Positions 1 through 64,000 are shown, numbered from the stretch's first letter. The stretch: 64,000 nucleotides of DNA from Bacteroidota bacterium (GCA_018698135.1 JABINZ010000028.1:3698-67697), one strand, 5' to 3'. Notes: generated by a model from the sequence alone, not told the origin. Numbers and translations: made by a program.

Positions 1-213
1 GCTATGCTCATTATTAACCACATATTTTGAAAATAAATGATTATTTGCAACTGCATTATGGCTAATTGCATCATATGCCGTAACCACAACACTTTTCATT
101 GCACCACTAGCACCCAATCCTCTTCCTGCGAAAAATATGGAGAGCAACATGGTCATACCTAATAGGAAGCCCGCCAAATAAGGATTTAAGTAAGTTTTAC
201 TTTTATCTTTCAT
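1..213 (-). CDS. YeeE/YedE-family sulfur-compound transporter, N-terminal fragment (CDS continues beyond the left edge)
   Basis: Not in the supplied ORF track. My reverse-strand translation from the ATG at 213-211 stays open to position 1: MKDKSKTYLNPYLAGFLLGMTMLLSIFFAGRGLGASGAMKSVVV... NPYLAG..LG and GLGASGA match the usual YeeE/YedE N-terminus. It starts 24 nt after the stop of the NrfD-like gene on the same strand. Confidence 0.55.
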   Translation of the reverse strand, partial: MKDKSKTYLNPYLAGFLLGMTMLLSIFFAGRGLGASGAMKSVVVTAYDAISHNAVANNHLFSKYVVNNEHS

Positions 214-237
214 AATTAATAGTTTGTTGTTTTCAAA

Positions 238-1230
238 TTAATAAAGGTAACGAGTTACCTGACCAGCTTCCACCATAATAAATCGGAACATAAGACCTCC
301 CAATAAGATCATAAATGCTGGAAGGAAAACGGGTATTTTGAATCCATACAATTTCAAGGACTCCAATAATGCAGGAATAACCAATCCAATTCCTACAACA
401 AATACCCAAAAAACGGCTGTAAATTCTCCACCAAGAAAAAGACGTGCAGCTTCAATTTGCACTTCTGTACTTGCTAAAAATCCCATAAACATATGAATGA
501 TGAAGAAAACCTCTGTAGCTATCAATATTAAGTCTATACGCCCAAAAGCTTTTTTCTCATTGTAGTCTTTCGACATCCACATGATTAATGCAGCTGCAGT
601 TGAAAAACCAGAAACCATAAATAATGGACCCAAGATAGATGTATTCCAAAGTGGTCGTGCATTAAATGCACTCAATAATATACCCGTATAAATACCTAAA
701 ATCACTGCATAAAAAATCATGAGCCAAGCCATAACCTTGCGGTACTTATACAAAAATGCAATAAACGTATCTATCCACTTATATCGGTCTAATTTTTTGT
801 AAGCAAATTCGATTAGTCCATTTGTTAGTTTGAATTTACCTTTCCACAAATCAAGTAAATCGCGGATATACATTAAGCACCACAATAAAGCAATTGGAGT
901 CACAATCATTAAAGTCCAGGCTCCCCACGACATAGGTGATTGTAATCGAATAACTGTGTATAACTGCCAGAAGTAAAGCTTATGTTTTAAATCCAGTAAA
1001 AGCATAAGTAAACCAAGAACAATAAATATTGGTACCAGAAACATACTCCATTTCACAGCTGTTTGGTATTGTTTTTCTTTACCTTGAATTGTGTAAAGAG
1101 CAGCAAAAAACATGATGCCAGCTGCTAAGCCACCCAGAAATAGATACAAGGGTATTTGCCAATGCCAGATATGAAGTACTGGATCAATATTCAAATTCAT
1201 CCGTCCACTTACTATAATTTCTTCTTTCAT
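238..1230 (-). CDS. NrfD/PsrC-family membrane quinol-interacting subunit of the molybdoenzyme
   Basis: 330 aa, polytopic (about 8 hydrophobic helices). The N-terminal WHWQIPLYLFLGGLAAG region is typical of NrfD/PsrC. Third gene after the catalytic and FeS subunits. Confidence 0.8.
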   Translation of the reverse strand: MKEEIIVSGRMNLNIDPVLHIWHWQIPLYLFLGGLAAGIMFFAALYTIQGKEKQYQTAVKWSMFLVPIFIVLGLLMLLLDLKHKLYFWQLYTVIRLQSPMSWGAWTLMIVTPIALLWCLMYIRDLLDLWKGKFKLTNGLIEFAYKKLDRYKWIDTFIAFLYKYRKVMAWLMIFYAVILGIYTGILLSAFNARPLWNTSILGPLFMVSGFSTAAALIMWMSKDYNEKKAFGRIDLILIATEVFFIIHMFMGFLASTEVQIEAARLFLGGEFTAVFWVFVVGIGLVIPALLESLKLYGFKIPVFLPAFMILLGGLMFRFIMVEAGQVTRYLY

Positions 1231-1330
1231 CTGTCTATAATTATTTTTAAAAGATCATATGAAACGCGAATCGATTTATTATCAACATACTTTTGTTCAC
1301 GAACTCGCTTCATCATTCAATTTTGCACAA

Positions 1331-1864
1331 TTAGATTAAATAAAACACTTGTGGTTTAGTACCTGCTTCGGGTGCCAATGTTTTGTATTTCCTGAGTTTC
1401 ATAATTTTTGAAACTTCACTATTTGGATCTTCCAAATCTCCAAAATACATACATCTTGTCGGACAAACAGAAACACAAGCGGGTTGCTGTCCTTTCTTAA
1501 CTCGATGATTACAGAAAGTACACTTATCAACATAACCTTTTGGATGAGAATAACGTGCATCATAAGGGCAGGAAGAAACGCATGCTCCACAACCTATACA
1601 TTTATTATGTGTAACCAATACGCTACCACCATCGCTATAATGACTTGCACCAGTTGGGCAACAACGAACGCAAGGTGAGTTATCGCAATGGTTACACCGC
1701 TCTGATCTGATTTCCAATTCCAATTCAGGATATGTTCCATCAGTCACTTCCACAATCCAATCTCTACAATATCCTATTGGAACTTCATTTTCTGTTTGGC
1801 ATGCTACCACACAGTCACTACATCCGACACACTTTTTGGTGTCAATTGCCATTGCATATCTCAT
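1331..1864 (-). CDS. 4x[4Fe-4S] electron-transfer subunit (PsrB/PhsB/DmsB-like)
   Basis: Cys clusters CVGCSDCVVAC, CNHCDNSPCVRCCP, CIGCGACVSSCP and CTFC...CVSVCP. 4-nt overlap with the upstream catalytic gene. Confidence 0.85.
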   Translation of the reverse strand: MRYAMAIDTKKCVGCSDCVVACQTENEVPIGYCRDWIVEVTDGTYPELELEIRSERCNHCDNSPCVRCCPTGASHYSDGGSVLVTHNKCIGCGACVSSCPYDARYSHPKGYVDKCTFCNHRVKKGQQPACVSVCPTRCMYFGDLEDPNSEVSKIMKLRKYKTLAPEAGTKPQVFYLI

Positions 1865-4101
1865 GATACTACCTCCTTCTTAGGATCGTTAACCAAGAAT
1901 GTTACAAAGTTGCCTCTCATACCTGTACCTCCCATAATTGGATCAACAATAACACGTGTAATTAATTCAGAGTCTGAAGCACCTTTTCCATGTGCTCTTG
2001 TCATTTTTTTATTGTTATGACCAAATCCATGAACCATATAAATAGAGTCCCAACGAATCCGTTCAGTTACCCGAACTTTTATTGGGAAAGTCGACACCAC
2101 ATCATCCTGGTTTTTCAACCAAATGTATTGATCGTTTTTCAAGCCCCATTCATTGGCAACTCTTGGATTAATCCAACAGCTGTTTTCATCCATTAAGTCT
2201 GTTAAGTTTTCATTATTTGCTGTTCTACCAAATGTATGCATAGGTGCACGTCCATAGATTAAACGATAGAAACCCTGAGGCGGTTCCATATGTTTGGTGT
2301 AATTGGGCAGTGGATCGTAACCTGCAGCAGCAAACTGGTTTGAGTAAAGTTCAATTTTCCCAGTTGGCGTATTAAATATCATTTCTGGCAAACCTTCTGT
2401 GAAAAATAAATCATCGTATTTACGATCATATTTTTTCACACCCAACTTCTTCATTTCTTCCAAGGAACTACCAGCTTCTTTTAATTGCCAATCCAATACT
2501 TCCTCTATAGACTCATATTTGAAATACTCCTCTAAACCGAGTTTCAGCCCTAGCTCTTTTGCAATCCACCAACCAGGTTTGGAATCATATTTAGGCGGGA
2601 CAGCAGGCATTCTCAGAGCTAAATATGGGTCTCTGTGTTGAGAAGCTCTAACAAAATCGTATCTTTCTAAATAGGTACATTCTGGGAAGATGACATCAGC
2701 ATAGCCTGTAATCTCAGCAGGCATCGTATCTATAACTACAATCAAGTCAAGGCTTTGAATAGCCTTAAGTGTAGTTTTTCTATCTGGTAGCGTTTTAATA
2801 AGGTTTGTGCCATACACTATCCAAGCGCGGAAGGAGCATTCTCTTTCAACTGTAGGAATAGTTGCTTCACACATTGCATTCGAGAGTGCTAAGCCAGCCA
2901 GTTTATATTTATCTGGAAAGGCGTCTCTCCAGCTCTTTGTTGGTTTTGGGTAGTCTGGATGAGGGAAAGATGGAACCTTGACTTTTTCAGGTTTATAAAA
3001 GCCACCTCTTTGTCCCCAACTTCCTAATAATGCATTCAGCATAGCCATTAGTCTTGATCGCTGTGTATCATCACCATACCAGGTTGCATGACGGCCAGGA
3101 TGTATAATAACTGAAGGTGACGCATTAAACATTTCCTTTGCAGTTTTGCGAATAACATCAGGTTTGATGGTGGTAATACCATAAGCCCACTCTGGCGTCA
3201 TATTCTTAACATGTTTCTTCAGATCTTCAAATCCGTAGGTGTATTTCTCAACAAATTCTTTGTCAAACCAACCTTCATAGATAAGCACATGAATCCAAGC
3301 CAATAACAAAGCATTGTCGGTAGCAGGTTTAATAGGGAGCCAGAATTTTGATTTACTAGCAGCTGTTGAAAATCTTGGATCAACTGTAATGATTGAAGCT
3401 CCACGATCAATTGCTTCCGCCATCTCCTGAACTGGTCCGTTATGCATATTTTCACCCAAATGAGAGCCAATTAATACCAAACATTTGGTATCACGAATAT
3501 CACAGGGTTCTGGTGAACCAATTGATTCACCAAAAGTTCCTACAAAACCTACTTCGCGAGGACCACGACACTGGCCATATGAAGGGGCAGATACATTCGC
3601 TGAACCATAGGCATTAAGCATGTGGGAGAATTGTTTTCCTCCTGTACCATGATTAAATAAAGCAACACACTCAGGTCCGTATTTACGCTTAATTTTCTGC
3701 ATTTTTTCAGCAACATAATCAAGCGCTTCATCCCAGCTAACTTCTTTAAACTCTTGTTTACCACGAACATTGGTTCTGATCATTGGTTTTTTCAACCTGT
3801 CTTCATCTGAATACATGCCAACTCCACCAGTTCCTCTTGGGCATAAGCGCCCATTGCAATGAGGATCGTCTTCATGTCCGATTATCTTTTTAATGTTGTT
3901 ATTTTCATCTGTATAAACCCAACCGGCACATTTCCAGAAACAAACTTCACAATAAGTGGGTGTTCTTCTTAACCCATCTTCTGAAATTTCACTATTGCTT
4001 TTTGCGCTTGCAGACGCCCACTTTACCAAAGGTGGTGTTATTGCTGCAACTGCAACTCCGGCTGAAGATATTTTAATAAAATCTCTTCTGTTAGTTTTCA
4101 T
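1861..4101 (-). CDS. Tat-exported bis-MGD molybdopterin oxidoreductase catalytic subunit, polysulfide/thiosulfate-reductase-like (PsrA/PhsA family)
   Basis: 746 aa. Twin-arginine leader MKTNRRDFIKISSAG. N-terminal FS0 motif CEVCFWKC...CPRG. Operon context with FeS and NrfD subunits. Substrate cannot be assigned from sequence alone. Confidence 0.8.
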   Translation of the reverse strand: MKTNRRDFIKISSAGVAVAAITPPLVKWASASAKSNSEISEDGLRRTPTYCEVCFWKCAGWVYTDENNNIKKIIGHEDDPHCNGRLCPRGTGGVGMYSDEDRLKKPMIRTNVRGKQEFKEVSWDEALDYVAEKMQKIKRKYGPECVALFNHGTGGKQFSHMLNAYGSANVSAPSYGQCRGPREVGFVGTFGESIGSPEPCDIRDTKCLVLIGSHLGENMHNGPVQEMAEAIDRGASIITVDPRFSTAASKSKFWLPIKPATDNALLLAWIHVLIYEGWFDKEFVEKYTYGFEDLKKHVKNMTPEWAYGITTIKPDVIRKTAKEMFNASPSVIIHPGRHATWYGDDTQRSRLMAMLNALLGSWGQRGGFYKPEKVKVPSFPHPDYPKPTKSWRDAFPDKYKLAGLALSNAMCEATIPTVERECSFRAWIVYGTNLIKTLPDRKTTLKAIQSLDLIVVIDTMPAEITGYADVIFPECTYLERYDFVRASQHRDPYLALRMPAVPPKYDSKPGWWIAKELGLKLGLEEYFKYESIEEVLDWQLKEAGSSLEEMKKLGVKKYDRKYDDLFFTEGLPEMIFNTPTGKIELYSNQFAAAGYDPLPNYTKHMEPPQGFYRLIYGRAPMHTFGRTANNENLTDLMDENSCWINPRVANEWGLKNDQYIWLKNQDDVVSTFPIKVRVTERIRWDSIYMVHGFGHNNKKMTRAHGKGASDSELITRVIVDPIMGGTGMRGNFVTFLVNDPKKEVVS

Positions 4102-4291
4102 ATACTAATATTAACTAATTCGTACTTTATTTACATATATAAACATCCGCAATTATATATATGTCTGAGATAGTAAAATCAATAATTTACTTGTTATTCA
4201 ACAACATAAATATAGTTATATATTATGAATCAAATTCATATATGTGTTTTATTTCGAGAATTAAGCACTTTAAACTCTTTAAACTGCATAT

Positions 4292-4876
4292 TCAGTTCTT
4301 TATCATCCTGAAACAATCAAAATCTGAAGGTGTATTTATGTTGAAGAACAAGTTTTTATTACGTAATAATTCGTCTTTCATGTCGACAAACTGTATGTTG
4401 ATAGAATCTTTCAAGATTCTATTCATTTTCAATATATTCTGTTTGATGTACTTATTCAGTGTTTTTATGAAATTTTTTGAATAAATACCAACGAGTGGCT
4501 CTACATGTTGGCCATGAACAGGAATAGTAGCATCAAAGTTACTTTTATGCGATAAAAGCAAATGGTCAATTAAAGCTGCATCAACAAAGGGTGTATCACA
4601 ACTTATCACAATATTGTAGTCTGTATTCGAATAATTTAATCCAGTCAAAATACCAGCAGCTGGTCCTATATCTTTAATTATGTCGGGAATGACTGGATAG
4701 TTAAATTGCTTGTAATTAGTATTATTGGAACAAATAATTATTTGGTCAGCATATGGCTTAAGAATACTAATAGCATTTTCCATTAATGATTTTCCATCAA
4801 ACTTCAAAAGCCCCTTATCCTTCCCCATTCGACTACTCTTACCGCCACATAATATGATCCCATTTACTTTACCCAT
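4292..4876 (-). CDS. mobA: Molybdenum cofactor guanylyltransferase
   Basis: 194 aa. N-terminal NGIILCGGKSSRMGKDKGLL nucleotide-binding motif typical of MobA. Lies directly upstream of the molybdoenzyme operon. Confidence 0.8.
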   Translation of the reverse strand: MGKVNGIILCGGKSSRMGKDKGLLKFDGKSLMENAISILKPYADQIIICSNNTNYKQFNYPVIPDIIKDIGPAAGILTGLNYSNTDYNIVISCDTPFVDAALIDHLLLSHKSNFDATIPVHGQHVEPLVGIYSKNFIKTLNKYIKQNILKMNRILKDSINIQFVDMKDELLRNKNLFFNINTPSDFDCFRMIKN

Positions 4877-4894
4877 GAACTAATGTTTCTTCTC

Positions 4895-4902
4895 CAAAAT
4901 TA
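4895..4902 (-). promoter_or_regulatory. Bacteroidota-type -7 promoter box (TAnnTTTG) for mobA
   Basis: Minus strand reads TAATTTTG. 18 nt separate it from the ATG at 4876. Confidence 0.35.
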
Positions 4903-4961
4903 CATTAAAATATAATTCAACTTTAGTTGAGGATGTTTTATTGTTATACAACAAGAATTCT

Positions 4962-4969
4962 TATTTTTG
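4962..4969 (+). promoter_or_regulatory. Bacteroidota-type -7 promoter box (TAnnTTTG) for the Crp/Fnr gene
   Basis: TATTTTTG, 21 nt before the ATG at 4991. Confidence 0.4.
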
Positions 4970-4990
4970 TGAACAATTATTAATAATTAG

Positions 4991-5704
4991 ATGAGTAAAT
5001 TTTCGTGTAATGACAATGTAAGTTGCCATGAATGCCTAAATAAAGATAGTTCACTATTCACCCACATTTCAACTCAGCACAAAGACTTTATTAATACAGC
5101 TAAAGTTCATTGTGAGTTCAAGAAAGGTGAAACTATTTTCAAGGAAGGCATGAAACCAACTGGGCTAATTTGCTTGAATCAAGGAAAGGTTAAAATTTTT
5201 AAAGAGGGAATTGGAGGGAAAGAGCAAATTATTCGTTTTGCACGCCCTATTCAGCTCATTGGTTTTAGGGCCATGTTTGCTGAAGGTAATTACATGTCCT
5301 CAGCAGTTGCAATTGAAGATTCAAGAGTTTGCCATATTGATAAGGAGAAGGTTTTTGAGGTTGTTCATAAGGACAATGAATTAGCCCTTAAAATAATCAG
5401 ACGATTAGCTTATGAATTGGGTGATGCCAAAACCCGTATTGTTAATCTAACCCAAAAACATGTTAGAGGTAGACTAGCTGAAGCATTAATCATTTTGCAC
5501 GACACCTATGGTGACAATCTGGTAGATGGATATATGGATGTTTCGATTGGCAGAAATGATTTGGCCGATCTTTCAAATATGACAACTTCAAATGCTAGCC
5601 GAACACTATCAGCATTTGCTGATGAGGGATTACTTATGACACAAGGCCGAAAAATCAAAATTCTAAAACTTAAAGATATAGCACGAATAAGCGAATACGG
5701 TTGA
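4991..5704 (+). CDS. Crp/Fnr-family transcriptional regulator with N-terminal Cys triad
   Basis: cNMP-binding-like beta-roll followed by a C-terminal HTH (SNMTTSNASRTLSAF). N-terminal C6-x5-C12-x2-C15, plus Cys near residues 61 and 113. Confidence 0.8.
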   Translation: MSKFSCNDNVSCHECLNKDSSLFTHISTQHKDFINTAKVHCEFKKGETIFKEGMKPTGLICLNQGKVKIFKEGIGGKEQIIRFARPIQLIGFRAMFAEGNYMSSAVAIEDSRVCHIDKEKVFEVVHKDNELALKIIRRLAYELGDAKTRIVNLTQKHVRGRLAEALIILHDTYGDNLVDGYMDVSIGRNDLADLSNMTTSNASRTLSAFADEGLLMTQGRKIKILKLKDIARISEYG

Positions 5705-5706
5705 TA

Positions 5707-6234
5707 TCAATCAACTAACTTTTTGCATTTTGTGCAGAGCTTTTGTGTTTTTTGATCTATATCTTCAACATACGTACTCGATAGCATCACACAGGTTGGA
5801 TTATGGCAATGTAATAATCCAAATGTATGACCTAACTCATGAATAATTATTTTTTTTAGTCGACTTATCAGTAACTCTTCATCTTGTGGCATGCCATAAT
5901 GTTCATTTCGAAGCCTATAGAGTGAGGCTATTCCTGAATTACCATTTAGTATGGCCTGACCAAAAATAAAAGTGAGTATCGGAATAAATAAATCGACCCG
6001 AAATATGCCTATTTTTTTGATATCAGGTGATAAAAACATACTATCAATTTCTTCCAATAACTTGTTCCCATCATACTGCCGTCTTGTCGAATCATAAAAT
6101 TCACTCAATTCAATATGACTTTCCTCGATATCAATCCTACATTGAAACTCATTTGATACATCAACAGCGACCTGTTCAAGAAAATTCTTCTCGAAATGTC
6201 CATATGTAATCAATAAAATGCTATGTTTATTCAA
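5707..6234 (-). CDS. amzA: Archaemetzincin-type zinc metallopeptidase (family M54)
   Basis: HELGHTFGLLHCHNPTCVM...CTKC fits the archaemetzincin signature HExxHxxGxxxCxxxxCxM...CxxC. Confidence 0.7.
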   Translation of the reverse strand: MNKHSILLITYGHFEKNFLEQVAVDVSNEFQCRIDIEESHIELSEFYDSTRRQYDGNKLLEEIDSMFLSPDIKKIGIFRVDLFIPILTFIFGQAILNGNSGIASLYRLRNEHYGMPQDEELLISRLKKIIIHELGHTFGLLHCHNPTCVMLSSTYVEDIDQKTQKLCTKCKKLVD

Positions 6235-6329
6235 TTATTTCGAACTTAATTAGCTGCTCTGTTAAAAGCCATTAATATGAAAATAATACCATATCAACTA
6301 GCTTAATTCAGCCTATTTGTTTGATTCAC

Positions 6330-7673
6330 TTATTTTTTTTTGCGCTTTAAATCATATTTCTTGATCTTGTTATAAAGCGTCACTCTATCAACTTTTAATA
6401 CTTTTGCAGAACGTGAAATATTCCAATCATATTTTGATAGAATTTGTAAAATGTATTTTTTCTCAAGATCCTCTAAACTTTCCGTGTGATTAGTAATGCT
6501 ATCTTCTTCGAAAGGCAAATCTTTTTTACGAATTTCCTTACCATTACCAACCACTATTGCTCGCTCAATCATATTTTCAAGTTCGCGAACATTGCCAGGA
6601 AAAGGATAAGTTTCAAGTCGGTGAAGCACAGCTTTATCAATAGATATTATACCCCTACTCATTGATGTACAATATTTTGTTATAAAATAATCTACCAGTA
6701 AAGGAATATCTTCAATTCTATCGCGCAATGGAGGAATATGGATATTAACAACATTCAAACGATAAAACAGATCCTCTCTAAAAGTTCCATTATTAACCAT
6801 TTTCTTCAAATCCTTATTTGTAGCACAAATAACTCTAAAGTCAGATTCTATCTCTTTATTTCCGCCAACTCGTACAAGTTTCTTAGTTTCTAACACCCGC
6901 AATAATTCAATTTGCATTTTAGTAGAAATAGTTGCTATTTCATCCAGAAAAATAGTTCCTCCATCTGCCATCTCAAAACGCCCCTTTCTATTAAACATAG
7001 CACCAGTAAATGCTCCTTTTTCATGTCCGAACAATTCACTTTCCAACAAACTTTCTGTAAGTGCGCCACAATGAACACTGACCAAAGGAAAAAACTTTCG
7101 CTGAGAATTGGAATGAACTGCTCTGGCAATAAGCTCTTTTCCTGTACCACTTTCTCCGGTAATTATGACTGGAGAATTTGACTGTGCAACGCGTTCAACT
7201 TCTTTTAACACCTTAATCATAGGTTTGCTTCGACCAATAAGATCTTCAACGTTTTCCAGTGCAACAACCTTTCTTTTCAAGGATTCATTTTCTGAAACCA
7301 AGGCAATTTGATTAGCCGCATTCCGGATCAAATGGGAGAGATCATCCGGATCAAAAGGTTTTGTAATGTAATCATAAGCTCCATCTTTCAATGCCTGTAC
7401 AGCTGTTGAAACAGATGCAAAAGCTGTCATAATAATTACGATGGAGTTTTTATTAAAAGCTTTAATACGTCTATGCATTTCCAAACCATCCATTCCAGGC
7501 ATTTTAATATCTGCCAGAATAATGTCAAAATCCTTCGATTCAAGAATAGATAATGCTTGCTTTGCATTCTCAGCACGGTCCACCTGATAGCCGTCTTCAA
7601 TGAACCAGTTAAATAATGAATCTCTTACCGATTCCTCATCGTCTACGATTAAAATTGAAATGTTTGCTACCAT
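6330..7673 (-). CDS. Sigma-54-dependent response regulator (NtrC family)
   Basis: Receiver domain (LIVDDE...DIILADIKMPGMDG). AAA+ domain with Walker A GESGTGKE and the GAFTGA loop. C-terminal Fis-type HTH. 9 nt downstream of the kinase gene. Confidence 0.9.
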   Translation of the reverse strand: MVANISILIVDDEESVRDSLFNWFIEDGYQVDRAENAKQALSILESKDFDIILADIKMPGMDGLEMHRRIKAFNKNSIVIIMTAFASVSTAVQALKDGAYDYITKPFDPDDLSHLIRNAANQIALVSENESLKRKVVALENVEDLIGRSKPMIKVLKEVERVAQSNSPVIITGESGTGKELIARAVHSNSQRKFFPLVSVHCGALTESLLESELFGHEKGAFTGAMFNRKGRFEMADGGTIFLDEIATISTKMQIELLRVLETKKLVRVGGNKEIESDFRVICATNKDLKKMVNNGTFREDLFYRLNVVNIHIPPLRDRIEDIPLLVDYFITKYCTSMSRGIISIDKAVLHRLETYPFPGNVRELENMIERAIVVGNGKEIRKKDLPFEEDSITNHTESLEDLEKKYILQILSKYDWNISRSAKVLKVDRVTLYNKIKKYDLKRKKK

Positions 7674-7682
7674 ATATTTAGT

Positions 7683-9347
7683 TTAACTTTTTATTAGGGG
7701 TAATATTATCGATATTGTGGTTCCCGTCCCTAATTCAGACTCCACTTCTAAATTACCATTGTGGCTTTTAATAATACCATGTACAATTGCCAGTCCTAGT
7801 CCAATGCCGCTGGTTTTCTGCTTGGCAGAGAAAAATGGTTCAAAAACATGAGGAATATCATCAGCTGCAATACCAACACCATTATCTGTGATTTCAAGAA
7901 CTATTTTCTCGTTATCAAGGTTTGATGTTTTCATGATAATTTCACCATTTTCAGTAACAGCTTCTAAGGCATTTAAAAGAATAGCCACACAAGCTTGTTT
8001 TATCTGATTCTCACTACAATGTATTGTATCAAATTTGGCTGTAAAATCAGTATGCATGCTAATACCGCATATTTTCATTTGGTGTGACATTAAATTGAAA
8101 GCATCGGCAACAATTTCATGTAAATGCTTGTTAGCATATTCCTGCTGATCTTTTTTTGAGAATTCAAGCAAACCTTTGACAATGTCTCCACAGCGTTTTG
8201 TTTCGTTTTCAATGACCTTTAAATATTTTAATATGGGCAATTTAATAGTTTCATCAAGATCCAGCTTGTTTAATTGTTTGTAGATCAATTTGGTGTATGT
8301 GAGTACACCCGACAAAGGATTATTAATTTCGTGAGCAACTGAAGAGGATAATTTGCCTAGAGATGCAATTCGTTCCACATGAATTAATTCATTCTGAATT
8401 TCAGATAATTCTTCTGATTTTTTTTGAACTTTATACTCTAATTGTTGCGACCAGTTCTGCAGCTCAATGGAAGCAGATTGAAGATTGTCAAGCATTTCAT
8501 TAAATGCTTTTGAAACCATCCTCATATCATTTAATTGATGTGACTTAATTTCCAGGCGTGTGCTTTTATCGCCCTTGGAAACGGCTTCACTTGCTTTTAT
8601 AATAGCATTTAACGGATTTTTGATATTTTTTCTTGTAAAAAAAAGCAGCAATGTTAGCAAGAAAAAAGTTGTAATTATTGCCAAAATATAGGATCTATTC
8701 AAATTAGCATCCAATTCTTCTAAAGGAATCCTAATGACAAATGAACCCAAAACATCTTCATTATTATTATGTGCATGACAAGATGCAGTGTAACAAGATT
8801 TCTGATTTAAAATAGGTGATTTTATCAGAAGGAGTCTGCTGTTATGATCCAATTGACTCATACTGCATTCGCTCTCGACATTAATAATTCTGAAAGACTT
8901 CTCATCACGTGTAAACATGGTCGTAATATCTTCGTGACATTTTATGCAATTTGGATCGTTGTGGCCTGATTCATCTTCAGAAAATGAGGAATAAACAAGC
9001 TTTTCCTGATTATCATACATATTCACATCCTGTATTCCAGGCATCTCATTAATTATATTGAGCATATTAGTTAATGCTGTTTTATCATTTTCCAGCATAT
9101 ACTCATATAAAGCTCCTTCAACAAACATGCACACATTATTTCCACTTTGCTGAATGATATTCTCCATGTATTCCTTGTTCACAGTTCTAAAAATGATACC
9201 AAAGGATAAAAGTAAAAAAACAGCCAATATCGCCAGTATAATTACCGACTGACCATATATGGATGAATAAAAGTTGAAATATTTTTTGAAAAACGAACTT
9301 ATTATGTTCCTTTTATTAATTGAGAATTTAAACAAAGCCATTGCCAA
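7683..9347 (-). CDS. Sensor histidine kinase (TM - periplasmic Cys/haem-motif domain - TM - HAMP - HisKA - HATPase)
   Basis: H-box SSVAHEINNPL. G-box GIGLGLAIVHGII. HAMP region after the second TM. Periplasmic loop carries C134-IK-C137-H138 (nt 8934-8948) and C185-YTAS-C190-H191 (nt 8775-8795). Confidence 0.85.
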   Translation of the reverse strand: MAMALFKFSINKRNIISSFFKKYFNFYSSIYGQSVIILAILAVFLLLSFGIIFRTVNKEYMENIIQQSGNNVCMFVEGALYEYMLENDKTALTNMLNIINEMPGIQDVNMYDNQEKLVYSSFSEDESGHNDPNCIKCHEDITTMFTRDEKSFRIINVESECSMSQLDHNSRLLLIKSPILNQKSCYTASCHAHNNNEDVLGSFVIRIPLEELDANLNRSYILAIITTFFLLTLLLFFTRKNIKNPLNAIIKASEAVSKGDKSTRLEIKSHQLNDMRMVSKAFNEMLDNLQSASIELQNWSQQLEYKVQKKSEELSEIQNELIHVERIASLGKLSSSVAHEINNPLSGVLTYTKLIYKQLNKLDLDETIKLPILKYLKVIENETKRCGDIVKGLLEFSKKDQQEYANKHLHEIVADAFNLMSHQMKICGISMHTDFTAKFDTIHCSENQIKQACVAILLNALEAVTENGEIIMKTSNLDNEKIVLEITDNGVGIAADDIPHVFEPFFSAKQKTSGIGLGLAIVHGIIKSHNGNLEVESELGTGTTISIILPLIKS

Positions 9348-9451
9348 TTTCCTAAATCAATTGTTTTGTTAAATAAATTTCAGTTATGAAATATCATGGA
9401 TATCTCATTGATTAAAATCTGGATCTATTTGAAGCCTACTGTATAAATCAT

Positions 9452-11083
9452 TTAGTCTTTTTTAATGGGTATTGTTATTGAAATCGTTGTTCCTTTACCA
9501 AAATCTGAATTAATACCTATTGTAGCATTATGACTTTTAACAATGCCATGAACAATAGCCAGACCCAATCCTATGCCATTTGTTTTTTGTTTAGCTGAGA
9601 AAAATGGCTCGAAAACATGCTTTAAATCTTCAGCCGATATGCCTACTCCATTATCTTTGATTTCTATTTTTATACTATCTTCATCAGGATTTGTTGTTTT
9701 CATTAGAATTTCAGCACTTTCGAGTACTGCTTCTGACGCATTTAACAACAAGGCAAGACATGCCTGCTTTATTTGGTTTCTATTGCAGTGGATTAAATCA
9801 TTTTTAGCCGAGAAATCTGTTAAAAAACTAATATTACCAATTTTCATCTGATGAGACATTAATGCGTAGGACTCATCTAATATTTTGTGTAAATGTTTGG
9901 TTTCAAAATCTGAATCATCTTTTCTTGAAAATTCCAGTAAGCCCTTTACTATTTCGCCACATCGCTTCGTTTCAGTTTCAATCACTTTCAAATATTTTGA
10001 CATAGATAGTTTTGTGATTTCATCTAAATCCGGTTTAGCTAATTGCTTCTGCACTAACTTGGTATAGGTTAAAACTCCAGCCAAGGGGTTATTAATCTCA
10101 TGAGCAACTGAGGATGATAATTTACCTAATGATGCAATCCTTTCTACATGAACAAGTTCATGCTGCATTTCTGAAAGTTCTTCTGTTTTTTGCTGAACTT
10201 TATATTCAAGCTGTTGTGACCAGTTTTTCAATTCATTGGTTGCTGCTTGAAGATTGTCAAGCATTTCGTTAAAAGCATTTGATACCATTCTCAAATCATA
10301 GAGCGTATTGGGTTTTATCTCCAGTCTGGTGCTTTTATCACCTTTAGAAACAGCCCTACTTGCTTGCACTATCGAATTTAAAGGAATGATTATCTTTCTT
10401 CTTGAAATATAAATTATTGAAAATAGTAGTAGGATAACAGCAAAAGCAGCCAAAATAAAAAATTCCGATGAAGACTTCTCAACTGCTGTGTCCAAATCAT
10501 TTAAGGGAATTCGAATGACGAACGATCCCAATACCTCATCACTTCTACTATGCGCATGACATGAACTGGTATAGCATGATTTTTCATTTAATATGGGTGA
10601 GTGTATGAGCAGGAGTCTATAATCATAATTTTTTTGACTCATATCACATTCGCTATCAAAACTTAATATCCTGAACGACTTCTCTTTCTGTGGAAACATG
10701 TCTTTGATGTTGGAATGACAATCTTTGCAATTAGGGTTGTTATGACCGATGGAGTCTGATTCAAATGTTGAGTGAACCAGATTATAATGATGATCATAAA
10801 TATTAACATCTTCAATACCTGGTAATGTATTAATTAGATCCAAGGTATTTTGCAATGAGCTTCTGTCATTTTCAAGCATAGAATGATACAAAGCTCCTTC
10901 TACAATGGACCCAATATTATTTCCATTTTGCTTGATTACGGTATCTAAATATTTTTCATTAACAGATCGGAAAATAATACCAAAAGAGATGAAGACAAAT
11001 ACAGACAAAATTGTTATGGTAATAACTACCTGCCCATAAATTGTTAATCGGAATTTTAATATTTTTCTAAAGAAACTAATCAA
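9452..11083 (-). CDS. Sensor histidine kinase, paralogue of 7683..9347
   Basis: Collinear with the neighbouring kinase along its full length. Same H-box and G-box. Periplasmic C119-KD-C122-H123 and C170-YTSS-C175-H176. Confidence 0.85.
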   Translation of the reverse strand: MISFFRKILKFRLTIYGQVVITITILSVFVFISFGIIFRSVNEKYLDTVIKQNGNNIGSIVEGALYHSMLENDRSSLQNTLDLINTLPGIEDVNIYDHHYNLVHSTFESDSIGHNNPNCKDCHSNIKDMFPQKEKSFRILSFDSECDMSQKNYDYRLLLIHSPILNEKSCYTSSCHAHSRSDEVLGSFVIRIPLNDLDTAVEKSSSEFFILAAFAVILLLFSIIYISRRKIIIPLNSIVQASRAVSKGDKSTRLEIKPNTLYDLRMVSNAFNEMLDNLQAATNELKNWSQQLEYKVQQKTEELSEMQHELVHVERIASLGKLSSSVAHEINNPLAGVLTYTKLVQKQLAKPDLDEITKLSMSKYLKVIETETKRCGEIVKGLLEFSRKDDSDFETKHLHKILDESYALMSHQMKIGNISFLTDFSAKNDLIHCNRNQIKQACLALLLNASEAVLESAEILMKTTNPDEDSIKIEIKDNGVGISAEDLKHVFEPFFSAKQKTNGIGLGLAIVHGIVKSHNATIGINSDFGKGTTISITIPIKKD

Positions 11084-11137
11084 TTCCAGTAAGCATTATT
11101 CGATTTATACTAAAACCAAACCAAGAGCTAATACGTA

Positions 11138-11170
11138 TAAAATGGGTCTTTATCCCAAAGCCCCATTTTA
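11138..11170 (-). terminator. Possible terminator hairpin between the GcvH-like operon and the kinase genes
   Basis: TAAAATGGG / CCCATTTTA 9-bp stem with a 15-nt loop. The downstream tract is only weakly T-rich. Confidence 0.3.
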
Positions 11171-11295
11171 ACAAAGTTAATCATTTTATTAATGTAGAAA
11201 TAAAACAGGCTTCAAGGTATAATGTGCCTCAATTATCACACATTAAAGAATTGTTTATCGTTTCAGCTTATTAGAAACAAAAATCCAAATAATTG

Positions 11296-12006
11296 TTAAA
11301 CATTTAGAAATTCTGCTTGAAAATCATCCCATACCTCTTTTGGAAGCTCGGTCAGGATGTTATCACGAAGCTCACCTCCATCTTGCAGCACCATTAAGAC
11401 TGGTTCTGCAGCATATTTATTCATGGGGCTACCCATAACAAATGCCTTAAACCTATCCAACTCTTTTCTTGACCATTTTGTTGCTTCTTCAGCCAAAAAA
11501 TACCCACTGGTTTCTGCAATCCAATTTTTAGGCTTAATCTGATAAATCCAACCTGCATCATACGGATCATCATTAAGTAATTCTGGATTTTCAGCAAGCA
11601 TATAATTCGTATTAATTACCTCACCTGATATTGGTGAAAAAATACGGAGTTGCTTCCCATTTTGTTCAATTATCGTCAATAATTCCCCCTTTTTTATTTT
11701 CTCTCCAACATTTTTAAGCATCGAAAATTCAATTTTGCCTGTAATATGTTGTAGAAAATCATCCAAGCCAACTTTTGCATTTCCCGATTTTTCGAGAAAA
11801 GACCATGTATGGGTTTGATTATAGAATAATCCCTGAGGAATATTAAGAATTTTATCCGAGAGGTTTCCAATCACTTTTTGAATCTTTTTTGTTACTTGTT
11901 TAGAGGAGAATTTCCAGAAAACAATGAGAATTAATAAATATCCAATCACAAATATATATTCGATTCCCTTGGTATCAAATATATCTATTTTGCTAAAACC
12001 TTCCAT
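11296..12006 (-). CDS. Membrane-anchored GcvH-fold (glycine-cleavage H / lipoyl-carrier-like) protein
   Basis: One N-terminal TM (IEYIFVIGYLLILIVFW) followed by a Lys-rich flank. It then aligns by eye with E. coli GcvH (HTW...VGLDDF...G.I.F..L...G..I.KG...SPISGEV...PELLNDDPY.AGWIYQIKP). 22-nt overlap with the NrfD-like gene. Confidence 0.7.
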   Translation of the reverse strand: MEGFSKIDIFDTKGIEYIFVIGYLLILIVFWKFSSKQVTKKIQKVIGNLSDKILNIPQGLFYNQTHTWSFLEKSGNAKVGLDDFLQHITGKIEFSMLKNVGEKIKKGELLTIIEQNGKQLRIFSPISGEVINTNYMLAENPELLNDDPYDAGWIYQIKPKNWIAETSGYFLAEEATKWSRKELDRFKAFVMGSPMNKYAAEPVLMVLQDGGELRDNILTELPKEVWDDFQAEFLNV

Positions 12007-13250
12007 TTTTTTGCTTTTAAGTTTCCTTTTTCTAAAGTTTCAATATGTGTTTCCTTTGCTATCCAGCTAGGAGAATCTGTATAAACAGGCATTCTTCTTA
12101 CGATCCATCTAAATACTAATATTTGTACCATAATAACTGCTGCACTGACGACTACTTCCATCCAGGTAGGAAAGTGAATTGTGTTTTCGTACCAGTGGTA
12201 TGAAAAAGTGGAAATATTGAGCCTGTTTAAAATTATACCAAGAGCTGTCATGATAGCTGCAGTTCTAATAAGAAATATATTTAATCGCTTATAACCAATC
12301 ATAAATAAAGTAGCCGGTAAGGCAACAAATCCAATGATTTCAAGCAAATACCAATACCCCCAACTTGTATTTAAATACATTCCGTTTTTCTCATGCAATA
12401 AAACCAACAATGTCATAGCTAAATAAACGAACATGCTTATTGAGCAGGTTTTTGCTAATCCAGTTAACATGCTCTTATGAGAACTTTTAAATACAAACGA
12501 CATCAGATTTTTGAATACTTTTTGATTTATGCTCTCCAGAATAATGACCAATGATAATCCGGCAAAAATACTTGAGATGAAAAACAATATCGGTATGAAC
12601 TGGGAATACCATAAAGGATGAATCTTTGCCTTTGCCATTAGGAATAAAGCACCTAGTCCAGATTGGTGTAGAGTAGAAAGTGTAATTCCAAAAATCACAA
12701 CAGCTAAAGTTAATGAAACGGCAATTTTTCTTTGTTTTTTCAGACCTAGCCATTCGGTGACAGTTGGATAAAATTCAATAAACAAGGAGCCCATATATAG
12801 GATAAAATGCCATGCTACTAAAAACAGTACAGCACTCAATCCAAATGAATTCCCAATTATAGGATTGATAACTTTCCAGGGGCGTCCGAGATCCAACAAT
12901 AATGCACCTGCATAAAAAACATATGCCAATAAAGCATAAAGTACAGTTGCTCTTACTATTGGGCGATACTTTTCCATTCCTAGAATATAGACCAGAAATG
13001 TAACAACAAAAGCTCCTCCAGCAAAGGCTACTCCCGTAATTACGTTAAAATTAATCCATAAGCCCCAAGGTGCATCTTGAGAAGCATGTATTACAGCACC
13101 CAAACCTTTTGTAAATCTTATATAAAGAATTACAGCTGCTGCAATTATTGTTATTGCTGAAATAACATTAAATGGAGTTATTATTTTTCCTTTAGGTTTC
13201 AATTCATGTAACATGAATTTTATAACACCTGTTTTCTTTTCATTTTTCAT
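11985..13250 (-). CDS. NrfD/HybB/DsrP-like polytopic membrane subunit
   Basis: 421 aa, about 10 hydrophobic helices. Starts 1 nt after the Tat-FeS gene. Size and context match NrfD-family quinone-interacting subunits. Confidence 0.65.
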   Translation of the reverse strand: MKNEKKTGVIKFMLHELKPKGKIITPFNVISAITIIAAAVILYIRFTKGLGAVIHASQDAPWGLWINFNVITGVAFAGGAFVVTFLVYILGMEKYRPIVRATVLYALLAYVFYAGALLLDLGRPWKVINPIIGNSFGLSAVLFLVAWHFILYMGSLFIEFYPTVTEWLGLKKQRKIAVSLTLAVVIFGITLSTLHQSGLGALFLMAKAKIHPLWYSQFIPILFFISSIFAGLSLVIILESINQKVFKNLMSFVFKSSHKSMLTGLAKTCSISMFVYLAMTLLVLLHEKNGMYLNTSWGYWYLLEIIGFVALPATLFMIGYKRLNIFLIRTAAIMTALGIILNRLNISTFSYHWYENTIHFPTWMEVVVSAAVIMVQILVFRWIVRRMPVYTDSPSWIAKETHIETLEKGNLKAKKWKVLAK

Positions 13251-13251
13251 G

Positions 13252-14121
13252 TTAGTTCATTTTATCTTTTGCTATTTTGTTTTTTCTCTCTACCAGGGAA
13301 TTATTTAACCCAAGCAAAAAAGCTGGCCATAAGATTAGTACGGCTGGCACAGAGGATAGAAATGTTTTATTGTGTTCTGGATATGCTTTTGAACCTAGAT
13401 TGGTTTTAAGATCCAACTCCTCGAATGGAGCTGAAGCAAGATAAAGAATACCCGTGCCTCCCACTTCATGTTCTCCATAAATGCTGTGAACATATCGATC
13501 AGGGTTGGTGTATATCCGCTTGTTAGCCTCTTCCAATAAATCCCTTCTTTTTCCGAATTTCAAAGCATCATACAAACAAGAATCTACGCATGCAGGTATT
13601 CCTCCTTCTTTTACTAATTCGTAGCACATCCTGCACTTCTGAATTTTTGGATTCGGACTATTGTACTCAAATTTGGGAACATCAAAAGGACAAGCTATCA
13701 TGCAAGAACGACAGCCCATACACTTATCTTCCTGCCATATTACAGGGCCCTCAGGAGTTTTATACATGGCTTTTGTCAAACAGGCCGAAGCACACGCAGG
13801 ACTATTACAATGATTGCAGGCATGTCGGATGTACTGTTCTCCTTCTGAAGTTTCGTAACTATTAATAACAACGCGTGTTGTTTCATCAGTTTTTCGAACA
13901 AGACCTACTTCTGGAAAAGTCTTCGAATAGGGCAATTCATATTGATCAGAACAGGCGTATTCACAATTCTGACAAGCCATACATCGTGTTGAATCATATA
14001 AAATCCCATAAAATTCTATATCACTCGAGTCCTCTTTTTCAGCAGTTAAGCCTTTACCACATGCAAGTGTGGCACCGGTAACTCCCAATGTTCTTAAAAA
14101 ATTTCTTCGATTAATACCCAT
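13252..14121 (-). CDS. Tat-exported 4x[4Fe-4S] protein with C-terminal TM anchor (HybA/DsrO-like)
   Basis: Twin-arginine leader MGINRRNFLRTLG. Clusters CMACQNCEYAC, CNHCNSPACASAC, CMGCRSCMIACP and CRMC...CVDSC. C-terminal helix VPAVLILWPAFLLGL. Confidence 0.85.
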   Translation of the reverse strand: MGINRRNFLRTLGVTGATLACGKGLTAEKEDSSDIEFYGILYDSTRCMACQNCEYACSDQYELPYSKTFPEVGLVRKTDETTRVVINSYETSEGEQYIRHACNHCNSPACASACLTKAMYKTPEGPVIWQEDKCMGCRSCMIACPFDVPKFEYNSPNPKIQKCRMCYELVKEGGIPACVDSCLYDALKFGKRRDLLEEANKRIYTNPDRYVHSIYGEHEVGGTGILYLASAPFEELDLKTNLGSKAYPEHNKTFLSSVPAVLILWPAFLLGLNNSLVERKNKIAKDKMN

Positions 14122-14196
14122 TATTTTGATTTTTGTATTGTTAATAAATTCAATTCTTTACATAATATTAAATGGTTTGCTCGGGCTATTTGTATA

Positions 14197-14218
14197 CCTG
14201 ACATAAAGGTTTGTCAGG
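14197..14218 (-). terminator. Intercistronic hairpin (possible attenuator or partial terminator)
   Basis: CCTGACA / TGTCAGG 7-bp stem immediately after the stop of the 567-aa gene, inside the 100-nt gap before the FeS gene. No T-tract follows. Confidence 0.25.
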
Positions 14219-14221
14219 AAA

Positions 14222-15925
14222 TTACACGGTTCTTGTTTGTGCAGTATCGATAAATGAAGTTTGAAAATCTTCCCAAACTTCAGGACCAAGATTCTCCAGA
14301 ATTCCTTCGGTTAACTCACCTCCATCCTGAAGTACGATATGTGCGTAGTCTTTCGATTTTGGATTCAATGTTTCACCAAGAAAATCTCGAAGTCTGGAAA
14401 ACTCTTTACTCAACCATGCATTATATTTTTCTGTCATGATAAAAAACTTATTTTCTCTTTCCCAATTTGTTGGCTCAATTAAATAAACCCACCCATCTGT
14501 ATAAGGACTTGAATTTATTAAAGCTGAATTTGTGATAAGCTCCTTATTATATTCTTTAATAATTCCAGAAATAGGTGCGTAAATATTTATCTGCTTGCCG
14601 TTTTGGATGAGTGAAAGAATTTGGTCACCCTTTTTAACCTTATCTCCTGTATTCTTCAGTTTTAATCGAGTTATTGGCCCCGTTATTCGTTGCAGAAAAT
14701 CATCAATGCCCATTTGTACCAAGCCTTCTTTTTCCCTATGGGCCCATGTATGCGTTCTATCATATAAAATTCCCTCTGGAACCAATACTGTTTCTTTTGT
14801 AAAAACAGCTGCTAATTTGGATTTTGAAACAGATACTACGTCACTTCTATTTCTAAGAAAATTGAATCCAGCCAATACGATTAGGATCACAGCTAAATTC
14901 AATACCATAATTACGATTATCTTTAATGTAGAATTTGATGCTTTTTCAGTTATTGGACTTAAATTAATTTTAGTCTCCGCCAATTTATCTACATAAGAAC
15001 TTCGTTCGTTTATAACGAGATCTGTATATCCTGCGGGTAAAAAATACTTTTGGCCATCAACTAAAACCCACTTCAAAAAAGCAAGTTCAATCTCATTCTT
15101 TGGTTTAACTGGAGATATTGAATACAGGTTGTTGAATAATGATTTTGGATATTTACCAATCCATACTCCACGAGTGAAGACATTAAGGTCGGTGTAAATT
15201 TCTTCCATGTAGTCAAGCAGACCATTTCCATTCTTGTCAATGGGTAATAGTTTGATATGATCGACAATGTTTTGGCTATTTACATCTATTATATCAGTCA
15301 AATTACAAAAACCAATTGCGTAAGGATCATGTTGAACCGTGCGAATCAATTTTTTACTATTACCAATTTTCTGAGCATTAAACGATGATTTACTTGTATT
15401 CATAAAGCTTAATACCGTTGAAATAATAGATTCATCTTTAAGAATATAGCAATTGATTGGAGCATCGTGTCCGTTACCAAGTATTGATCCCCATGTACTT
15501 TCAACAGGATTATTGACAAGAGCTTTCATATCTTCAGCAGAAAGGCCTTGTTCATTCAATAATTCAATGAATGGGTTATCTGCATTGATGATTGGTACAA
15601 TTACATGTCGACCAATAATTGTTTTCCAAGCATCCTTATCTTTTGGATCAAAATAATTATAATCAGAGCTTAGGATAATGCTGTTTCGGTCACTGAAAAT
15701 TCTATCTTTTGTTGTTTCAGTTTCTTTGATAACATTAAATTTAATCCCCGGATTCTGTATACAAAATTCATCGGTTAACTGGCATGCAAGTGCATATAAA
15801 TCTGCTGTACAATAAATATCTATTGTACCTTTCATTTCAGAGATATTCTTGAGGTCATTTGTGCTGCTGACATGATTACTGATTAGCAGAAAAAAACCAA
15901 TAAATAAAAAGACTATATTTTTCAT
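14222..15925 (-). CDS. Fusion protein: signal peptide + PstS-like periplasmic binding domain + 1 TM + C-terminal GcvH-fold domain
   Basis: 567 aa. Signal peptide MKNIVFLFIGFFLLISNHVSS. Residues about 35-300 resemble PBP_like_2/PstS (IDIYCTADL...PYAIGF...GKYP...LKWVL..GQ). TM at about 335-355. C-terminal part is paralogous to 11296..12006 (THTW...GIDDFLQRITG...APISG...SPYTDGWVYLIEP). Confidence 0.65.
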   Translation of the reverse strand: MKNIVFLFIGFFLLISNHVSSTNDLKNISEMKGTIDIYCTADLYALACQLTDEFCIQNPGIKFNVIKETETTKDRIFSDRNSIILSSDYNYFDPKDKDAWKTIIGRHVIVPIINADNPFIELLNEQGLSAEDMKALVNNPVESTWGSILGNGHDAPINCYILKDESIISTVLSFMNTSKSSFNAQKIGNSKKLIRTVQHDPYAIGFCNLTDIIDVNSQNIVDHIKLLPIDKNGNGLLDYMEEIYTDLNVFTRGVWIGKYPKSLFNNLYSISPVKPKNEIELAFLKWVLVDGQKYFLPAGYTDLVINERSSYVDKLAETKINLSPITEKASNSTLKIIVIMVLNLAVILIVLAGFNFLRNRSDVVSVSKSKLAAVFTKETVLVPEGILYDRTHTWAHREKEGLVQMGIDDFLQRITGPITRLKLKNTGDKVKKGDQILSLIQNGKQINIYAPISGIIKEYNKELITNSALINSSPYTDGWVYLIEPTNWERENKFFIMTEKYNAWLSKEFSRLRDFLGETLNPKSKDYAHIVLQDGGELTEGILENLGPEVWEDFQTSFIDTAQTRTV

Positions 15926-15999
15926 TATTTCTAGATTAATATGTTGTTAATAAAATCAGGTGCATTATTCCATTGTTTTTCTATTCTTAGAAATTGGAT

Positions 16000-16015
16000 T
16001 TCAACTACAATGCCA
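16000..16015 (-). promoter_or_regulatory. Weak sigma-54 -24/-12-like element upstream of the GcvH-like operon
   Basis: Minus strand reads TGGCATTGTAGTTGAA, against the consensus TGGCAC-N5-TTGC. The -24 half and the spacing fit, but the -12 GC is GA. About 75 nt upstream of the ATG at 15925. Confidence 0.2.
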
Positions 16016-16491
16016 TTGACAAAATACGAACTCAAAGCATTGATTTACTATGCATTACGAATACACTTGTTTAATTTATTTACAAAAAGAATTGATGAAT
16101 ATATTTACAGTTAAGTAATTTATTAGCCCGAAAGCCTTACCCGCCATACTATACAATAGTTTTGTATATTTTTTCAACAGCTGCTTATTAATTCAACAGT
16201 GTCGTTGTTTTAACAAGACCCTGAATTTTAAACAATAATCAGATATAAAACTAGTTTACAGGTAGTTATACACACTACAATTTAGATAATAGCAAATATT
16301 ATTTCTTAACATAAACAAATACCATAACTAGTGATTAGACTGATATTAGTACGATTCTATTAATTCTGAGAATGTGAAAATTATTTTTAGAAAAGTGTTT
16401 TCCTTGTTTAAAAAAATCAAAATAGAAGAGAAATTTTTCTAAAACTGCAAGGATATATTTTTTACTTATTAATATCTTTTTTTACAAAAAA

Positions 16492-16522
16492 AAGGCTCAT
16501 TTGATATGATCAAATAAGCCTT
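16492..16522 (-). terminator. Rho-independent terminator of the rnf operon
   Basis: On the minus strand: AAGGCTTATTTGAT-cat-ATCAAATGAGCCTT (13/14 bp stem) followed by TTTTTTTT. Lies 20 nt after the rnfA stop. Confidence 0.7.
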
Positions 16523-16542
16523 CAATATGTAGAAATTGATTT

Positions 16543-17115
16543 TTATACGATGCCAGCAAAGCCCATAAATGCCAATGCTAAAATACCTGCTACAATAAAT
16601 GAGATCGGTACACCACGCATTCCTTTTGGAACTTCCATTAAATCTAAATGCTCTCTGATTCCAGCAAAAATTATCAGAGCAAGACCAAATCCGATTGCAT
16701 TGGCAATTGCATAAACAACTCCGCCAATCAGGCTATAATTTCCATTGATCGTTAAGATAGCAACACCAAGTACTGCACAATTTGTTGTGATAAGTGGTAA
16801 GAAAATACCTAAAGCCTGAAATAAAGTAGGGCTTACTTTTTTCAAGATAATTTCAACCATTTGAACCAATGCTGCAATAACAAGAATAAAACTAATTGTT
16901 TGCAGAAACTCTAATCCAAAAGGCTCCAAAACATAATATCGAATTATGTAAGTAACAATGGTTGCAAGAGTCATCACAAATAATACTGCACCACTCATTC
17001 CTATAGCCGTATCAATTTTCTTAGAAACACCAATAAATGGACAAATCCCAAGAAACTGAGCCAGTACAATGTTATTTACAAATACGGCAAGTATGATTAT
17101 TGTTAATATTTCCAT
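16543..17115 (-). CDS. rnfA: Rnf complex subunit A
   Basis: 190 aa polytopic protein. N-terminus [16 protein letters not shown] is typical of RnfA/NqrE. Last gene of the rnfBCDGEA order. Confidence 0.9.
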
Positions 17116-17119
17116 CTAT

Positions 17120-17725
17120 TTATGATTTAGATATTTTGTTCATTATGCTAATTAAATAACCCAGTCCAATAAATGCACCTGGCGCCAAAACAAATACGAT
17201 CATGGTGATTGGACTTCCTCCTTCATCTAATGGATAGATAGGAATATTGAATCCAAATAGAGCACTTGATCCAAGAATTTCACGCACAGCACCCAATAAT
17301 GTTAAGGCGAATGTAAATCCTAGGCCCATTCCTAATCCATCAATCATGGAACTAAAGACTGTATTCTTAGATGCAAAAGCCTCAGCCCTTCCCAATACAA
17401 CACAGTTAACAACAATTAATGGAATGAATAAACCCAGTTGAGCATGTAATGCAGGAACGTAAGCATTCATAACCAAATCGACAATCGTTACAAAAGATGC
17501 GATGATAACGATGAAAGCAGGAATTCTGACTTTGTCAGGAATTTGACTCTTAATAAGAGAGACCACCAGGTTAGACATAATAAGCACAAAAGCTGTTGCC
17601 AAGCCCATTCCAAGACCGTTTGCTGCTGATGTTGTAACACCTAATGTAGGACATAATCCCAGTAATAAAATAAATACGGGATTCTCCTTAAAAAAACCTT
17701 TTGTTAATGTTTCTTTCATACTCAT
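17120..17725 (-). CDS. rnfE: Rnf complex subunit E
   Basis: 201 aa polytopic protein. [18 protein letters not shown] is typical of RnfE/NqrD. Confidence 0.9.
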
Positions 17726-18339
17726 TATTCATTTCCTCCCACACTTTTTATAGCATCAAATGCACGATTAACAGCATCACAAAATGCTCGTGAGCTAATG
17801 GTAGCAGCAGTAATAGCGTCCACTTCTCCACCATCCTTTTTCACGCTTATGGCAAAAACGTTCGGATCTTTTCCAATAAATTGCAATGGGAACTTAGACT
17901 TAGATTCATCCATTTTATCACCTAAACCAGGTGTCTCAAAATGCTCAACAACTGCTGTATTATATATTTTTCCTTCAGCATCAACACCAACCATTATCCA
18001 AAATTTTCCGCTAAAACCTAAAGTTGTATACGTTTTAACTGCCGTACCAATGTATTCTTCTCCTTTATAGGCCTTATACAAGGTAATGGTATCTGCAACC
18101 GGATCTCTTTTATAAATACTCTTGACCAATTCGCCTTTTTCAACGAAACCTGTTGATTCAACCCGATCAAATTCAGGTAATACTTTTGTAATTGCATCGG
18201 TAACTTTTTGCGCTTTTGATGCTTTAATTTTGTCTTTTGTGAGATTATATACTCCACCCAAGGCGAAGGCTGCTACAGCTGTCACAATAAACAATGTTAA
18301 TGTCATTGAAACAAATGTTGATTCTTTTTTACTTGCCAT
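17725..18339 (-). CDS. rnfG: Rnf complex subunit G (FMN-binding)
   Basis: N-terminal TM plus FMN_bind domain with the covalent-FMN motif [12 protein letters not shown]. Confidence 0.9.
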
Positions 18340-18365
18340 CTTATTTAGATATAATAAGTTTCCAA

Positions 18366-19427
18366 TTAAGCTTTAATTGTTTCGCCAAACTTGGCAGGTT
18401 TAAAACCACGGTTAATTAATGGTACAAAAGCATTCATAATGAGAATAGCAAATGAAACTCCTTCTGGATAAGCACCAAATACTCGAATAATGATTGTTAA
18501 AACCCCACATCCAATACCAAAAACTAACTGACCTTTTGTGGACATAGGAGAACTGACCATATCGGTAGCCATAAAGAAAACACCTAACATCATCCCTCCT
18601 GCTAATAAATGATAAACAGGATTTAAATAAAGGCTAGGATCAACCAGCCATAAAATGCCAGATAAAATAATTGCAGAGCCTAAATAGGCAACAGGAATAT
18701 GCCAGCTTATAATTTTACGGAATAACATGAAGACTGCTCCTATCAGGAGTGCAATAACGGATATTTCACCTAACGAACCTCCCATATGCCCAAATAGTAA
18801 TTGGGTATAATCTGTAATCTGATGAGAAACTAATTCACCTGCTTCATTGTATTGAGGGATTCCTTTTGCAATGATCTCTCCGACAGAAGTTAAGCCTTCT
18901 TTGATTGCACCCATTTGTTCTTTGATGTTACCAAGAAAGGTAGCTCCAGAAACTGCATCGGTAGCCATACCACCAAATAATGGTTTAGCAACTGGCCAAG
19001 AAGTCATATGTACAGGGAAAGATATCAGAAGAAATACACGTCCGACTAAAGCTGGATTAAATGGATTTTTTCCCAATCCTCCAAATGACATTTTACCCAT
19101 GCCTATGGCCACAATTGCTCCTATAACAATTATCCACCAAGGCAAATTAGATGGTACATTAAAGGCAAGTAAAATACCTGTAATAATTGCAGAACCATCT
19201 CCAATTGTTGAAGGCCCTTTAATTAAGTATTTCTGAATCAGGTATTCACATACAATACTGGCTGCAACTGCGATTAATGTTACACGAAGAGCTTCTAATC
19301 CAAAGAAATATACTGAAACCAGCATGGCTGGTATCATGGCAATCACCACACCCCACATAATCCTCGGTACACTTTGGTTACCATGTACATGAGGAGAGGG
19401 AGAAACTGTTAATATTTTATTGCTCAT
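18366..19427 (-). CDS. rnfD: Rnf complex subunit D
   Basis: 353 aa polytopic protein. SPSPHVH N-terminus and the SGAT flavinylation motif (DAVSGATFLG), typical of RnfD/NqrB. Confidence 0.9.
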   Translation of the reverse strand: MSNKILTVSPSPHVHGNQSVPRIMWGVVIAMIPAMLVSVYFFGLEALRVTLIAVAASIVCEYLIQKYLIKGPSTIGDGSAIITGILLAFNVPSNLPWWIIVIGAIVAIGMGKMSFGGLGKNPFNPALVGRVFLLISFPVHMTSWPVAKPLFGGMATDAVSGATFLGNIKEQMGAIKEGLTSVGEIIAKGIPQYNEAGELVSHQITDYTQLLFGHMGGSLGEISVIALLIGAVFMLFRKIISWHIPVAYLGSAIILSGILWLVDPSLYLNPVYHLLAGGMMLGVFFMATDMVSSPMSTKGQLVFGIGCGVLTIIIRVFGAYPEGVSFAILIMNAFVPLINRGFKPAKFGETIKA

Positions 19428-20764
19428 TAGTTTTGTCTTGATCTCATTATTTTACCAACCTTTGATTTTCCTAAACGGATATAATCGAGTAATGGCCTGT
19501 ATGAAGGGCAAATAAACATGCATGAACCACATTCAATACAATCCATAATTCTATTTTTTTCGGCAGCGTCAAAATTCTCCATTTTGGCTACTTGAGAAAG
19601 ATAAAATGGCTCTAAGCCCATGGGGCAAACAGTCGTACATTTCCCGCAACGAATACAATTAACGGCTTGACTGCGTTTTGCCTCAGTATTATTTATTATT
19701 AGAATTCCAGATGTACCTTTAACAACAGCTGCATCAACAGAGTTAAGTGCTTTTCCCATCATTGGACCACCACTGATAACTTTACCCGTGTCTTCGGGCA
19801 AACCACCAACTTTTTCGATTAGATCTGAAATTGGCGTACCAATACGAACCATGAAGTTTGCCGTTTCAGTTAAAGATTTTCCTGTTACAGTAACAATACG
19901 CTCTATTAATGGTTTATTTTTTTGAATAGCTTCATAAACGGCAAAAGCAGTTCCTACATTATTTACAACAGCACCTACTTCAATTGGCAATTTCCCACTT
20001 GGAACTTCTCTGTTGATACAGGCTTTGATCAATTGCTTCTCACCACCTTGGGGATATTGAACTTTGAGTGGTTGAACTGAAACACCTGGGTAATTGGCAG
20101 TCAAATTATTTAAATGATCGATGGCATCTGCTTTATTATTTTCAATACCAATTATTGCTCTATCTACCCCCAAACCTTTCATCAAAATCTGGATTCCAAT
20201 TAGTAATTGCTCGCCTTTCTCGAGCATTAAACGATGATCAGCCGTTAAATAAGGTTCGCACTCAACTCCATTTATGATAAGAACCTCAGCCACTTTACCT
20301 TTTGGAACCATTAGTTTCACGTGGGATGGAAATGTTGCGCCTCCTAATCCTACAATACCAGCTGCTTTAATTTTTTCAATAATGTCAGCCTGTTGCAAAC
20401 TACTGATATCCCTAATAATTTCTTCCGATGTATCAATGCCATCCATCCATTCATCGCCATCTACATCAATGACAACAGAACTTTTACGATAACCACTGCT
20501 ATCCAAAACATCATCTATTTTCAGAACTTTACCAGAAACAGATGAATGGACATTGGCAGAAATAAAGGCTTCTCCTTTGGCTATTAACTGACCCACTTTT
20601 ACCATATCTCCTTTTTTAACAATAGGAGTTGAAGGAGCTCCAAGTACCTGACTAACAGGAATTGAAACTCTGGCAGGTATAGCTAAAATTTCGATTGACT
20701 TAGCAGCTGAAATTTTATTTTCTGGTGGATGAACACCTCCAAGTTTAAATGTTTTTAAAACCAT
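19427..20764 (-). CDS. rnfC: Rnf complex subunit C
   Basis: 445 aa. GGVHPPENK N-terminus, GLGGATFP nucleotide/FMN region, C-terminal CIRCGKCTTVCP and CIECGSCMFICP. Confidence 0.9.
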   Translation of the reverse strand: MVLKTFKLGGVHPPENKISAAKSIEILAIPARVSIPVSQVLGAPSTPIVKKGDMVKVGQLIAKGEAFISANVHSSVSGKVLKIDDVLDSSGYRKSSVVIDVDGDEWMDGIDTSEEIIRDISSLQQADIIEKIKAAGIVGLGGATFPSHVKLMVPKGKVAEVLIINGVECEPYLTADHRLMLEKGEQLLIGIQILMKGLGVDRAIIGIENNKADAIDHLNNLTANYPGVSVQPLKVQYPQGGEKQLIKACINREVPSGKLPIEVGAVVNNVGTAFAVYEAIQKNKPLIERIVTVTGKSLTETANFMVRIGTPISDLIEKVGGLPEDTGKVISGGPMMGKALNSVDAAVVKGTSGILIINNTEAKRSQAVNCIRCGKCTTVCPMGLEPFYLSQVAKMENFDAAEKNRIMDCIECGSCMFICPSYRPLLDYIRLGKSKVGKIMRSRQN

Positions 20765-20786
20765 ATTTTTCTTTTACTTAATCGAA

Positions 20787-21776
20787 TTATGATTCAGTAT
20801 TTTCCTTATTATCGTTAGTTTCCTTCAAATCTGGTGATTCTTTAACGGCAATATCATTTTCTGTTTTTTCTATCTTTTGCGGAGCAACTTTTTCTGTAGT
20901 AACATCTGCTGATTTAGTTGCTGCATCAGTTTTTACTTCAACAACAGGTCTTTCTTTTTTAGGTGGAAAATTAACTTCCCAAATAGCATTAGTAGGACAT
21001 TCAGGTGCACATTTCCGACAAAGCTTGCAGGCTATCGGATCAATATAGGCTAAATTATTCTCAATGGTTATTGCATCGAACTTACATACTTTCTGGCATT
21101 TGCCACATCCAATACAAGCAACTGAACAATTCTTTTTGGCTGGTCCACCTTTTTCCTTATTTACACAGGATACAAAAATTCGTCTTTCCTTTTTGTTGCG
21201 CTTTCTTAATTCTAAAATATCTCTTGGGCAAGCTTTCACACAAGCTCCACATGCAATACAATTTTCTTTCACAACTGGAAGACCTGTTTCCTTATCCATA
21301 TACATGGCATCAAAATCACAAGCCTCTACACAATCACCACAACCCAGACAGCCAAAGGCACAACCACCTTCTCCAGAAAACAAGGCGTTCGCCACAAAAC
21401 AAGATTGAACACCATCATATTGTGCTTTTTGAGGAGAATTCTCGCAAGAGCCATTGCAACGCAACACAGCTATTTCAGGATCTTTGAGTTCGGCCTCTAA
21501 TCCTAACACTTTGCCAACATCTGTCATGAGATCAGCTCCACCAACCGGACAGTTAAAGCCTTCCATGTTGCCAGCCTTAACTATTTCCTCAGCAAAATTT
21601 CGACAACCGGCAAAACCACACCCCCCACAATTTGCAGCAGGAAGCACTTCTTCAACTTCGTCTATCCGGGGATCTTCAATTACTTTAAATTTTTGAGCAA
21701 CAAAAAAGAGGATAATAGCTGCAATTACTCCTATTGCGCCTAAAGAGACAACAGCATAAAGGATAATATCGTTCAC
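20787..21776 (-). CDS. rnfB: Rnf complex subunit B (polyferredoxin) with low-complexity acidic/Lys-rich C-terminal tail
   Basis: N-terminal [11 protein letters not shown] motif and several CxxCxxCxxxCP clusters. The last 60 or so aa ([19 protein letters not shown]...NKENTES) are low complexity. Confidence 0.9.
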
Positions 21777-21830
21777 TTCTTTATCTTTAAATTATCGTTA
21801 AATAACTGATTATTTACATTACTTCGGGCG

Positions 21831-21838
21831 CAAATATA
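21831..21838 (-). promoter_or_regulatory. Bacteroidota-type -7 promoter box (TAnnTTTG) upstream of rnfB
   Basis: Minus strand reads TATATTTG, 54 nt before the ATG at 21776. Confidence 0.3.
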
Positions 21839-21930
21839 TAAACAATAGCTATCATCAAAAATTAATATAATTGATTATATTAAGTCTTAATAATAAGTAA
21901 CTTGAAGATTAATGAAGAGAACGTAAAATA

Positions 21931-22362
21931 CTATAAATAAGAGGTTTTATTTATTCGATATCGGAATACTTTTTTCAAATGATCTTTAAAAAAGTAAATG
22001 ACCATATAATAAAGAGCTGTAAAAGCCAAAGCGACTCCTGCTGCAATGCCTTCTTCTTGAAAAACAGACATGCCGCCAATCAGAGTTAAAAGAATTATGA
22101 TGAAAGGAAACAAATAACCTAAAAATAGTGCTTTGTATCCCATCGCACTTTCCATACCTACAAGTACTTTTTCTCCAATTTTAAACTCATTTGGAGGATT
22201 TTTTACTTCAATAACTTTCTCCTCCATGTCGGATAAATTACAAGCACCTTTGACATGACAACCTGCACAGCCTGATTTAACAATAATCTGGACATCTACT
22301 TGTGAAGTAGTAGTTTTAATTACAATTCCTTCGTGTTCAATATAATTCTTATGCTCTGACAT
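21931..22362 (-). CDS. rseC: RseC/MucC (SoxR-reducing system) family membrane protein
   Basis: 143 aa. Soluble N-terminal part with GCAGCHVKGAC, then two TM helices. Lies just upstream of rnfB, the usual position for this family. Confidence 0.6.
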   Translation of the reverse strand: MSEHKNYIEHEGIVIKTTTSQVDVQIIVKSGCAGCHVKGACNLSDMEEKVIEVKNPPNEFKIGEKVLVGMESAMGYKALFLGYLFPFIIILLTLIGGMSVFQEEGIAAGVALAFTALYYMVIYFFKDHLKKVFRYRINKTSYL

Positions 22363-22450
22363 TTCTATACTTATTCGAAGAGTTATTCTTTTAAAGCTTC
22401 AAAGATGAGAAATTTTGAATGGAATAACATTTGAAAAGCAATAATAAAAA

Positions 22451-22525
22451 CGCCATTGCGAAAGAAGGAATATTGAAAGAATCTGCACCTTAAAAGGAGA
22501 TTGCTTCGCTTCGCTCGCAATGACG
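22451..22525. repeat. Imperfect long palindrome (REP-like element, probable terminator of the Mn-type SOD gene)
   Basis: CGCCATTGCGA...AATCT..CCTTAAAAGG..AGATT...TCGCAATGACG. The outer arms CATTGCGA / TCGCAATG are perfect and the inner segments pair partially. Confidence 0.4.
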
Positions 22526-22551
22526 TTAAATAAATAATCTATTCGTTTAAA

Positions 22552-23163
22552 CTATTTTACCAACTTCTGATATCTTTCAGAAACGGCTTTCCAGTTCACA
22601 ACATTCCAGAAAGATGAAATATAATCTGGTCTGCGGTTCTGGTAATTTAAATAATAAGCATGTTCCCAAACATCCAATCCTAAAATTGGTGTTCCTTTGC
22701 AATCAGCGGTGTCCATTAATGGATTATCTTGATTTGCTGAAGAGCATACACATAATTTCTTATTGTTATCGACTGACAACCAAGCCCAACCTGAGCCAAA
22801 ACGTGTGGCAGCAGCTTTATTGAACTTTTCTTTAAAAGTGTCAAATGATCCAAATTCTGAAATAATTGCATCATTTAATAATCCGGTAGGTTGTCCGCCT
22901 CCTTTGGGCGACAATATTTTCCAGAATAATGTATGATTGAAATGTCCACCACCATTGTTGCGAACTGCTACCGGATATTTTGAAATATTTTTAATAATGT
23001 CTTCAATGTCTTTATTTATGTCATCAGTTCCTTCCAATGCTGCATTCAAATTGTTAACATAAGCAGCATGATGTTTCCCATGATGTATTTCCATGGTACG
23101 CGCATCAATATGTGGTTCTAATGCATCAAAAGCATAATCGAGTTTTGGTAATTCAAAAGCCAT
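22552..23163 (-). CDS. sodA: Superoxide dismutase, Mn-type (possibly cambialistic)
   Basis: 203 aa. [24 protein letters not shown] and DVWEHAYY. Gly at the FeSOD Gln69 position and Gln in the NQD motif are the Mn-type pattern. Confidence 0.85.
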
Positions 23164-23309
23164 TTTATTATTTGTTTAATTTGATAAATTTTTAATTTAG
23201 AATCATTCTTGTTAATGCAAAGGGTGTACCAGAAAGAAAGTGTGAAGTGAAGAATTAAAAGTGTGGAGTATCAAATCTTGCAAGAGACGAGAATAAGATG
23301 ACCACTTCT

Positions 23310-23332
23310 GGTTTAAGTTTGCAACTTAAACC
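23310..23332. repeat. Perfect 10-bp-stem hairpin, first of a covarying pair
   Basis: GGTTTAAGTT-tgc-AACTTAAACC. Confidence 0.5.
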
Positions 23333-23393
23333 GTTTTATCTCAAAAACTCAAGGAAATAATTCTCAGAGGAATGCCTTGGTTGGAGTTAGAAT

Positions 23394-23416
23394 GGTCGAA
23401 GTTGCAAACTTCGACC
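23394..23416. repeat. Perfect 10-bp-stem hairpin, second of a covarying pair
   Basis: GGTCGAAGTT-gca-AACTTCGACC. Same architecture as 23310..23332, with both stem sides changed together (TT/AA to CG/CG). Confidence 0.5.
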
Positions 23417-23547
23417 AGTGCAGGGCTTTTGTTTTCTTATTGTGCTGTTCGCCCTTGCTGGTGTTCTCAACTGCAAGACTTTCATTCAATAATTTTTTTG
23501 GTGATAACACCAAAAAGGGCGCAAGGTAGTAAGTGCTAAAATATTTC

Positions 23548-23579
23548 GACCTGTTAGGTTTTGTTCAACCTAACAGGTC
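23548..23579 (-). terminator. Terminator hairpin of the Fe-type SOD gene
   Basis: GACCTGTTAGGTT / AACCTAACAGGTC perfect 13-bp stem with a 6-nt loop, 11 nt after the stop. Followed on the minus strand by GAAATATTTT. Confidence 0.6.
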
Positions 23580-23590
23580 TTGAATTTTAA

Positions 23591-24166
23591 TTATAGTCTG
23601 CTGTTTACCTTATCCCAATCAACTAATTTCCAGAATTCTGAAATGTAATCTGGTCTGCGGTTTTGATAATCTAAATAATAGGCATGCTCCCACACATCAC
23701 AGGTCAATAAAGGTTTTAAACCTTTTGTCATAGGATTTTCAGCATTAGCCGTTTTTGTAATTTCAAGTTTACCTTCCATAGTTAAAACTAACCAAGCCCA
23801 GCCCGATCCAAATTGAGTAGCACCTGCTGTAGCAAATTGAGTTTTAAATTCATCGAAGGAACTAAAAGCTTCATTAATCATCTCAGCAATTTTTCCTGTT
23901 GGTTCTCCACCAGCATTTGGGGCAAATCCTTCCCAATAAAATGTATGATTCCAAACTTGTGCAGCATTGTTAAATATGCCTCCATCTGACTTTAAAATTA
24001 TACTTTCCAAAGTCATGTTTTCAAATTCAGTCCCTGCAATCAGTTTATTCAGATTAGTGACATATGCCTGATGATGTTTACCATAATGAAAATCAATTGT
24101 ATTTTCACTGATAACAGGCGCTAATTCATTTTTCCCATAAGGAAGTTTTGGTAATTCAAACGACAT
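23591..24166 (-). CDS. sodB: Superoxide dismutase, Fe-type
   Basis: 191 aa. [14 protein letters not shown] is identical in pattern to E. coli FeSOD (Gln69 type). Also DVWEHAYY. Confidence 0.9.
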
Positions 24167-24266
24167 CGATTTATTTTTAATTGTGTAACTAAAATAGTGT
24201 TATGGCAATTTAATCATTTTCCAAAATAAACAAACAAGCTATATATTAATAATGCCCGAAATAAAA

Positions 24267-25547
24267 CTAAAATGTGTTTAGCTTAATCATTTGCACAATT
24301 GCTTTGGAACAAACAGGGCAAAATTGATCACGAATAACTGATCGCATAGAGCAATTATACTGCGCACGGTAAACACCTTTTTCCAAATAGGCAGCTCCTT
24401 CATATGCTCCAATTACGTTTTTTCCAAACAAATTTGCAACAGTTGGAATAGGTGTTTGTGAATCAACCATATCCTTCCATTTTGAACTAAAATCTTGTAA
24501 TGTTGTAACGTTAGCATGCCAAGGTTCTACCTCCAGCGACATCTTTTCTGCATAAGGATGATTACCAACATATTCATCAGCAAGTCCGGCAAATGAATGT
24601 CCAAACTCATGACTTAAAACAAAGTCTGACATTTTATTATCTGAAGTAAAGCTTGCATAGTGATTGTAGATTCCACCTCCACCATATTCATCGGAGTTAA
24701 CGAGAATAACTATCTGATCGTAGGGAACAACAGAAGCTGCTTCAACAACTTTCCAATAGCTATTTGTCATTAAATATCGCTCGCTACCAAAAGTATTAAA
24801 CCCGCAATCAAAGTGTGTATCTTCAATATGAAAATATTGAGGAAAATCAGTCCCCGTATTATTTGACCATGTTTCTAAAGCCACAACATTAAAATCATTT
24901 TTATACTTTTTATAAGGTTTAGTCTTTAAAAGCTTTTTTGCATGAAATTTAACATCTTTCAAGAATTTAGATCGCTGCTCTTTTGTATATCCTTCTGCAA
25001 GAAAAACGATATCTATTTTTTTATGTGAGTCACCATTTTTAATAATATACTTATATGGTATAATAAGCTCATCTTGTTTTATTCGTCCATCCTCAGGTAT
25101 TACATTATACTCTTTTAAAGTAGTAAAAGAATTATCAGGATTTCGAACTTGAATAACAACATTCACAGGAAATTTGGGAAAAGGAAACAAAACAGATTCC
25201 TCGAATAACTGGACTGTATCTTTCGCTATTGCTGTCATCTGCCACTCTTCAAACAAGGTAGAGAATCCTTTTTGGAAAATTAAACTTGCAGTTTTCAAAT
25301 CATAAATCCGTATCCGATAATTACCATAATTCAAAGGATCGATAAGGATGGTTTTTGAACCACCCCATTGTTTAATTTTACGTACTTGAACTATTTCAAC
25401 AAACTGGCTATCATGGCTACCACCTAAATAGAAATTTATTCGACAAGCCTCATCGGAAAAGAAACTACTGTAGACAGGCAAATTATCACCATAAAGTTGC
25501 GTCATGAAAAGGAAGAATAATACAGCTAAAAATTTAAGTCGAATCAT
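24267..25547 (-). CDS. Secreted M64-family (IgA-peptidase-like) zinc metallopeptidase
   Basis: Signal peptide. HEFGHSFAGLADEY zinc motif preceded by GGGGIYN, as in peptidase M64. Confidence 0.7.
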   Translation of the reverse strand: MIRLKFLAVLFFLFMTQLYGDNLPVYSSFFSDEACRINFYLGGSHDSQFVEIVQVRKIKQWGGSKTILIDPLNYGNYRIRIYDLKTASLIFQKGFSTLFEEWQMTAIAKDTVQLFEESVLFPFPKFPVNVVIQVRNPDNSFTTLKEYNVIPEDGRIKQDELIIPYKYIIKNGDSHKKIDIVFLAEGYTKEQRSKFLKDVKFHAKKLLKTKPYKKYKNDFNVVALETWSNNTGTDFPQYFHIEDTHFDCGFNTFGSERYLMTNSYWKVVEAASVVPYDQIVILVNSDEYGGGGIYNHYASFTSDNKMSDFVLSHEFGHSFAGLADEYVGNHPYAEKMSLEVEPWHANVTTLQDFSSKWKDMVDSQTPIPTVANLFGKNVIGAYEGAAYLEKGVYRAQYNCSMRSVIRDQFCPVCSKAIVQMIKLNTF

Positions 25548-25566
25548 GAATTATACAGATATTTTT

Positions 25567-25574
25567 TCAAAATT
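25567..25574 (-). promoter_or_regulatory. Bacteroidota-type -7 promoter box (TAnnTTTG) for the M64 peptidase gene
   Basis: Minus strand reads TAATTTTG, 19 nt before the ATG at 25547. Confidence 0.4.
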
Positions 25575-25679
25575 AAATCAACTTTAGGCAATTTCAAGAC
25601 AATCTTATAAACACTTTTTAACTACTAAATAAGATTATTAAATAAGTATTATTTTGTTGTTATTTAAATAACAGAGATG

Positions 25680-25687
25680 TATATTTG
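25680..25687 (+). promoter_or_regulatory. Candidate -7 promoter box (TAnnTTTG) for the nikR operon, implying a long leader
   Basis: TATATTTG, 128 nt before the ATG at 25816. The leader contains the 8-bp inverted repeat TACCATTA (25711-25718) / TAATGGTA (25790-25797). Confidence 0.25.
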
Positions 25688-25815
25688 TGTTACGATTAAA
25701 ATATTATTGCTACCATTAATCTGGCATTCGTGAAAATTTTCTAATAAAAATTCATAAAACCATGAGGTCAGAGGCTTTGAAAAGCTAACTAATGGTAACA
25801 AACAACTAATAATAA

Positions 25816-26220
25816 ATGACGATGAAAGTAAAAAGATTTGGTGTTTCGCTTGAAGAAGATTTGTTAAACAAGTTGGATCAATATGTCATCGAGAATCATT
25901 TTCCCAATAGGTCTCAAGCAATCAGGTTACTGATTCAAAAAACAGAGGTTGAAAAAAAATGGAAAGACAATGACATTGTTGCTGGTGCTATCGTTCTTGT
26001 TTACGATCATCATAAAAGAGATTTGCAAACGCAATCCACTTCCCTTCAACACGATTTTCATGATCTGATTTTATCGGTTCAGCATGTTCATTTAAATCAT
26101 GATAACTGTTTGGAGACCATTGCGGTTAAAGGAGCAGCAGGAAAACTCACGGAACTGGCTGACAAACTGATTGCTATTAAGGGAATCAGACATGGAGAAT
26201 TAGTAATGACTTCAGCCTAA
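25816..26220 (+). CDS. nikR: Nickel-responsive regulator NikR (ribbon-helix-helix + ACT-like metal domain)
   Basis: RFGVSLEEDLLNKLDQYV...NRSQAIRLLI RHH motif. C-terminal domain has His residues (YDHHKRD...QHVHLNHDNC). A start at 25822 is also possible. Confidence 0.75.
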   Translation: MTMKVKRFGVSLEEDLLNKLDQYVIENHFPNRSQAIRLLIQKTEVEKKWKDNDIVAGAIVLVYDHHKRDLQTQSTSLQHDFHDLILSVQHVHLNHDNCLETIAVKGAAGKLTELADKLIAIKGIRHGELVMTSA

Positions 26221-26228
26221 AATTCTAA

Positions 26229-26924
26229 ATGATGAGCCCAAGAAAAAAAATAGAAAAACAAATTGAAAAGGACAATCTGCCGAAGTTATTGAAGCAGGCT
26301 GCAAAACTTCATGGACATTACTGTCCGGGTTTAGCAATAGGCGTGATGGCAGGACAATTTGCAATGAAGCAGCTAATAGGCAAATCTGATGGCTTAGAAG
26401 ATCTCATGGCCATTACTGAAACAAACAATTGTTTTTCAGACGGCATTCAGTTTGTGACTGGATGCACATTTGGAAATAATGCGCTGGTATTTAAAGATTT
26501 AGGGAAAACAGCTTTTACTTTAGCAAAAAGAGATGGGAAAGGCATTCGCATTTCAACTCTGGTAAATTCAAAAGAATACATAAAAAAAGTTACTCAAGAA
26601 TTTTCAGGTGAGTATAAAAGTGTCGTTAAAGAGCAAAGCAGAAATCCTGAGGACGTAAAAAAATTCAAAAAGTATGGAAAAAAAGCTGCGTTTGCAGTTT
26701 TAGATTTAGAATTTGATAAAATCTTCAAAGTCGAAGAAGTCAAAGTGGAAGTCCCATCATATGCACCATCACATGAAAGTATAGTTTGTGATGGGTGTGG
26801 AGAATCCATAATGGCCAGTCGAATAATTAAAATAGAAAACAGGAATTATTGCTTAATATGTAATTCAAGCATGTACATGCAATTGAATGGAAATGGAATT
26901 ATCAACATAACAGAAAAAAAATGA
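26229..26924 (+). CDS. FmdE-family protein with C-terminal zinc ribbon
   Basis: LHGHYCPGLAIGV and NNCFSDGIQFVTGCTFGN are typical of the FmdE/FwdE domain. C-terminal CDGCGE...CLIC. Confidence 0.7.
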   Translation: MMSPRKKIEKQIEKDNLPKLLKQAAKLHGHYCPGLAIGVMAGQFAMKQLIGKSDGLEDLMAITETNNCFSDGIQFVTGCTFGNNALVFKDLGKTAFTLAKRDGKGIRISTLVNSKEYIKKVTQEFSGEYKSVVKEQSRNPEDVKKFKKYGKKAAFAVLDLEFDKIFKVEEVKVEVPSYAPSHESIVCDGCGESIMASRIIKIENRNYCLICNSSMYMQLNGNGIINITEKK

Positions 26925-27619
26925 CTAACGAGATATTAATTTTAGCAGGAAGTGCTGCTGCCTTAGGATTTGTACACACTATTTTAGGTCCAGATCATTA
27001 TCTACCTTTTATTGTAATGGCCAAGGCTCGTCAATGGAAAATGTATAAAACAATAATTATCACAGCTTTATGTGGAGTTGGACATGTAGGGAGCTCCATT
27101 ATTGTTGGATCACTGGGAATTGGCTTAGGAATCGGAATTAATAAATTAACAGGTTTCGAATCGGTTAGGGGGAGTCTGGCAGCATGGGCCTTTATTGTTT
27201 TTGGCTTTGCCTACATGGTCTGGGGTATATACAGAGCCATTAAAAACAAACCGCACAAGCATGTTCATATACATGATGGCGAGCTTCATACCCATGAACA
27301 TACGCATGAAGAAGAGCATGATCATGTTCACAAAAAAAACATTACACCTTGGATATTATTCCTGATTTTTGTTTTAGGACCTTGCGAACCCCTTATTCCT
27401 ATGCTTATGTTTCCAGCTGCTGAATCCAATACTTGGGGTGTGGTTTTTGTTGCAGCAGTTTTTGCTGTTGTTACAATTTCGACCATGTTAGTTGTGGTAG
27501 TTTTACTCACAAAAGGAGTTAAATTTCTCAATATTGGTAAAGTAGAGCGATATACCCATGCCATTGCCGGAGGAATTATATTTCTATCAGGTTTTGCCAT
27601 TCAGTTTTTAGGACTATAA
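26921..27619 (+). CDS. NicO/RcnA/UreH-like Ni/Co transporter-type membrane protein with His-rich loop
   Basis: About 6 TM helices. HTILGPDH near TM1 (compare RcnA HGLEPGH). Central loop HKHVHIHDGELHTHEHTHEEEHDHVHKK. 4-nt overlap with the FmdE-like gene. Transport direction unknown. Confidence 0.55.
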   Translation: MTNEILILAGSAAALGFVHTILGPDHYLPFIVMAKARQWKMYKTIIITALCGVGHVGSSIIVGSLGIGLGIGINKLTGFESVRGSLAAWAFIVFGFAYMVWGIYRAIKNKPHKHVHIHDGELHTHEHTHEEEHDHVHKKNITPWILFLIFVLGPCEPLIPMLMFPAAESNTWGVVFVAAVFAVVTISTMLVVVVLLTKGVKFLNIGKVERYTHAIAGGIIFLSGFAIQFLGL

Positions 27620-27631
27620 TTAAACCAGCGT

Positions 27632-27982
27632 ATGATTGACAGAGATGACACCTATTTACAAATCATTTGTGCATTTGCAAATGCACTCGAAATAGAAATT
27701 GATTTATACACAAACTATTCTCAACGAATTGAACTCATAGCTCGTATAAAAGATAAAGATCATGAGATCGCAAGTTTACTCTCAAAATTGGGGAATATTA
27801 AAGATGCCTATCAATTTATACGTTTCGACAAGGAGCTGATTCTGAAAGCGCATGATATCTGGAAAATTGAAAGCAAGAATATTGGAGATGAACTAAATAA
27901 TCAACTTGCTATTGTTAAAAAGAAAGCTGAAAGTACGGGTATTGACCTGAGTGACTTGGTTAAAGGGCTTGAGGTTGAGTAG
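27632..27982 (+). CDS. Hypothetical protein (116 aa), last gene of the nikR operon
   Basis: ORF 12 nt after the transporter gene. Predicted helical. I recognise no motif. Confidence 0.4.
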   Translation: MIDRDDTYLQIICAFANALEIEIDLYTNYSQRIELIARIKDKDHEIASLLSKLGNIKDAYQFIRFDKELILKAHDIWKIESKNIGDELNNQLAIVKKKAESTGIDLSDLVKGLEVE

Positions 27983-28065
27983 TTCAGAATCTCACGATGC
28001 TTATTAACCAAATACGCAATTTGGCATTCTCAACATATTACCAAACTAGTTAAACTAATTTCATA

Positions 28066-28087
28066 TTGTTGGTGACAACACCAACAA
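28066..28087. terminator. Hairpin between convergent genes (TTGTTGGTG-acaa-CACCAACAA)
   Basis: Perfect 9-bp stem. A near-identical core, TTGGTGAnAACACCAA, recurs at about 23497-23516. Confidence 0.4.
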
Positions 28088-28103
28088 GGCAAATGGCAAT
28101 AAG

Positions 28104-28124
28104 ATCCTGAATCAAGTTCAGGAT
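28104..28124. terminator. Second hairpin between convergent genes (ATCCTGAA-tcaag-TTCAGGAT)
   Basis: Perfect 8-bp stem, 29 nt beyond the hoxW-like stop. Confidence 0.35.
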
Positions 28125-28152
28125 GATGAATTCTAGGATTAATGTTATAATT

Positions 28153-28662
28153 TTAAGGGCAGGGCTTCTCAGCAATCAATTTATCCAATTCAGAGCAGAT
28201 TTTGTTTGTATCATTCTCCTGAATAACAGTTTGTATCAAGCGTAAAGCTTTGTCCATATTTGCCTTGGCTTTATCTGTTAAGCCTTCTGCAAAATCCCAT
28301 TCATATCCTTTCAGGTGTAACAAATAGGTTTTAGGACTTTTATTATACACCTTCTGGCAAAGGTCTAATACAAATGAAGTAGAAACAGCATGCATCGTAA
28401 ATTCTATGGTCGAATCGGATGATTCAACTCTGGAGATACAAAAGTCATCAATTTCTTCAATGGATGCATCAACAAATAAAACTACTTGTTTATCCTTAAT
28501 AGCATCGGCATCTTCAATGTTTAGCTGATAGTTGCTATCTGTAGAAATATGAGACAGTTTGTTTGCTTCAACCCACTTATCCAATTCTTCAATAAATGAG
28601 TTACCCAGACCATCATCCTGACGACCTGGGTTTCCATATCCATAAATTAATAGTTCAGACAT
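28153..28662 (-). CDS. hoxW: [NiFe]-hydrogenase maturation endopeptidase (HoxW/HyaD/HycI family)
   Basis: LIYGYGNPGRQDDGLG N-terminal motif. Last gene of the hox operon. Confidence 0.8.
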   Translation of the reverse strand: MSELLIYGYGNPGRQDDGLGNSFIEELDKWVEANKLSHISTDSNYQLNIEDADAIKDKQVVLFVDASIEEIDDFCISRVESSDSTIEFTMHAVSTSFVLDLCQKVYNKSPKTYLLHLKGYEWDFAEGLTDKAKANMDKALRLIQTVIQENDTNKICSELDKLIAEKPCP

Positions 28663-28669
28663 TGCTGAA

Positions 28670-30121
28670 TTACTTTATTTTTCGATCAATTAAAATATCA
28701 TCCTTATTGAAAAGTGATATTTCCAAAGGCATTTTACCCATGGCATGTGTTGCACAACTCAAACAAGGATCGTAAGCTCTGATAACTACTTCCACTGCAT
28801 TCATCATCGGTTCAGTAATTTCCGTTTGATTATTCATCATGGCATTGGCAACAAAATTCACCCCATTATTCATAGGTTGATTATTATTTGTTGTCGATAC
28901 AATAAGATTAGCCATTTCCACTTGATCGTTGTCATCAATTTTATAATGATGGAATAATGTACCTCGTGGAGCTTCAATAACACCAACACCCTCTTTAATC
29001 TTTTCACCTTTGGTTACTAAATCATTTCCTTGTAAATCAGGATCATTCAGTAATTCCTTCATCATTTCTGCAGAGTGAAGCGTTTCAATCAGGCGTGCCC
29101 AATGCATATGCATACACATATTATTGGGTTTTCCATTGGTATATGCTTTGTACTCTTCAAATTCTTTTTGAGCAAGTGGAGAAGGAATAAAGTCACATGT
29201 ATTTAAACGTGCTAATGGACCCACTCTGTACCAGCCTTTTTCTTTACCAAGATGCTTGAGATAAGGGAATTTCATGTAACTCCAATTTCTTACTTCTTCC
29301 TCGATATACTTATTATAATCCTGATAATCAACATCATCAAGTATGCGATTACCCTGAGCATCAACGGCCCTGATTACACCATGATAAAGATCTAAAGCAC
29401 CATCTTTCCGAACCAAACTCAAATGGTTTGAATCGAAATAGGAGAAATTATCAATAAACTCAGCATTGCCTTTGTGATATCCTTTGAAGAAATCCAATGC
29501 TCCCTGAGCCCATGTAATCATTTGATCAATGTTCAATGGATCAGCTCCATGCAAGAAATTATCTCTTTCTTCTAGTGAAAGGTTTTTGTTAATTCCACCA
29601 GGAATAGCCCCTGTACCATGAATTTTTTTCCCTGCAGTTGCTTTGATGATTTCCTGTCCATATTTTCTCATCATTACTCCTTGCACTGCCAGATCTTTAA
29701 ATTCCATAGCAACACCAATCACATTTCTTACTGCTGGATTTGCATCATAACCGAATAATAAATCAGGAGAGGTTAAATGAAAGAAATGCAAAGAATGCGA
29801 TTGGAACATTTGTCCATAATGCATTAATCTCCTCATTTTTTCACCTGTGGCAGTTAATCCTTCTCCATATCCAGCACCAACAATAACATCCAATGCTTTT
29901 GCAGCTGCTAAATGGTGACTAACAGGACAAATTCCGCAAAGTCTTTGAACCAAAACAGGCATTTCCCAATATGGTTTTCCTTGAACAAAGCGCTCAAATC
30001 CACGAAACTCAACAATATGAAGTCGGGATTGAGTTACTTTTAAATTTTCATCCATGTGAATAGTAACCTTTCCGTGACCTTCCACTCTTGTTACTGGTTC
30101 TATAGTGATTTTCTTTGTCAT
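28670..30121 (-). CDS. hoxH: NAD-linked bidirectional [NiFe]-hydrogenase large subunit (group 3d type)
   Basis: N-terminal RLCGICPVSHH and C-terminal DPCLSCATHA Ni-binding motifs, with a cleavable tail after the His. Confidence 0.9.
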   Translation of the reverse strand: MTKKITIEPVTRVEGHGKVTIHMDENLKVTQSRLHIVEFRGFERFVQGKPYWEMPVLVQRLCGICPVSHHLAAAKALDVIVGAGYGEGLTATGEKMRRLMHYGQMFQSHSLHFFHLTSPDLLFGYDANPAVRNVIGVAMEFKDLAVQGVMMRKYGQEIIKATAGKKIHGTGAIPGGINKNLSLEERDNFLHGADPLNIDQMITWAQGALDFFKGYHKGNAEFIDNFSYFDSNHLSLVRKDGALDLYHGVIRAVDAQGNRILDDVDYQDYNKYIEEEVRNWSYMKFPYLKHLGKEKGWYRVGPLARLNTCDFIPSPLAQKEFEEYKAYTNGKPNNMCMHMHWARLIETLHSAEMMKELLNDPDLQGNDLVTKGEKIKEGVGVIEAPRGTLFHHYKIDDNDQVEMANLIVSTTNNNQPMNNGVNFVANAMMNNQTEITEPMMNAVEVVIRAYDPCLSCATHAMGKMPLEISLFNKDDILIDRKIK

Positions 30122-30136
30122 CTTTCTACATTAAGA

Positions 30137-30685
30137 TTAATCAAATTTTACAACTTCGTAAGGAAGATTCATCTCATCTCCTGTGACTAATGCAACCAAT
30201 GCATTCCAAATAAGGTCAGCACTTGGAGGACATCCAGGCAGGAAATAATCAATCTTCACCAACTCATGACAAGGATATACTCTATCCAGTATCATGGGAA
30301 GTTCATCATCATTAGGGAGGATTTTCTCTGTGTTTAATCTGACAGTTGGTCCATTAAGATAGGCCTCATCAATACATTCTTTCACAGGTATTCCATTTCG
30401 TAAAGCTGGTAATCCGCCCATGATGGCACATTCCCCAAACGAAATCAGAATTTTACAATTCTTCCGAAATTCTTTCAAAACGTGAACATTCTCGCTATTA
30501 CAACATCCTCCTTCAATAAGTCCAATGTCACATTTTTTTGTAAACGTTTTAATATCATCAATTGGCGATTTATTAAACTCAACAAGTTCAATAAGATCCA
30601 AGATTCTTTCATCTATATCCAGGAAAGACATATGACATCCAAAGCATCCTGCCAAAGATGTGGTAGCTACAATAGGTTTAATCAT
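30137..30685 (-). CDS. hoxY: [NiFe]-hydrogenase small subunit (NuoB-like, no Tat signal)
   Basis: 182 aa. SLAGCFGCHMSFLD and GECA..GG..PGCPP cluster motifs. Confidence 0.85.
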   Translation of the reverse strand: MIKPIVATTSLAGCFGCHMSFLDIDERILDLIELVEFNKSPIDDIKTFTKKCDIGLIEGGCCNSENVHVLKEFRKNCKILISFGECAIMGGLPALRNGIPVKECIDEAYLNGPTVRLNTEKILPNDDELPMILDRVYPCHELVKIDYFLPGCPPSADLIWNALVALVTGDEMNLPYEVVKFD

Positions 30686-30696
30686 TTTTTTCCTCT

Positions 30697-31395
30697 TTAT
30701 TTGTTTTCAATTTCACTACCGATAGGATTTGTATCATATTTCCTTTTTCCTATAGGTGTTTTGAAACCTTGTTCTTTATAAATAATAGATCCAACCGGAC
30801 AAATTTCCATTGCTTGATTGGCTAATTCATCTGAAATATTAGCTCCTAATTCTTTATCCAGAACAACTTCCACATGGTGACCTCTTCGTCTATAAGCAAA
30901 CAGGCTGCGACCCTCTTCATCTTTAATCGTACGTATACATCTTTTGCACAGTATGCATCGATTTTGATCTTTGATAATCTTAGGATTGGAACCGTCTATA
31001 GTTCTAATCGGGAAAACGAAAGGAAAACGTGGAACCATCATCGTAAATCTGTATGCTAATGCCTGAAGTTCACAATTCCCGCTCTTTTCACATGATGGGC
31101 AAAAGTGATTTCCTGAAACAAACATTGATTCAATAATTGCGTTTCTTAAGTCTGCAATTTCTGGAATAGTATTTTCAATTTCCATTCCGTCAGAAACAGG
31201 CGTGGTGCATGCAGTCATTAAACGGCCATTCACCTTAACTGTACAAATACGACAAGCTCCTTTTGGTTTTACCCCTTTAATATTACAAAGAGTCGGTATA
31301 TAAATGTCATTTTCGCTTGCAGCCTTGACAATAAAATTGCCTTGCTCGCTCAAACATTCTTTCCCGTCAATAGTAAATTTAATTATGTTGCTCAT
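30697..31395 (-). CDS. hoxU: Diaphorase FeS subunit (NuoG N-terminal-like, 2Fe-2S + 4Fe-4S)
   Basis: FTIDGKE...TLC...GACRIC...C 2Fe-2S ferredoxin start, followed by HFCPSCEKSGNCELQ and CILCKRC. Confidence 0.85.
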   Translation of the reverse strand: MSNIIKFTIDGKECLSEQGNFIVKAASENDIYIPTLCNIKGVKPKGACRICTVKVNGRLMTACTTPVSDGMEIENTIPEIADLRNAIIESMFVSGNHFCPSCEKSGNCELQALAYRFTMMVPRFPFVFPIRTIDGSNPKIIKDQNRCILCKRCIRTIKDEEGRSLFAYRRRGHHVEVVLDKELGANISDELANQAMEICPVGSIIYKEQGFKTPIGKRKYDTNPIGSEIENK

Positions 31396-31425
31396 TTTTA
31401 ATGATTTTATCGTCCAAAAAATTAA

Positions 31426-33228
31426 TTATTCATGAAGATTAGGTACACGATTTACTGCTTTACATGATTCACTAACAGCTCTATCTAAATCAAAGCCGAA
31501 ATCAAATTCCTTATCTATTTGTACTTTTTCTTCGTAAAATCTTCTAAAATTCTTAATACTCGAAACAATTGGATTGGCAGCTGTTTGGCCTAATCCACAA
31601 CGACTGGCTTTTAAGTACTTGCTCCATTCTTTCAAGTTTTCTATATCAAGTGGAACACCTTGCCCATCGATGATTTTTTTCAATGTCTGACGCAATATAT
31701 AGGTCATGTCGCGACAAGTTGAACAAGATCCACATGATTCTTCAACAAAGAAATCGGTGAAATTCAGCACTACATCTTCTAATATATTCCTATCCTTACC
31801 AATAATAATCATGGATCCACCTGTTCCAAGATCTGAATAACAAATTGTACGCTCAAATTCGTTTTCCCCAATTAAAGTCCCTGAAGGTCCACCTACTTGA
31901 ATTGCTTGAACATTTTCTGCACCCACCATTTCCAACATATCAGCAGCACTAAATCCCCATTCAACTTCATAAATTCCAGGATAAGTGCAATCACCGGAAA
32001 TACTCAAGATTTTTGTACCAGTAGAATCTTTCGTACCAAATGATTTAAATGCATCAGGACCTTTTGTCATGATGTACACAGCAGCACAAAGTGTTTCAAC
32101 ATTATTTACAACAGTTGGTTTGCCTAAATATCCCTTTTCTACCGGGAATGGAGGTCTGTCTCGAGGTTCCCCTCTTTTCCCTTCAGCTGATTCAATTAAA
32201 GCTGACTCTTCACCACATACGTATGCTCCGGCACCAAACTGAATACGGATATCATAATCGAATCCATTTTTGCCTGCAATGTTTTTACCCAAAAATCCTT
32301 GGCTTCGCATATCGTAAAGAATATTTTCTAGATAATCTTTCAAATAGCGATATTCATAACGGAGATATAAAATTCCGGTTTTGGCTCCAATTGCATAACC
32401 AGCTATAACCATTCCTTCAAAGACCATGTATGCTTTCTCGGTTAAAATAACCCTATCCTTGAAAGTACCAGGTTCCCCTTCGTCTGCATTACAAAATACA
32501 TATCGTTCAGTTTCCTCACTTCTGCTGCAAAATTCCCATTTTAAACCAGTCGGAAATCCAGCACCACCACGACCTCGAATATTCGATTTCTTAATTGTAT
32601 CAATTACATACTTTGGATTCACCGAAGTAATTCTTTTAATGGAATCTCCAATTTTAAAATCAGATGAAAGAATAGGTCCTTTCTTTCTGATATTATTCAT
32701 GACCATGGAGTTTACGAGTATATTGGCATTCTGACCATCTCCATTTCCTTCGTTCACTATTTCATCCATTTGTTTTCCAGCCTTCATGTCTTTGATAATT
32801 TCTTTGGCTCGAAATGGAGTGAGTTTAGTAAAAATTTGCCCATTAATAATTGCGGAAGGCTCCTGATCATTCATGCCTATACAAGATGTATTGAATAAGC
32901 CGATTAATCCATCTTCTGTTACTGAACCAAATTGGCCGCCAGCTGTTTCTTCAAATGCCTGTGCTACTTTATCCCTACCCAACATACATGCAACAGCACT
33001 GTCGTTCAAGTAGATAGAATATTTTCCTTTAGGCACACAGGTAAAGAAATGATAGAAACTAATAGTTTGCATTACATCCACATTTGACAATTTCACTTGC
33101 TCAGCTATTATTTGAATAGCTTCTTCAGGAATATGACCAACTTCCTCTTGGATATCAATGAGAATATCCATGATTCTAGTTTTATCCTTTCCGTATTTGT
33201 CAAGTATGGGTTGAACAATAGATTTCAT
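31426..33228 (-). CDS. hoxF: Diaphorase NAD(H)/FMN subunit (NuoF-like with NuoE-like N-terminal domain)
   Basis: 600 aa. GRGGAGFPTG, GAGAYVCGEESAL and ESCGSCSTCR NuoF motifs. By my alignment the N-terminal 150 or so aa are NuoE-like but keep only 2 of the 4 cluster Cys. No separate hoxE. Confidence 0.85.
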   Translation of the reverse strand: MKSIVQPILDKYGKDKTRIMDILIDIQEEVGHIPEEAIQIIAEQVKLSNVDVMQTISFYHFFTCVPKGKYSIYLNDSAVACMLGRDKVAQAFEETAGGQFGSVTEDGLIGLFNTSCIGMNDQEPSAIINGQIFTKLTPFRAKEIIKDMKAGKQMDEIVNEGNGDGQNANILVNSMVMNNIRKKGPILSSDFKIGDSIKRITSVNPKYVIDTIKKSNIRGRGGAGFPTGLKWEFCSRSEETERYVFCNADEGEPGTFKDRVILTEKAYMVFEGMVIAGYAIGAKTGILYLRYEYRYLKDYLENILYDMRSQGFLGKNIAGKNGFDYDIRIQFGAGAYVCGEESALIESAEGKRGEPRDRPPFPVEKGYLGKPTVVNNVETLCAAVYIMTKGPDAFKSFGTKDSTGTKILSISGDCTYPGIYEVEWGFSAADMLEMVGAENVQAIQVGGPSGTLIGENEFERTICYSDLGTGGSMIIIGKDRNILEDVVLNFTDFFVEESCGSCSTCRDMTYILRQTLKKIIDGQGVPLDIENLKEWSKYLKASRCGLGQTAANPIVSSIKNFRRFYEEKVQIDKEFDFGFDLDRAVSESCKAVNRVPNLHE

Positions 33229-33355
33229 ATAGCTACAATTTATTTATTAAAGGTTTGATGATTCGATATGCATGAATATTTTTGTAAAAGAAACATGGCT
33301 GCTAATCGTATCATAAAACAAATTATATTTCAAACTAGTTTAATCAATTTAAATC

Positions 33356-33371
33356 TGTTAATTGATTCACA
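33356..33371. promoter_or_regulatory. Candidate Rex operator
   Basis: TGTTAA-TTGA-TTCACA matches the Rex consensus TGTGAA-N4-TTCACA at 11 of 12 positions. 128-143 nt upstream of the hoxF ATG, in the hoxF/hypF divergent region. rex is encoded at 52518..53141. Confidence 0.35.
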
Positions 33372-33671
33372 GCAAACATAAAATCTTTTGAAATTCTCTT
33401 CCAAATATTTTAAATAATAATAATAATTCTAAAATACAAAATATTACCCAACACAAGTTGCTGATTAACTGAATTTTGCGATTTATGGCATTTTCAACAT
33501 ATTTAAAAATACTTCCACATATTTATAAAACTATTTTTGTAAATAACTATTTATCACTGCATTATTTCTTTAATTGGATTTTTTTTAGACTCGTAATTCT
33601 ACCAAGTTAATTACAATTTTCTAGAATCATTCTAAATCAAAAATCTAAACTAGTATATTCATTCAAAAGCA

Positions 33672-33679
33672 TAAGTTTG
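33672..33679 (+). promoter_or_regulatory. Bacteroidota-type -7 promoter box (TAnnTTTG) for hypF
   Basis: TAAGTTTG, 46 nt before the ATG at 33726. Confidence 0.3.
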
Positions 33680-33725
33680 CAGCAGAAAAAATGTTCTAAA
33701 TTGCATTAATTAACAACAAAATAAT

Positions 33726-35981
33726 ATGATTTCAAGGCTCATACAAGTAAAAGGATTGGTTCAGGGAGTTGGATTCCGACCATTCATTTATTTATTGGCC
33801 GAAAGTTGTGGAATATTGGGTACGGTTGAAAATAGAAACGATGGGGTAATTATTAGAGCCGAAGGAGATAAAGAAAACATGAATCAATTTCTGTCATCGA
33901 TTTCTGAAAAAGCCCCACTTGCCTCCAATATTTTTTCCATTTCAAATAAGGACGAAAAGTATAGTGGTTTTGTAGACTTCAAAATTGTTAAAAGTGTAAA
34001 TACATCCAATGAAATTACTGAAATAAGTCCTGATATTGCAGTATGTGATGAATGTTTGAAAGATATTCGAAAGCAAAAACACAGAATTAATTACCCATTT
34101 AACAATTGTACTCATTGTGGTCCGCGCTTTACGATCATTAAAGATTTACCATACGACAGGGAAAAAACAACCATGGATATTTTTCCCATGTGTCAAACAT
34201 GTAAAGAAGAATTTATCAATATTCGTGACAGAAGATTCCATGCCCAGCCAGTAGCTTGTAATCAATGTGGACCTAATTATCAGCTTGACATTAATAATGA
34301 ACAATATTCTGATATTGATACGATAATTAGTAAAGCAAGCCGATTATTAGACAATGGTAAAATATTGGCCATAAAAGGACAAGGAGGATATCATCTGGCT
34401 TGTGATGCAAGCAATGAACTTGCTGTTTCTAAACTCCGACAGCTAAAACTCAGAGAGGGAAAACCATTTGCCGTTCTCTTTGCTGATTTAGAAACACTTG
34501 CCACCTATTCAGTTCTTACGTCTACTGCAAAAAAAGAATTAACATCTTGGCAGAAACCAATTGTATTGCTTCCATCACAAAATAATTTAGCACCATCGGT
34601 TTCAAATGGACTAAGTACAGTTGGTGTTATGCTGGCGTACATGCCCATTCATTATTTGCTTTTTGGAAAATTGAAAACCAAAGCAATTGTTTTAACAAGT
34701 GGAAATATTGCTGACGAACCAATTGTAATTGATAATGAAATAGCGAAAAATCAGTTTGGCAATCTCTGTGATGCAATTTTAACCTATAATAGAGATATTT
34801 TCAATCGTACAGATGACTCTGTTCTTTTCGTAGCAAACGAAAAAAGCAGAATGATTCGCAGATCAAGAGGATTTGTTCCTTCACCTATCTATAGCAAGTT
34901 AGCTGTCGATGGGATTTTTGCAGCAGGAGCGGAATTAGTAAATTGCTTTGCTATTGGCAAAGGGGAACAAGTTATTTTAAGTCAGCATATTGGTGATTTG
35001 CAAAATCTTGAAACACTTGAATTCTATACAGAAACTATCAATCAGTTTTCTAAATTATACCGATGGAAACCACAGTTAGCAGTTTGTGACTTACATCCCG
35101 ACTACTTGTCTTCAAAATATGTGAAAAACTTAAACATTAACTACCTGCAAGTTCAACATCATCACGCACATATTGCTTCTTGTATGGCGGAAAATGGATT
35201 AGATGAGCCTGTTATTGGAATCAGTTTTGATGGAACAGGTTTAGGAGATGATGGTCACATTTGGGGAGGAGAGTTTTTTGTATGTGATTTTACTGATTAC
35301 CAAAGAATAAGCCATCTGGAATATATACCTATCCCGGGAGGTGATAAAGCGACAAAAGAACCATGGCGAACCGCAGTTTCGTATCTTTATCATTATTTTG
35401 GAGAAGATTTATTTGACTTAAATCTTGATTTTTATAAAACGCCAGGGAATGAGAAGATTGAAATGATTATTGATCTAATAAAGGGGAAAATAAATTGTCC
35501 GCTTAGTTCAAGTGCAGGAAGATTATTCGATGCTGTATCGGCATTACTTAATATTTGCCCAGAATCAAATTTCCATGCTGAAGCACCAATGAAATTGGAA
35601 TCAGTTATTGATACTAATGAAGAGGCTTCCTACTCATATGAAAAAACTGATATTATTTCATTCAAATCAACATTTTCTGAAATCATTAAGGATATCAATA
35701 TAGGAGTTTCTGTTTCCAATATTTCTGCTAAATTTCATAATACGATTATAGAAATAATTTGTGAAACTGCTTTGGATATTAGAGAAAAATACAATTTAAA
35801 TAAGCTGGCACTTTCTGGTGGGAGCTTTCAGAATAAATACATACTTGAAAAAACTGAGAATAAATTAAGCCAAAATGGTTTTGAGATTTATACTCAAAAT
35901 AAAATCCCTACAAATGATGGAGGCATCGCTTTAGGGCAATTAGCAATTGCAGCTAAAAAAAGAGAATTAAAATTAATTTGA
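33726..35981 (+). CDS. hypF: Hydrogenase maturation carbamoyltransferase HypF
   Basis: 751 aa. Acylphosphatase-like start (VKGLVQGVGFRPF), two zinc fingers (CDEC...CTHCGPRF, CQTC...CNQCGP), then YrdC-like and Kae1-like domains. Confidence 0.95.
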   Translation: MISRLIQVKGLVQGVGFRPFIYLLAESCGILGTVENRNDGVIIRAEGDKENMNQFLSSISEKAPLASNIFSISNKDEKYSGFVDFKIVKSVNTSNEITEISPDIAVCDECLKDIRKQKHRINYPFNNCTHCGPRFTIIKDLPYDREKTTMDIFPMCQTCKEEFINIRDRRFHAQPVACNQCGPNYQLDINNEQYSDIDTIISKASRLLDNGKILAIKGQGGYHLACDASNELAVSKLRQLKLREGKPFAVLFADLETLATYSVLTSTAKKELTSWQKPIVLLPSQNNLAPSVSNGLSTVGVMLAYMPIHYLLFGKLKTKAIVLTSGNIADEPIVIDNEIAKNQFGNLCDAILTYNRDIFNRTDDSVLFVANEKSRMIRRSRGFVPSPIYSKLAVDGIFAAGAELVNCFAIGKGEQVILSQHIGDLQNLETLEFYTETINQFSKLYRWKPQLAVCDLHPDYLSSKYVKNLNINYLQVQHHHAHIASCMAENGLDEPVIGISFDGTGLGDDGHIWGGEFFVCDFTDYQRISHLEYIPIPGGDKATKEPWRTAVSYLYHYFGEDLFDLNLDFYKTPGNEKIEMIIDLIKGKINCPLSSSAGRLFDAVSALLNICPESNFHAEAPMKLESVIDTNEEASYSYEKTDIISFKSTFSEIIKDINIGVSVSNISAKFHNTIIEIICETALDIREKYNLNKLALSGGSFQNKYILEKTENKLSQNGFEIYTQNKIPTNDGGIALGQLAIAAKKRELKLI

Positions 35982-35994
35982 TAAAATAGATATC

Positions 35995-36258
35995 ATGTGT
36001 TTAAGTATACCGGCAAAAGTATTGGAAATTAAAGGCGAAATGGCAACAGTTTCAGTTGGTGGAACTGAATATGAAGCAAGTCTTCAAATAGTAGAAGATA
36101 TTCATGTTGGCGATTATGTATTGCTACATACAGGTTTTGCAATTCAGAAGCTCAGTGAGAAAGAAGCTCTTGAAACACTAAAGCTTTTTGATGAGTATGA
36201 AGAGTTAAATCAACGTTTAGATGAAGAGGAAAAAGAAACTGGCAAACGAATTACCTAA
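35995..36258 (+). CDS. hypC: Hydrogenase assembly chaperone HypC
   Basis: Starts MCLSIPAKV (the essential Cys2 motif). 87 aa. Confidence 0.9.
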   Translation: MCLSIPAKVLEIKGEMATVSVGGTEYEASLQIVEDIHVGDYVLLHTGFAIQKLSEKEALETLKLFDEYEELNQRLDEEEKETGKRIT

Positions 36259-36304
36259 ACTCTCGCCATGTATTTTTACCATATAAGCATAAAAACAAAA
36301 AAGC

Positions 36305-37387
36305 GTGAAATATATTGATGAGTATAGAAATAAAGAAATAGTTCAATCTCTTCAGAAAAGGATTGAAAAAATTTCGACAAAGGAAGTCAGATTTATGGAA
36401 GTGTGCGGAGGACATACAATGTCTATTCAAAAATTTGGAATACCATCCCTCCTACCTTTAAACATTAAACTTCTATCAGGGCCTGGGTGTCCTGTTTGTG
36501 TTTCAAGTAGAAGTTATATTGATCAAGCCATCGCCTATTCACGCATGGAAAATGTAATTATTACCACCTTTGGGGATTTAATTCGTATACCTGGATCAAC
36601 CTCATCTTTGGAAAAAGAAAAAGCAAATGGAGCCGATATTCGCATAGTTTATTCTCCATTGGATGCGTTGGCTATTGCCAGAAGTAATTTGGATAAAAAA
36701 ATAGTTTTCCTCGGAATAGGTTTTGAAACTACCGCTCCCGGAAGTGCAGCATCTATAGTAACAGCTTATAATGAAAATCTAAAAAATTTCCTCTTGTTTA
36801 GCTCCCATAAAGTTATGCCTCCTGCTATGTCTGCATTAATTGATGAAGGAGTTAAAATTGATGGCTACATTGCCCCGGGTCATGTTAGTACCATAACCGG
36901 ACACAATATTTACCTCGATTTTCCCAAAAAATTTGGAATAGCCTGTGTTATTTCCGGCTTTGAACCAGTCGACCTTTTACAGTCCATTTATATGCTAGTA
37001 AAACAAGTTGAAGAAAATGATCCAAAAGTTGAAATACAATATCGGAGAGCAGTTAAAATGTCAGGAAATGAGAAAGCTTTGGCAATCTTAGATGAAGTTT
37101 TTGAACTCAGAGACGATTGGTGGAGAGGATTGGGAATTCTACCAAAAAGCGGATTAAAAATCAGGAATAAATATGCCGATTTCGATGCAGAAAGTGTTTT
37201 GCAAGTGGACGTTGAGCCAACAAGGGAAGACAAAGGTTGTTTATGTGGTGAAATTTTGAAAGGATTGAAAAATCCGAAAGATTGCAAATTATTTGGCAAA
37301 GGTTGTACGCCTTCAGATCCGGTTGGTGCATGTATGGTTTCCTCCGAAGGTGCTTGTCATGCCTATTATAAATACAATAGAGAATAA
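36305..37387 (+). CDS. hypD: Hydrogenase maturation FeS protein HypD
   Basis: GTG start giving MKYIDEYR (compare E. coli MRFVDEYR). MEVCGGHT, GPGCPVCV and C-terminal Cys motifs. Confidence 0.9.
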   Translation: MKYIDEYRNKEIVQSLQKRIEKISTKEVRFMEVCGGHTMSIQKFGIPSLLPLNIKLLSGPGCPVCVSSRSYIDQAIAYSRMENVIITTFGDLIRIPGSTSSLEKEKANGADIRIVYSPLDALAIARSNLDKKIVFLGIGFETTAPGSAASIVTAYNENLKNFLLFSSHKVMPPAMSALIDEGVKIDGYIAPGHVSTITGHNIYLDFPKKFGIACVISGFEPVDLLQSIYMLVKQVEENDPKVEIQYRRAVKMSGNEKALAILDEVFELRDDWWRGLGILPKSGLKIRNKYADFDAESVLQVDVEPTREDKGCLCGEILKGLKNPKDCKLFGKGCTPSDPVGACMVSSEGACHAYYKYNRE

Positions 37388-37391
37388 ATAA

Positions 37392-38402
37392 ATGGAAAAA
37401 ATATTATTAGGTCACGGAAGCGGTGGACAATTATCCCATGATTTAATCAAGGATTTATTTGTCAAACATTTTAATAATCAGACTCTGGATCAACAAACTG
37501 ATGCGGCTATTCTTGAAATTAATACAAAAAGTATATCCTTTACAACTGACTCATTTGTTGTAGATCCTATATTTTTCCCTGGTGGCGATATTGGCAAATT
37601 GGCGGTTTGTGGAACGGTAAATGACTTGGCAGTTTCGGGTGCTAAACCAAAATATATGAGTGCCTCCTATATAATTGAGGAAGGATTGCCTTATAAGGAT
37701 TTAGAAAGGATTGTCATCTCCATGGCCAATGAGGCTAAAATAGCAGGAATTAATATAGTTACTGGAGATACCAAAGTTGTGAATCGAGGAAAATGTGATA
37801 AAGTTTTTATTAATACGACTGGTGTTGGCGAAATTGAAGACAAATTCAAGGAAATTGGTAGTGGAAAAAATATTGAAATAGGAGATAAAATTATTATCAA
37901 TGGTACAATTGGCGATCATGGTATGTCGATTTTGAAAGCCAGGGAGTTGAACCGGTTCAAGGCAAATATTCAATCGGATTGTGCTTGCTTGAATAGTTTA
38001 ATATCAAAAGCACTTGAAATATCTGACAACATCCATTTCATGCGCGATGCTACCAGAGGAGGGCTGGCAACCGTTTTAAGTGAACTCGTTGAATCCAATA
38101 AATTTGGAATTGAACTATTTGAATCAGAAATCCCCATTCGTGAAGAAGTTCGTGGGATGTGTGAAATAATTGGTTTTGATCCTTTATACGTGGCTAATGA
38201 AGGCATCGTTTTAATGGTTCTTGGAAAAGATGATGCCGATCAGGTATTGGAAACGATACGAAAAGATGAATTAGGTAAGAATGCTGCTATCATTGGAGAA
38301 ATAACTGACAAACATCCAAGAAAAGGGTGGGTTCAAACTGAAATTGGTGGAAAGAGAATTATAGATATGCTGGCAGGAGAACAATTGCCGAGAATTTGCT
38401 AA
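37392..38402 (+). CDS. hypE: Hydrogenase maturation protein HypE
   Basis: AIR-synthase-like fold. C-terminal PRIC motif. Confidence 0.9.
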   Translation: MEKILLGHGSGGQLSHDLIKDLFVKHFNNQTLDQQTDAAILEINTKSISFTTDSFVVDPIFFPGGDIGKLAVCGTVNDLAVSGAKPKYMSASYIIEEGLPYKDLERIVISMANEAKIAGINIVTGDTKVVNRGKCDKVFINTTGVGEIEDKFKEIGSGKNIEIGDKIIINGTIGDHGMSILKARELNRFKANIQSDCACLNSLISKALEISDNIHFMRDATRGGLATVLSELVESNKFGIELFESEIPIREEVRGMCEIIGFDPLYVANEGIVLMVLGKDDADQVLETIRKDELGKNAAIIGEITDKHPRKGWVQTEIGGKRIIDMLAGEQLPRIC

Positions 38403-38423
38403 ATCAAACTCCCGGCAATAAGT

Positions 38424-38843
38424 TTAGTCTTCAATGGGATTACCATATCCGAATTTATCATAAAAAACGTTCAATGCTGATGATAAATCAACAAAAGACA
38501 CACTGTGATTTTTACATCCATGCCGAGAACAAATGTTTACTTTACCTCCCATTTCAAGTTTAAATTGAACCATAGGAGCATCACATACTTCACATGTTAA
38601 GTCAATAGCCAAATTCTCATTACAACTTGGGCAACTGAAGGTAGTAATCTCATTTTCTGCTACTTCGATTCCAACATGATGATCATAACAATCATAAATG
38701 GAACATAATCTCAATATCCCTTTTCCACTTTTCCCTTCAATATCCAGTTTTATACTTGGAAAGTTGTTCAACTGGTTGTAAGGATCCATCAGTGATTTTT
38801 TACAATGGGGACAGTTTACTTCAAAAATAATACTTTGTGGCAT
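38424..38843 (-). CDS. Cys-rich (10 Cys) zinc-ribbon-like protein, unknown function, paralogue A
   Basis: The ORF track starts at a TTG (38867). I prefer the ATG at 38843 (MPQSIIFEVNCPHC), which aligns with the paralogue start MSELSFEVNCPYC and lies 25 nt downstream of a -7 box. Cys pattern: CxxC, Cx4C, CxxC, CxxC, Cx4C. Confidence 0.6.
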   Translation of the reverse strand: MPQSIIFEVNCPHCKKSLMDPYNQLNNFPSIKLDIEGKSGKGILRLCSIYDCYDHHVGIEVAENEITTFSCPSCNENLAIDLTCEVCDAPMVQFKLEMGGKVNICSRHGCKNHSVSFVDLSSALNVFYDKFGYGNPIED

Positions 38844-38868
38844 AGTTTCTAATTTTGTTAAAGACAAT

Positions 38869-38876
38869 CAAATATA
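38869..38876 (-). promoter_or_regulatory. Bacteroidota-type -7 promoter box (TAnnTTTG) for Cys-rich paralogue A
   Basis: Minus strand reads TATATTTG, 25 nt before the ATG at 38843. It abuts the TTG at 38867, which argues against that start. Confidence 0.35.
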
Positions 38877-39081
38877 CTATATGTTTCAAATTTCAAGTAC
38901 TTTTAAGAGATGAGTTTGAGATTACAAACACTTAATTTTATTACTATTAAGCTCATAATTAAGCAAAAAATAGTACCTGAAAAAAAGCTAAACCACTAAA
39001 GCTGTGTGAAATGATTAACAGCACAATCTTTGAATTTGATCTGTGCTAAATGGGTAAATAAAAATAATTAATGAAAAAATA

Positions 39082-39489
39082 TTAACGTTCACCATAGCGA
39101 TGCTGATGGTAAAATGTATTTAGTGCTGATGTCAGATCAACAAAGCCTACGGAATGGTTTTTACAAGCACTTCGTGTACAAATTGTTACCTTTCCCCCGA
39201 TAGCCAATTTCATATCGGTCATAGGTGCTTCACAAATTGAACAAAATTCTTTGGAGGAAAGATGTTCATCACAGTGAGGGCAACTAAATTTTGCTATATC
39301 GCCATCTTTTATTTCTAAATCAGAAAAGAAATCGTAACAGCCATAAATACTACATAATCGAATTAATCCTTTATTTCCTTCAAACTCAATATTAAGTCGA
39401 ATACTAGGCTTATTGTTTAATAGCCTATAAGGATCCATTAAGCTTTTCTTGCAATATGGACAGTTGACTTCAAAAGATAATTCAGACAT
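39082..39489 (-). CDS. Cys-rich (10 Cys) zinc-ribbon-like protein, unknown function, paralogue B
   Basis: 135 aa. Collinear with paralogue A (FEVNCP.CKKSLMDPY..LNN.PSI...RLCSIY.CYD...FSCP.C...C..C.APM...GGKV.IC.R..CKNHSV.FVDL.SALN.FY). Confidence 0.6.
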   Translation of the reverse strand: MSELSFEVNCPYCKKSLMDPYRLLNNKPSIRLNIEFEGNKGLIRLCSIYGCYDFFSDLEIKDGDIAKFSCPHCDEHLSSKEFCSICEAPMTDMKLAIGGKVTICTRSACKNHSVGFVDLTSALNTFYHQHRYGER

Positions 39490-39734
39490 TTTTCTAATTT
39501 TAAAGATTTGCTATTGTAATAAATAATTTAGTTTTAATACAAATCCATAATATGATTAAAACACTAATAATAAATTAATTACAGTCTTTTATAATGACTG
39601 TACAATCAATTTACAAATACAAATTAAAGATACAATAAATTATTGACTTTTCAAACAATTTGAATTATATTATTAGCTAGTTTGCTATGTAACAATCATG
39701 CTTCTAATTATACAAATAAAAACCAGGCATTTTG

Positions 39735-39742
39735 TATTTTTG
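39735..39742 (+). promoter_or_regulatory. Bacteroidota-type -7 promoter box (TAnnTTTG) for hypA
   Basis: TATTTTTG, 19 nt before the ATG at 39762. Confidence 0.4.
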
Positions 39743-39761
39743 AAACCATTAAAAACAGACT

Positions 39762-40103
39762 ATGCACGAGCTATCCATTGCCATGAATATTGTTGAAATT
39801 GCTGAAGAAGAAGCACAAAAAGCTGGATCTACTAAAATAAAGAAAATTGAACTTGCTGTTGGAAAACTTTCGGGAGTAGTATATGAAGCTTTGGACTTTG
39901 CATTAAAGGAAGCTGTTAAAAACTCGATGTTAGAAGAAGCTGAAATATTAATTCATGAAATAGAAGGTGAGTCAAAATGTTTAAAGTGCTATCATATATT
40001 TGCTACGGAAAACATATTTGATATATGTCCTAAATGCAATCATACTCAGTGCGAAACCATTCAAGGTAAAGAACTTAAAATCAATTCTCTTTTTGTTGAT
40101 TAA
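39762..40103 (+). CDS. hypA: Hydrogenase nickel-insertion protein HypA
   Basis: MHELSI N-terminal Ni motif. Zn site CLKC...CPKC. 113 aa. Confidence 0.9.
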   Translation: MHELSIAMNIVEIAEEEAQKAGSTKIKKIELAVGKLSGVVYEALDFALKEAVKNSMLEEAEILIHEIEGESKCLKCYHIFATENIFDICPKCNHTQCETIQGKELKINSLFVD

Positions 40104-40119
40104 CCACTTGTCTAAATCT

Positions 40120-40150
40120 ATGATTTTTAACACACTGAATTAAAAATCAT
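40120..40150 (+). terminator. Weak AT-only hairpin after hypA
   Basis: ATGATTTTTAA / TTAAAAATCAT 11-bp stem with a 9-nt loop. No clear T-tract. Confidence 0.3.
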
Positions 40151-40234
40151 CTTTGAAAAATCACCAATTTTCCTTATCTTTAATAATTAACAGATTTAAC
40201 AAGAAACACTGTTAATCAATATTAAAAGAGAGAT

Positions 40235-40627
40235 ATGTTGAACTACAAAAGGATTACTTCAATTTTTCTTTATCTGGTTGCTATTCATTCATTTTGCGTT
40301 GGTTTATTACTCGTTATTTTACCTGCTGAAATTATTAGCATTTTTGGATTCAATGAAGTTCATAAAAACTTCTTCCAAGTTCAAGGTGGAGTTTTTCATT
40401 TGATTGTTTGTTTTGCATATATTGCTGGAGCCTTAAATCCAATACAGAATAGATTATTGATTAATTTCGCCATTTTTGCGAAGATTACAGCTTTTTTATT
40501 TCTATTCTCATATTACCTTTTTGTCCAATCAATTTTAAGTGTTTTACTTTCAGGCATAGTCGATCTTCTCATGGGCATAATTTTACTATTTCTGATTTCA
40601 AAAGTAACTTCATTTACTAAAGTCTAA
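40235..40627 (+). CDS. Small hydrophobic membrane protein (about 4 TM), unknown function
   Basis: 130 aa, hydrophobic almost throughout. 11 nt upstream of the SDR gene. Confidence 0.45.
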   Translation: MLNYKRITSIFLYLVAIHSFCVGLLLVILPAEIISIFGFNEVHKNFFQVQGGVFHLIVCFAYIAGALNPIQNRLLINFAIFAKITAFLFLFSYYLFVQSILSVLLSGIVDLLMGIILLFLISKVTSFTKV

Positions 40628-40638
40628 ATCCAAAACTT

Positions 40639-42255
40639 GTGATCTCACAAAGAAAACAAAAGAATATAATTGTAACTGGTGCTTCTGGTTTTGTTGGAAA
40701 ATATTTCATTGATTATATCAAAGAAGAATACAATGTTATTGCCATTGCACGAAGATCCCAAAATGAATCAGGAATAAGTTATCACCCCAATATTCATTGG
40801 GTACAATGGGATATTGCAAATACTTCATTTTTAAATCAGGTATTGGGATTTATTATTGCAAAAGGATGTGCTGATTTTATTGTGCATTTAGCAGGATACT
40901 ATAATTTCAACTATAAATACCACCCAGAATATGAACGCACAAATGTTTTAGGGACTAAAAACGTTTTGGAATTAGCCAAAAAGCTGAATATCAAACGATT
41001 CCTTTTTTCAAGTTCTTTAGCCGCTTGTAGTTTTGATAATAAAGATCGACTAATTAATGAAGAAACCGAAGCTGATGCACATTTTGATTATGCGATTAGT
41101 AAAAAGAAAGGAGAAGAACTGGTAAAACTTTACACACCTCATTTCAGTATTTCTATAATACGTTTTGCGGCTGTTTTTAGCGATTGGTGTGAATATCCTC
41201 CTCTTTATAAATTCCTAAGTACTTGGTTAAAAAAAGGATATGACAGCAGAATATTAGCAGGTAAAGGATTTTCAGGAGTAAGTTACATTCATATTTATGA
41301 TTTAGCACGCTTAATGAAAACAGTGCTGAAAAAACATGAAGAATTGCCAATTGATTCAACATATGTGGCAAGTCCAGATGGTAGCTCTACACATCTTGAT
41401 TTATTTAAAATATCGACTAAGGATTACTTTGGAAAAGAAAGACGACCAATTTTTCTTCCAAAATTCTTAGCATATCCTGGAATTCTTGTTAGGATTTGGA
41501 TGGGAAAGCTGAAAATTACCCCACCATCTTTCGAACAATTGTGGATGGTGAAATACATAAATGACCAATTAAAAGTCGATGCATCAAAAACAAGAAAAGA
41601 ACTAAATTGGGATACGACTCCACGATATCACATTTTGAGGCGACTCTTGTTTTTATTAGTCAATATGAAATCACACAAACAAGAATGGGACTCAAAGAAT
41701 GAAGCCAGCCTGAATAGATGGTCAATGCGTCCTAGCTTAAAGATTTATGAGCATATGCTTCAAATGCAAGATCATATTCTTAAAAAGGTAAGAATCTGTA
41801 TTATTGATGATGAAGAAAAAACCGAATTTGCCAATTTCAGATCATTAGGTAAAGTGGAATTTGATCAATATGTGAGTCAGATTTATCATTTGATAATGGC
41901 AACCGTTCGAAGCAGTGACCGAAGTTTGATGCTGGAATATATTGGAGATATTGCTGTTGACCGATTTGCAACTGGTTTTGATTTCGAAGAATTAAGTGAT
42001 TTCTTCCTATGCATTAATAAAATCATAGTTGAAGAAATGTTACAAATACCTGAATTAAGCAAACTGAAACAAGAAGTTTATGATAGTATAGAGCTGAGTA
42101 TTCAGATGGCTATTGATGAAATGGCTGACACCTATGAGAATCTGGAAATTAAGTTAACTCCTGAGAAATTAACAAAATTAAGATCTTTAAAAGATCAGAA
42201 AATGAGAGCGATAATGATTGAAAAACTAAGTGCGTTTTATCAGGAGAATGAATAA
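40639..42255 (+). CDS. Extended SDR (NAD-dependent epimerase/dehydratase family) with an unassigned C-terminal domain of about 200 aa
   Basis: GTG start. VTGASGFVG Rossmann motif. YAISK (YxxxK) catalytic pair. I recognise no motif in residues about 340-538. Confidence 0.65.
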   Translation: MISQRKQKNIIVTGASGFVGKYFIDYIKEEYNVIAIARRSQNESGISYHPNIHWVQWDIANTSFLNQVLGFIIAKGCADFIVHLAGYYNFNYKYHPEYERTNVLGTKNVLELAKKLNIKRFLFSSSLAACSFDNKDRLINEETEADAHFDYAISKKKGEELVKLYTPHFSISIIRFAAVFSDWCEYPPLYKFLSTWLKKGYDSRILAGKGFSGVSYIHIYDLARLMKTVLKKHEELPIDSTYVASPDGSSTHLDLFKISTKDYFGKERRPIFLPKFLAYPGILVRIWMGKLKITPPSFEQLWMVKYINDQLKVDASKTRKELNWDTTPRYHILRRLLFLLVNMKSHKQEWDSKNEASLNRWSMRPSLKIYEHMLQMQDHILKKVRICIIDDEEKTEFANFRSLGKVEFDQYVSQIYHLIMATVRSSDRSLMLEYIGDIAVDRFATGFDFEELSDFFLCINKIIVEEMLQIPELSKLKQEVYDSIELSIQMAIDEMADTYENLEIKLTPEKLTKLRSLKDQKMRAIMIEKLSAFYQENE

Positions 42256-42258
42256 GAA

Positions 42259-42756
42259 TTAAACCAGTACTTGATTTTCTCTCAAACTTATATGATGCAC
42301 CCATTGCTTCACTTGATTCAAAATTTCATTGAATGATTCTCTAAGCTTAATGCTTAATTCAGAACCAAACTCTAAGTATACATCAACTTCAATAGAAATC
42401 ACAAACACATTCTCAGGAATTTCAAATCCAATATTTTTCCAAAATGTAAAACAATCCTGAAATTTCATTTCGTGTATATTGGTCAAATGGAGTGTTTCTT
42501 TAAAATTGGTGATTTCATTTATTTCAATATATCCAGGAGGATTTGTTCTTTGAATAGTACCATCAATAAATACAACTGTGTTATATTCTGAGAGTTTTTT
42601 CCCCATATCAAGATTAAAGAGCAGTTCTGTATGGTAATGATGATTTTGAAAATAAGGATCGCTGGAAAGATAATCGACAATTTTCACACCCACACCATCA
42701 TCTGTTAGGATATCACTCCCCATTCCTACAATTAATATGTTGCTATTTTTACACAA
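42259..42756 (-). CDS. [NiFe]-hydrogenase maturation endopeptidase (second copy)
   Basis: ILIVGMGSDILTDDGVG motif. Directly abuts the mvhA-like stop. Confidence 0.75.
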   Translation of the reverse strand: MCKNSNILIVGMGSDILTDDGVGVKIVDYLSSDPYFQNHHYHTELLFNLDMGKKLSEYNTVVFIDGTIQRTNPPGYIEINEITNFKETLHLTNIHEMKFQDCFTFWKNIGFEIPENVFVISIEVDVYLEFGSELSIKLRESFNEILNQVKQWVHHISLRENQVLV

Positions 42757-44220
42757 CTACTTGCGCTGAATTGTTCGAATAATATGACCATCCGGTTGTC
42801 TGAAATTCACCTTCATCGGCATTTTACCTGGCTGAAAATGAGTAGCACATGAAAAACAAGGATCATAAGCACGAAATGCCATTTCTATCATATTCAAGAT
42901 TCCTTCAGAAACTGTTTCTCCTTTCTTAATTAAGCCTTGAGCTGCTTTTTTCAACGACATGCAAATAGCAGCATTATTATTTGTTGTTCCAACAATAATA
43001 TTGGCCTTGGTAACAATGCCTTTATCATCGGTCCAATAATGATGCGTTAGTGTTCCTCGTTGTGCTTCAACAGTACCAACACCTTCAGTTGGAGTTTTTG
43101 TTAATTCTTGTCTCAAATTTGTGCCAACAATATCAGGATCTTGTGCTAACTCAAGTGCATATTCTGCTGAATAGAGTAATTCAACTAATCTGGCCCAATG
43201 CATGGCAAGTGTTGCATGAACAGGTTTTCCGCCTAAAATATGATACATTCTTTCATATTCAGCTTGAGCTAAAGGAGTTGCCATTCCATCTGCTGCATTC
43301 AAACGAGATAATGGTGTGGCATGATATACACCTGAATCTTGTCCATCAACAAATCCTTTCCATCCTTTTTTCTTGAGATAAGGAAATTTTAAATAACTCC
43401 ATGGTTCTACCCTTTCTTCCACATAATCCCTATAATCGGCTGGAGCATATTTATACAATTCTTTCCCTACTGTGTCTACAACTCTTAACTTTCCATCATA
43501 AAAATTGACTTTGTTGTTTTCATCTACCAATCCCATTGAATGAATATTCAAATTATATGGACCATTAACTATGATATCTACATAATCTTTATTGGCTAAA
43601 ACAACATCATCAAAAATCTTCAATGAAAACTTAGCAAAATCAATAAAACCTTTTGCTTTTTCAACAATATCAACTCTTTGCTCTTCGGTTAAGCCTTTAC
43701 GAACTCCACCCGGTATATTCATCACCACATGGGTTTGATGCCCACCCAATAATGCCTGGATTTCCTGCGCAATTCTTCTTTGCTTGATAACCTCTGTTCC
43801 AATTTCAACTCCGACTTTTCCTATTACACCAAGTATGTTTCTTTCAGCCGGACTGGCAGTTGGACCTACTACAAAATCGGGTGCAGCCAATGCATAAAAG
43901 TGTGCAATATGACTATGCACAAAATGAGACATATAGAATAATTCGCGCAGTTTTTTTGCTGTAACAGTTGGTTCAACACCATAAACCATATCGGCAGCTT
44001 TACCACTTGCCATGTGATGACAACCAGGGCAAACACCACAAATCTTTGTTACAATCTGAGCTAATTCTTCAACAGGTCTTCCTTCACAGAATTTTTCGAA
44101 ACCACGTAATTCAGGAACCTGAAAATACACATTATCGACATCACCTTCATCAGTCAGGAAAATTTCAATTTTCCCATGTCCTTCTAGCCTTGTGATAGGA
44201 TCTATAGTAATTCTTTTCAT
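42757..44220 (-). CDS. mvhA: Cytoplasmic [NiFe]-hydrogenase large subunit, Mvh/group 3c type
   Basis: KICGVCPGCHH and DPCFSCATH Ni motifs with a cleavable tail. Operon with mvhG, mvhD and hdrA-like genes. Confidence 0.85.
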   Translation of the reverse strand: MKRITIDPITRLEGHGKIEIFLTDEGDVDNVYFQVPELRGFEKFCEGRPVEELAQIVTKICGVCPGCHHMASGKAADMVYGVEPTVTAKKLRELFYMSHFVHSHIAHFYALAAPDFVVGPTASPAERNILGVIGKVGVEIGTEVIKQRRIAQEIQALLGGHQTHVVMNIPGGVRKGLTEEQRVDIVEKAKGFIDFAKFSLKIFDDVVLANKDYVDIIVNGPYNLNIHSMGLVDENNKVNFYDGKLRVVDTVGKELYKYAPADYRDYVEERVEPWSYLKFPYLKKKGWKGFVDGQDSGVYHATPLSRLNAADGMATPLAQAEYERMYHILGGKPVHATLAMHWARLVELLYSAEYALELAQDPDIVGTNLRQELTKTPTEGVGTVEAQRGTLTHHYWTDDKGIVTKANIIVGTTNNNAAICMSLKKAAQGLIKKGETVSEGILNMIEMAFRAYDPCFSCATHFQPGKMPMKVNFRQPDGHIIRTIQRK

Positions 44221-45191
44221 AATACTTTCCTCCTTAAAATTGAACCGGGCAAACTAAATCTATAAAATGTTCCGGCAGGATCATCAATTGTATCAACAAC
44301 AGCAGCAATTTCTTCTGGTTTATCACCATCAATCATGGTGGCTACAGCACTTAACATTTTAGAACCGGGGTCAGGTACATCTTCGGGTGGACCATAACAA
44401 CCCCGACAGGGGGCATTTCCTTCAATGCACCTAACTCCGCAGCCTCCGCGAGTAGCTGGCCCCATGCAAATAACTCCCTGTTCAAGGAAGCAAGTTTCAC
44501 CATCATCTACTATATCAATCGGGCGTTTAAATTCTCTAATTTTTTTATTATCTGTTTTCGTTCTTTTACACTCATCACATTGAGACTTATTTAATGCCCC
44601 AATTACTGATCCTGCTGGAGGTAATTCAGCTCCTGTAACAATTGCTAAAAACACTTCAACTAAGCGTTCTGTTTGAGGTGGACAACCTGGTAAGTAATAA
44701 TCTACTTCAACAACCTGATCAAGCGTACGAACATCATTGTAGAACTCCGGTAATTCGAGGACACCTTCTTTCACTTTGTGTTTTTGTTCTGGTCGAATGT
44801 TATCTGGATTAACAGTTGATTCAGTCGTTTCATATACACGTTTGAGCAATTCTTCTTTGCTGGTAAAATTAGCTAATCCAGGAATTCCTCCCATATGAGA
44901 ACAACTGCCATAGGCTACCAATACTTTGGTTTTTGCTCTTAACAATTTAGCCATGTGCTCGTTTTCGCTATTTCGAACAGCTCCATTAAACAAACATAGA
45001 TCAATATGTCCATCAGGCATTGCTTCAACATCCTTGTATTTAATATCCAATGCAATTGGCCAAAATACCAAATCTGCATGTTCAACTACAGTAAACAGTT
45101 TTTCATGAACATCAAGTACAGAGACACAACAGCCACCACAAGCTGCTCCCCAATAAACTGCCATTTTTATTTTTGGTTTTGTTTCTACCAT
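44217..45191 (-). CDS. mvhG: [NiFe]-hydrogenase small subunit, Mvh type (no Tat signal)
   Basis: GAACGGCCVSVLD proximal-cluster motif. Additional Cys-rich C-terminal part. 4-nt overlap with mvhA. Confidence 0.8.
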   Translation of the reverse strand: MVETKPKIKMAVYWGAACGGCCVSVLDVHEKLFTVVEHADLVFWPIALDIKYKDVEAMPDGHIDLCLFNGAVRNSENEHMAKLLRAKTKVLVAYGSCSHMGGIPGLANFTSKEELLKRVYETTESTVNPDNIRPEQKHKVKEGVLELPEFYNDVRTLDQVVEVDYYLPGCPPQTERLVEVFLAIVTGAELPPAGSVIGALNKSQCDECKRTKTDNKKIREFKRPIDIVDDGETCFLEQGVICMGPATRGGCGVRCIEGNAPCRGCYGPPEDVPDPGSKMLSAVATMIDGDKPEEIAAVVDTIDDPAGTFYRFSLPGSILRRKVL

Positions 45192-45200
45192 TTTTCTAAT

Positions 45201-45626
45201 TTACGCTAATGTTTCAACGACTTCTTTAACTTTACAAGGACCCAATTCTTTGATATTCTCAGTGAATTCGTCTGCTAATGCTGAAAAGATTTTTCCTTCA
45301 CTAGCACTAATCCATTCCAACCTGATTCTATCTTTTTCGATCCCCATTTGATCAATAAACTTTTCTAATAATGTGAATCTTCTGAGGCATTTATAATTGC
45401 CTTCATGATAATGGCAATCACCCGGATGACAACCGCAAATCAGCACACCATCAGCTCCTTGACGGAATGCTTTCAAAACGAAAGTAGGATCAACACGCCC
45501 AGAACACATAATTCGGATTATTCTGATATTAGGTTCATATTTCATTCTGGATGTTCCTGCCAAATCAGCACCTGTATATGAACACCAATTGCAAAGAAAT
45601 GCGACAATTTTAGGATTAAAACTCAT
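45201..45626 (-). CDS. mvhD: MvhD/FlpD-type [2Fe-2S] hydrogenase delta subunit
   Basis: 141 aa. FLCNWCSY...MCSGRV...[11 protein letters not shown] matches the MvhD pattern. Confidence 0.85.
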
Positions 45627-45654
45627 TTTACTCTCCTTTCAAATTAATAGTCAA

Positions 45655-47379
45655 TTAAAGCGCTTCTTCAGCAATATACATCTCCATTAAACCTTCAATC
45701 TGAGACATTATTTGCTTATCTGTAAAGTGTTTGCTGGCAATTGCTCCACTTGGACAAGCAGAACCACACGTACCACATCCTTTACATAAGATTTCGTTTA
45801 CATAAGAAACATTTTTTTCTTCATTATAGCTGATTGCAGTATAAGGACACACATTTACACAGGTTTGGCAACCACAACATTGGTCTTCATTTACTACTGC
45901 GGTGGTAACCTCTACAAATACTTTTCCCTGATTTATGGTTGCCAATACTCTGGCAGCTGCTGCTTTTGCCTGACTGACAGAATCGGGAATGTCTTTGGGT
46001 CCCTGACAGCCCCCCACTATATAAACACCATCTGTTGTTGTGGCAACCGGATCAAGTTTTGGATGCTTTTCAATGTAGAAATCATTTCCACACATACTAA
46101 TTCCTACCGCATGGGCTATTTTTTTTGCATCAACCTGTGCTTCAACACCAACCATTAGGACAACTAAGTCAGCTGGTACTTCAACAGATTCTCCAGAGAG
46201 TCTTTCTTCCATAATTACATACATGGAACAATCACTTCCTTTTGATGCTTTAACAACAGTTGGCATTTCATCTTTCTGATCGAACATCAGAAAAACAACT
46301 CCTTGTCTGGATGTTTTTGTATATAATTCTTCACATCCTTTTCCGAAAGCTCTCATATCAGAATAAAGTTCAAATACGTTTGTATCTGGCAAAGTCGATT
46401 TTATCTGGTTAGAGAATTTCAAAGCAGTCATGCAACAATTCCTTGAACAGTACTCATGTGTAATCTCATTTCGAGATCCTACACAATGAATAACAGCAAT
46501 ATTTTTAGGAGTTTTTCCTTCTTTTGTAAGGATTTCTCCTTTTTGAAGCATTTTTTCGAACTCTACCGATGTCAATACATCTGGGAGACGGTTGTAGGCA
46601 TAGTTACCTAGATTTGTTGGATCTATAGATTTTAATCCTGTTGCAACTATTACATTTCCAAATTCAAGTTCCCGATTATTAATGGTTGATTTAAAGTTTC
46701 CAATATATCCAAATACTTCGTCAACTTCAGAATTAAAAAAGACTTCAATTTTCTCATTATTCTCAACACTCTTTATCATCATTGCTAGCATTTGCTGAGC
46801 ACTTTGAAAATAAGGAAAAGTGAGATCAATGTTTTTTGCATGTCCTCCAAGCTTATCAGATTTTTCAATTAGATATACCTGTCTACCTGAATTTGCAATC
46901 TCTAAAGCAGCAGATATACCTGCTACTCCACCTCCAATAATCATGGTTTTTGAATCTATTTCAACAGATCGCTTCTCCAAAGCTTCATGGAATTGAACTT
47001 TGTTTATAGCAGCAGCTAACAAACTTTTAGCTTTTTTGGTTGCTGCATCCCTATCCAAATGTACCCATGACACTTGCTCCCTAATATTGGCCATTTCAAA
47101 CATGTAAGGATTCAGACCGGCATTTTCCAGTGCTTTTCTAAAAGTAAGCTCATGTATTCGTGGTGAACATGCTGCAACTACAATTCGGTTCAATTTATTC
47201 TCCTTAATATCCTTAACAATTAAATCTTGTCCAGGATCGGAACACATATATTTATAAGTCTTTGATAGTGCTACATTGGGCAAGCTCGCAATTTCTTCTG
47301 AGACTTTCTCAACATCAACCATTTTGGCAATATTGGTTCCGCACCAGCAAACATATACACCTATTCTAATTTCTTCCAT
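45655..47379 (-). CDS. hdrA: HdrA/QmoB-like FAD FeS flavoprotein (paralogue 2)
   Basis: Cys-containing N-terminal domain (VCWCG...MCSDPG...AACSPR). GGGVAGISAALE FAD motif. HCVGSR...YCSRNCC HdrA signature. C-terminal 2x[4Fe-4S] (CCGCQTCVNVCP, CKGCGTCGSACP). No inserted ferredoxin domain. Confidence 0.8.
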   Translation of the reverse strand: MEEIRIGVYVCWCGTNIAKMVDVEKVSEEIASLPNVALSKTYKYMCSDPGQDLIVKDIKENKLNRIVVAACSPRIHELTFRKALENAGLNPYMFEMANIREQVSWVHLDRDAATKKAKSLLAAAINKVQFHEALEKRSVEIDSKTMIIGGGVAGISAALEIANSGRQVYLIEKSDKLGGHAKNIDLTFPYFQSAQQMLAMMIKSVENNEKIEVFFNSEVDEVFGYIGNFKSTINNRELEFGNVIVATGLKSIDPTNLGNYAYNRLPDVLTSVEFEKMLQKGEILTKEGKTPKNIAVIHCVGSRNEITHEYCSRNCCMTALKFSNQIKSTLPDTNVFELYSDMRAFGKGCEELYTKTSRQGVVFLMFDQKDEMPTVVKASKGSDCSMYVIMEERLSGESVEVPADLVVLMVGVEAQVDAKKIAHAVGISMCGNDFYIEKHPKLDPVATTTDGVYIVGGCQGPKDIPDSVSQAKAAAARVLATINQGKVFVEVTTAVVNEDQCCGCQTCVNVCPYTAISYNEEKNVSYVNEILCKGCGTCGSACPSGAIASKHFTDKQIMSQIEGLMEMYIAEEAL

Positions 47380-47389
47380 ACATCTATTT

Positions 47390-48580
47390 TTATGCAGCTT
47401 GAGCTATTTCAATTTTATGATTTCTCTTGTAAGCAGCTTTCTTCAATCGTGAAAAATAGGCCGCAAAAGGACGATAGGCTAAGTGTGACCACTTTGAGAA
47501 TGGTACTTCCACAACTATCATAGGAACCAGTATTGCTAAGTGAATAACAAATGTAAAATATGTGGCAACAGGTAATCCCGTTAATCTAAAAATATGAATA
47601 AGAATCCCTGTTATTGTTGTTAAACCCAAAAGAATAAGAAATAACCAATCGGATACATGTGAATATTCAAATTTCACATCACTCTTTTTAAATCGACCTA
47701 TTGCTGTATACACCAGAAAGAACAACAATCCAAATGTGGCATAATAACCAAGTATTCTTTGCCAGTTATACCAAGGCTTAACTTCTTCAATTTGAAACTT
47801 GGGAAGCAACGCAACAATTACAGTAAACATGATTGTATAGCTAGTCATTAGTAGTAAATGACCAATCCAATAATTCTTTTTATCACATTTTGAGAACTTT
47901 GGTTGGGCTACAAAGTTGAAGAGCAAATGCCAGGCTTCCACAAAGTAGGAATAAAGCGGTATTCTAATACTCTTATCCTTTAAAATAACTTTATTGTACA
48001 TATTTAATATATTAGAGATAAGCAGCAATGCAACTAAAATAGCCATTGTAAGGTCTCCAATTTCAACAAAGTGTAAAAACTCAATATTTGTTATACCGTT
48101 TACAAGACTATTAATCATAACTCCTCCTTGATCGTTAATAAACGATTCAGGATTTGTAAAAATTGCTTTCGCAGGAGGAAGGAAAACAGCAAAAAGAGCA
48201 ATAACCAATAAGGCAAAAAAGCCGAGAAATCCATATTCCCATTTATGAGATGTGTAGAATTTCTTACTCAAACCAGTCCAATCATAAACCGATGTCAGAT
48301 ACCTTCTTAATGTCATCATTAATTCTCCCGGATTCGCATCGCGTGGACAAGTTTGGGAGCATTCTCCACAATAATAACAAAGCCATGGATCTACATTCAT
48401 GGTTAACTTATCTTTCAATCCCATTTGTATTTGTCGAATTCCTTTTCGCGGAAACAAAAATCCATTTTCTGTTAAAGGACAAATAGCTGTACAATTTCCA
48501 CAATGAAAGCAATCGTTCCATTCACTAATTCCATAGGACTTTAATTCCTTTTTTAAATCTGTATTTATAGTATACCTCAT
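47390..48580 (-). CDS. QmoC-like fusion: HdrC-type 2x[4Fe-4S] domain + HdrE/NarI-like membrane (haem b-type) domain
   Basis: N-terminal CFHCGNCTAICP and CYYCGECSQTCP, then about 6 TM helices with conserved-looking His (WHLLF, GHLLL, IHIF, VIHL). 4-nt overlap with the upstream hdrA-like gene. Confidence 0.7.
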   Translation of the reverse strand: MRYTINTDLKKELKSYGISEWNDCFHCGNCTAICPLTENGFLFPRKGIRQIQMGLKDKLTMNVDPWLCYYCGECSQTCPRDANPGELMMTLRRYLTSVYDWTGLSKKFYTSHKWEYGFLGFFALLVIALFAVFLPPAKAIFTNPESFINDQGGVMINSLVNGITNIEFLHFVEIGDLTMAILVALLLISNILNMYNKVILKDKSIRIPLYSYFVEAWHLLFNFVAQPKFSKCDKKNYWIGHLLLMTSYTIMFTVIVALLPKFQIEEVKPWYNWQRILGYYATFGLLFFLVYTAIGRFKKSDVKFEYSHVSDWLFLILLGLTTITGILIHIFRLTGLPVATYFTFVIHLAILVPMIVVEVPFSKWSHLAYRPFAAYFSRLKKAAYKRNHKIEIAQAA

Positions 48581-50379
48581 GATTTAACCTCCGTGATTAA
48601 TTCATTGACACGATTTTCAATATCTTTAAATGATAGGTCGAATACACTTTTTTCAACTTTATTATTGATTATATTTTGCAATACTCTCGAAGCTGCGGCA
48701 GATGCTTGTGCTACTGTATCAGGAATATCTTTTGGCCCCTGACAAAGTCCGGCAATGGAAACTCCACCACTGTTTGTATTCACAGGATCGCTTAAGGAAT
48801 TGGATTCATTATACCAGCCATTACCGTCTTGTGTAATTTTTAGCATTTTTGCCAATTCAGAAGCTTTGTTAGCTGGTTCCAAACCAACAGCCAGAATTAC
48901 CATGTCCAATTCATCTTCCAGCATTCGATCGTTTAGCATATCCTCACTTCTCAACAAAAGCTTTTCACCTTTTTGCTTTATTGTTGCAGTTTTGCCTCTG
49001 ATCATATTAATTCCCTCAGTTTTAATACGCTCATAAAACTCTTCGTAACCTTTTCCAAATGCGCGCATATCAATGTAATATTCATTTATTATTGCATCTG
49101 GAAGTTTTTCTCTCACCAAATGAGCAAGTTTTAATGAATACATGCAGCATACTTTCGAACAATATTTATTATTGTTTTCATCCCTGCTACCAACACAGTG
49201 AATAATGCCTACACTTTGGGGTTCACCATTGCCTTCTTTAAAAACCCAATTTCCTTTTTTATCTTTCTTACGATAAGTGATATTACCTTCTGTGGGTCCA
49301 GCAGCATTAATCAACCTCTCAAATTCCAATGAAGTCAGAACGTTGGGAAATTGACCATATCCATATCGTTCGATTTTTTTTGCATCGAAAACTTTAAATC
49401 CGGTAGCCAAAATGATATTCCCAACATTAATCTCAATTTCAGAATCTTTCTCATCTAAATTGATACAATCCGGAACTGGACAAATTTTTACACATACTCC
49501 ACATTTCCCATTTTCAACATAGGTGCAATTATCAGCATCAATCAAATACTTATTTGGTACTGCTTGTGGAAATGGAATATAAATAGCTTTTCGTAAGCTA
49601 GTATCTGCATCAAATTCACTAGCAGCCTTTCGGGGGCATTTTTCGGCACAATTACCACAACCTATGCATGTAGAAATATTAACTCTTCTTGCCTTTTTGT
49701 TAATCTTAACTTTAAAATCACCAGCATCACCTTGTACCTCTTTTAACTCAGAATAAGTGATTAGCTCAATATTAGGATGTTGACCGACATCAACCATTTT
49801 TGGCGTTAAAATACAAGCTGCACAATCAAGCGTTGGGAATGTTTTATCGAACATTGCCATGTGTCCTCCAATAGTTCCTGATTTTTCGAGTAAGTAAACC
49901 TTTTGACCTCCATTTGCAATTTCCAATGAAGCCTGAATGCCTGCAATACCTCCTCCAATTACTAAAGTATCTTTGTTTACAGTATTATGTCCTGGTTTTG
50001 CAACTTCTCGAAAATCCAAACCATTTACTGCGCATAGTAATACCGCTTTAGCCATTTCTGTAGATTGCCCATTGAATAAAGCATGTTCAGAAAAACTGGC
50101 CAGAGCAAGTTTTTTATGATCCAAGCCTGCTAACTTCATCGCCAAGTCAATTTTGTTCTTAATCAATCCTGGATAATCACCGGCAATAACAATTTTTTCA
50201 ACACCTGATGATTTAAATAAGGATGCAAGATCTGAAGCAGTTAGTTCTAACACTTTCCCTATCCATACCTGTTCAACTGATGGAATGGATTTCGCATATT
50301 CGATGATGACATCATTATTGAACAAGCTGGCATATTCACTATTGGAGTCATAATAACAAATACCAATTTTTACACGCAT
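48577..50379 (-). CDS. hdrA: HdrA/QmoA-like FAD FeS flavoprotein (paralogue 1)
   Basis: GGGIAGIQASLE FAD motif. FPTLDCAACILTPK. Inserted ferredoxin domain (CIGCGNCAEKCP, CGVCVKICP). HCVGSRD...YCSKVCC signature. N-terminal domain lacks the Cys set and there is no C-terminal ferredoxin domain. Confidence 0.8.
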   Translation of the reverse strand: MRVKIGICYYDSNSEYASLFNNDVIIEYAKSIPSVEQVWIGKVLELTASDLASLFKSSGVEKIVIAGDYPGLIKNKIDLAMKLAGLDHKKLALASFSEHALFNGQSTEMAKAVLLCAVNGLDFREVAKPGHNTVNKDTLVIGGGIAGIQASLEIANGGQKVYLLEKSGTIGGHMAMFDKTFPTLDCAACILTPKMVDVGQHPNIELITYSELKEVQGDAGDFKVKINKKARRVNISTCIGCGNCAEKCPRKAASEFDADTSLRKAIYIPFPQAVPNKYLIDADNCTYVENGKCGVCVKICPVPDCINLDEKDSEIEINVGNIILATGFKVFDAKKIERYGYGQFPNVLTSLEFERLINAAGPTEGNITYRKKDKKGNWVFKEGNGEPQSVGIIHCVGSRDENNNKYCSKVCCMYSLKLAHLVREKLPDAIINEYYIDMRAFGKGYEEFYERIKTEGINMIRGKTATIKQKGEKLLLRSEDMLNDRMLEDELDMVILAVGLEPANKASELAKMLKITQDGNGWYNESNSLSDPVNTNSGGVSIAGLCQGPKDIPDTVAQASAAASRVLQNIINNKVEKSVFDLSFKDIENRVNELITEVKS

Positions 50380-50621
50380 AAAACTATATTTAGTTCATTT
50401 TATATCAATTTTGTTATGGAGAGATTTGGAAGGATTGGTATATGGTTGAGCTTAAATAGGGTATCAGGTTAATTCTCTCAAATAACAGTGGATTTAACAC
50501 TAAAAATCCAACGTAATTTTACTATCAAAACACATGTCTAAAAATGACATGTCTCAAAAAAAAAACTGATATTAATCAGAAAAACCAAATGAATATTTAT
50601 AGAGCTGTAGTTTTCAATAAC

Positions 50622-51332
50622 TTAGCAATCAATATTGCTAATTTTCATTAAACCAAAAAAATCAAGAACGATAATACTTCTTCCGTTAATACTAATTAAT
50701 CTTGCTTCTTTGAATTCCTTAAGTATTCGAATAACGGTTTCGGTTGCTGAACCCACCGAATTAGCTAAATCTTCACGAGAGATACGAAGTTCGAACTGAG
50801 TATTTGAATCGTCACTTTTATAGGTGTTTACAAGAATCAAAAGCGATTCAGCTACACGCTGCCTAACAGTTTTTAAAGCAATAGAAGCCATGCGCGTTTC
50901 CGCTTCTTCTAACATTCTACTTAATGAAATAAGCATATAGTTTGTTAGATTTGGATATTTCATAATCAAATGAAATATCTTCCTATTATTTATAAAACAA
51001 ACCAATGAATCCTCAATTGCCGTAGTTGTCGTGGTATATTTTGAACCTTCTATAACTGCTTTAATTCCAAAAAGCTGACCAGGAGCAATAAATTGTATTA
51101 TTTGTTCTTTGCCATTTTCCCCGTTTCTAAATTTCTTTATTTTGCCACTATTTACACAATAAAGACCATTGGGACTGGTTCCTTCATGATAAATAGTTTG
51201 GTTTCTTTTGTAGAGAGTGCAGGTTTTCTCAATACTCAAATCACGCAAATCCTCATCAGAAAGGATGTTAAAATAGGTTTTAAACCTTACATCACATTCT
51301 TTGCAGCTTGGTTTTTCAAATACTGATTTCAT
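50622..51332 (-). CDS. Crp/Fnr-family transcriptional regulator (second copy) with N-terminal CxxC
   Basis: cNMP-binding-like domain plus HTH (ANSVGSATETVIRILKEF). C10-x2-C13, plus Cys near residues 59 and 112, positions shared with 4991..5704. Confidence 0.8.
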   Translation of the reverse strand: MKSVFEKPSCKECDVRFKTYFNILSDEDLRDLSIEKTCTLYKRNQTIYHEGTSPNGLYCVNSGKIKKFRNGENGKEQIIQFIAPGQLFGIKAVIEGSKYTTTTTAIEDSLVCFINNRKIFHLIMKYPNLTNYMLISLSRMLEEAETRMASIALKTVRQRVAESLLILVNTYKSDDSNTQFELRISREDLANSVGSATETVIRILKEFKEARLISINGRSIIVLDFFGLMKISNIDC

Positions 51333-51588
51333 TTTTTCAGATTTGAATTAGTCATTAAAAATGTTAAAATGCTAAATATATCGGCTTACGGTTTCATAAA
51401 GCATTGATATGCATTCAGTTTGCCTAATGTGGGCATTTCTTGAAGTTAAAGTTAAGTAGAAAAATCATTAAAAAACATGACTTAGATCAGTTTTTGCATA
51501 TCTTATACTTAATATGCTGATTTATATCATGTTTAGCTATCTCTTGAAGAGAATAGTATAAATATTCGTTTTTATGCCTTCAATAAAA

Positions 51589-51596
51589 TAATTTTG
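51589..51596 (+). promoter_or_regulatory. Bacteroidota-type -7 promoter box (TAnnTTTG) for hypB
   Basis: TAATTTTG, 22 nt before the ATG at 51619. Confidence 0.4.
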
Positions 51597-51618
51597 TTGC
51601 TCATAAAAAAATATAATT

Positions 51619-52407
51619 ATGTGTGGAGATTGCGGATGCGGCCAAGAAGATGGTATTAGAATTACAAAACCAGGAACAGAACATAGTCATTCTCATCATG
51701 AGCATGATCATCAACATAACCATGGCGATGATCACCACCATCACCATGATGAAAGTGGTCGAGAAATAAAGCTGGAGCAAAACGTTTTACAAAAAAATGA
51801 TTTATTAGCAGAACGAAATCGTGGATTTTTCGAAGCTAAGAACATTTCTTGTCTCAATTTAGTCAGTTCACCTGGATCAGGAAAAACAAGCTTGCTGGAG
51901 AGAACGATTAAAGAATTTGGTGCCGAAATTGATTTTTATATCATTGAAGGTGATCAGCAAACATTAAATGATGCCAACCGTATACAACAGGCTGGTGCTC
52001 CTGTTGTTCAGGTTAATACTGGGAATGGCTGTCATCTTGATTCTGATATGATCAATAAGGCAATTAAACAATTGAACCCTAAACAGGATTCAATGCTGAT
52101 TATTGAAAATGTTGGCAATTTGGTATGCCCTGCAATGTTTGATCTGGGTGAAAAGAAAAGAGTTGTGATCATCAGCGTTACAGAAGGAGAAGATAAACCT
52201 TTGAAATATCCAAACATGTTTGAGGGTTCACAATTATGTATCATCAATAAAACTGATTTAAGCCCTTATGTTGATTTTGATATAGAAAAAGCAAAGAAAT
52301 ATGCCTTACAAGTAAATCACAACATGGAGTTTATTGAGCTATCTGTTAAAACAGGTGATGGAATTGATAAATGGTACAAATGGTTAAAGGAAGAGGCTAA
52401 TTCATAA
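51619..52407 (+). CDS. hypB: Hydrogenase nickel-incorporation GTPase HypB with His-rich N-terminus
   Basis: MCGDCGCG high-affinity Ni motif. HSHSHHEHDHQHNHGDDHHHHHDE stretch. GSPGSGKT P-loop. ENVGNLVCP. Confidence 0.95.
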   Translation: MCGDCGCGQEDGIRITKPGTEHSHSHHEHDHQHNHGDDHHHHHDESGREIKLEQNVLQKNDLLAERNRGFFEAKNISCLNLVSSPGSGKTSLLERTIKEFGAEIDFYIIEGDQQTLNDANRIQQAGAPVVQVNTGNGCHLDSDMINKAIKQLNPKQDSMLIIENVGNLVCPAMFDLGEKKRVVIISVTEGEDKPLKYPNMFEGSQLCIINKTDLSPYVDFDIEKAKKYALQVNHNMEFIELSVKTGDGIDKWYKWLKEEANS

Positions 52408-52517
52408 TTATTATTGGCTTTTTTTATCTATATCAGTTTTAAATATCTATTTATTTAAATTTTGTATTAATTTGCATGCTAATAATTGCTGTTAAATTAT
52501 TATCAATACAGAATTAA

Positions 52518-53141
52518 ATGAAAAATCTTCTTCCTGAGAAAACAGTTGAACGTTTAAGTCAATGCCGAAGAGTATTGTTAAATAAGCTTGACCAAGACAA
52601 AGAGTTTATTTTCTCTCATGAAATAGCCAAATTGCTACATTTGACTCCAGTACAGGTTCGTAGAGACTTCATGTTAATGGGTTATACTGGAAGCCCGAGT
52701 AAAGGTTATAATATTAAGCGCTTAATTAAGGCTATTGGTAATACTATTGATCCAGAAGATTGTCAATATGCAGCAGTAATTGGTATGGGAAATTTAGGCA
52801 ATGCTATTGCCAAATATGTGGAACGAAAAAGGCAGTATCTCAAAATTGTTGCTAGTTTTGATATTGATGACAAGAAAATAAGTAATTGTGTTACAGGAGT
52901 AAAATGTCACCATTTGGATGAATTACCACAAGTTGTAAAAGAAATGGATATTTCAATTGCAATCATTACAGTTCCTGCCAATGCAGCTTATGATGTTAAA
53001 GAATTGCTGGTTGAAAATGGGATAAAGGGAATTCTTAATTTTACTCCTGCACCATTGAATGTACCTGACAATATTTATTTAGAAGAATTCGACTTCATTA
53101 CTTCTCTGGAAAAAGTTGCGTATTTTGTAAAGGAAAAGTAG
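52518..53141 (+). CDS. rex: Redox-sensing transcriptional repressor Rex
   Basis: N-terminal winged helix (RLSQCRRVL...), VIGMGNLGNAI Rossmann motif and GIKGILNFTPAPLNVP, typical of Rex. Confidence 0.85.
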   Translation: MKNLLPEKTVERLSQCRRVLLNKLDQDKEFIFSHEIAKLLHLTPVQVRRDFMLMGYTGSPSKGYNIKRLIKAIGNTIDPEDCQYAAVIGMGNLGNAIAKYVERKRQYLKIVASFDIDDKKISNCVTGVKCHHLDELPQVVKEMDISIAIITVPANAAYDVKELLVENGIKGILNFTPAPLNVPDNIYLEEFDFITSLEKVAYFVKEK

Positions 53142-53344
53142 TGTTTCCCACCTTTTATTCACATAAGTAAACTTTATAAGTTTTTAATCAGCTAATCCCA
53201 CCAAATCCTTTATTCATAGTCCATACATCGTTTTAAGCCTTTTTGACAGAATTTCTTTTCAAGTATATTGAATTAAGCATGGAATATTATTTGCATTATT
53301 CACAATGTTGTTGAAAATAATTTTGAATCACATTGAATGAGTAG

Positions 53345-53352
53345 TATATTTG
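53345..53352 (+). promoter_or_regulatory. Bacteroidota-type -7 promoter box (TAnnTTTG) for the T9SS cargo gene
   Basis: TATATTTG, 23 nt before the ATG at 53376. Confidence 0.4.
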
Positions 53353-53375
53353 TAAAACAATAGTAACAAAGTCAT

Positions 53376-54053
53376 ATGAAGAAATTTTACGTCTTTATCC
53401 TAATATTCCTTTTATTTGCATCTGTCGATAATGCTTTTGCTCAAAAGCTATCCTCAAAATACGATACCAGTAATGTTAAAGGTTTACCATCTACATTTGA
53501 ATTAGTTTCTTATAATTGGATTTACAACAATACTGCTACCACAACAACTTATATCTGGGTAGTGAAGGCTATTGACATCCCTGCTACTTGGTCGATTGGT
53601 ATTTGCGATAAAAACAATTGTTATTTTAATGCAGATAGTCAGGAATTTGAATTAACAGGAATGGATTCAGGCTCATTCGATATTCATTTTTATCCCGATA
53701 ACAATGCAGGTACTGGATGCGTAGAAGTTTACGTCTATCCCAAAGGGTCTTATAATGAAGGAATTACTATTGCAGGATGCTGCAATGGAACAACTGGAAT
53801 CAAACAGAATGTTTCCTTATCATTTAATATGTATCCCAGTCCAGTTAGAGATATTTTAAACATTCAATTTTCAAAGAAAGGAAGTCATTCAATTGAAATA
53901 TACAATATTTTAGGAAGACGATTACTGACTAAGGATGTTCAGAATGCAGATCGGATGCGAGTTTCGTTTGAATCTCTGCAAAATGGAATGTATGTAGTCA
54001 TGTACAGAAATGAAAAAGGTAAAGTAATTACTAAAACTATTTCTAAAGAATAG
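53376..54053 (+). CDS. Secreted protein with T9SS (Por) C-terminal sorting domain
   Basis: Signal peptide. The C-terminal 75 or so aa (MYPSPVRDILNIQF...IEIYNILGRRL...GMYVVMY...) fit the type-A T9SS CTD pattern. Confidence 0.7.
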   Translation: MKKFYVFILIFLLFASVDNAFAQKLSSKYDTSNVKGLPSTFELVSYNWIYNNTATTTTYIWVVKAIDIPATWSIGICDKNNCYFNADSQEFELTGMDSGSFDIHFYPDNNAGTGCVEVYVYPKGSYNEGITIAGCCNGTTGIKQNVSLSFNMYPSPVRDILNIQFSKKGSHSIEIYNILGRRLLTKDVQNADRMRVSFESLQNGMYVVMYRNEKGKVITKTISKE

Positions 54054-54056
54054 AGT

Positions 54057-54100
54057 AAAAAAAAAAAAAAAAAGGGACTTTTTTAAAGTCCCTTTTTTTT
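54057..54100. terminator. Bidirectional rho-independent terminator
   Basis: A-run (54057-54073), then GGGACTTT-ttt-AAAGTCCC stem-loop (54074-54092), then T-run. Lies between convergent genes. Confidence 0.75.
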
Positions 54101-55131
54101 TAAACTTTTGGTTTATAAGCTGATTTCATCAATATTTTTTGTTCATCTTTCTCTTCAAATAATTCTCTGAAGTCTTTAATCTCATTTTTTGTTACATAGT
54201 TCCGAACAATTTGCCACCCCAACCATACACCAAGTTGTGCAGGTGAATCTGAAGGAATTCCATATGCATTAGTAAATGGTCCATCATCAATGTAACGAGA
54301 AATTTTAATAGCCTGCGTTTCATATAAAACCTTGCTCAGTAATATTTGATTCCAGATTTTTCCTTCATTTTTCTCACACCATTTAATTTCGTTCTTGCTA
54401 TATCCAATCAATATGGAATCATTCTTTTGTGGTATCATCAATTCAAGAAAAAATAATTTCTTACCTTCATAAATCATTTTTGATAACAAATTGTTTCCAC
54501 TAAATTCATCTTCAGCATACAATTTTCCAAATTCCACTTTTAAAATATCGGTGCTTAAATATGCTTTAGAAAATTTCTTAGATTTATATTTTGGGAATAA
54601 ACCTTCATAATAATGGTAATCAGCTCCAAGATAATAATCTAATGAGAACATCATAATATTCTCAAAACTGGCTGCAGCAACACCAAAATTTGAAATAATA
54701 CTATAAAACTCAGGAACTTCTAATTTAGGATAATAATAGAGCAAATGTTTATATGCATCTTCCAGCTCTTCTTCAATATCGTCTAAATCCTTGTATTGCT
54801 GTTGGCAATCACGATATAGTTCCTGTGTATATTTATCAAAAAAGAAAGCATGAAGACTTTTTGAGAAAAGGGAATCTTCAATTCGTCCTGCCATAGCAAT
54901 CTGCTCAACAAAAACTTGAAACATGGCAGGGTATTGAATCCCAATATCAACCAGTTGATCATCGTAATGTTTTTCATCCAATTGTATTAACACTTCATCA
55001 AACCTATTAATTTCAAGCTCCAATTCTATATTATCAACATTAATTTGATAATTGGATTTAGAATTACATCCAAAAAACAAAAAGGCTATAAAAAGGAGAA
55101 CAATGAATTTGTTATATCTTCGTACCCACAT
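54100..55131 (-). CDS. gldB: Gliding-motility lipoprotein GldB-like
   Basis: Lipoprotein signal (LFFGC). C-terminal IKWCEKNEG...LGVWLGWQIVRNY...AYKPK resembles GldB as I recall it. Close to nadE, a neighbourhood I recall from memory as typical of gldB loci; not verified. Confidence 0.55.
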   Translation of the reverse strand: MWVRRYNKFIVLLFIAFLFFGCNSKSNYQINVDNIELELEINRFDEVLIQLDEKHYDDQLVDIGIQYPAMFQVFVEQIAMAGRIEDSLFSKSLHAFFFDKYTQELYRDCQQQYKDLDDIEEELEDAYKHLLYYYPKLEVPEFYSIISNFGVAAASFENIMMFSLDYYLGADYHYYEGLFPKYKSKKFSKAYLSTDILKVEFGKLYAEDEFSGNNLLSKMIYEGKKLFFLELMIPQKNDSILIGYSKNEIKWCEKNEGKIWNQILLSKVLYETQAIKISRYIDDGPFTNAYGIPSDSPAQLGVWLGWQIVRNYVTKNEIKDFRELFEEKDEQKILMKSAYKPKV

Positions 55132-55174
55132 ATTCTCACACTAGTTATGTATTTCAAGCAAAATTAACGAAATT

Positions 55175-55819
55175 ATGAAAAACTTAATTTTTATAATCCT
55201 GATTACTCTAAGCTTTTCTTCAGTCTATTCGCAAAAGCTTCAATTGGGGCTCAAATTATCTCCTCAATTTTCTTGGATTAAATCAGATAATCCAGAGATT
55301 ATGGATAATAATGGACTAGGAATCGGATTTTCTTACGGCCTAATGGTGAATTATTTCTTTCAGGACAATTATGGTCTCAATTTCGAATTATCGCATAGTT
55401 TACTTCAGTATTCATCCAGTTATAATGACACCTCAAATAATTTAGAAATTGTTAAGTGGAAACAGCAATATATCGAAATACCCATTGCATTAAAAATGCA
55501 AACGAATGAAATTGATGGAATGACTTATTACGGTAAAATAGGTATTAGCCCAATGATAAATACTTCGGCCAAATTGAATGAAATCAATAATAAAAATGAA
55601 ATTAATTTTTTCAATGCTAATATTTTGGTTGGAGCTGGAGTTCACTATGGTTTAGGCGGAAATACTGTTTTGGTTGGTGGAATAACTTTCCACAATGGCT
55701 TATTGCGCATGAACAACAAAAAAATGACAATTGTTGATGATCATATTTTACCGAACGGATTAAAAGATGTTCAGCTTAAACCATCTTATGTATCACTGGA
55801 TTTCGGAATTCTGTTTTAA
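55175..55819 (+). CDS. Outer-membrane beta-barrel protein (porin-family/PorT-like)
   Basis: Signal peptide, alternating beta-strand pattern, C-terminal aromatic residue (GILF). Confidence 0.55.
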   Translation: MKNLIFIILITLSFSSVYSQKLQLGLKLSPQFSWIKSDNPEIMDNNGLGIGFSYGLMVNYFFQDNYGLNFELSHSLLQYSSSYNDTSNNLEIVKWKQQYIEIPIALKMQTNEIDGMTYYGKIGISPMINTSAKLNEINNKNEINFFNANILVGAGVHYGLGGNTVLVGGITFHNGLLRMNNKKMTIVDDHILPNGLKDVQLKPSYVSLDFGILF

Positions 55820-55839
55820 AAATATATAATAATAAAAAA

Positions 55840-57474
55840 ATGCGCATTGCGCTTGCTCAACTTAATTTTCAAATTGGAGCATTTGACTCCAATACGCAAC
55901 AAATTATTTCTGCAATAAATACTGCCAAAGAGCAAAAAGCAGATTTAGTTGTTTTTCCTGAATTGGCAATTTCAGGATATCCTCCACAGGATTTCCTCGA
56001 ATTCGATAGCTTTATTTATAAGTGTTTAAAATCTCTGACAAAAATTTCTGAGCATTGCGATACAATAGCAGCTATTGTGGGAACACCCTATGTTAATCCA
56101 AATACTGGAGGAAAGAAACTGTATAACTCAGCCTGCTTCATTTATGACAAGGAAATAAAGCAAGTAGTACACAAAACATTGCTCCCCGAATATGACATTT
56201 TTGATGAATGCAGGTATTTTGAACCTAATTTCAATTTTGAGTGTATAGATTTTAAAGGTTATAAAATTGCTTTAAGCATTTGTGAGGATTTATGGAATAT
56301 ATATACGCCATATTACTCTAGAAACCCTATGGATGAGCTTATTAAACAATCACCTGACCTGATGATTAATATAGCTGCATCTCCATTTTCATATGCACAT
56401 GATGATGAACGTGAACTGGTTTTAAAAAGAAATGTCGACCGCTATAAAATTCCATTAGTATATGTAAACCATATTGGCGCTCAAACAGAAATCCTATATG
56501 ATGGTGCTTCTAAGGCTATTAGTACAAATGGGAAAATTATTAAACAGCTTGCCCTATTTCAAGAAGAAATTTTTACAATCGAGCTTTCAGACCTTCAAAA
56601 AGAGGTTCAAAAAGAAACTGTTAAACATCCCGAAAAATATCATCTTATCCATGATGGATTGATCATGGGAATCAAAGATTATTTTTCAAAATTAAATTTC
56701 AAAAAAGCAATTATTGGGCTTTCAGGAGGAATAGATTCAGCATTAACATTAGTCCTTTTACAAAGAGCACTTGGGGCAGAAAATGTTAAGGCAATGCTTT
56801 TACCTTCGATGTTCTCATCAGATCATTCTATTAAAGATGCAGTTGACCTAGCCTTAAAACTTGAAGTATCCTATGATATTATCAGTATTAAATCACTTTA
56901 CGAGAGTTTCGAAAAGAGTCTGAATCCATACTTTGAAGGCACATCATTTGATGTTGCTGAAGAAAACCTGCAATCGCGTATTCGTGCTGTATTACTAATG
57001 GCCATGTCGAACAAATTTGGCTACATATTAGTGAATACTTCAAACAAAAGTGAATTAGCCGTAGGCTATGGAACATTATATGGTGACATGTGTGGAGGCT
57101 TATCAGTATTGGGCGATTTATACAAAACAGAAGTAATAAAATTGTCTAAATTCATTAATCGGGAAGAAGAAATTATACCTCTAAACATTTTAACAAAACC
57201 TCCATCAGCAGAATTAAAACCTGATCAAAAAGATAGTGATTCACTCCCCGATTATAGTATATTAGATAAAATTCTCATTAATTATATTGAGAAAAGAAAA
57301 GGTTTTGAAGAATTAACTACGATGGGTTTTGATCCTGTTGTGGTGCGTAAAATACTTAATCTTGTAAATAATAACGAGCATAAACGATATCAAGCACCAC
57401 CTGTGCTCAGAGTATCTGATAAAGCATTTGGAATTGGCAGAAGAATTCCCATTGTAGCAAGTTATTCTATTTAG
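55840..57474 (+). CDS. nadE: Glutamine-dependent NAD+ synthetase
   Basis: N-terminal CN-hydrolase domain (VFPELAISGYPP...ICEDLW) plus C-terminal NAD-synthase domain with SGGIDSAL P-loop. Confidence 0.9.
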   Translation: MRIALAQLNFQIGAFDSNTQQIISAINTAKEQKADLVVFPELAISGYPPQDFLEFDSFIYKCLKSLTKISEHCDTIAAIVGTPYVNPNTGGKKLYNSACFIYDKEIKQVVHKTLLPEYDIFDECRYFEPNFNFECIDFKGYKIALSICEDLWNIYTPYYSRNPMDELIKQSPDLMINIAASPFSYAHDDERELVLKRNVDRYKIPLVYVNHIGAQTEILYDGASKAISTNGKIIKQLALFQEEIFTIELSDLQKEVQKETVKHPEKYHLIHDGLIMGIKDYFSKLNFKKAIIGLSGGIDSALTLVLLQRALGAENVKAMLLPSMFSSDHSIKDAVDLALKLEVSYDIISIKSLYESFEKSLNPYFEGTSFDVAEENLQSRIRAVLLMAMSNKFGYILVNTSNKSELAVGYGTLYGDMCGGLSVLGDLYKTEVIKLSKFINREEEIIPLNILTKPPSAELKPDQKDSDSLPDYSILDKILINYIEKRKGFEELTTMGFDPVVVRKILNLVNNNEHKRYQAPPVLRVSDKAFGIGRRIPIVASYSI

Positions 57475-58699
57475 ATTCCTCAGCTACTTCTGGTTTTGAG
57501 AGTAATAATAGCATAAATGTGAAAAAGCCAATACCCGCTTGCCTTTCAAGTGTCGACTCTGCTAAAAATGTAAAAATCATTATTGTCAGAAATGCAACAA
57601 GAATAGCTGAATTTTGTTTTATGCCGACCTTATAAGCTGAAATCAATAAATAAAGGAATAAGACAAAACCCACTAAACCCATTCCTGCCAATATTTCAAG
57701 AAACTGATTATGAGGCCCTCTCCTATTCACCATGACTAAGCTTGATTTTTCAGCATCAAAAATTTCCCTCATTTCCGCTTTAACATCAGCCAACCCTACT
57801 CCAATAACAGGCGATTTTAAAAACACCTGAAAACTTTTCTGCCAATACACTAACCGCATGGATATTGAATAGTGATTAATATCTCCCCCATTGCGGAATG
57901 TATTAATATCTTCTACTGATTTTTGATACCGATTATTCAACACTGGAATATATTTTACAGAAGCGATTCCAATGGAAACTATCAATACCAATGAAAATAG
58001 TGTTAAAACAATTTTGCTATTTTTAAAACCATAATAGATCAATAGAACAAAACCACAACCATATAAAGCAAACAATCCGGTGCGTGCAGCAATTGTATGA
58101 ATAAAAACAAGGTTAAAAAACAGTAAACTATAGTTAATAATCCTCAGATATTTTCTATTAAAAAAATACTTATGTAAGAATAGCCCTGAAATAATGGCAA
58201 AGGCTAATATAAAACTATAATAAATATGGTTAATATTGGCAATGATGGGAGTTGGTTTTGCTTTAAAGATCAGCCTGTTTATCTCATCATAATGAATTAG
58301 ATAATTAATGAATGACAATAAGCCTGCAAAAAAGGTCAACACAATAAAAATAGATAAAATTCTGAAGATGCTCTTTTTCGAATAGTAATTAGGATAAATA
58401 AAAGCTATTGGCAATAATAGAAACGGTAGTTTCAACTGCAAATCCTTCCAAAATAAATTCAAATTGCTGGTATAAAAAATCCCCAGAATAATCAGCATAA
58501 AATAGAGTAAAAGTAGAATCGAAACCTTATCCTGAAAAAGTTTTTGAAAGATTTCTTTAGGAGAATGCAGAAGAAAAGGTTGAATTAACAACGGTAGTAA
58601 TGAAATGCTTAATATAAAAGGAGAAAATAGCAGACCAAACAAAAACAATATTATTCCTGCAAAACCAATATTATCTTTTATCAAACTTTTAGTATTCAA
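57467..58699 (-). CDS. O-antigen ligase/polymerase-like (Wzy_C family) membrane protein
   Basis: 410 aa, more than 10 TM helices. Loop with RRGPHNQFLEILAGMGLVG, typical of the O-antigen ligase domain. Confidence 0.65.
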   Translation of the reverse strand: MNTKSLIKDNIGFAGIILFLFGLLFSPFILSISLLPLLIQPFLLHSPKEIFQKLFQDKVSILLLLYFMLIILGIFYTSNLNLFWKDLQLKLPFLLLPIAFIYPNYYSKKSIFRILSIFIVLTFFAGLLSFINYLIHYDEINRLIFKAKPTPIIANINHIYYSFILAFAIISGLFLHKYFFNRKYLRIINYSLLFFNLVFIHTIAARTGLFALYGCGFVLLIYYGFKNSKIVLTLFSLVLIVSIGIASVKYIPVLNNRYQKSVEDINTFRNGGDINHYSISMRLVYWQKSFQVFLKSPVIGVGLADVKAEMREIFDAEKSSLVMVNRRGPHNQFLEILAGMGLVGFVLFLYLLISAYKVGIKQNSAILVAFLTIMIFTFLAESTLERQAGIGFFTFMLLLLSKPEVAEESK

Positions 58700-58710
58700 A
58701 CCTTAGAAAT

Positions 58711-59499
58711 TTATTCAAGGAAATAGTTTAGTCTTACCCTTGTAAGTTGATCCCTGATTTTAAGTTTCTTTGCAGTATACTTGGAAAGCTTGATTATTTC
58801 ATTGGATTGTGAATCGTCTTCATCAAGATTCCCAACAACTTTAACAAAAACAGACGTACCATTCATGAGGTTGGTAACCTGAATAACGGTGCCAATTGGT
58901 GCTTTTTTATGAATTGCAAGTGCTTTCCTCGAGCTTATTGTTGGATCTTCAATATAAGTTGCTATTCCTTCTTCAATAATTTCGTTAGGATTGGGAACTA
59001 CCTTTTGAGTTTCTTCTTTTACGGTTTCAGTCGATTTTACAGCTTCGCTTGTGTTTTTCACAATTTGTTCTGCATTGATGATTTTAATGATTTTTATTTC
59101 ATCACCATCTTTGATTGCATTATCAGAAAGCTTATTCCATTTTTTGATATCTTCAACTGACACATTATAAGTTTTTGATATACGATATAATGTTTCACCC
59201 TTTTTTACAATATGAATAATGGTTTCACTTTGTTTTTCCTTTTGAGTAATAGGTATTAATATTTCCTGATTTAGCTTAAGCCCTTCAATTGGATCGTTGG
59301 CATTTTTAATCAGTTCAACAGTCGTATTATATCTTTTGCTAATCGCAAATAAACCTTGACCTTTATCCACTTTGTGAATAATATATTGCTTTCCTTCTAT
59401 AGTTTTAATACCAACAGAATCTTTTAGTCCGAAAACTGGGATTGTGATAGTAATTAAAAACCCTATTAACAGCAGGTATTTCCCATTCATTTTCAACAT
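58711..59499 (-). CDS. LysM-repeat peptidoglycan-binding protein
   Basis: Two LysM repeats (HKVDKGQGLFAISKRYN..., HIVKKGETLYRISKTYN...) plus a C-terminal domain that may be RlpA/DPBB-like. Confidence 0.7.
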   Translation of the reverse strand: MLKMNGKYLLLIGFLITITIPVFGLKDSVGIKTIEGKQYIIHKVDKGQGLFAISKRYNTTVELIKNANDPIEGLKLNQEILIPITQKEKQSETIIHIVKKGETLYRISKTYNVSVEDIKKWNKLSDNAIKDGDEIKIIKIINAEQIVKNTSEAVKSTETVKEETQKVVPNPNEIIEEGIATYIEDPTISSRKALAIHKKAPIGTVIQVTNLMNGTSVFVKVVGNLDEDDSQSNEIIKLSKYTAKKLKIRDQLTRVRLNYFLE

Positions 59500-59524
59500 C
59501 TTATGATTTCAAATAATTATAATG

Positions 59525-59532
59525 CAAATTTA
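59525..59532 (-). promoter_or_regulatory. Bacteroidota-type -7 promoter box (TAnnTTTG) for the LysM gene
   Basis: Minus strand reads TAAATTTG, 25 nt before the ATG at 59499. Confidence 0.35.
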
Positions 59533-59672
59533 GATCAAAAGCCAATTTTCATCTGCTTAAATTGTCCACATTATTTTGTTAGCAGCTGATAAATGGTGAA
59601 ATTTGAAAGACTTTTTTGCTAGAAGATACTTCTTCTTAAAAAGGATGATACTTTATTTAAATTCAAAACAAA

Positions 59673-61052
59673 ATGAGAAAGAAATTAATCCTAGCTGTTT
59701 CCATATTATTCATAGCCTCCAATTTTAGTTTTGCGAGTGATAGTTTGAAGAAAGATGCTGTTATTGTCAAACTTGATTTAAAACAAGAAGTTAATCCTTC
59801 AGCCAGAAGAAATACAGTTAAAGCATTCGACATGGCAGAAAAGTTAAATGCTGATGCTATTATTATTGATATGAATACACCAGGTGGACTTTTAAACGAA
59901 GCCGATAGTATCCGAACAAAAATTATTAATTCAACTATTCCTGTTTATGTTTTGGTAAACCCAAATGCAGCATCAGCAGGAGCTTTAATATCTATTGCCT
60001 GTAATAAAATTTATATGTCGAACGGATCGACTATTGGAGCAGCAACAGTTGTTACACAAAATGCAGAGGCACTTCCTGACAAATATCAATCTTATATGCG
60101 TGCTATGATGCGCTCAACTGCTGAATTCCGAGGTCGTAATCCAGATATTGCTGAAGCTATGGTTGATCAAAATTTAGAAGTAGAAGGTATTTCACCAAAG
60201 GGTCAGGTTTTAACATTAACACGTTCAGAAGCAATAGAAGTAGGCTATTGTGACGGAAATGCTGAAACCATAGAAGAAGTTCTTGCAGCAGAAGGATATG
60301 TTAATTATGAAATCAAAGAATTAACATTTACCGGTATCGATAAAATTATAAACTTTCTAATAAATCCTGCTATTCATGGTGTTTTAATTTTAATCATTAT
60401 TGGCGGTATTTATTATGAGTTACAGAGCCCCGGAATAGGTTTTCCAATAGCAGCCTCAGTTATTGCTGCTATATTATATTTCGCACCTCTCTATCTTGAG
60501 AGCCTTGCTGCAAGTTGGGAGATCTTATTATTTGTTGCGGGATTGATACTGATAGGATTGGAAATCTTTGTCATCCCAGGCTTTGGTGTAGCCGGAGTAT
60601 TGGGTCTAATATGTATGTTAACGGGTTTAACGTTAAGCATGGTTGGTAATGTGTACTTCGATTTTTCATTTTCAGGTGGTCGCGATTTGGTTAAAGCAAT
60701 GCTAACTGTAACAATATCATTTATTCTAGCCATCGTATTTATTTTTGTTTCAGGAAAGAAAGTATTAGGCAGTCGTTTATTTCAGCGACTTGTTTTACAT
60801 GAAACATTGGCCAAAGGGAATTATCGTGCAAATGAACATCCTTCTGAATCAAATAATACATCTGATTTATCCGGAGAACATGCAGTAGCATATACCGAAA
60901 TGCATCCAAGTGGCAAAATATTGCTAAATAATGACATTTATGATGCGATCAGCGAAGGACAATATATTTCTAAAGGTAGTCCAGTTAGAGTGATTGAAGA
61001 TTTAGGAAATAAGCTTATTGTAAGAGAAGATAATTCAAAAGATATCGCATGA
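59673..61052 (+). CDS. NfeD-family membrane-bound ClpP-class serine protease
   Basis: IIIDMNTPGG motif, central TM bundle, C-terminal NfeD OB-fold-like tail. Confidence 0.75.
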   Translation: MRKKLILAVSILFIASNFSFASDSLKKDAVIVKLDLKQEVNPSARRNTVKAFDMAEKLNADAIIIDMNTPGGLLNEADSIRTKIINSTIPVYVLVNPNAASAGALISIACNKIYMSNGSTIGAATVVTQNAEALPDKYQSYMRAMMRSTAEFRGRNPDIAEAMVDQNLEVEGISPKGQVLTLTRSEAIEVGYCDGNAETIEEVLAAEGYVNYEIKELTFTGIDKIINFLINPAIHGVLILIIIGGIYYELQSPGIGFPIAASVIAAILYFAPLYLESLAASWEILLFVAGLILIGLEIFVIPGFGVAGVLGLICMLTGLTLSMVGNVYFDFSFSGGRDLVKAMLTVTISFILAIVFIFVSGKKVLGSRLFQRLVLHETLAKGNYRANEHPSESNNTSDLSGEHAVAYTEMHPSGKILLNNDIYDAISEGQYISKGSPVRVIEDLGNKLIVREDNSKDIA

Positions 61053-61693
61053 AAATCCCTTACACAAAACTGAGCGGCTTAGTACTGGTTTACTTTATGT
61101 CAGTTTTTATTGTTCAGGCACAAACACCATTTTTTAAATCTGGATTATTAATGGGTGTAAATGGCTCGCAAATAACAGGAGATAACATGGTCGGTTTTGA
61201 TAAAGGTGGACTACTCATCGGACCTTTTGTTGAGCATGAATTTTCAGACATTTCTACCTTGCGTATGGAATTATTGTTTAGCATGAAAGGAAGTGCAGAT
61301 GCTAAAAGCAAACCCGATCCTAACAGAAATTGGGATTTATATCGTGTAAATTATTTGGAAGTGCCAATACTTTTTGATTATCATGTGTATCAAAAATTTG
61401 GTCTAAACGGAGGTTTGGCAGTTGGAGTTAATATAGGAGAGTATTATATCGATGTATATAAGTCAGAATATCCTGACTTTAGTCTGGCAAAAAAAATTGA
61501 ATATAGTTACTTGATTGGTGGATATTATGAACATAATGCTAAAATGGAATTTTTTATCCGCTACCAAAGCAGCATTATTAATTTTTCCACAGCCAATAAT
61601 ACCCCGTTTTTTCAATTATGGGGACAAAGAAGACCCGGTTACTTAAATGTGCTGGCTAGTTTTGGTTTACGTTATTATTTCGGGCAAAAATAA
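61049..61693 (+). CDS. Outer-membrane beta-barrel protein
   Basis: Signal peptide (VQAQ), beta-strand periodicity, similar in style to 55175..55819. 4-nt overlap with the NfeD gene. Confidence 0.5.
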   Translation: MKIPYTKLSGLVLVYFMSVFIVQAQTPFFKSGLLMGVNGSQITGDNMVGFDKGGLLIGPFVEHEFSDISTLRMELLFSMKGSADAKSKPDPNRNWDLYRVNYLEVPILFDYHVYQKFGLNGGLAVGVNIGEYYIDVYKSEYPDFSLAKKIEYSYLIGGYYEHNAKMEFFIRYQSSIINFSTANNTPFFQLWGQRRPGYLNVLASFGLRYYFGQK

Positions 61694-61717
61694 AATTTCG
61701 TGATTTCAAAATATCCT

Positions 61718-61725
61718 TAATTTTG
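61718..61725 (+). promoter_or_regulatory. Bacteroidota-type -7 promoter box (TAnnTTTG)
   Basis: TAATTTTG, 48 nt before the ATG at 61774. It overlaps the TTG start used in the ORF track (61723), arguing for the ATG start. Confidence 0.3.
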
Positions 61726-61773
61726 TATTTGCTAAGTCATTCAGCAATAAATAAAACTTCAAAGGAAATACGA

Positions 61774-62304
61774 ATGAAAAATAAAGATTTAAGAATTAAT
61801 TTAATAATAGCATCTTTTATTGTTATTGGAATTGTAATTGGATTCATCACCCGTCTTTTTGTTGGAATCCCTAATTTTACCGCTATGGGAGCCATTGCCT
61901 TATTTGGTGGTGCATATCTGAGCAATAAAAAGTTAGCGATTATTATCCCGTTAATGGTTTTATTTATTACTGATCTTTTTATTGGTTTGCATAATACCAT
62001 GATATTCGTTTATATCCCTTTTACTTTAATAATACTGATGGGAATATATTTACGTAAAAACAAAAAGCCCATCCTCATTTTTGGCGCATCTATTCTTGGT
62101 TCAGTTCTCTTTTATCTCATATCAAATTTGGGTGTATGGATAACAGGAATGGGTTATTCACCTATTCTAACTCAAGTGTATATAGACGGAATTCCTTTCT
62201 TTAGAAATATGTTAGCAGGAGATTTAGCTTTCAATGCTGTTTTCTTCACTAGTGCTTATTTTATTTTTGAAAAGACCACTGCCATTGCCACAGTAAATGA
62301 GTAA
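61774..62304 (+). CDS. Hydrophobic membrane protein (about 5 TM), unknown function
   Basis: The ORF track begins at the TTG at 61723. I prefer the ATG at 61774 (MKNKDLRINL...) downstream of the -7 box. I recognise no motif. Confidence 0.5.
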   Translation: MKNKDLRINLIIASFIVIGIVIGFITRLFVGIPNFTAMGAIALFGGAYLSNKKLAIIIPLMVLFITDLFIGLHNTMIFVYIPFTLIILMGIYLRKNKKPILIFGASILGSVLFYLISNLGVWITGMGYSPILTQVYIDGIPFFRNMLAGDLAFNAVFFTSAYFIFEKTTAIATVNE

Positions 62305-62965
62305 TCAGTTTACTTTAAACGATTCATATAAACATAAGGGACTAAGGCGCAAGCTGGTTCAAAAGGTTAAGGAAAAAGGCATCTATAATGATGCTGTTCT
62401 TAATGCCATTGAAACAGTTCCTCGACATTTCTTTCTTGATAGTGCTTTTCATGAATTGGCCTACGAAGATCAGGCTATGCAGATCGGATCTGGTCAAACA
62501 ATCTCACAGCCTTTTACGGTTGCTTATCAAACTCAAGTGCTTGATATTGTTGAAGGGGATAAAGTATTGGAAATTGGATTAGGTTCTGGATATCAGGCTT
62601 GTATATTATTGGAACTTGGTGCAGTTGTTTACTCAATTGAACGCATAGAGCCCTTGTTTGAACGCACCAAAGCATTATTAAGCAAATTGGGCTATCAAGC
62701 CAATCTTTTTTTAGGTGATGGAACCATTGGTCTTGAACAACATGCACCTTTTGATAAAATAATTGTTACTGCTGCTGCTCCTGAAATTCCAGACAATTTA
62801 TTAAATCAACTAGCAATTGGAGGCATTATGGTTATTCCTGTGGGAGGACGTGAAAACCAAATCATGTATAAAGTTTGCCGGACTTCTGAAAAAGATTATA
62901 GCAAACAAGCACTCGATGGATTTCGTTTTGTTCCACTAATTGGCAAAAAAGGCTGGAAAAGATAA
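62297..62965 (+). CDS. pcm: Protein-L-isoaspartate O-methyltransferase
   Basis: GSGQTISQP, VLEIGLGSGYQA SAM motif, PLIGKKGW-type C-terminus. Confidence 0.9.
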   Translation: MSNQFTLNDSYKHKGLRRKLVQKVKEKGIYNDAVLNAIETVPRHFFLDSAFHELAYEDQAMQIGSGQTISQPFTVAYQTQVLDIVEGDKVLEIGLGSGYQACILLELGAVVYSIERIEPLFERTKALLSKLGYQANLFLGDGTIGLEQHAPFDKIIVTAAAPEIPDNLLNQLAIGGIMVIPVGGRENQIMYKVCRTSEKDYSKQALDGFRFVPLIGKKGWKR

Positions 62966-63029
62966 CACGATAAATAATAAGCTTTGTGGAATGCTTGCTA
63001 GTACCAATATATATATTCTAACTATTCAT

Positions 63030-63037
63030 TATATTTG
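63030..63037 (+). promoter_or_regulatory. Bacteroidota-type -7 promoter box (TAnnTTTG)
   Basis: TATATTTG, 19 nt before the ATG at 63057. Confidence 0.4.
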
Positions 63038-63056
63038 ATACATTCATAAGATTGTC

Positions 63057-63938
63057 ATGAAATTTCGTTTTGTATTTCAATTTTGTTTCCTAATCATTGC
63101 TATTTTGTCTCAGTCATCAGCCTTAATTGCTCAGGTCGAAGAAGATGAAGGATACTTAACAACTAGCTTTAGAGTAACTGACGAAAACAAGCTTTTTATC
63201 AATGGAGTAAAAATAATATATACCGACTTAAACACGAATCAGGTAGAATATAAAACAGCTTCAAATGGCAAAGTTGATATCAAATTGCGTCTCGACAGAA
63301 ATTATCTGATCATTATTTCAGATCCTGCTTATTACACAAAAACAATCGAGGTAAAAACACACATCCGAGAAATTGGTTACAGTACATCCTTCTTTTCCAA
63401 TATTGAAGTCACACTTTTGGAAAATTGTGAAAAGAATCCATCTCGTTCAAACATTCTTGACAAACCAGTAGGACGTGTTATTTATGATAATTACAAACGA
63501 AAATTCGTATACGATTATAGCTATACTGAAAAAATGGCTACGCTATATATGGAAGAATACTATATTCGATGTGAACAGTTTGAATTAGATCAGGAACTTG
63601 CATTAGCTGAAGAAAAGCAAAAACAAGCACTGGAAAAAACCAATATTGAGGCCTTGCAGAAAGAAGAAAAAAAGAAAGCCAGTTTACTTGAAAAAGAAAA
63701 GAAAGAAATTGAAATAGAACAAAAAAAAGCAGCTGAAGAAGAAAAAAAGAAAATTGCTGAAGCCAAAGTAAAGCTTAAACAACTTGAAAAAGCAGATAAA
63801 GAAAGAAAGAAAATCGAAGAAAAAGAGAAAAAACAATTTGCCAAGGAAGAAAAAATTAGACAAGAGGCCAAAGATGCTGCTGCCCGAAAAGCTATTGAAA
63901 ATGAAAAAATAGTATTAGCCGCTAAAAATGTTCGTTAA
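63057..63938 (+). CDS. Secreted hypothetical protein with Lys/Glu-rich coiled-coil C-terminus
   Basis: Signal peptide. Beta-rich N-terminal domain. The last 110 or so aa are K/E/A low-complexity repeats (EKKKASLLEKEKKEIEIEQKKAAEEEKKK...). Confidence 0.55.
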   Translation: MKFRFVFQFCFLIIAILSQSSALIAQVEEDEGYLTTSFRVTDENKLFINGVKIIYTDLNTNQVEYKTASNGKVDIKLRLDRNYLIIISDPAYYTKTIEVKTHIREIGYSTSFFSNIEVTLLENCEKNPSRSNILDKPVGRVIYDNYKRKFVYDYSYTEKMATLYMEEYYIRCEQFELDQELALAEEKQKQALEKTNIEALQKEEKKKASLLEKEKKEIEIEQKKAAEEEKKKIAEAKVKLKQLEKADKERKKIEEKEKKQFAKEEKIRQEAKDAAARKAIENEKIVLAAKNVR

Positions 63939-64000
63939 GGCACATAGTTTACACAAGTTAAAGATTAGACTTTACACTAAATTAGTTTCTAACCTTACTG

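Follow-up and report, generated by a model that had tools for sequence, protein, structure and literature searches.

Anaerobic Bacteroidota share an apparently undescribed gene cluster that joins a HybAB/Hmc-like membrane pair to two membrane-tethered GcvH-fold proteins and a sigma-54-type two-component system

In the Desulfovibrio Hmc and Nhc systems (HmcABCDEF; NhcABCD), a Tat-targeted, tail-anchored 4x[4Fe-4S] protein, a 10-TM NrfD-type protein and a single-helix subunit are encoded in this order, and E. coli hydrogenase-2 has the same two-subunit architecture and topology in HybA/HybB. The tail-anchored FeS/HybB-like pairs of a 2024 survey occur in contexts that also encode c-type cytochromes or a periplasmic hydrogenase; these include quinol oxidase modules with octahaem cytochromes, in which an orphan pair has no conserved flanks except a periplasmic haem protein, and one example that adjoins a sigma-54-interacting regulator (PMC10924467). 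In TtrSR-TtrBCA, an FeS/NrfD-type module lies beside its own kinase and regulator, and a PBP-fold periplasmic domain belongs to the system. Here we compare these systems with a locus in a 64-kb window (the whole stretch of Bacteroidota DNA that was analysed), which encodes the following proteins:

g1, 14222-15925, minus strand: 567 aa (ORF call)
g2, 13252-14121, minus strand: 289 aa (ORF call)
g3, 11985-13250, minus strand: 421 aa (ORF call), overlapping g4 by 22 nt
g4, 11296-12006, minus strand: 236 aa (ORF call)
Sensor histidine kinase 1, 9452-11083, minus strand: TM, periplasmic domain, TM, HAMP, HisKA, HATPase
Sensor histidine kinase 2, 7683-9347, minus strand: paralogue of kinase 1 that shares its motifs; sensor domain sCache_4-like
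NtrC-type response regulator, 6330-7673, minus strand: receiver, Sigma54_activat, HTH_8 (Fis-type HTH)
M54 (archaemetzincin-type) zinc metallopeptidase, cytoplasmic, 5707-6234, minus strand: conserved final gene of the cluster

A preliminary description of this DNA had proposed a unit of four co-directional genes, g1 to g4, and our ORF calls returned the same spacings of 100, 1 and -22 nt. The true unit is, however, larger, at 7-8 genes: downstream of g4 follow two kinases, a sigma-54 activator and an M54 peptidase, the last of which had gone unmentioned. The order g1-g2-g3-g4-HK(-HK)-RR-M54, with one or two kinases per locus, is kept in almost all complete loci from 80 species-level genomes, and hence lies far above chance. 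It was also seen in further contigs beyond these genomes, and a Marinimicrobia contig (L089) has the same order with one additional gene inserted; synteny of the four families across genomes is thus supported. No other family recurs in the flanks (maximum 6/80 loci). Upstream, the unit is bounded by the following element:

Intrinsic terminator after rnfA, 16491-16523, minus strand: 15-bp stem, then a T-run

The rnf genes, which had been counted as part of the context, lie beyond this strong terminator and adjoin the cluster in only 1/80 other genomes; both observations place rnf outside the unit. The cluster is a self-contained gene system of anaerobic Bacteroidota and their relatives. The preliminary description knew of no such pairing of genes, and our literature search likewise found no published account; the cluster is apparently undescribed.

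We first consider the membrane pair. g2 carries Fer4_11 and TAT_signal domains (Pfam) and is a Tat-exported 4x[4Fe-4S] protein, tail-anchored at its C-terminus; its RR motif and 16 Cys are invariant in 56 orthologues, and its closest solved structure is FdnH (1kqf_B, E 4e-25). g3 matches NrfD (PF03916, E 1e-10, 42 bits against a cut-off of 25.8) and has 10 hydrophobic segments, with the N- and C-termini both on the basic (cytoplasmic) side. The Pfam score, the 10 TM segments and the adjoining 16-Cys g2 together assign g3 to the NrfD/PsrC family, as a cofactor-less subunit. Among NCBIfam models, the top matches are HmcB for g2 (300 bits, equivalog cut-off 420) and HmcC for g3 (368 bits, cut-off 550), followed by HybA and HybB (208 and 211 bits); g2 is thus HmcB/HybA-like and g3 HmcC/HybB-like. 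The Tat-FeS protein and its 10-TM NrfD-type neighbour are therefore as originally described.

g4 extends this likeness. A short tail on the periplasmic side (MEGFS..DIFDTKGIEY) precedes its HmcD-like TM, which is followed by the GcvH-fold domain in the cytoplasm; a natural fusion (P0260) supports this N-out topology. The HmcD profile weakly matched the TM in 17/23 members (best E 6e-4), at 17 bits where the cut-off is 34. Since the g4 TM resembles HmcD and the order is B-C-D as in hmc, g2 to g4 resemble the Hmc/Nhc "BCD" module minus the cytochrome. Unlike Hmc/Nhc, the cluster encodes no multihaem cytochrome of the HmcA/NhcA kind, HmcA being the periplasmic 16-haem protein of Hmc, and neither the cytochrome b HmcE nor the cytoplasmic CCG (HdrD-like) protein HmcF was found in it at any locus. 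Moreover, its D-like helix is fused to a GcvH-fold domain, a second TM-GcvH protein has been added, the scores lie under the equivalog cut-offs, and the hosts are Bacteroidota and Marinimicrobia rather than sulfate reducers.

g1 comprises a signal peptide, a periplasmic PstS-fold domain, a TM (residues 336-354), a cytoplasmic GcvH-fold domain and a C-terminal extension of ~60 aa. PBP_like_2 scored 22.5 bits, under the Pfam cut-off of 27, and the PstS fold was recovered from an AlphaFold2 model searched with Foldseek (4jwo, E 8e-16, TM 0.70). Acidic residues replace those of the phosphate loop, and an EF-hand-type loop, DKNGNGLLDYME, occupies residues 230-241. The PstS-like domain that had been proposed for g1 is thus upheld as a fold; it is nonetheless dispensable, as neither L010 nor the Marinimicrobia locus L089 has it. 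In contrast to TtrSR-TtrBCA, the PBP-fold domain sits on a structural single-pass protein and not on a kinase.

The operon encodes no catalytic partner, in agreement with the preliminary description. It lacks the molybdopterin subunit of TtrSR-TtrBCA; HybO/HybC, the periplasmic NiFe hydrogenase subunits of hydrogenase-2, are neither present in the cluster nor conserved nearby; and no multihaem cytochrome gene lies in the operon or recurs across 80 loci. Enzymes of these kinds are the usual partners of HybA/HybB and NrfC/NrfD pairs, and the module might be the membrane anchor or electron entry for an enzyme encoded elsewhere (a periplasmic hydrogenase, a molybdoenzyme, e.g. Psr-like, or multihaem reductases), with the PstS-fold domain of g1 as a substrate- or metal-presenting subunit. 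Candidates do lie nearby: a Psr-like molybdoenzyme operon 7 kb downstream (238-4101), Rnf, two NiFe hydrogenases (the latter 13-30 kb away in the window), and multihaem cytochromes flanking the cluster in L001, L010 and L089. However, neither rnf nor psr nor the hydrogenase genes are conserved as neighbours among the 80 species genomes, and the Psr-like operon already encodes FeS and NrfD subunits of its own. Both window hydrogenases are of cytoplasmic types, one beside a NuoF-like subunit gene and the other beside HdrA-like proteins, whose genes are 30 kb off. Given also that the PstS-fold domain is absent from some lineages and has an acidic phosphate loop, we regard service to a remote enzyme as improbable.

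Next, we examined the GcvH-fold domains. Profile searches recovered GCV_H in both flanking proteins, as had been claimed (g1 residues 387-506, E 4e-25; g4 residues 61-177, E 9e-26; Pfam), and the fold is well kept (TM 0.92-0.94 to E. coli GcvH). g1 and g4 share most core motifs with GcvH, LbpA and GcvH-L (HxW, GxDDxxQ, SPxSG, NxxPYxxGW). They also share with each other the C-terminal extension of about 60 aa (ELxRFKDFL...LQDGGE...EVWxDFQ), which those proteins lack. GcvH is soluble and about 130 aa long, whereas g1 and g4 are membrane-anchored at their 567 and 236 aa; they score 81-89 bits against GcvH equivalog cut-offs of 116-117. In the profile alignment, an invariant Gly occupies the column of the canonical lipoyl-Lys, and the Lys of this family (K444 in g1, K118 in g4) stands at +1 with no indel. 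The hairpin-tip GK is present in 204/206 g1-type proteins, and the Lys after the turn in 205/206 (Arg in the other one). Among 144 g4-type proteins, 137 have the Lys, and the seven replacements are Arg (5), Asn (1) and Gln (1), some of them in complete clusters. The near-invariance of this Lys in g1-type proteins resembles that of a functional or modification site rather than a passive adaptor.

The preliminary description had pointed to LbpA, the GcvH-like lipoate carrier of sHdr systems. On that analogy, g1 and g4 would be membrane-tethered swinging-arm carriers of lipoate or a similar acyl group, through which dithiol/disulfide or acyl chemistry in the cytoplasm is connected with the quinone pool via the NrfD subunit. 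The preserved fold and the near-invariant tip Gly-Lys would suit such a role, and two carrier copies per complex recall multi-carrier systems. Nevertheless, the Lys is displaced by one residue from its canonical place; a one-residue shift of the target Lys reportedly abolished lipoylation of a lipoyl domain in the work of Wallis and Perham in 1994. Conservation does not extend to the Glu of the canonical ESVK motif, Cys is absent from the domains, the cluster encodes neither a haem-b nor a CCG subunit, and NrfD subunits have no transmembrane electron wire. Partner P/T/L proteins and SirTM genes are absent from the cluster, and none of LplA, LipB, LipA, LipS or the sHdr genes co-occurs at the 80 loci. 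The displaced Lys, the Arg variants and the missing ligase weaken the lipoate-carrier reading as judged from sequence, and we consider it quite unlikely. Membership of the cluster in an sHdr-LbpA system was rejected separately, shdr and lipoate-assembly genes not being among the recurrent flanks of the 80 loci.

The association with haem-motif kinases and a sigma-54 activator held across loci. The periplasmic domain of kinase 1 contains CxxCH, C146 and Cx4CH-x-H motifs, and CxxCH and Cx4CH-x-H are invariant in the sensor domains of 99 Bacteroidota sequences. The Marinimicrobia kinase keeps Cx4CH-x-H alone, so haem binding is not certain, and on these motifs the kinases are candidate haem-c sensors. 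They are the sole haem-motif proteins of the cluster, which differs in this respect from the surveyed octahaem-cytochrome modules, as it does in its two GcvH-fold membrane proteins and M54 peptidase. Upstream of g1 we noted two further elements:

Sigma-54-type -24/-12 promoter-like element TGGCATTGTAGTTGA, 16001-16015, minus strand: 90 nt 5' of the g1 start codon
Two CTGTTGAA repeats as enhancer-like (UAS) half-sites, 16171-16200, minus strand: 164 and 183 nt upstream of -24

The pattern TGGCA[CT]-N5-TTGA occurs upstream of g1 in 46/69 loci, compared with 0.2% of shuffles and 1/69 on the opposite strand, and has a single site in the whole 64-kb window; its -12 element is TTGA where the canonical one is TTGC. 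TGTTGAA/TTCAACA palindromes (consensus about GTGTTGAAT-N-ATTCAACAC) lie further upstream in most of 45 loci, at fixed promoter offsets of about -94/-84 and -184 to -155, and the 8-mer ATTCAACA is found in 38 of the 45; the copies in the window are degenerate. With a putative promoter, putative enhancers and an adjacent bEBP, the cluster fits the layout of a sigma-54-dependent two-component regulon. This bEBP is a further difference from the regulator of TtrSR-TtrBCA. In sum, the domains, the synteny, the lack of a partner and the regulatory link of the preliminary interpretation stand; its unit size and rnf context are revised, and its LbpA analogy is weak.

We tentatively favour, at less than even confidence, a menaquinone-linked module for periplasmic electron transfer that is inducible and uses the GcvH-fold domains as adaptors in the cytoplasm. 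Its core, made up of g2, g3 and the N-terminal helix of g4, would face the periplasm, interact with menaquinone and be of the HybAB or Hmc-Nhc "BCD" kind, any dedicated cytochrome or hydrogenase having been lost. Electrons may pass between menaquinone and a haem-c protein in the periplasm, which would be a cytochrome encoded elsewhere or else the sensor domains, with their haem motifs, of the kinases in the cluster. Transcription would start from the sigma-54 promoter with its enhancer sites; the neighbouring kinase(s) and NtrC-type regulator probably drive it when they perceive a redox or ligand signal in the periplasm. The single-pass g1 and g4 would place their GcvH-fold domains and family-specific C-terminal extension on the cytoplasmic face, presumably in an adaptor or regulatory capacity and not as classical lipoyl carriers; docking may be on the basic cytoplasmic tails of g3/g2, on the kinase or on the M54 peptidase.

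Against an electron-transfer module, g1 clusters with the kinase, regulator and M54, not with g2/g3, in a crude mirror-tree analysis (partial correlations: g1-HK 0.48, g1-M54 0.46, g1-RR 0.33, g1-g3 -0.41). The whole might instead be an integrated redox-sensing signalling complex and no respiratory effector, with transcription as the sole output needed. g2/g3 would then equilibrate the kinase sensor haem(s) with the menaquinone pool, g1 and g4 would be single-pass co-sensors whose GcvH-fold domains influence the sigma-54 activator, M54 or the core of the kinase, and the PstS-fold domain of g1 would add a ligand input. Respiratory components feed kinases or bEBP regulators elsewhere, as in cbb3-PrrBA and in the reduction of NifL by the quinol pool. 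Here, kinase(s), regulator and M54 are inseparable from g1-g4 in two phyla, the regulator is the most conserved cluster protein (75-86% identity between loci), and no catalytic partner is present. At one locus (L078), g1, g4, kinase, regulator and M54 are present and g2/g3 are missing between them; a phage encodes a stand-alone g1/g4-type fusion, which would make sense as a hijacker of host signalling. Both hint that the GcvH-fold proteins act mainly with the signalling genes. However, L078 rests on a single MAG contig, and the mirror-tree signal is confounded by a deep g2/g3 lineage split. The conserved sigma-54 promoter/enhancer before g1-g4 is the classic layout of a regulated target operon, the regulator has no other known target, and we know of no case of kinase regulation by a GcvH-fold domain. 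A purely signalling complex is thus, in our judgement, somewhat unlikely.

A sensory-respiratory hybrid, which we rate as unlikely, would combine the two: a HybAB/HmcBCD-type quinone module whose direct periplasmic redox partner is the haem domain of its own kinases. The GcvH-fold domains would then be a novel cytoplasmic signalling or carrier element, possibly with a non-canonical Lys modification processed by the co-conserved M54. Were this so, a dedicated iron-sulfur wire would let the cell sense its menaquinone pool or the redox state of its periplasm, and the stand-alone phage copy would be a tool to manipulate that host circuit.

The core of the cluster consists of four minus-strand genes, here called g1 to g4, whose reading frames lie as the preliminary description had placed them, co-directional and with intergenic spacings of 100 nt (g1/g2), 1 nt (g2/g3) and –22 nt (g3/g4).

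Core genes of the cluster
14222–15925, minus strand: g1, 567 aa, PstS-fold domain, transmembrane segment and GcvH-fold domain
13252–14121, minus strand: g2, 289 aa, Tat ferredoxin
11985–13250, minus strand: g3, 421 aa, NrfD subunit
11296–12006, minus strand: g4, 236 aa, transmembrane segment and GcvH-fold domain

Pfam searches recovered GCV_H in both flanking proteins (g1, residues 387–506, E = 4e-25; g4, residues 61–177, E = 9e-26), Fer4_11 together with a TAT signal in g2, and an NrfD domain in g3, all in agreement with the earlier assignments. The PstS-like domain proposed for g1 fell below the Pfam threshold (PBP_like_2, 22.5 bits against 27), but searching the PDB with an AlphaFold2 model of g1 (mean pLDDT 75) predicted a PstS fold over residues ~34–320 (4jwo, E = 8e-16, TM 0.70). 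The modeled C-terminal domain superposes on E. coli GcvH (TM 0.92–0.94). In the public protein collection, g1 is present as a 451-aa product alone (P0121, 80% coverage), a sign that its start may have been called too far downstream; the 567-aa reading frame, with its signal peptide, is backed by an alignment with 26 homologues.

Both GcvH-fold domains carry most core GcvH motifs, are devoid of Cys, and share a family-specific C-terminal extension of ~60 aa (consensus ELxRFKDFL ... LQDGGE ... EVWxDFQxxF) that had no sequence match in Pfam or the PDB and over which AlphaFold2 confidence is low. The hairpin that bears the lipoyl-lysine in true H proteins reads x-Q-[DN]-G-K in the g1/g4 family. 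Since the spacing of the flanking anchors is identical in this family and in E. coli GcvH, the alignment is ungapped, with an invariant Gly in the canonical Lys column and the family Lys one residue later. In the AlphaFold2 model, N-G is predicted to lie in the hairpin turn and the Lys to open the next strand; the Glu of the ESVK motif is not conserved. We surveyed 350 family members (206 g1-type, 144 g4-type): the Lys is present in 205 of the g1-type and 137 of the g4-type proteins, the other g4-type proteins having Arg (five), Asn (one) or Gln (one), and the two Arg variants that were checked are both in complete clusters. The near-invariance of Gly-Lys indicates that the hairpin tip is functionally important. 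Wallis and Perham are said to have found in 1994 that moving the target Lys by one position abolished the lipoylation of lipoyl domains; on this precedent, the one-residue shift makes classical lipoylation doubtful. Furthermore, no lipoate ligase/synthase or sHdr gene recurs in the flanks of the best 80 loci. Given the displaced Lys, the scores below cut-offs and the lack of recurrent partner or ligase genes, we rejected membership in the canonical glycine cleavage system or among the LbpA lipoate carriers. The same evidence tells against the LbpA analogy of the preliminary description and, even with a shared fold and an almost universal Lys, renders the corresponding reading, that g1 and g4 are membrane-tethered lipoyl-type carriers, improbable.

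The periplasmic PstS-fold domain of g1, wherever it is present, contains an invariant EF-hand-type loop (DKNGNGxIDYxE), which in the window protein is the canonical Ca-binding loop DKNGNGLLDYME at residues 230–241. In place of the SGT phosphate (anion) loop of PstS it has acidic residues (NDES), which suggests that the ligand is not phosphate or that the Ca site has a purely structural role. Locus L010, from another genome (g1 = 312 aa), and Marinimicrobia do without the domain, which is thus accessory. Its absence from some lineages, the NDES sequence and the sub-threshold Pfam score make a phosphate-binding PstS role for g1 unlikely.

Periplasmic enzymes are usually wired to the quinone pool through tail-anchored ferredoxin/NrfD pairs, and to our knowledge every described pair has a hydrogenase, molybdoenzyme or cytochrome partner. 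The twin-arginine motif and 16 Cys of g2 are invariant in 56 orthologues, and the protein ends in a C-terminal tail anchor. g3, for which no solved homologue was found by sequence, has ten hydrophobic segments, and its two termini are strongly basic and therefore expected to lie in the cytoplasm. In the NCBIfam ranking, g2 scored highest with HmcB (300 bits), then HybA (208 bits), and g3 with HmcC (368 bits), then HybB (211 bits), all below the equivalog cut-offs. The signal peptide of g1, followed by one transmembrane segment and a basic stretch, places its GcvH-fold domain in the cytoplasm. g4 begins with 14 residues, one transmembrane segment and a basic stretch. A natural fusion (P0260), in which a signal peptide and PstS-like domain are joined straight to a g4-type 'TKGIEY'-transmembrane-GcvH part, supports a periplasmic location for the g4 tail and a cytoplasmic one for the GcvH-fold domain of g4.

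In 17 of 23 members, the N-terminal helix of g4 matched a 38-residue HmcD profile, though with scores under the cut-off (best E = 6e-4), and g4 comes after the HmcC-like g3 as hmcD comes after hmcC. By helix and gene order, g2-g3-g4(N) therefore resembles the B-C-D part of Hmc/Nhc complexes; the cluster has no multihaem cytochrome A, cytochrome b (E) or CCG protein (F). It also differs from the described ferredoxin/NrfD pairs in having no hydrogenase, molybdoenzyme or cytochrome partner; what it adds is a set of haem-motif kinases, a sigma-54 activator, an archaemetzincin (M54 peptidase) and, facing the cytoplasm, two membrane-tethered domains of the H-protein fold. A survey published in 2024 places Tat tail-anchored ferredoxin/HybB-like pairs in four contexts, namely Hyd-2, octahaem cytochrome modules, Hmc and periplasmic FeFe hydrogenase (PMC10924467), and a review of NrfD-like subunits recognizes Nhc, Hmc and HybB groups (PMC8076601); neither mentions GcvH-fold partners. 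A full-text literature search found no published description of the g1-g4-kinase-regulator-M54 cluster, in keeping with the earlier remark that no described complex was known to pair membrane-anchored GcvH-like domains with such a module.

Searches with g1 and g4 returned 1,921 and 1,457 protein clusters at 90% identity, respectively, or about 1,500–1,900 in metagenomes. A profile search of 1.8 billion representatives yielded 381 clusters with E < 1e-30, and the best 150 of these showed only two architectures, of ~235–245 aa (g4 type) and ~540–590 aa (g1 type), plus fragments and short variants. A scan in which each species was represented by a single genome confirmed 338 stretches; the top 80, all from MAGs, were compared by tblastn with the window proteins. 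These 80 loci are almost all labeled Bacteroidota (Bacteroidales, Prolixibacteraceae, Mariniphaga, Draconibacterium, Tangfeifania, Lentimicrobiaceae, Rikenellaceae), with two labeled Chlorobiota and Omnitrophica. The hosts are anaerobic Bacteroidales, Prolixibacteraceae and Marinilabiliales, and also Marinimicrobia, from sediments, groundwater and stratified waters. The order g1-g2-g3-g4-kinase(-kinase)-sigma-54 regulator-M54 is found in nearly all loci of sufficient length, so the four families first grouped together are indeed syntenic; metagenome contigs show the same order. Identity to the window proteins was 75–86% for the regulator, 54–79% for g3, 51–80% for g2, 53–74% for g4 and 37–52% for g1. 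In Candidatus Marinimicrobia, the cluster comprises a short g1 (no PstS domain), g2, g3, g4, an extra gene for a degenerate soluble GcvH-like protein, kinase, regulator and M54. This order defines a cross-phylum core of two membrane-anchored GcvH-fold proteins, a ferredoxin, an NrfD subunit, a kinase, a bEBP response regulator and M54. The unit thereby extends to 7–8 genes, beyond the four first noted. In this cross-phylum version (L089:7019–15198), the extra protein (10758–11516) is Cys-rich and without the Lys; immediately downstream, the opposite strand encodes multihaem cytochromes and a Ni_hydr_CYTB cytochrome b.

When all flanking ORFs were clustered, no family turned up in more than 6 of the 80 loci, and no catalytic partner is encoded in the operon, as had been noted before. 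The proposed link to rnf did not hold: among the best 80 loci an rnf operon adjoins the cluster in L004 only, and in the window a strong terminator (16491–16523) parts rnfA from the cluster. A Psr-like operon adjoins it in L005 only, where it follows the cluster. By the flanking-family count, the rnf, Psr-like operon, two NiFe hydrogenases and Hdr-like genes of the window were rejected as conserved partners. An anti-phage defense system was likewise rejected, PADLOC giving no matches apart from the generic bEBP domain. The module could instead be an anchor for an unlinked catalytic enzyme, in line with the usual role of ferredoxin/NrfD pairs; with no enzyme recurring nearby, we give this reading little credence.

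The Psr/Phs-like molybdopterin oxidoreductase operon lies together with mobA and a Crp/Fnr regulator in the 238–5704 region of the window.

Psr/Phs-like operon region
238–1230: 8-TM-type NrfD subunit
1331–1864: FeS subunit
1861–4101: Tat catalytic subunit
4292–4876: mobA
4991–5704: Crp/Fnr regulator

Elsewhere in the window (28670–33228 and 33726–38402), genes for the large subunit of a NiFe hydrogenase and for a NuoF-like FMN/FeS subunit, possibly of a Hox-type enzyme, lie close together, with hypF and additional ORFs after them. The other NiFe hydrogenase, of which both the large and the small subunit are encoded, adjoins two HdrA-like flavoproteins and an FeS protein (42757–50379), an Mvh/Hdr-like arrangement with no link to the cluster in other genomes. 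The ORF at 24267–25547 encodes Peptidase_M64 (IgA peptidase M64) and M64_N domains and is unrelated to g1-g4.

Several variant loci bear on the grouping of genes within the unit. In a Tangfeifania-labeled MAG (L078:8114–10777), g4 comes straight after g1 with no g2 or g3 in between, whereas kinase, regulator and M54 remain; the gap may reflect a genuine deletion or an error of assembly. A 454-aa g1/g4-type fusion (signal peptide, shortened PstS-like domain with EF-hand loop, g4-type transmembrane segment, GcvH-fold domain) stands alone on two phage-like contigs (L086:3328–4692 and L088:7293–8657); the phage might use it as an auxiliary gene or to manipulate its host. L086 has PHROG matches; L088, the IMG/VR contig UViG_3300022555_000086, carries SbcC-like, homing/HNH endonuclease, NAMPT and Lon-like protease genes. 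In a crude mirror-tree analysis, in which phylogeny is a confounder and the groupings are suggestive only, g2 paired with g3 (partial r 0.55), and g1 grouped with the kinase (0.48), M54 (0.46), g4 (0.41) and the regulator (0.33). Together with the L010 and Marinimicrobia variants, these observations hint that, in function, the GcvH-fold proteins stand closer to the genes for signaling and for the peptidase than to g2 and g3.

Each kinase carries, between two transmembrane segments, a ~165-aa periplasmic domain in which CxxCH (C119, C122, H123), C146 and Cx4CH-x-H (C170, C175, H176, H178) are invariant in 99 Bacteroidota sequences; the Marinimicrobia kinase retains Cx4CH-x-H only. Judging from these motifs, the likeliest cofactor would be haem c. 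The sensor domain of the second kinase, HK2, gave an sCache_4 match just above threshold. Putative haem-c sensors, and GcvH-fold proteins that lean toward the signaling genes, would suit an integrated quinone-pool or periplasmic redox sensor complex, the strongest of the rival readings, which we nonetheless consider unlikely.

Upstream of g1, the element TGGCA[CT]-N5-TTGA is found in 46 of 69 loci, as against 0.2% of shuffled sequences and 1/69 on the opposite strand. The window has a single such site in 64 kb, at 16001–16015, 90 nt before the g1 start codon. Palindromes GTGTTGAAT-N-ATTCAACAC occur at fixed offsets of about –94/–84 and –184 to –155 (aligned on this element), and the whole has the classical layout of a predicted sigma-54 promoter with tandem enhancer sites. 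A search for the consensus enhancer palindrome elsewhere in the window returned nothing, which says little because the copies upstream of g1 in the window have themselves diverged too far for the consensus to pick up. A sigma-70 promoter scan was not above chance and is not applicable to Bacteroidota, and the 617-nt leader and intergenic regions had no Rfam match to a riboswitch or RNA element at E ≤ 0.1. Because the cluster also encodes a conserved NtrC-type regulator, the most economical reading of the promoter layout is that g1-g4 are driven by the two-component system. Terminator prediction gave nothing in the interval from g4 to the kinases, so transcription may read through into them and allow autoregulation. 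Control by the kinases and the sigma-54 activator, as put forward in the preliminary description, thus agrees with synteny and with the promoter and enhancer motifs, but the regulatory link itself is one we infer.

Our preferred reading, held tentatively, is that the cluster encodes an inducible, menaquinone-linked, periplasm-facing electron-transfer module of the HybAB or Hmc-Nhc BCD type. It would exchange electrons with a haem-c protein of the periplasm, whether unlinked cytochromes or the sensor domains of the kinases; it would be expressed from the sigma-54 promoter under the control of the adjacent two-component system, and the GcvH-fold domains might serve as cytoplasmic adaptor or regulatory elements. 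The regulated, quinone-linked device envisaged at first fits this reading, but its lipoate-carrier analogy and rnf link do not. The cluster is apparently undescribed and widespread in anaerobic FCB-group bacteria. Working it out would fill a gap in the picture of energy metabolism or redox sensing in abundant anaerobes, and would assign a first function to a family of non-canonical GcvH-fold proteins now mislabeled 'glycine cleavage system protein H' by annotation pipelines.

Follow-up and report, generated by a model that had tools for sequence, protein, structure and literature searches.

Genes of the locus and the hydrogenase module

The window, which is the whole 64-kb stretch of DNA analysed, carries a seven-gene operon in the order hdrA1-qmoC-hdrA2-mvhD-mvhG-mvhA-protease (Table 1). 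The junctions between its genes, calculated from ORF coordinates, are -4, 10, 28, 9, -4 and 0 nt in gene order, which bears out the gene order and tight packing given in the original prediction. Its predicted make-up, an Mvh-type module with two HdrA-like proteins and a QmoC-type subunit, also agrees with the family matches. By hydropathy scan, the QmoC-like protein has six transmembrane (TM) segments and the remaining six proteins have none.

Table 1. Features of the Mvh-Qmo locus and positions in the window
Feature	Position	Strand	Remarks
Seven-gene operon	50379..42259	minus	
HdrA-like 1 (HdrA1), QmoA-type flavoprotein	48577..50379	-	600 aa
QmoC-like membrane subunit	47390..48580	-	396 aa
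HdrA-like 2 (HdrA2), QmoB-type flavoprotein	45655..47379	-	574 aa
MvhD, [2Fe-2S] adaptor	45201..45626	-	141 aa; PF02662
MvhG-type [NiFe] hydrogenase small subunit	44217..45191	-	324 aa
MvhA-type [NiFe] hydrogenase large subunit	42757..44220	-	487 aa
Hydrogenase maturation endopeptidase	42259..42756	-	165 aa, TTG start; TIGR00072
Crp/Fnr-family regulator	50622..51332	-	directly upstream of the operon, co-oriented; Fnr/Crp models, under cut-offs
Palindromic FNR/CRP-type box TGATTAATATCA	50567..50578		regulator-hdrA1 intergenic region
hypF	33726..35981	+	maturation gene
hypC	35995..36258	+	maturation gene
hypD	36305..37387	+	maturation gene
hypE	37392..38402	+	maturation gene
hypA nickel metallochaperone	39762..40103	+	
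hypB nickel insertion GTPase	51619..52407	+	divergent from regulator gene

No CCG domain was found in the operon itself by domain search. Using queries from a sat-aprBA-qmo locus, tblastn detected no CCG domain, sat, aprA or aprB in the 64 kb, and matches to the HdrD/CCG protein query were confined to ferredoxin-like parts. The original prediction that the window lacks HdrB/CCG and apr/sat genes was thus upheld, and within these 64 kb neither an HdrBC nor an AprAB partner is encoded.

The large subunit is of the Mvh type (group 3c-like) by its motifs and nearest solved structures, in line with the class first proposed. It contains the motifs RLEGHG, ICGVCPGCH and AYDPCFSCATH and, beyond these, a C-terminal extension. 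Both its L1 (KICGVCPGCH) and its L2 (RAYDPCFSCATH) fit the published MvhA definition, which for group 3c is ICGxCxxxH for L1 and AYDPCxxCATH for L2 (PMC6085437). The best solved structure is MvhA 5odc_F (395 bits), followed by 7t2r_D (353 bits) and Hox 5xf9_D (322 bits), whereas the Hox-type large subunit of the same window, used as a control, gives the reverse order (Hox 526 bits, Mvh 386 bits). The small subunit is full length, has neither a Tat signal nor a TM helix, and scores 233 bits against MvhG 5odc_E (residues 8-318 against 2-293) compared with 68 bits against Hox. Against VhuG and VhuA, the small and large subunits score 223 and 375 bits, respectively. The protease matches TIGR00072 at 58 bits, above the cut-off of 47.45. 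MvhD, whose gene is immediately upstream of mvhG, matches PF02662 at 190.8 bits and NF040770 at positions 647-775. It is the counterpart of the C-terminal MvhD domain fused in proteins called QmoB and HdrA2, and is 32% identical to the C-terminus of Apr-linked QmoB.

The Crp/Fnr-family regulator encoded upstream probably governs expression of the operon. The regulator gene is kept at the same position in three orthologous loci (L001, L006 and L016). The intergenic box has the pattern TGAT-N4-ATCA, and two of the four such palindromes in the 64 kb flank the regulator gene. Similar boxes are located upstream of hdrA1 in the same three loci, and none was found there in L002 and L004, both of which lack the regulator. 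The genes hypF, hypC, hypD and hypE (33726..38402) probably also serve the second hydrogenase of the window. This second hydrogenase is Hox-type and NAD-linked. The window further encodes a Psr/Phs-like quinol-dependent reductase and, 21 kb from the operon, an Rnf complex.

The paired flavoproteins and the membrane subunit

Both flavoproteins match the HdrA model NF040770 (543 and 589 bits), and both are under its cut-off. The N-terminal domain of HdrA1 is vestigial and has no cluster cysteines; after it come motifs for FAD, DCxxC and the CxGSR...CSxxCC cluster, as well as an inserted 2x[4Fe-4S] ferredoxin domain. HdrA1 lacks a C-terminal ferredoxin domain, and its alignment spans residues 58-571 of the 654-residue 5odc_A. 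HdrA2, which aligns to 5odc_A 1-234 and 318-650, has the N-terminal cluster cysteines (CxCGxN, CxDPG, CSPR), the FAD and CxGSR...CSxxCC motifs and, at its C-terminus, a 2x[4Fe-4S] ferredoxin domain, but neither DCxxC nor an inserted ferredoxin domain. Across the pair there is therefore one copy each of the N-domain cysteines, of DCxxC and of the inserted and C-terminal ferredoxin domains. This complementary split is kept in every orthologous locus, and all eight cluster cysteines of the HdrA1 inserted ferredoxin domain are found in every orthologue over 50-65% sequence divergence.

The same split of modules is seen in the Apr-linked proteins of the sat-aprBA-qmo locus L009, where the 440-aa QmoA is 35% identical to HdrA1 and the 735-aa QmoB is 29% identical to HdrA2. 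In module content, HdrA1 and HdrA2 correspond to QmoA and QmoB, except that MvhD is a separate protein. The two HdrA-like proteins were correctly recognised in the original prediction, which overlooked their complementary QmoA-type/QmoB-type pairing. In bit score the pair is closer to methanogen HdrA (444-520 bits) than to QmoA and QmoB of L009 (273 and 226 bits).

Like QmoC, the membrane subunit consists of an HdrC-like domain fused to six TM helices. It matches NCBIfam qmoC NF038018 over its full length (residues 8-374 against 4-358 of 360), with a score of 188.6 bits that is under the equivalog cut-off of 300; the canonical representative P0245 scores 393. The N-terminal domain has 8 invariant Cys (2x[4Fe-4S]), and HdrC is among its structure matches. 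The expected six or so TM segments with His were found, and His are conserved in the orthologues: H241, H347 and H366 are invariant family-wide, and H308 and H329 are conserved in the near clade only. Two bis-His haems require four His, against the three that are family-wide. In hhalign, the family TM profile matched E. coli NarI over the last three helices only (E 2.8e-4, 41% probability), and in this weak match H347 and H366 align with the NarI haem ligands H187 and H205. A narrow TM profile did not match NarI, the TM domain had no Pfam NarI match (PF02665), and Foldseek paired it with neither NarI nor any other cytochrome b of solved structure. For the canonical purified Qmo complex, interaction with a menaquinone analogue has been reported, and we assume by analogy with canonical QmoABC that the QmoC-like subunit likewise binds quinone. 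The nearest QmoC relatives that are not linked to a hydrogenase (44-46% identity) are in sat-aprBA-qmo operons. Some relatives carry an HdrD/CCG module adjoining or fused with QmoC, and one distant homologue adjoins multihaem cytochrome genes.

Recurrence of the gene order and comparison with known systems

The order hdrA-qmoC-hdrA-mvhDGA, for which a synteny survey had been suggested, was found again in at least 10 other loci, from Bacteroidota and one Calditrichia MAG (L004). The full seven-gene order recurs in L001, L002, L004, L006 and L016, and a truncated form in L003, L005, L008, L014 and L017. This recurrence is far beyond chance. The cluster had been thought unusual in Bacteroidota, but it is widespread there. 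More than 100 QmoC-like clusters were found at 59-72% identity, which makes the arrangement common. In the loci examined, no conserved candidate partner gene adjoins the operon, no apr/sat gene is present in the flanks, and no periplasmic cytochrome gene lies within or next to it. Because the flanking genes differ between loci, the operon looks self-contained.

Whether the arrangement had been described before was left in doubt by the original prediction; both gene content and hypothesis have already been published (2022-2024) for the Mvh-Qmo-Hdr cluster of the Archaeoglobi Candidatus Methanoglobus nevadensis and M. hypatiae (bioRxiv 10.1101/2022.12.01.518715, 10.1101/2023.09.08.556235). That cluster is highly transcribed and has MvhA, MvhG, MvhD, two HdrA homologues (one QmoB by DiSCo) and QmoC (HdrC plus cytochrome b). 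It lacks AprAB, Sat and HdrB, and bifurcation of electrons from H2 to menaquinone and ferredoxin was proposed. Compared by its published description, it is like our operon in gene content and proposed function. However, it is archaeal, thermophilic and found in a methanogen whose HdrDE presumably takes up the menaquinol, while our operon is from an anaerobic, mesophilic-type Bacteroidota host with Rnf, Hox and Psr-like enzymes. The operon is thus a further member of an already recognised kind, whose function is proposed only in both cases.

Like MvhADG-HdrABC of hydrogenotrophic methanogens (PDB 5ODC), which gives the best PDB matches for five subunits, the operon encodes the hydrogenase module, MvhD, HdrA FAD and cluster motifs and an HdrC-like two-cluster domain. 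HdrA of the methanogen complex has four domains (N-domain, TrxR, inserted and C-terminal ferredoxin) in one polypeptide and forms a homodimer; the HdrA-like proteins of the operon do not unite them, and would form a heterodimer with each cofactor module in one partner only. HdrB is missing, so the operon has no heterodisulfide site, and the fusion of HdrC to a six-helix membrane domain indicates a membrane-bound complex.

The operon has the QmoA-type/QmoB-type split and the QmoC architecture in common with QmoABC (type I) of sulfate reducers and green sulfur bacteria. It differs in having no aprBA/sat in the window, a complete hydrogenase attached, the gene order A-C-B and MvhD separate rather than fused to QmoB; the vestigial N-domain of HdrA1 is absent from QmoA of L009. 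In 'type II' Qmo, which occurs both with Apr/Dsr and without, the flavoproteins resemble typical HdrA more than they resemble canonical QmoAB (Neukirchen et al. 2023; PMC10504309). By this description, and with HdrA the closer by bits, the flavoproteins of the operon fit 'type II'. Caldithrix abyssi, an FCB-group bacterium, also has a group 3c hydrogenase (Cabys_1914-1916) with 'heterodisulfide reductase' genes upstream, to which its genome paper assigned no known function; the enzyme was called soluble and ferredoxin-dependent there, with no mention of a membrane subunit. The Calditrichia MAG has the same seven-gene order as the window.

Proposed electron path

The seven genes may encode one membrane-attached complex, here named Mvh-Qmo, that bifurcates electrons from H2 to menaquinone and ferredoxin. 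Judged from the encoded modules, this is the likeliest and most parsimonious reading, and we give it about an even chance of being right. As the operon has neither CCG/HdrB nor apr/sat, quinone and ferredoxin are the sole evident acceptor sites. In methanogen Hdr, the low-potential branch is the inserted ferredoxin domain and the high-potential branch is formed by the clusters of HdrA and HdrC (PMC13518236).

In Mvh-Qmo, H2 would be oxidised at MvhA of the cytoplasmic hydrogenase and electrons would pass through MvhG to the [2Fe-2S] cluster of MvhD. The next carrier may be, by analogy, a [4Fe-4S] cluster formed by the N-domain cysteines of HdrA2 and a DCxxC cysteine of HdrA1. We presume that this cluster is at the dimer interface, as we take it to be in the HdrABC-MvhAGD structure (Wagner et al. 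2017). The CxGSR/CSxxCC cluster would then lead to the FAD of HdrA1, the putative site of bifurcation. A soluble ferredoxin or flavodoxin would receive the low-potential electron by way of the ferredoxin domain inserted in HdrA1. The high-potential electron would pass the C-terminal ferredoxin domain of HdrA2, both clusters of QmoC and then haem b before reaching menaquinone, which would replace the heterodisulfide of MvhADG-HdrABC. The net reaction would be 2 H2 + MK + Fd(ox) -> MKH2 + Fd(red). The potential of menaquinone is about -75 mV. FAD and cluster motifs are also kept in HdrA2, and their role there is left unexplained by the bifurcation model.

H2 oxidation by menaquinone is strongly exergonic by itself, and the complex could be a non-bifurcating cytoplasmic H2:menaquinone oxidoreductase. 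Both electrons would then pass through the flavoproteins and QmoC to menaquinone, no ferredoxin would be reduced, and the HdrA1 inserted ferredoxin domain would be a mere relay or a vestige. The N-domain of HdrA1 is already degenerate, showing that modules of the pair can decay, and a review of HdrA reportedly states that bifurcation is not expected of every HdrA-containing complex. However, the strict conservation of the eight cysteines argues for a function of the inserted domain, a complete set of HdrA-type cofactors with two FAD sites is a high price for a plain wire, and about 340 mV would be wasted; we consider this reading unlikely. Equally unlikely in our view is a confurcating Qmo-type complex, in which H2 (via Mvh) and menaquinol (via QmoC) would together reduce an unlinked soluble acceptor docked on the QmoA-type subunit, as QmoA of sulfate reducers is docked by AprAB. 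A confurcating Qmo-AprAB mechanism in which a hydrogenase may be the co-donor was put forward by Ramos et al., who showed contact of QmoA with AprAB, and this reading is also favoured by the Apr-linked operons and HdrD/CCG modules of QmoC relatives. Against it are the differing flanks, with no conserved partner gene adjoining the operon in the loci examined, and a window without apr, sat or CCG genes.

Working in reverse, the complex would be an H2-evolving valve, with reduced ferredoxin and menaquinol confurcated to H2 when the partial pressure of H2 is low, as a means of redox balance in fermentation or syntrophy. Group 3 hydrogenases are reversible and many carriers are fermentative Bacteroidota. 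The mean of Fd (about -500 mV) and MKH2 (-75 mV) is about -290 mV, which by our own estimate makes the reaction feasible only near 10 Pa H2. Such a valve seems very improbable given these marginal thermodynamics, the quinol-consuming reductases encoded nearby, and the Hox-type hydrogenase and Rnf of the window, which can already dispose of reductant. We find it just as hard to believe that the QmoC-like subunit exchanges no electrons with quinones and is only a membrane anchor, or a transmembrane conduit to a periplasmic acceptor. No quinone site can be recognised in the sequence, neither Foldseek nor Pfam yielded the NarI-type fold, the family as a whole shares only three His, and multihaem cytochrome genes adjoin the distant homologue. 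Nevertheless, the homology to QmoC is full-length, the canonical complex reportedly interacts with the menaquinone analogue, and the loci examined have no periplasmic cytochrome gene within or beside the operon.

If Mvh-Qmo does bifurcate electrons from H2 to menaquinone and ferredoxin, the Rnf complex could use the reduced ferredoxin, and menaquinol could supply quinol-dependent reductases, among them the Psr/Phs-like one of the same window.

Gene content and distribution of the operon

ORF calling gave seven genes in the same orientation on the minus strand, from 50379 to 42259 of the window, and the intergenic distances computed from their coordinates were -4, 10, 28, 9, -4 and 0 nt along the operon. 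By Pfam and NCBIfam they encode, all on the minus strand, two HdrA-like FAD/FeS flavoproteins (HdrA1, 600 aa and HdrA2, 574 aa), a QmoC-like protein of 396 aa, MvhD (PF02662, 191 bits), an MvhG/VhuG-type small subunit, an MvhA/VhuA-type large subunit and, as the last gene, a hydrogenase maturation protease. The QmoC-like protein aligned over its full length to the NCBIfam qmoC model at 188.6 bits (equivalog cut-off 300). The tightly packed operon of this composition, as given in the original prediction, was confirmed by the ORF calls, the junctions and the family models. A hydropathy scan placed six transmembrane (TM) segments in the QmoC-like protein, whereas the other six products had none, so the hydrogenase is cytoplasmic and the QmoC-like subunit is the only membrane contact. 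The predicted absence of HdrB/CCG, apr and sat was also borne out: tblastn with queries from a sat-aprBA-qmo locus found no Sat, AprB, AprA or HdrD/CCG homologues in the 64 kb; the HdrD query alone gave matches, and these were confined to its ferredoxin-like part.

At E <= 1e-5 the search with the QmoC-like protein yielded about 4,000 homologues. The best 120 clusters of them showed 59-72% identity, and the named ones among these carried the labels Bacteroidales, Marinifilaceae, Marinilabiliaceae, Sphingobacteriales or Bacteroidota; some were on contigs as long as 4.1 Mb. A scan of the genome collection returned six loci with the single QmoC-like protein as query; an alignment query would reach further. 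The survey of synteny proposed with the original prediction (hdrA-qmoC-hdrA-mvhDGA) found the order hdrA1-qmoC-hdrA2-mvhD-mvhG-mvhA-protease kept in every readable locus, namely in two Bacteroidales (L001, L006), in Marinifilaceae (L002) and Calditrichia (L004), on a 4.1-Mb contig (L016), and in truncated loci from Porphyromonadaceae (L003), Mariniphaga (L005) and three further contigs (L008, L014, L017). A mis-assembled mixture of hdr and qmo genes was rejected because the identical order recurs on contigs as long as 4.1 Mb. The seven-gene arrangement is real, selected for and common among anaerobic Bacteroidota, and the expectation that it would be unusual in this phylum did not survive the homologue and locus survey. 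In the Calditrichia MAG, hdrA2 (~9476-9520) and mvhA (~13424-13434) were each split by a frame change; these are probably long-read indel errors, not pseudogenes.

Hydrogenase, flavoprotein pair and membrane subunit

The large subunit contained the motifs RLEGHG, ICGVCPGCH and AYDPCFSCATH, which fit the L1/L2 motif definitions of MvhA (PMC6085437), and it continued into a C-terminal extension after the last of them. Among solved structures MvhA 5odc_F was closest, at 395 bits versus 322 bits for the Hox-type 5xf9_D, and the order was reversed for the second large subunit of the window, used as a control (526 bits to 5xf9_D, 386 bits to MvhA). The NCBIfam VhuA model was not relied on because it did not separate the two large subunits. 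The small subunit aligned to MvhG from end to end (233 bits), unlike small subunits of the 3d type, which are short. The predicted Mvh-type hydrogenase agrees with the motifs, the nearest structures and the MvhD/MvhG context, and the putative group 3c assignment rests on the same evidence.

Alignment to methanogen HdrA (5odc_A, 8rvu_a) and motif scans revealed a complementary loss of modules between the two flavoproteins. HdrA1 has a recognisable N-terminal domain without the cluster cysteines (no CxCGxN, CxDPG or CSPR), the DCxxC motif (5odc C194/C197) and the inserted 2x[4Fe-4S] ferredoxin domain, and it lacks the C-terminal 2x[4Fe-4S] ferredoxin domain. HdrA2 carries the N-terminal cluster cysteines C11, C13, C46 and C71 and the C-terminal ferredoxin domain, with QSAQQ in place of DCxxC and no inserted domain. 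The FAD motif and the CxGSR...CSxxCC cluster motif are present in both. The next gene is qmoC after hdrA1 and a separate mvhD after hdrA2, and the NCBIfam HdrA2 model spans HdrA2 and MvhD of the window as one unit (up to 642, then 647-775). This pattern was identical across all orthologous loci despite 35-50% sequence divergence. QmoA (440 aa) and QmoB (735 aa, with MvhD fused) of the sat-aprBA-qmoA-qmoB-hdrD-qmoC locus L009 divide the modules in the same way, and HdrA1 and HdrA2 are by their module content a QmoA/QmoB-type pair. They scored 444-520 bits against methanogen HdrA, whereas the scores against the L009 Qmo proteins were lower (273 and 226 bits). Because of this nearness to HdrA the pair appears to fit the published description of 'type II' Qmo, which is nearer HdrA, occurs with or without Apr/Dsr and has no assigned role (Neukirchen et al., PMC10504309). 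The supplementary tables of that paper, which cover Dsr-containing genomes, contained nothing on the Mvh-Qmo cluster.

In the QmoC-like subunit the eight cysteines for two [4Fe-4S] clusters were invariant and the N-domain aligned to HdrC of solved Hdr complexes. Among 125 close homologues H241, H308, H347 and H366 were invariant and H329 was 98% conserved. When the comparison was widened to the entire QmoC family with 78 representatives, only H241, H347 and H366 were kept (96-99%) among the histidines; the set takes in a canonical QmoC (393 bits on the NCBIfam model); C232 was 88% conserved. With hhalign, the TM-domain profile of the family aligned weakly to E. coli NarI (E 2.8e-4, 41% probability), pairing H347 with NarI H187 and H366 with NarI H205, which are haem ligands in the NarGHI structure; a narrow profile of 43 sequences gave no match to NarI. 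The isolated TM domain had no match to the NarI family PF02665 in Pfam, where canonical QmoC itself reached just E = 0.039. In Foldseek the AlphaFold2 model (pLDDT 77) matched HdrC through its N-domain only, and its membrane domain had no significant match, with no solved cytochrome b found, so a NarI/DsrM-like fold is unconfirmed for this subunit. A PDB sequence search found no solved Qmo structure. Haem b binding is likely by homology with QmoC, in which an HdrC-like domain is reported to be joined to a cytochrome b (Ramos et al.). H308, H329, M251 and C232 are candidates for the fourth haem ligand.

Genomic context and candidate Crp/Fnr-type control

The window is a hydrogen-metabolism island, whose features are listed in the table. 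GldB is also encoded there and supports a Bacteroidota origin.

Features of the window outside the Mvh-Qmo operon
Feature	Position	Strand	Remark
PsrABC/PhsABC-like molybdoenzyme	238-4101	minus	quinol-dependent
its NrfD membrane subunit	238-1230	minus	
its 4Fe-4S subunit	1331-1864	minus	
its catalytic subunit	1861-4101	minus	PhsA model 478 bits, below cut-off
Sigma-54-dependent response regulator	6330-7673	minus	
AtoS/ZraS-like sensor kinases	7683-9347, 9452-11083	minus	
Four-gene redox/GcvH-like set	11296-15925	minus	
its second GcvH-domain protein	11296-12006	minus	
its HmcC/NrfD-type membrane protein	11985-13250	minus	
its Fer4_11 FeS protein	13252-14121	minus	
its GcvH-domain protein	within 11296-15925	minus	567 aa
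rnfBCDGEA	16543-21776	minus	complete ferredoxin:NAD+ oxidoreductase, 21 kb from the Mvh-Qmo operon
Fe/Mn superoxide dismutases	22552-23163, 23591-24166	minus	
Hox-type NAD-linked [NiFe] hydrogenase operon	28153-33228	minus	
its own protease	28153-28662	minus	
its large subunit	28670-30121	minus	best PDB match NAD-reducing hydrogenase 5xf9_D
its short small subunit	30137-30685	minus	
its HoxU-like protein	30697-31395	minus	
its NuoE/NuoF fusion	31426-33228	minus	
538-aa protein	40639-42255	plus	N-terminal SDR/epimerase-like domain
Direct repeat	50520-50560		minus-strand reading
Second TGAT-N4-ATCA palindrome	51518-51529		divergent region, Crp/Fnr-family gene / hypB
hypFCDE, hypA, hypB	within window		

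The odd four-gene set joins an FeS protein and an HmcC/NrfD-type membrane protein to two GcvH-like (lipoyl-carrier-like) proteins, and we know of no other membrane redox module paired in this way. The sigma-54 regulator and kinase genes separate the Psr-like genes from the NrfD/GcvH genes. Two superoxide dismutase genes lie in an otherwise anaerobe-type region. The gene of the 538-aa protein converges on the protease gene of the Mvh-Qmo operon with a 3-nt gap, and the C-terminal half of its product had no family match.

A Crp/Fnr-family regulator gene lies directly upstream of the operon in the same orientation in the window, L001, L006 and L016, and TGAT-N4-ATCA palindromes were found in the intergenic region of these loci. 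No such palindromes occurred in that region of L002 and L004, both of which are without the regulator. Only four are present in the 64 kb, two of them flanking the regulator gene. Between the FNR-type box and hdrA1 there is a direct repeat, GAGACATGTCA / TAGACATGTG, and a similar CATGTCA / CATGACA pair is located upstream of hdrA1 in L001; the repeat may be a second regulator site.

Electron flow, relatives and significance

Parts list and conservation come from the sequence, and from them we infer the electron path. Electrons from H2 would pass through MvhA, MvhG, MvhD and an interface [4Fe-4S] cluster to the FAD of HdrA1, where bifurcation would take place. The interface cluster would be bound by the N-domain cysteines of HdrA2 and one DCxxC cysteine of HdrA1, a detail that reportedly goes back to Wagner et al. 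in 2017. In this predicted heterodimer the HdrA1 cysteine would be C186 or C189, MvhD would dock on HdrA2, and the FeS domain of QmoC would lie no more than 14 Å from the C-terminal ferredoxin clusters of HdrA2. One electron would leave through the inserted ferredoxin domain of HdrA1 to ferredoxin, and the other through the C-terminal ferredoxin domain of HdrA2, the QmoC clusters and haem b to menaquinone. The branches were assigned in this way because in methanogen Hdr the inserted ferredoxin domain carries the low-potential branch, and clusters in HdrA and HdrC carry the high-potential one (PMC13518236). Menaquinone (about -75 mV; Ramos et al.) is thermodynamically comparable to heterodisulfide as high-potential acceptor.

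The same parts could also form a non-bifurcating H2:menaquinone enzyme, or a complex confurcating onto an unlinked partner that docks on the QmoA-type subunit. Rival readings further include a complex that runs backwards as an H2 valve and a QmoC subunit without quinone contact. The Psr/Phs-like and NrfD/HmcC genes in the window imply that a quinone pool exists and that reductases consume its quinol, and the PsrABC/PhsABC-like enzyme is a possible menaquinol sink.

The Mvh-Qmo operon belongs to a recognised kind of cluster. Buessecker et al. speculated on electron flow among H2, ferredoxin and menaquinone for the cluster of Ca. Methanoglobus (Archaeoglobi); Lynes et al. named it Mvh-Qmo-Hdr in Ca. 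M. hypatiae, reported high transcription and put forward the hypothesis that it bifurcates electrons of H2 to menaquinone and ferredoxin. In Caldithrix abyssi, according to its genome paper, heterodisulfide reductase genes lie upstream of the group 3c hydrogenase, with a function called unknown. A Dissulfuribacter 'HdrAC2-MvhAGD' cluster, whose two middle genes were not described, was more abundant with H2 and sulfite and may have the same arrangement. The H2/quinone/ferredoxin reading of the original prediction is plausible, but it was already published for the archaeal counterpart. Our literature search found neither a biochemical characterisation of the cluster, which the HdrA review of Appel et al. 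2021, outside the search, may mention, nor a description of its spread in Bacteroidota. New are the wide bacterial distribution of the operon, the QmoA/QmoB-type complementary anatomy of the flavoprotein pair, the relationship of the window QmoC to Apr-linked QmoC, and the candidate conserved Crp/Fnr-type control.

In a neighbour-joining tree without support values, the window QmoC grouped with other hydrogenase-linked forms; the sister of this group was Apr-linked QmoC (P0126, P0130), and canonical QmoC was distant. At L011 (201-10352) a QmoC-like gene is followed by genes for a 288-aa FAD/2Fe-2S protein, a NuoF-like protein (624 aa), a 1081-aa HdrA-like fusion, MvhD, an MvhG-like protein and a [NiFe] large subunit, which suggests a QmoC-linked variant connected to NAD(H). 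L018 (1685-4000) encodes a 771-aa fusion of a QmoC-like domain and an HdrD-like Fer4+CCG module, a membrane-anchored relative of the disulfide-reductase type, and at L015 a QmoC relative adjoins multihaem cytochromes. Because its relatives combine with NuoF/HdrA-like proteins, HdrD/CCG and multihaem cytochromes, the QmoC anchor is a reusable membrane module.

The function of the MvhD domain of QmoB has been called enigmatic (Ramos et al.), and a hydrogenase-linked version of Qmo offers a natural explanation for it. It is conceivable, though we think it rather unlikely, that the operon represents the ancestral state, in which Qmo began as an HdrA heterodimer that docked on a hydrogenase and reduced quinone, and the MvhD domain of QmoB in sulfate reducers is a docking relic. 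If so, no earlier HdrA-type enzyme would be known to use a membrane quinone as the high-potential acceptor of flavin-based bifurcation, and the complex would be a widespread, previously unrecognised route from H2 to menaquinol and reduced ferredoxin in anaerobic Bacteroidota. If the proposed function holds, the presence of the MvhD domain in QmoB would be accounted for, and H2 would be a defined donor for testing bifurcation versus confurcation in Qmo-type complexes, a question open since QmoABC was described. For such work, bacteria that carry the operon may grow more readily than the archaeal enrichments where the cluster was first noticed. With that function, many Bacteroidota of sediments, digesters and gut-related habitats could oxidise H2 in the cytoplasm, and from two H2 they would gain one menaquinol, usable in anaerobic respiration, and one reduced ferredoxin, usable in biosynthesis or in ion pumping by Rnf. 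This would change the assignment of H2 turnover in anoxic communities, where these bacteria are usually scored as H2 producers only.
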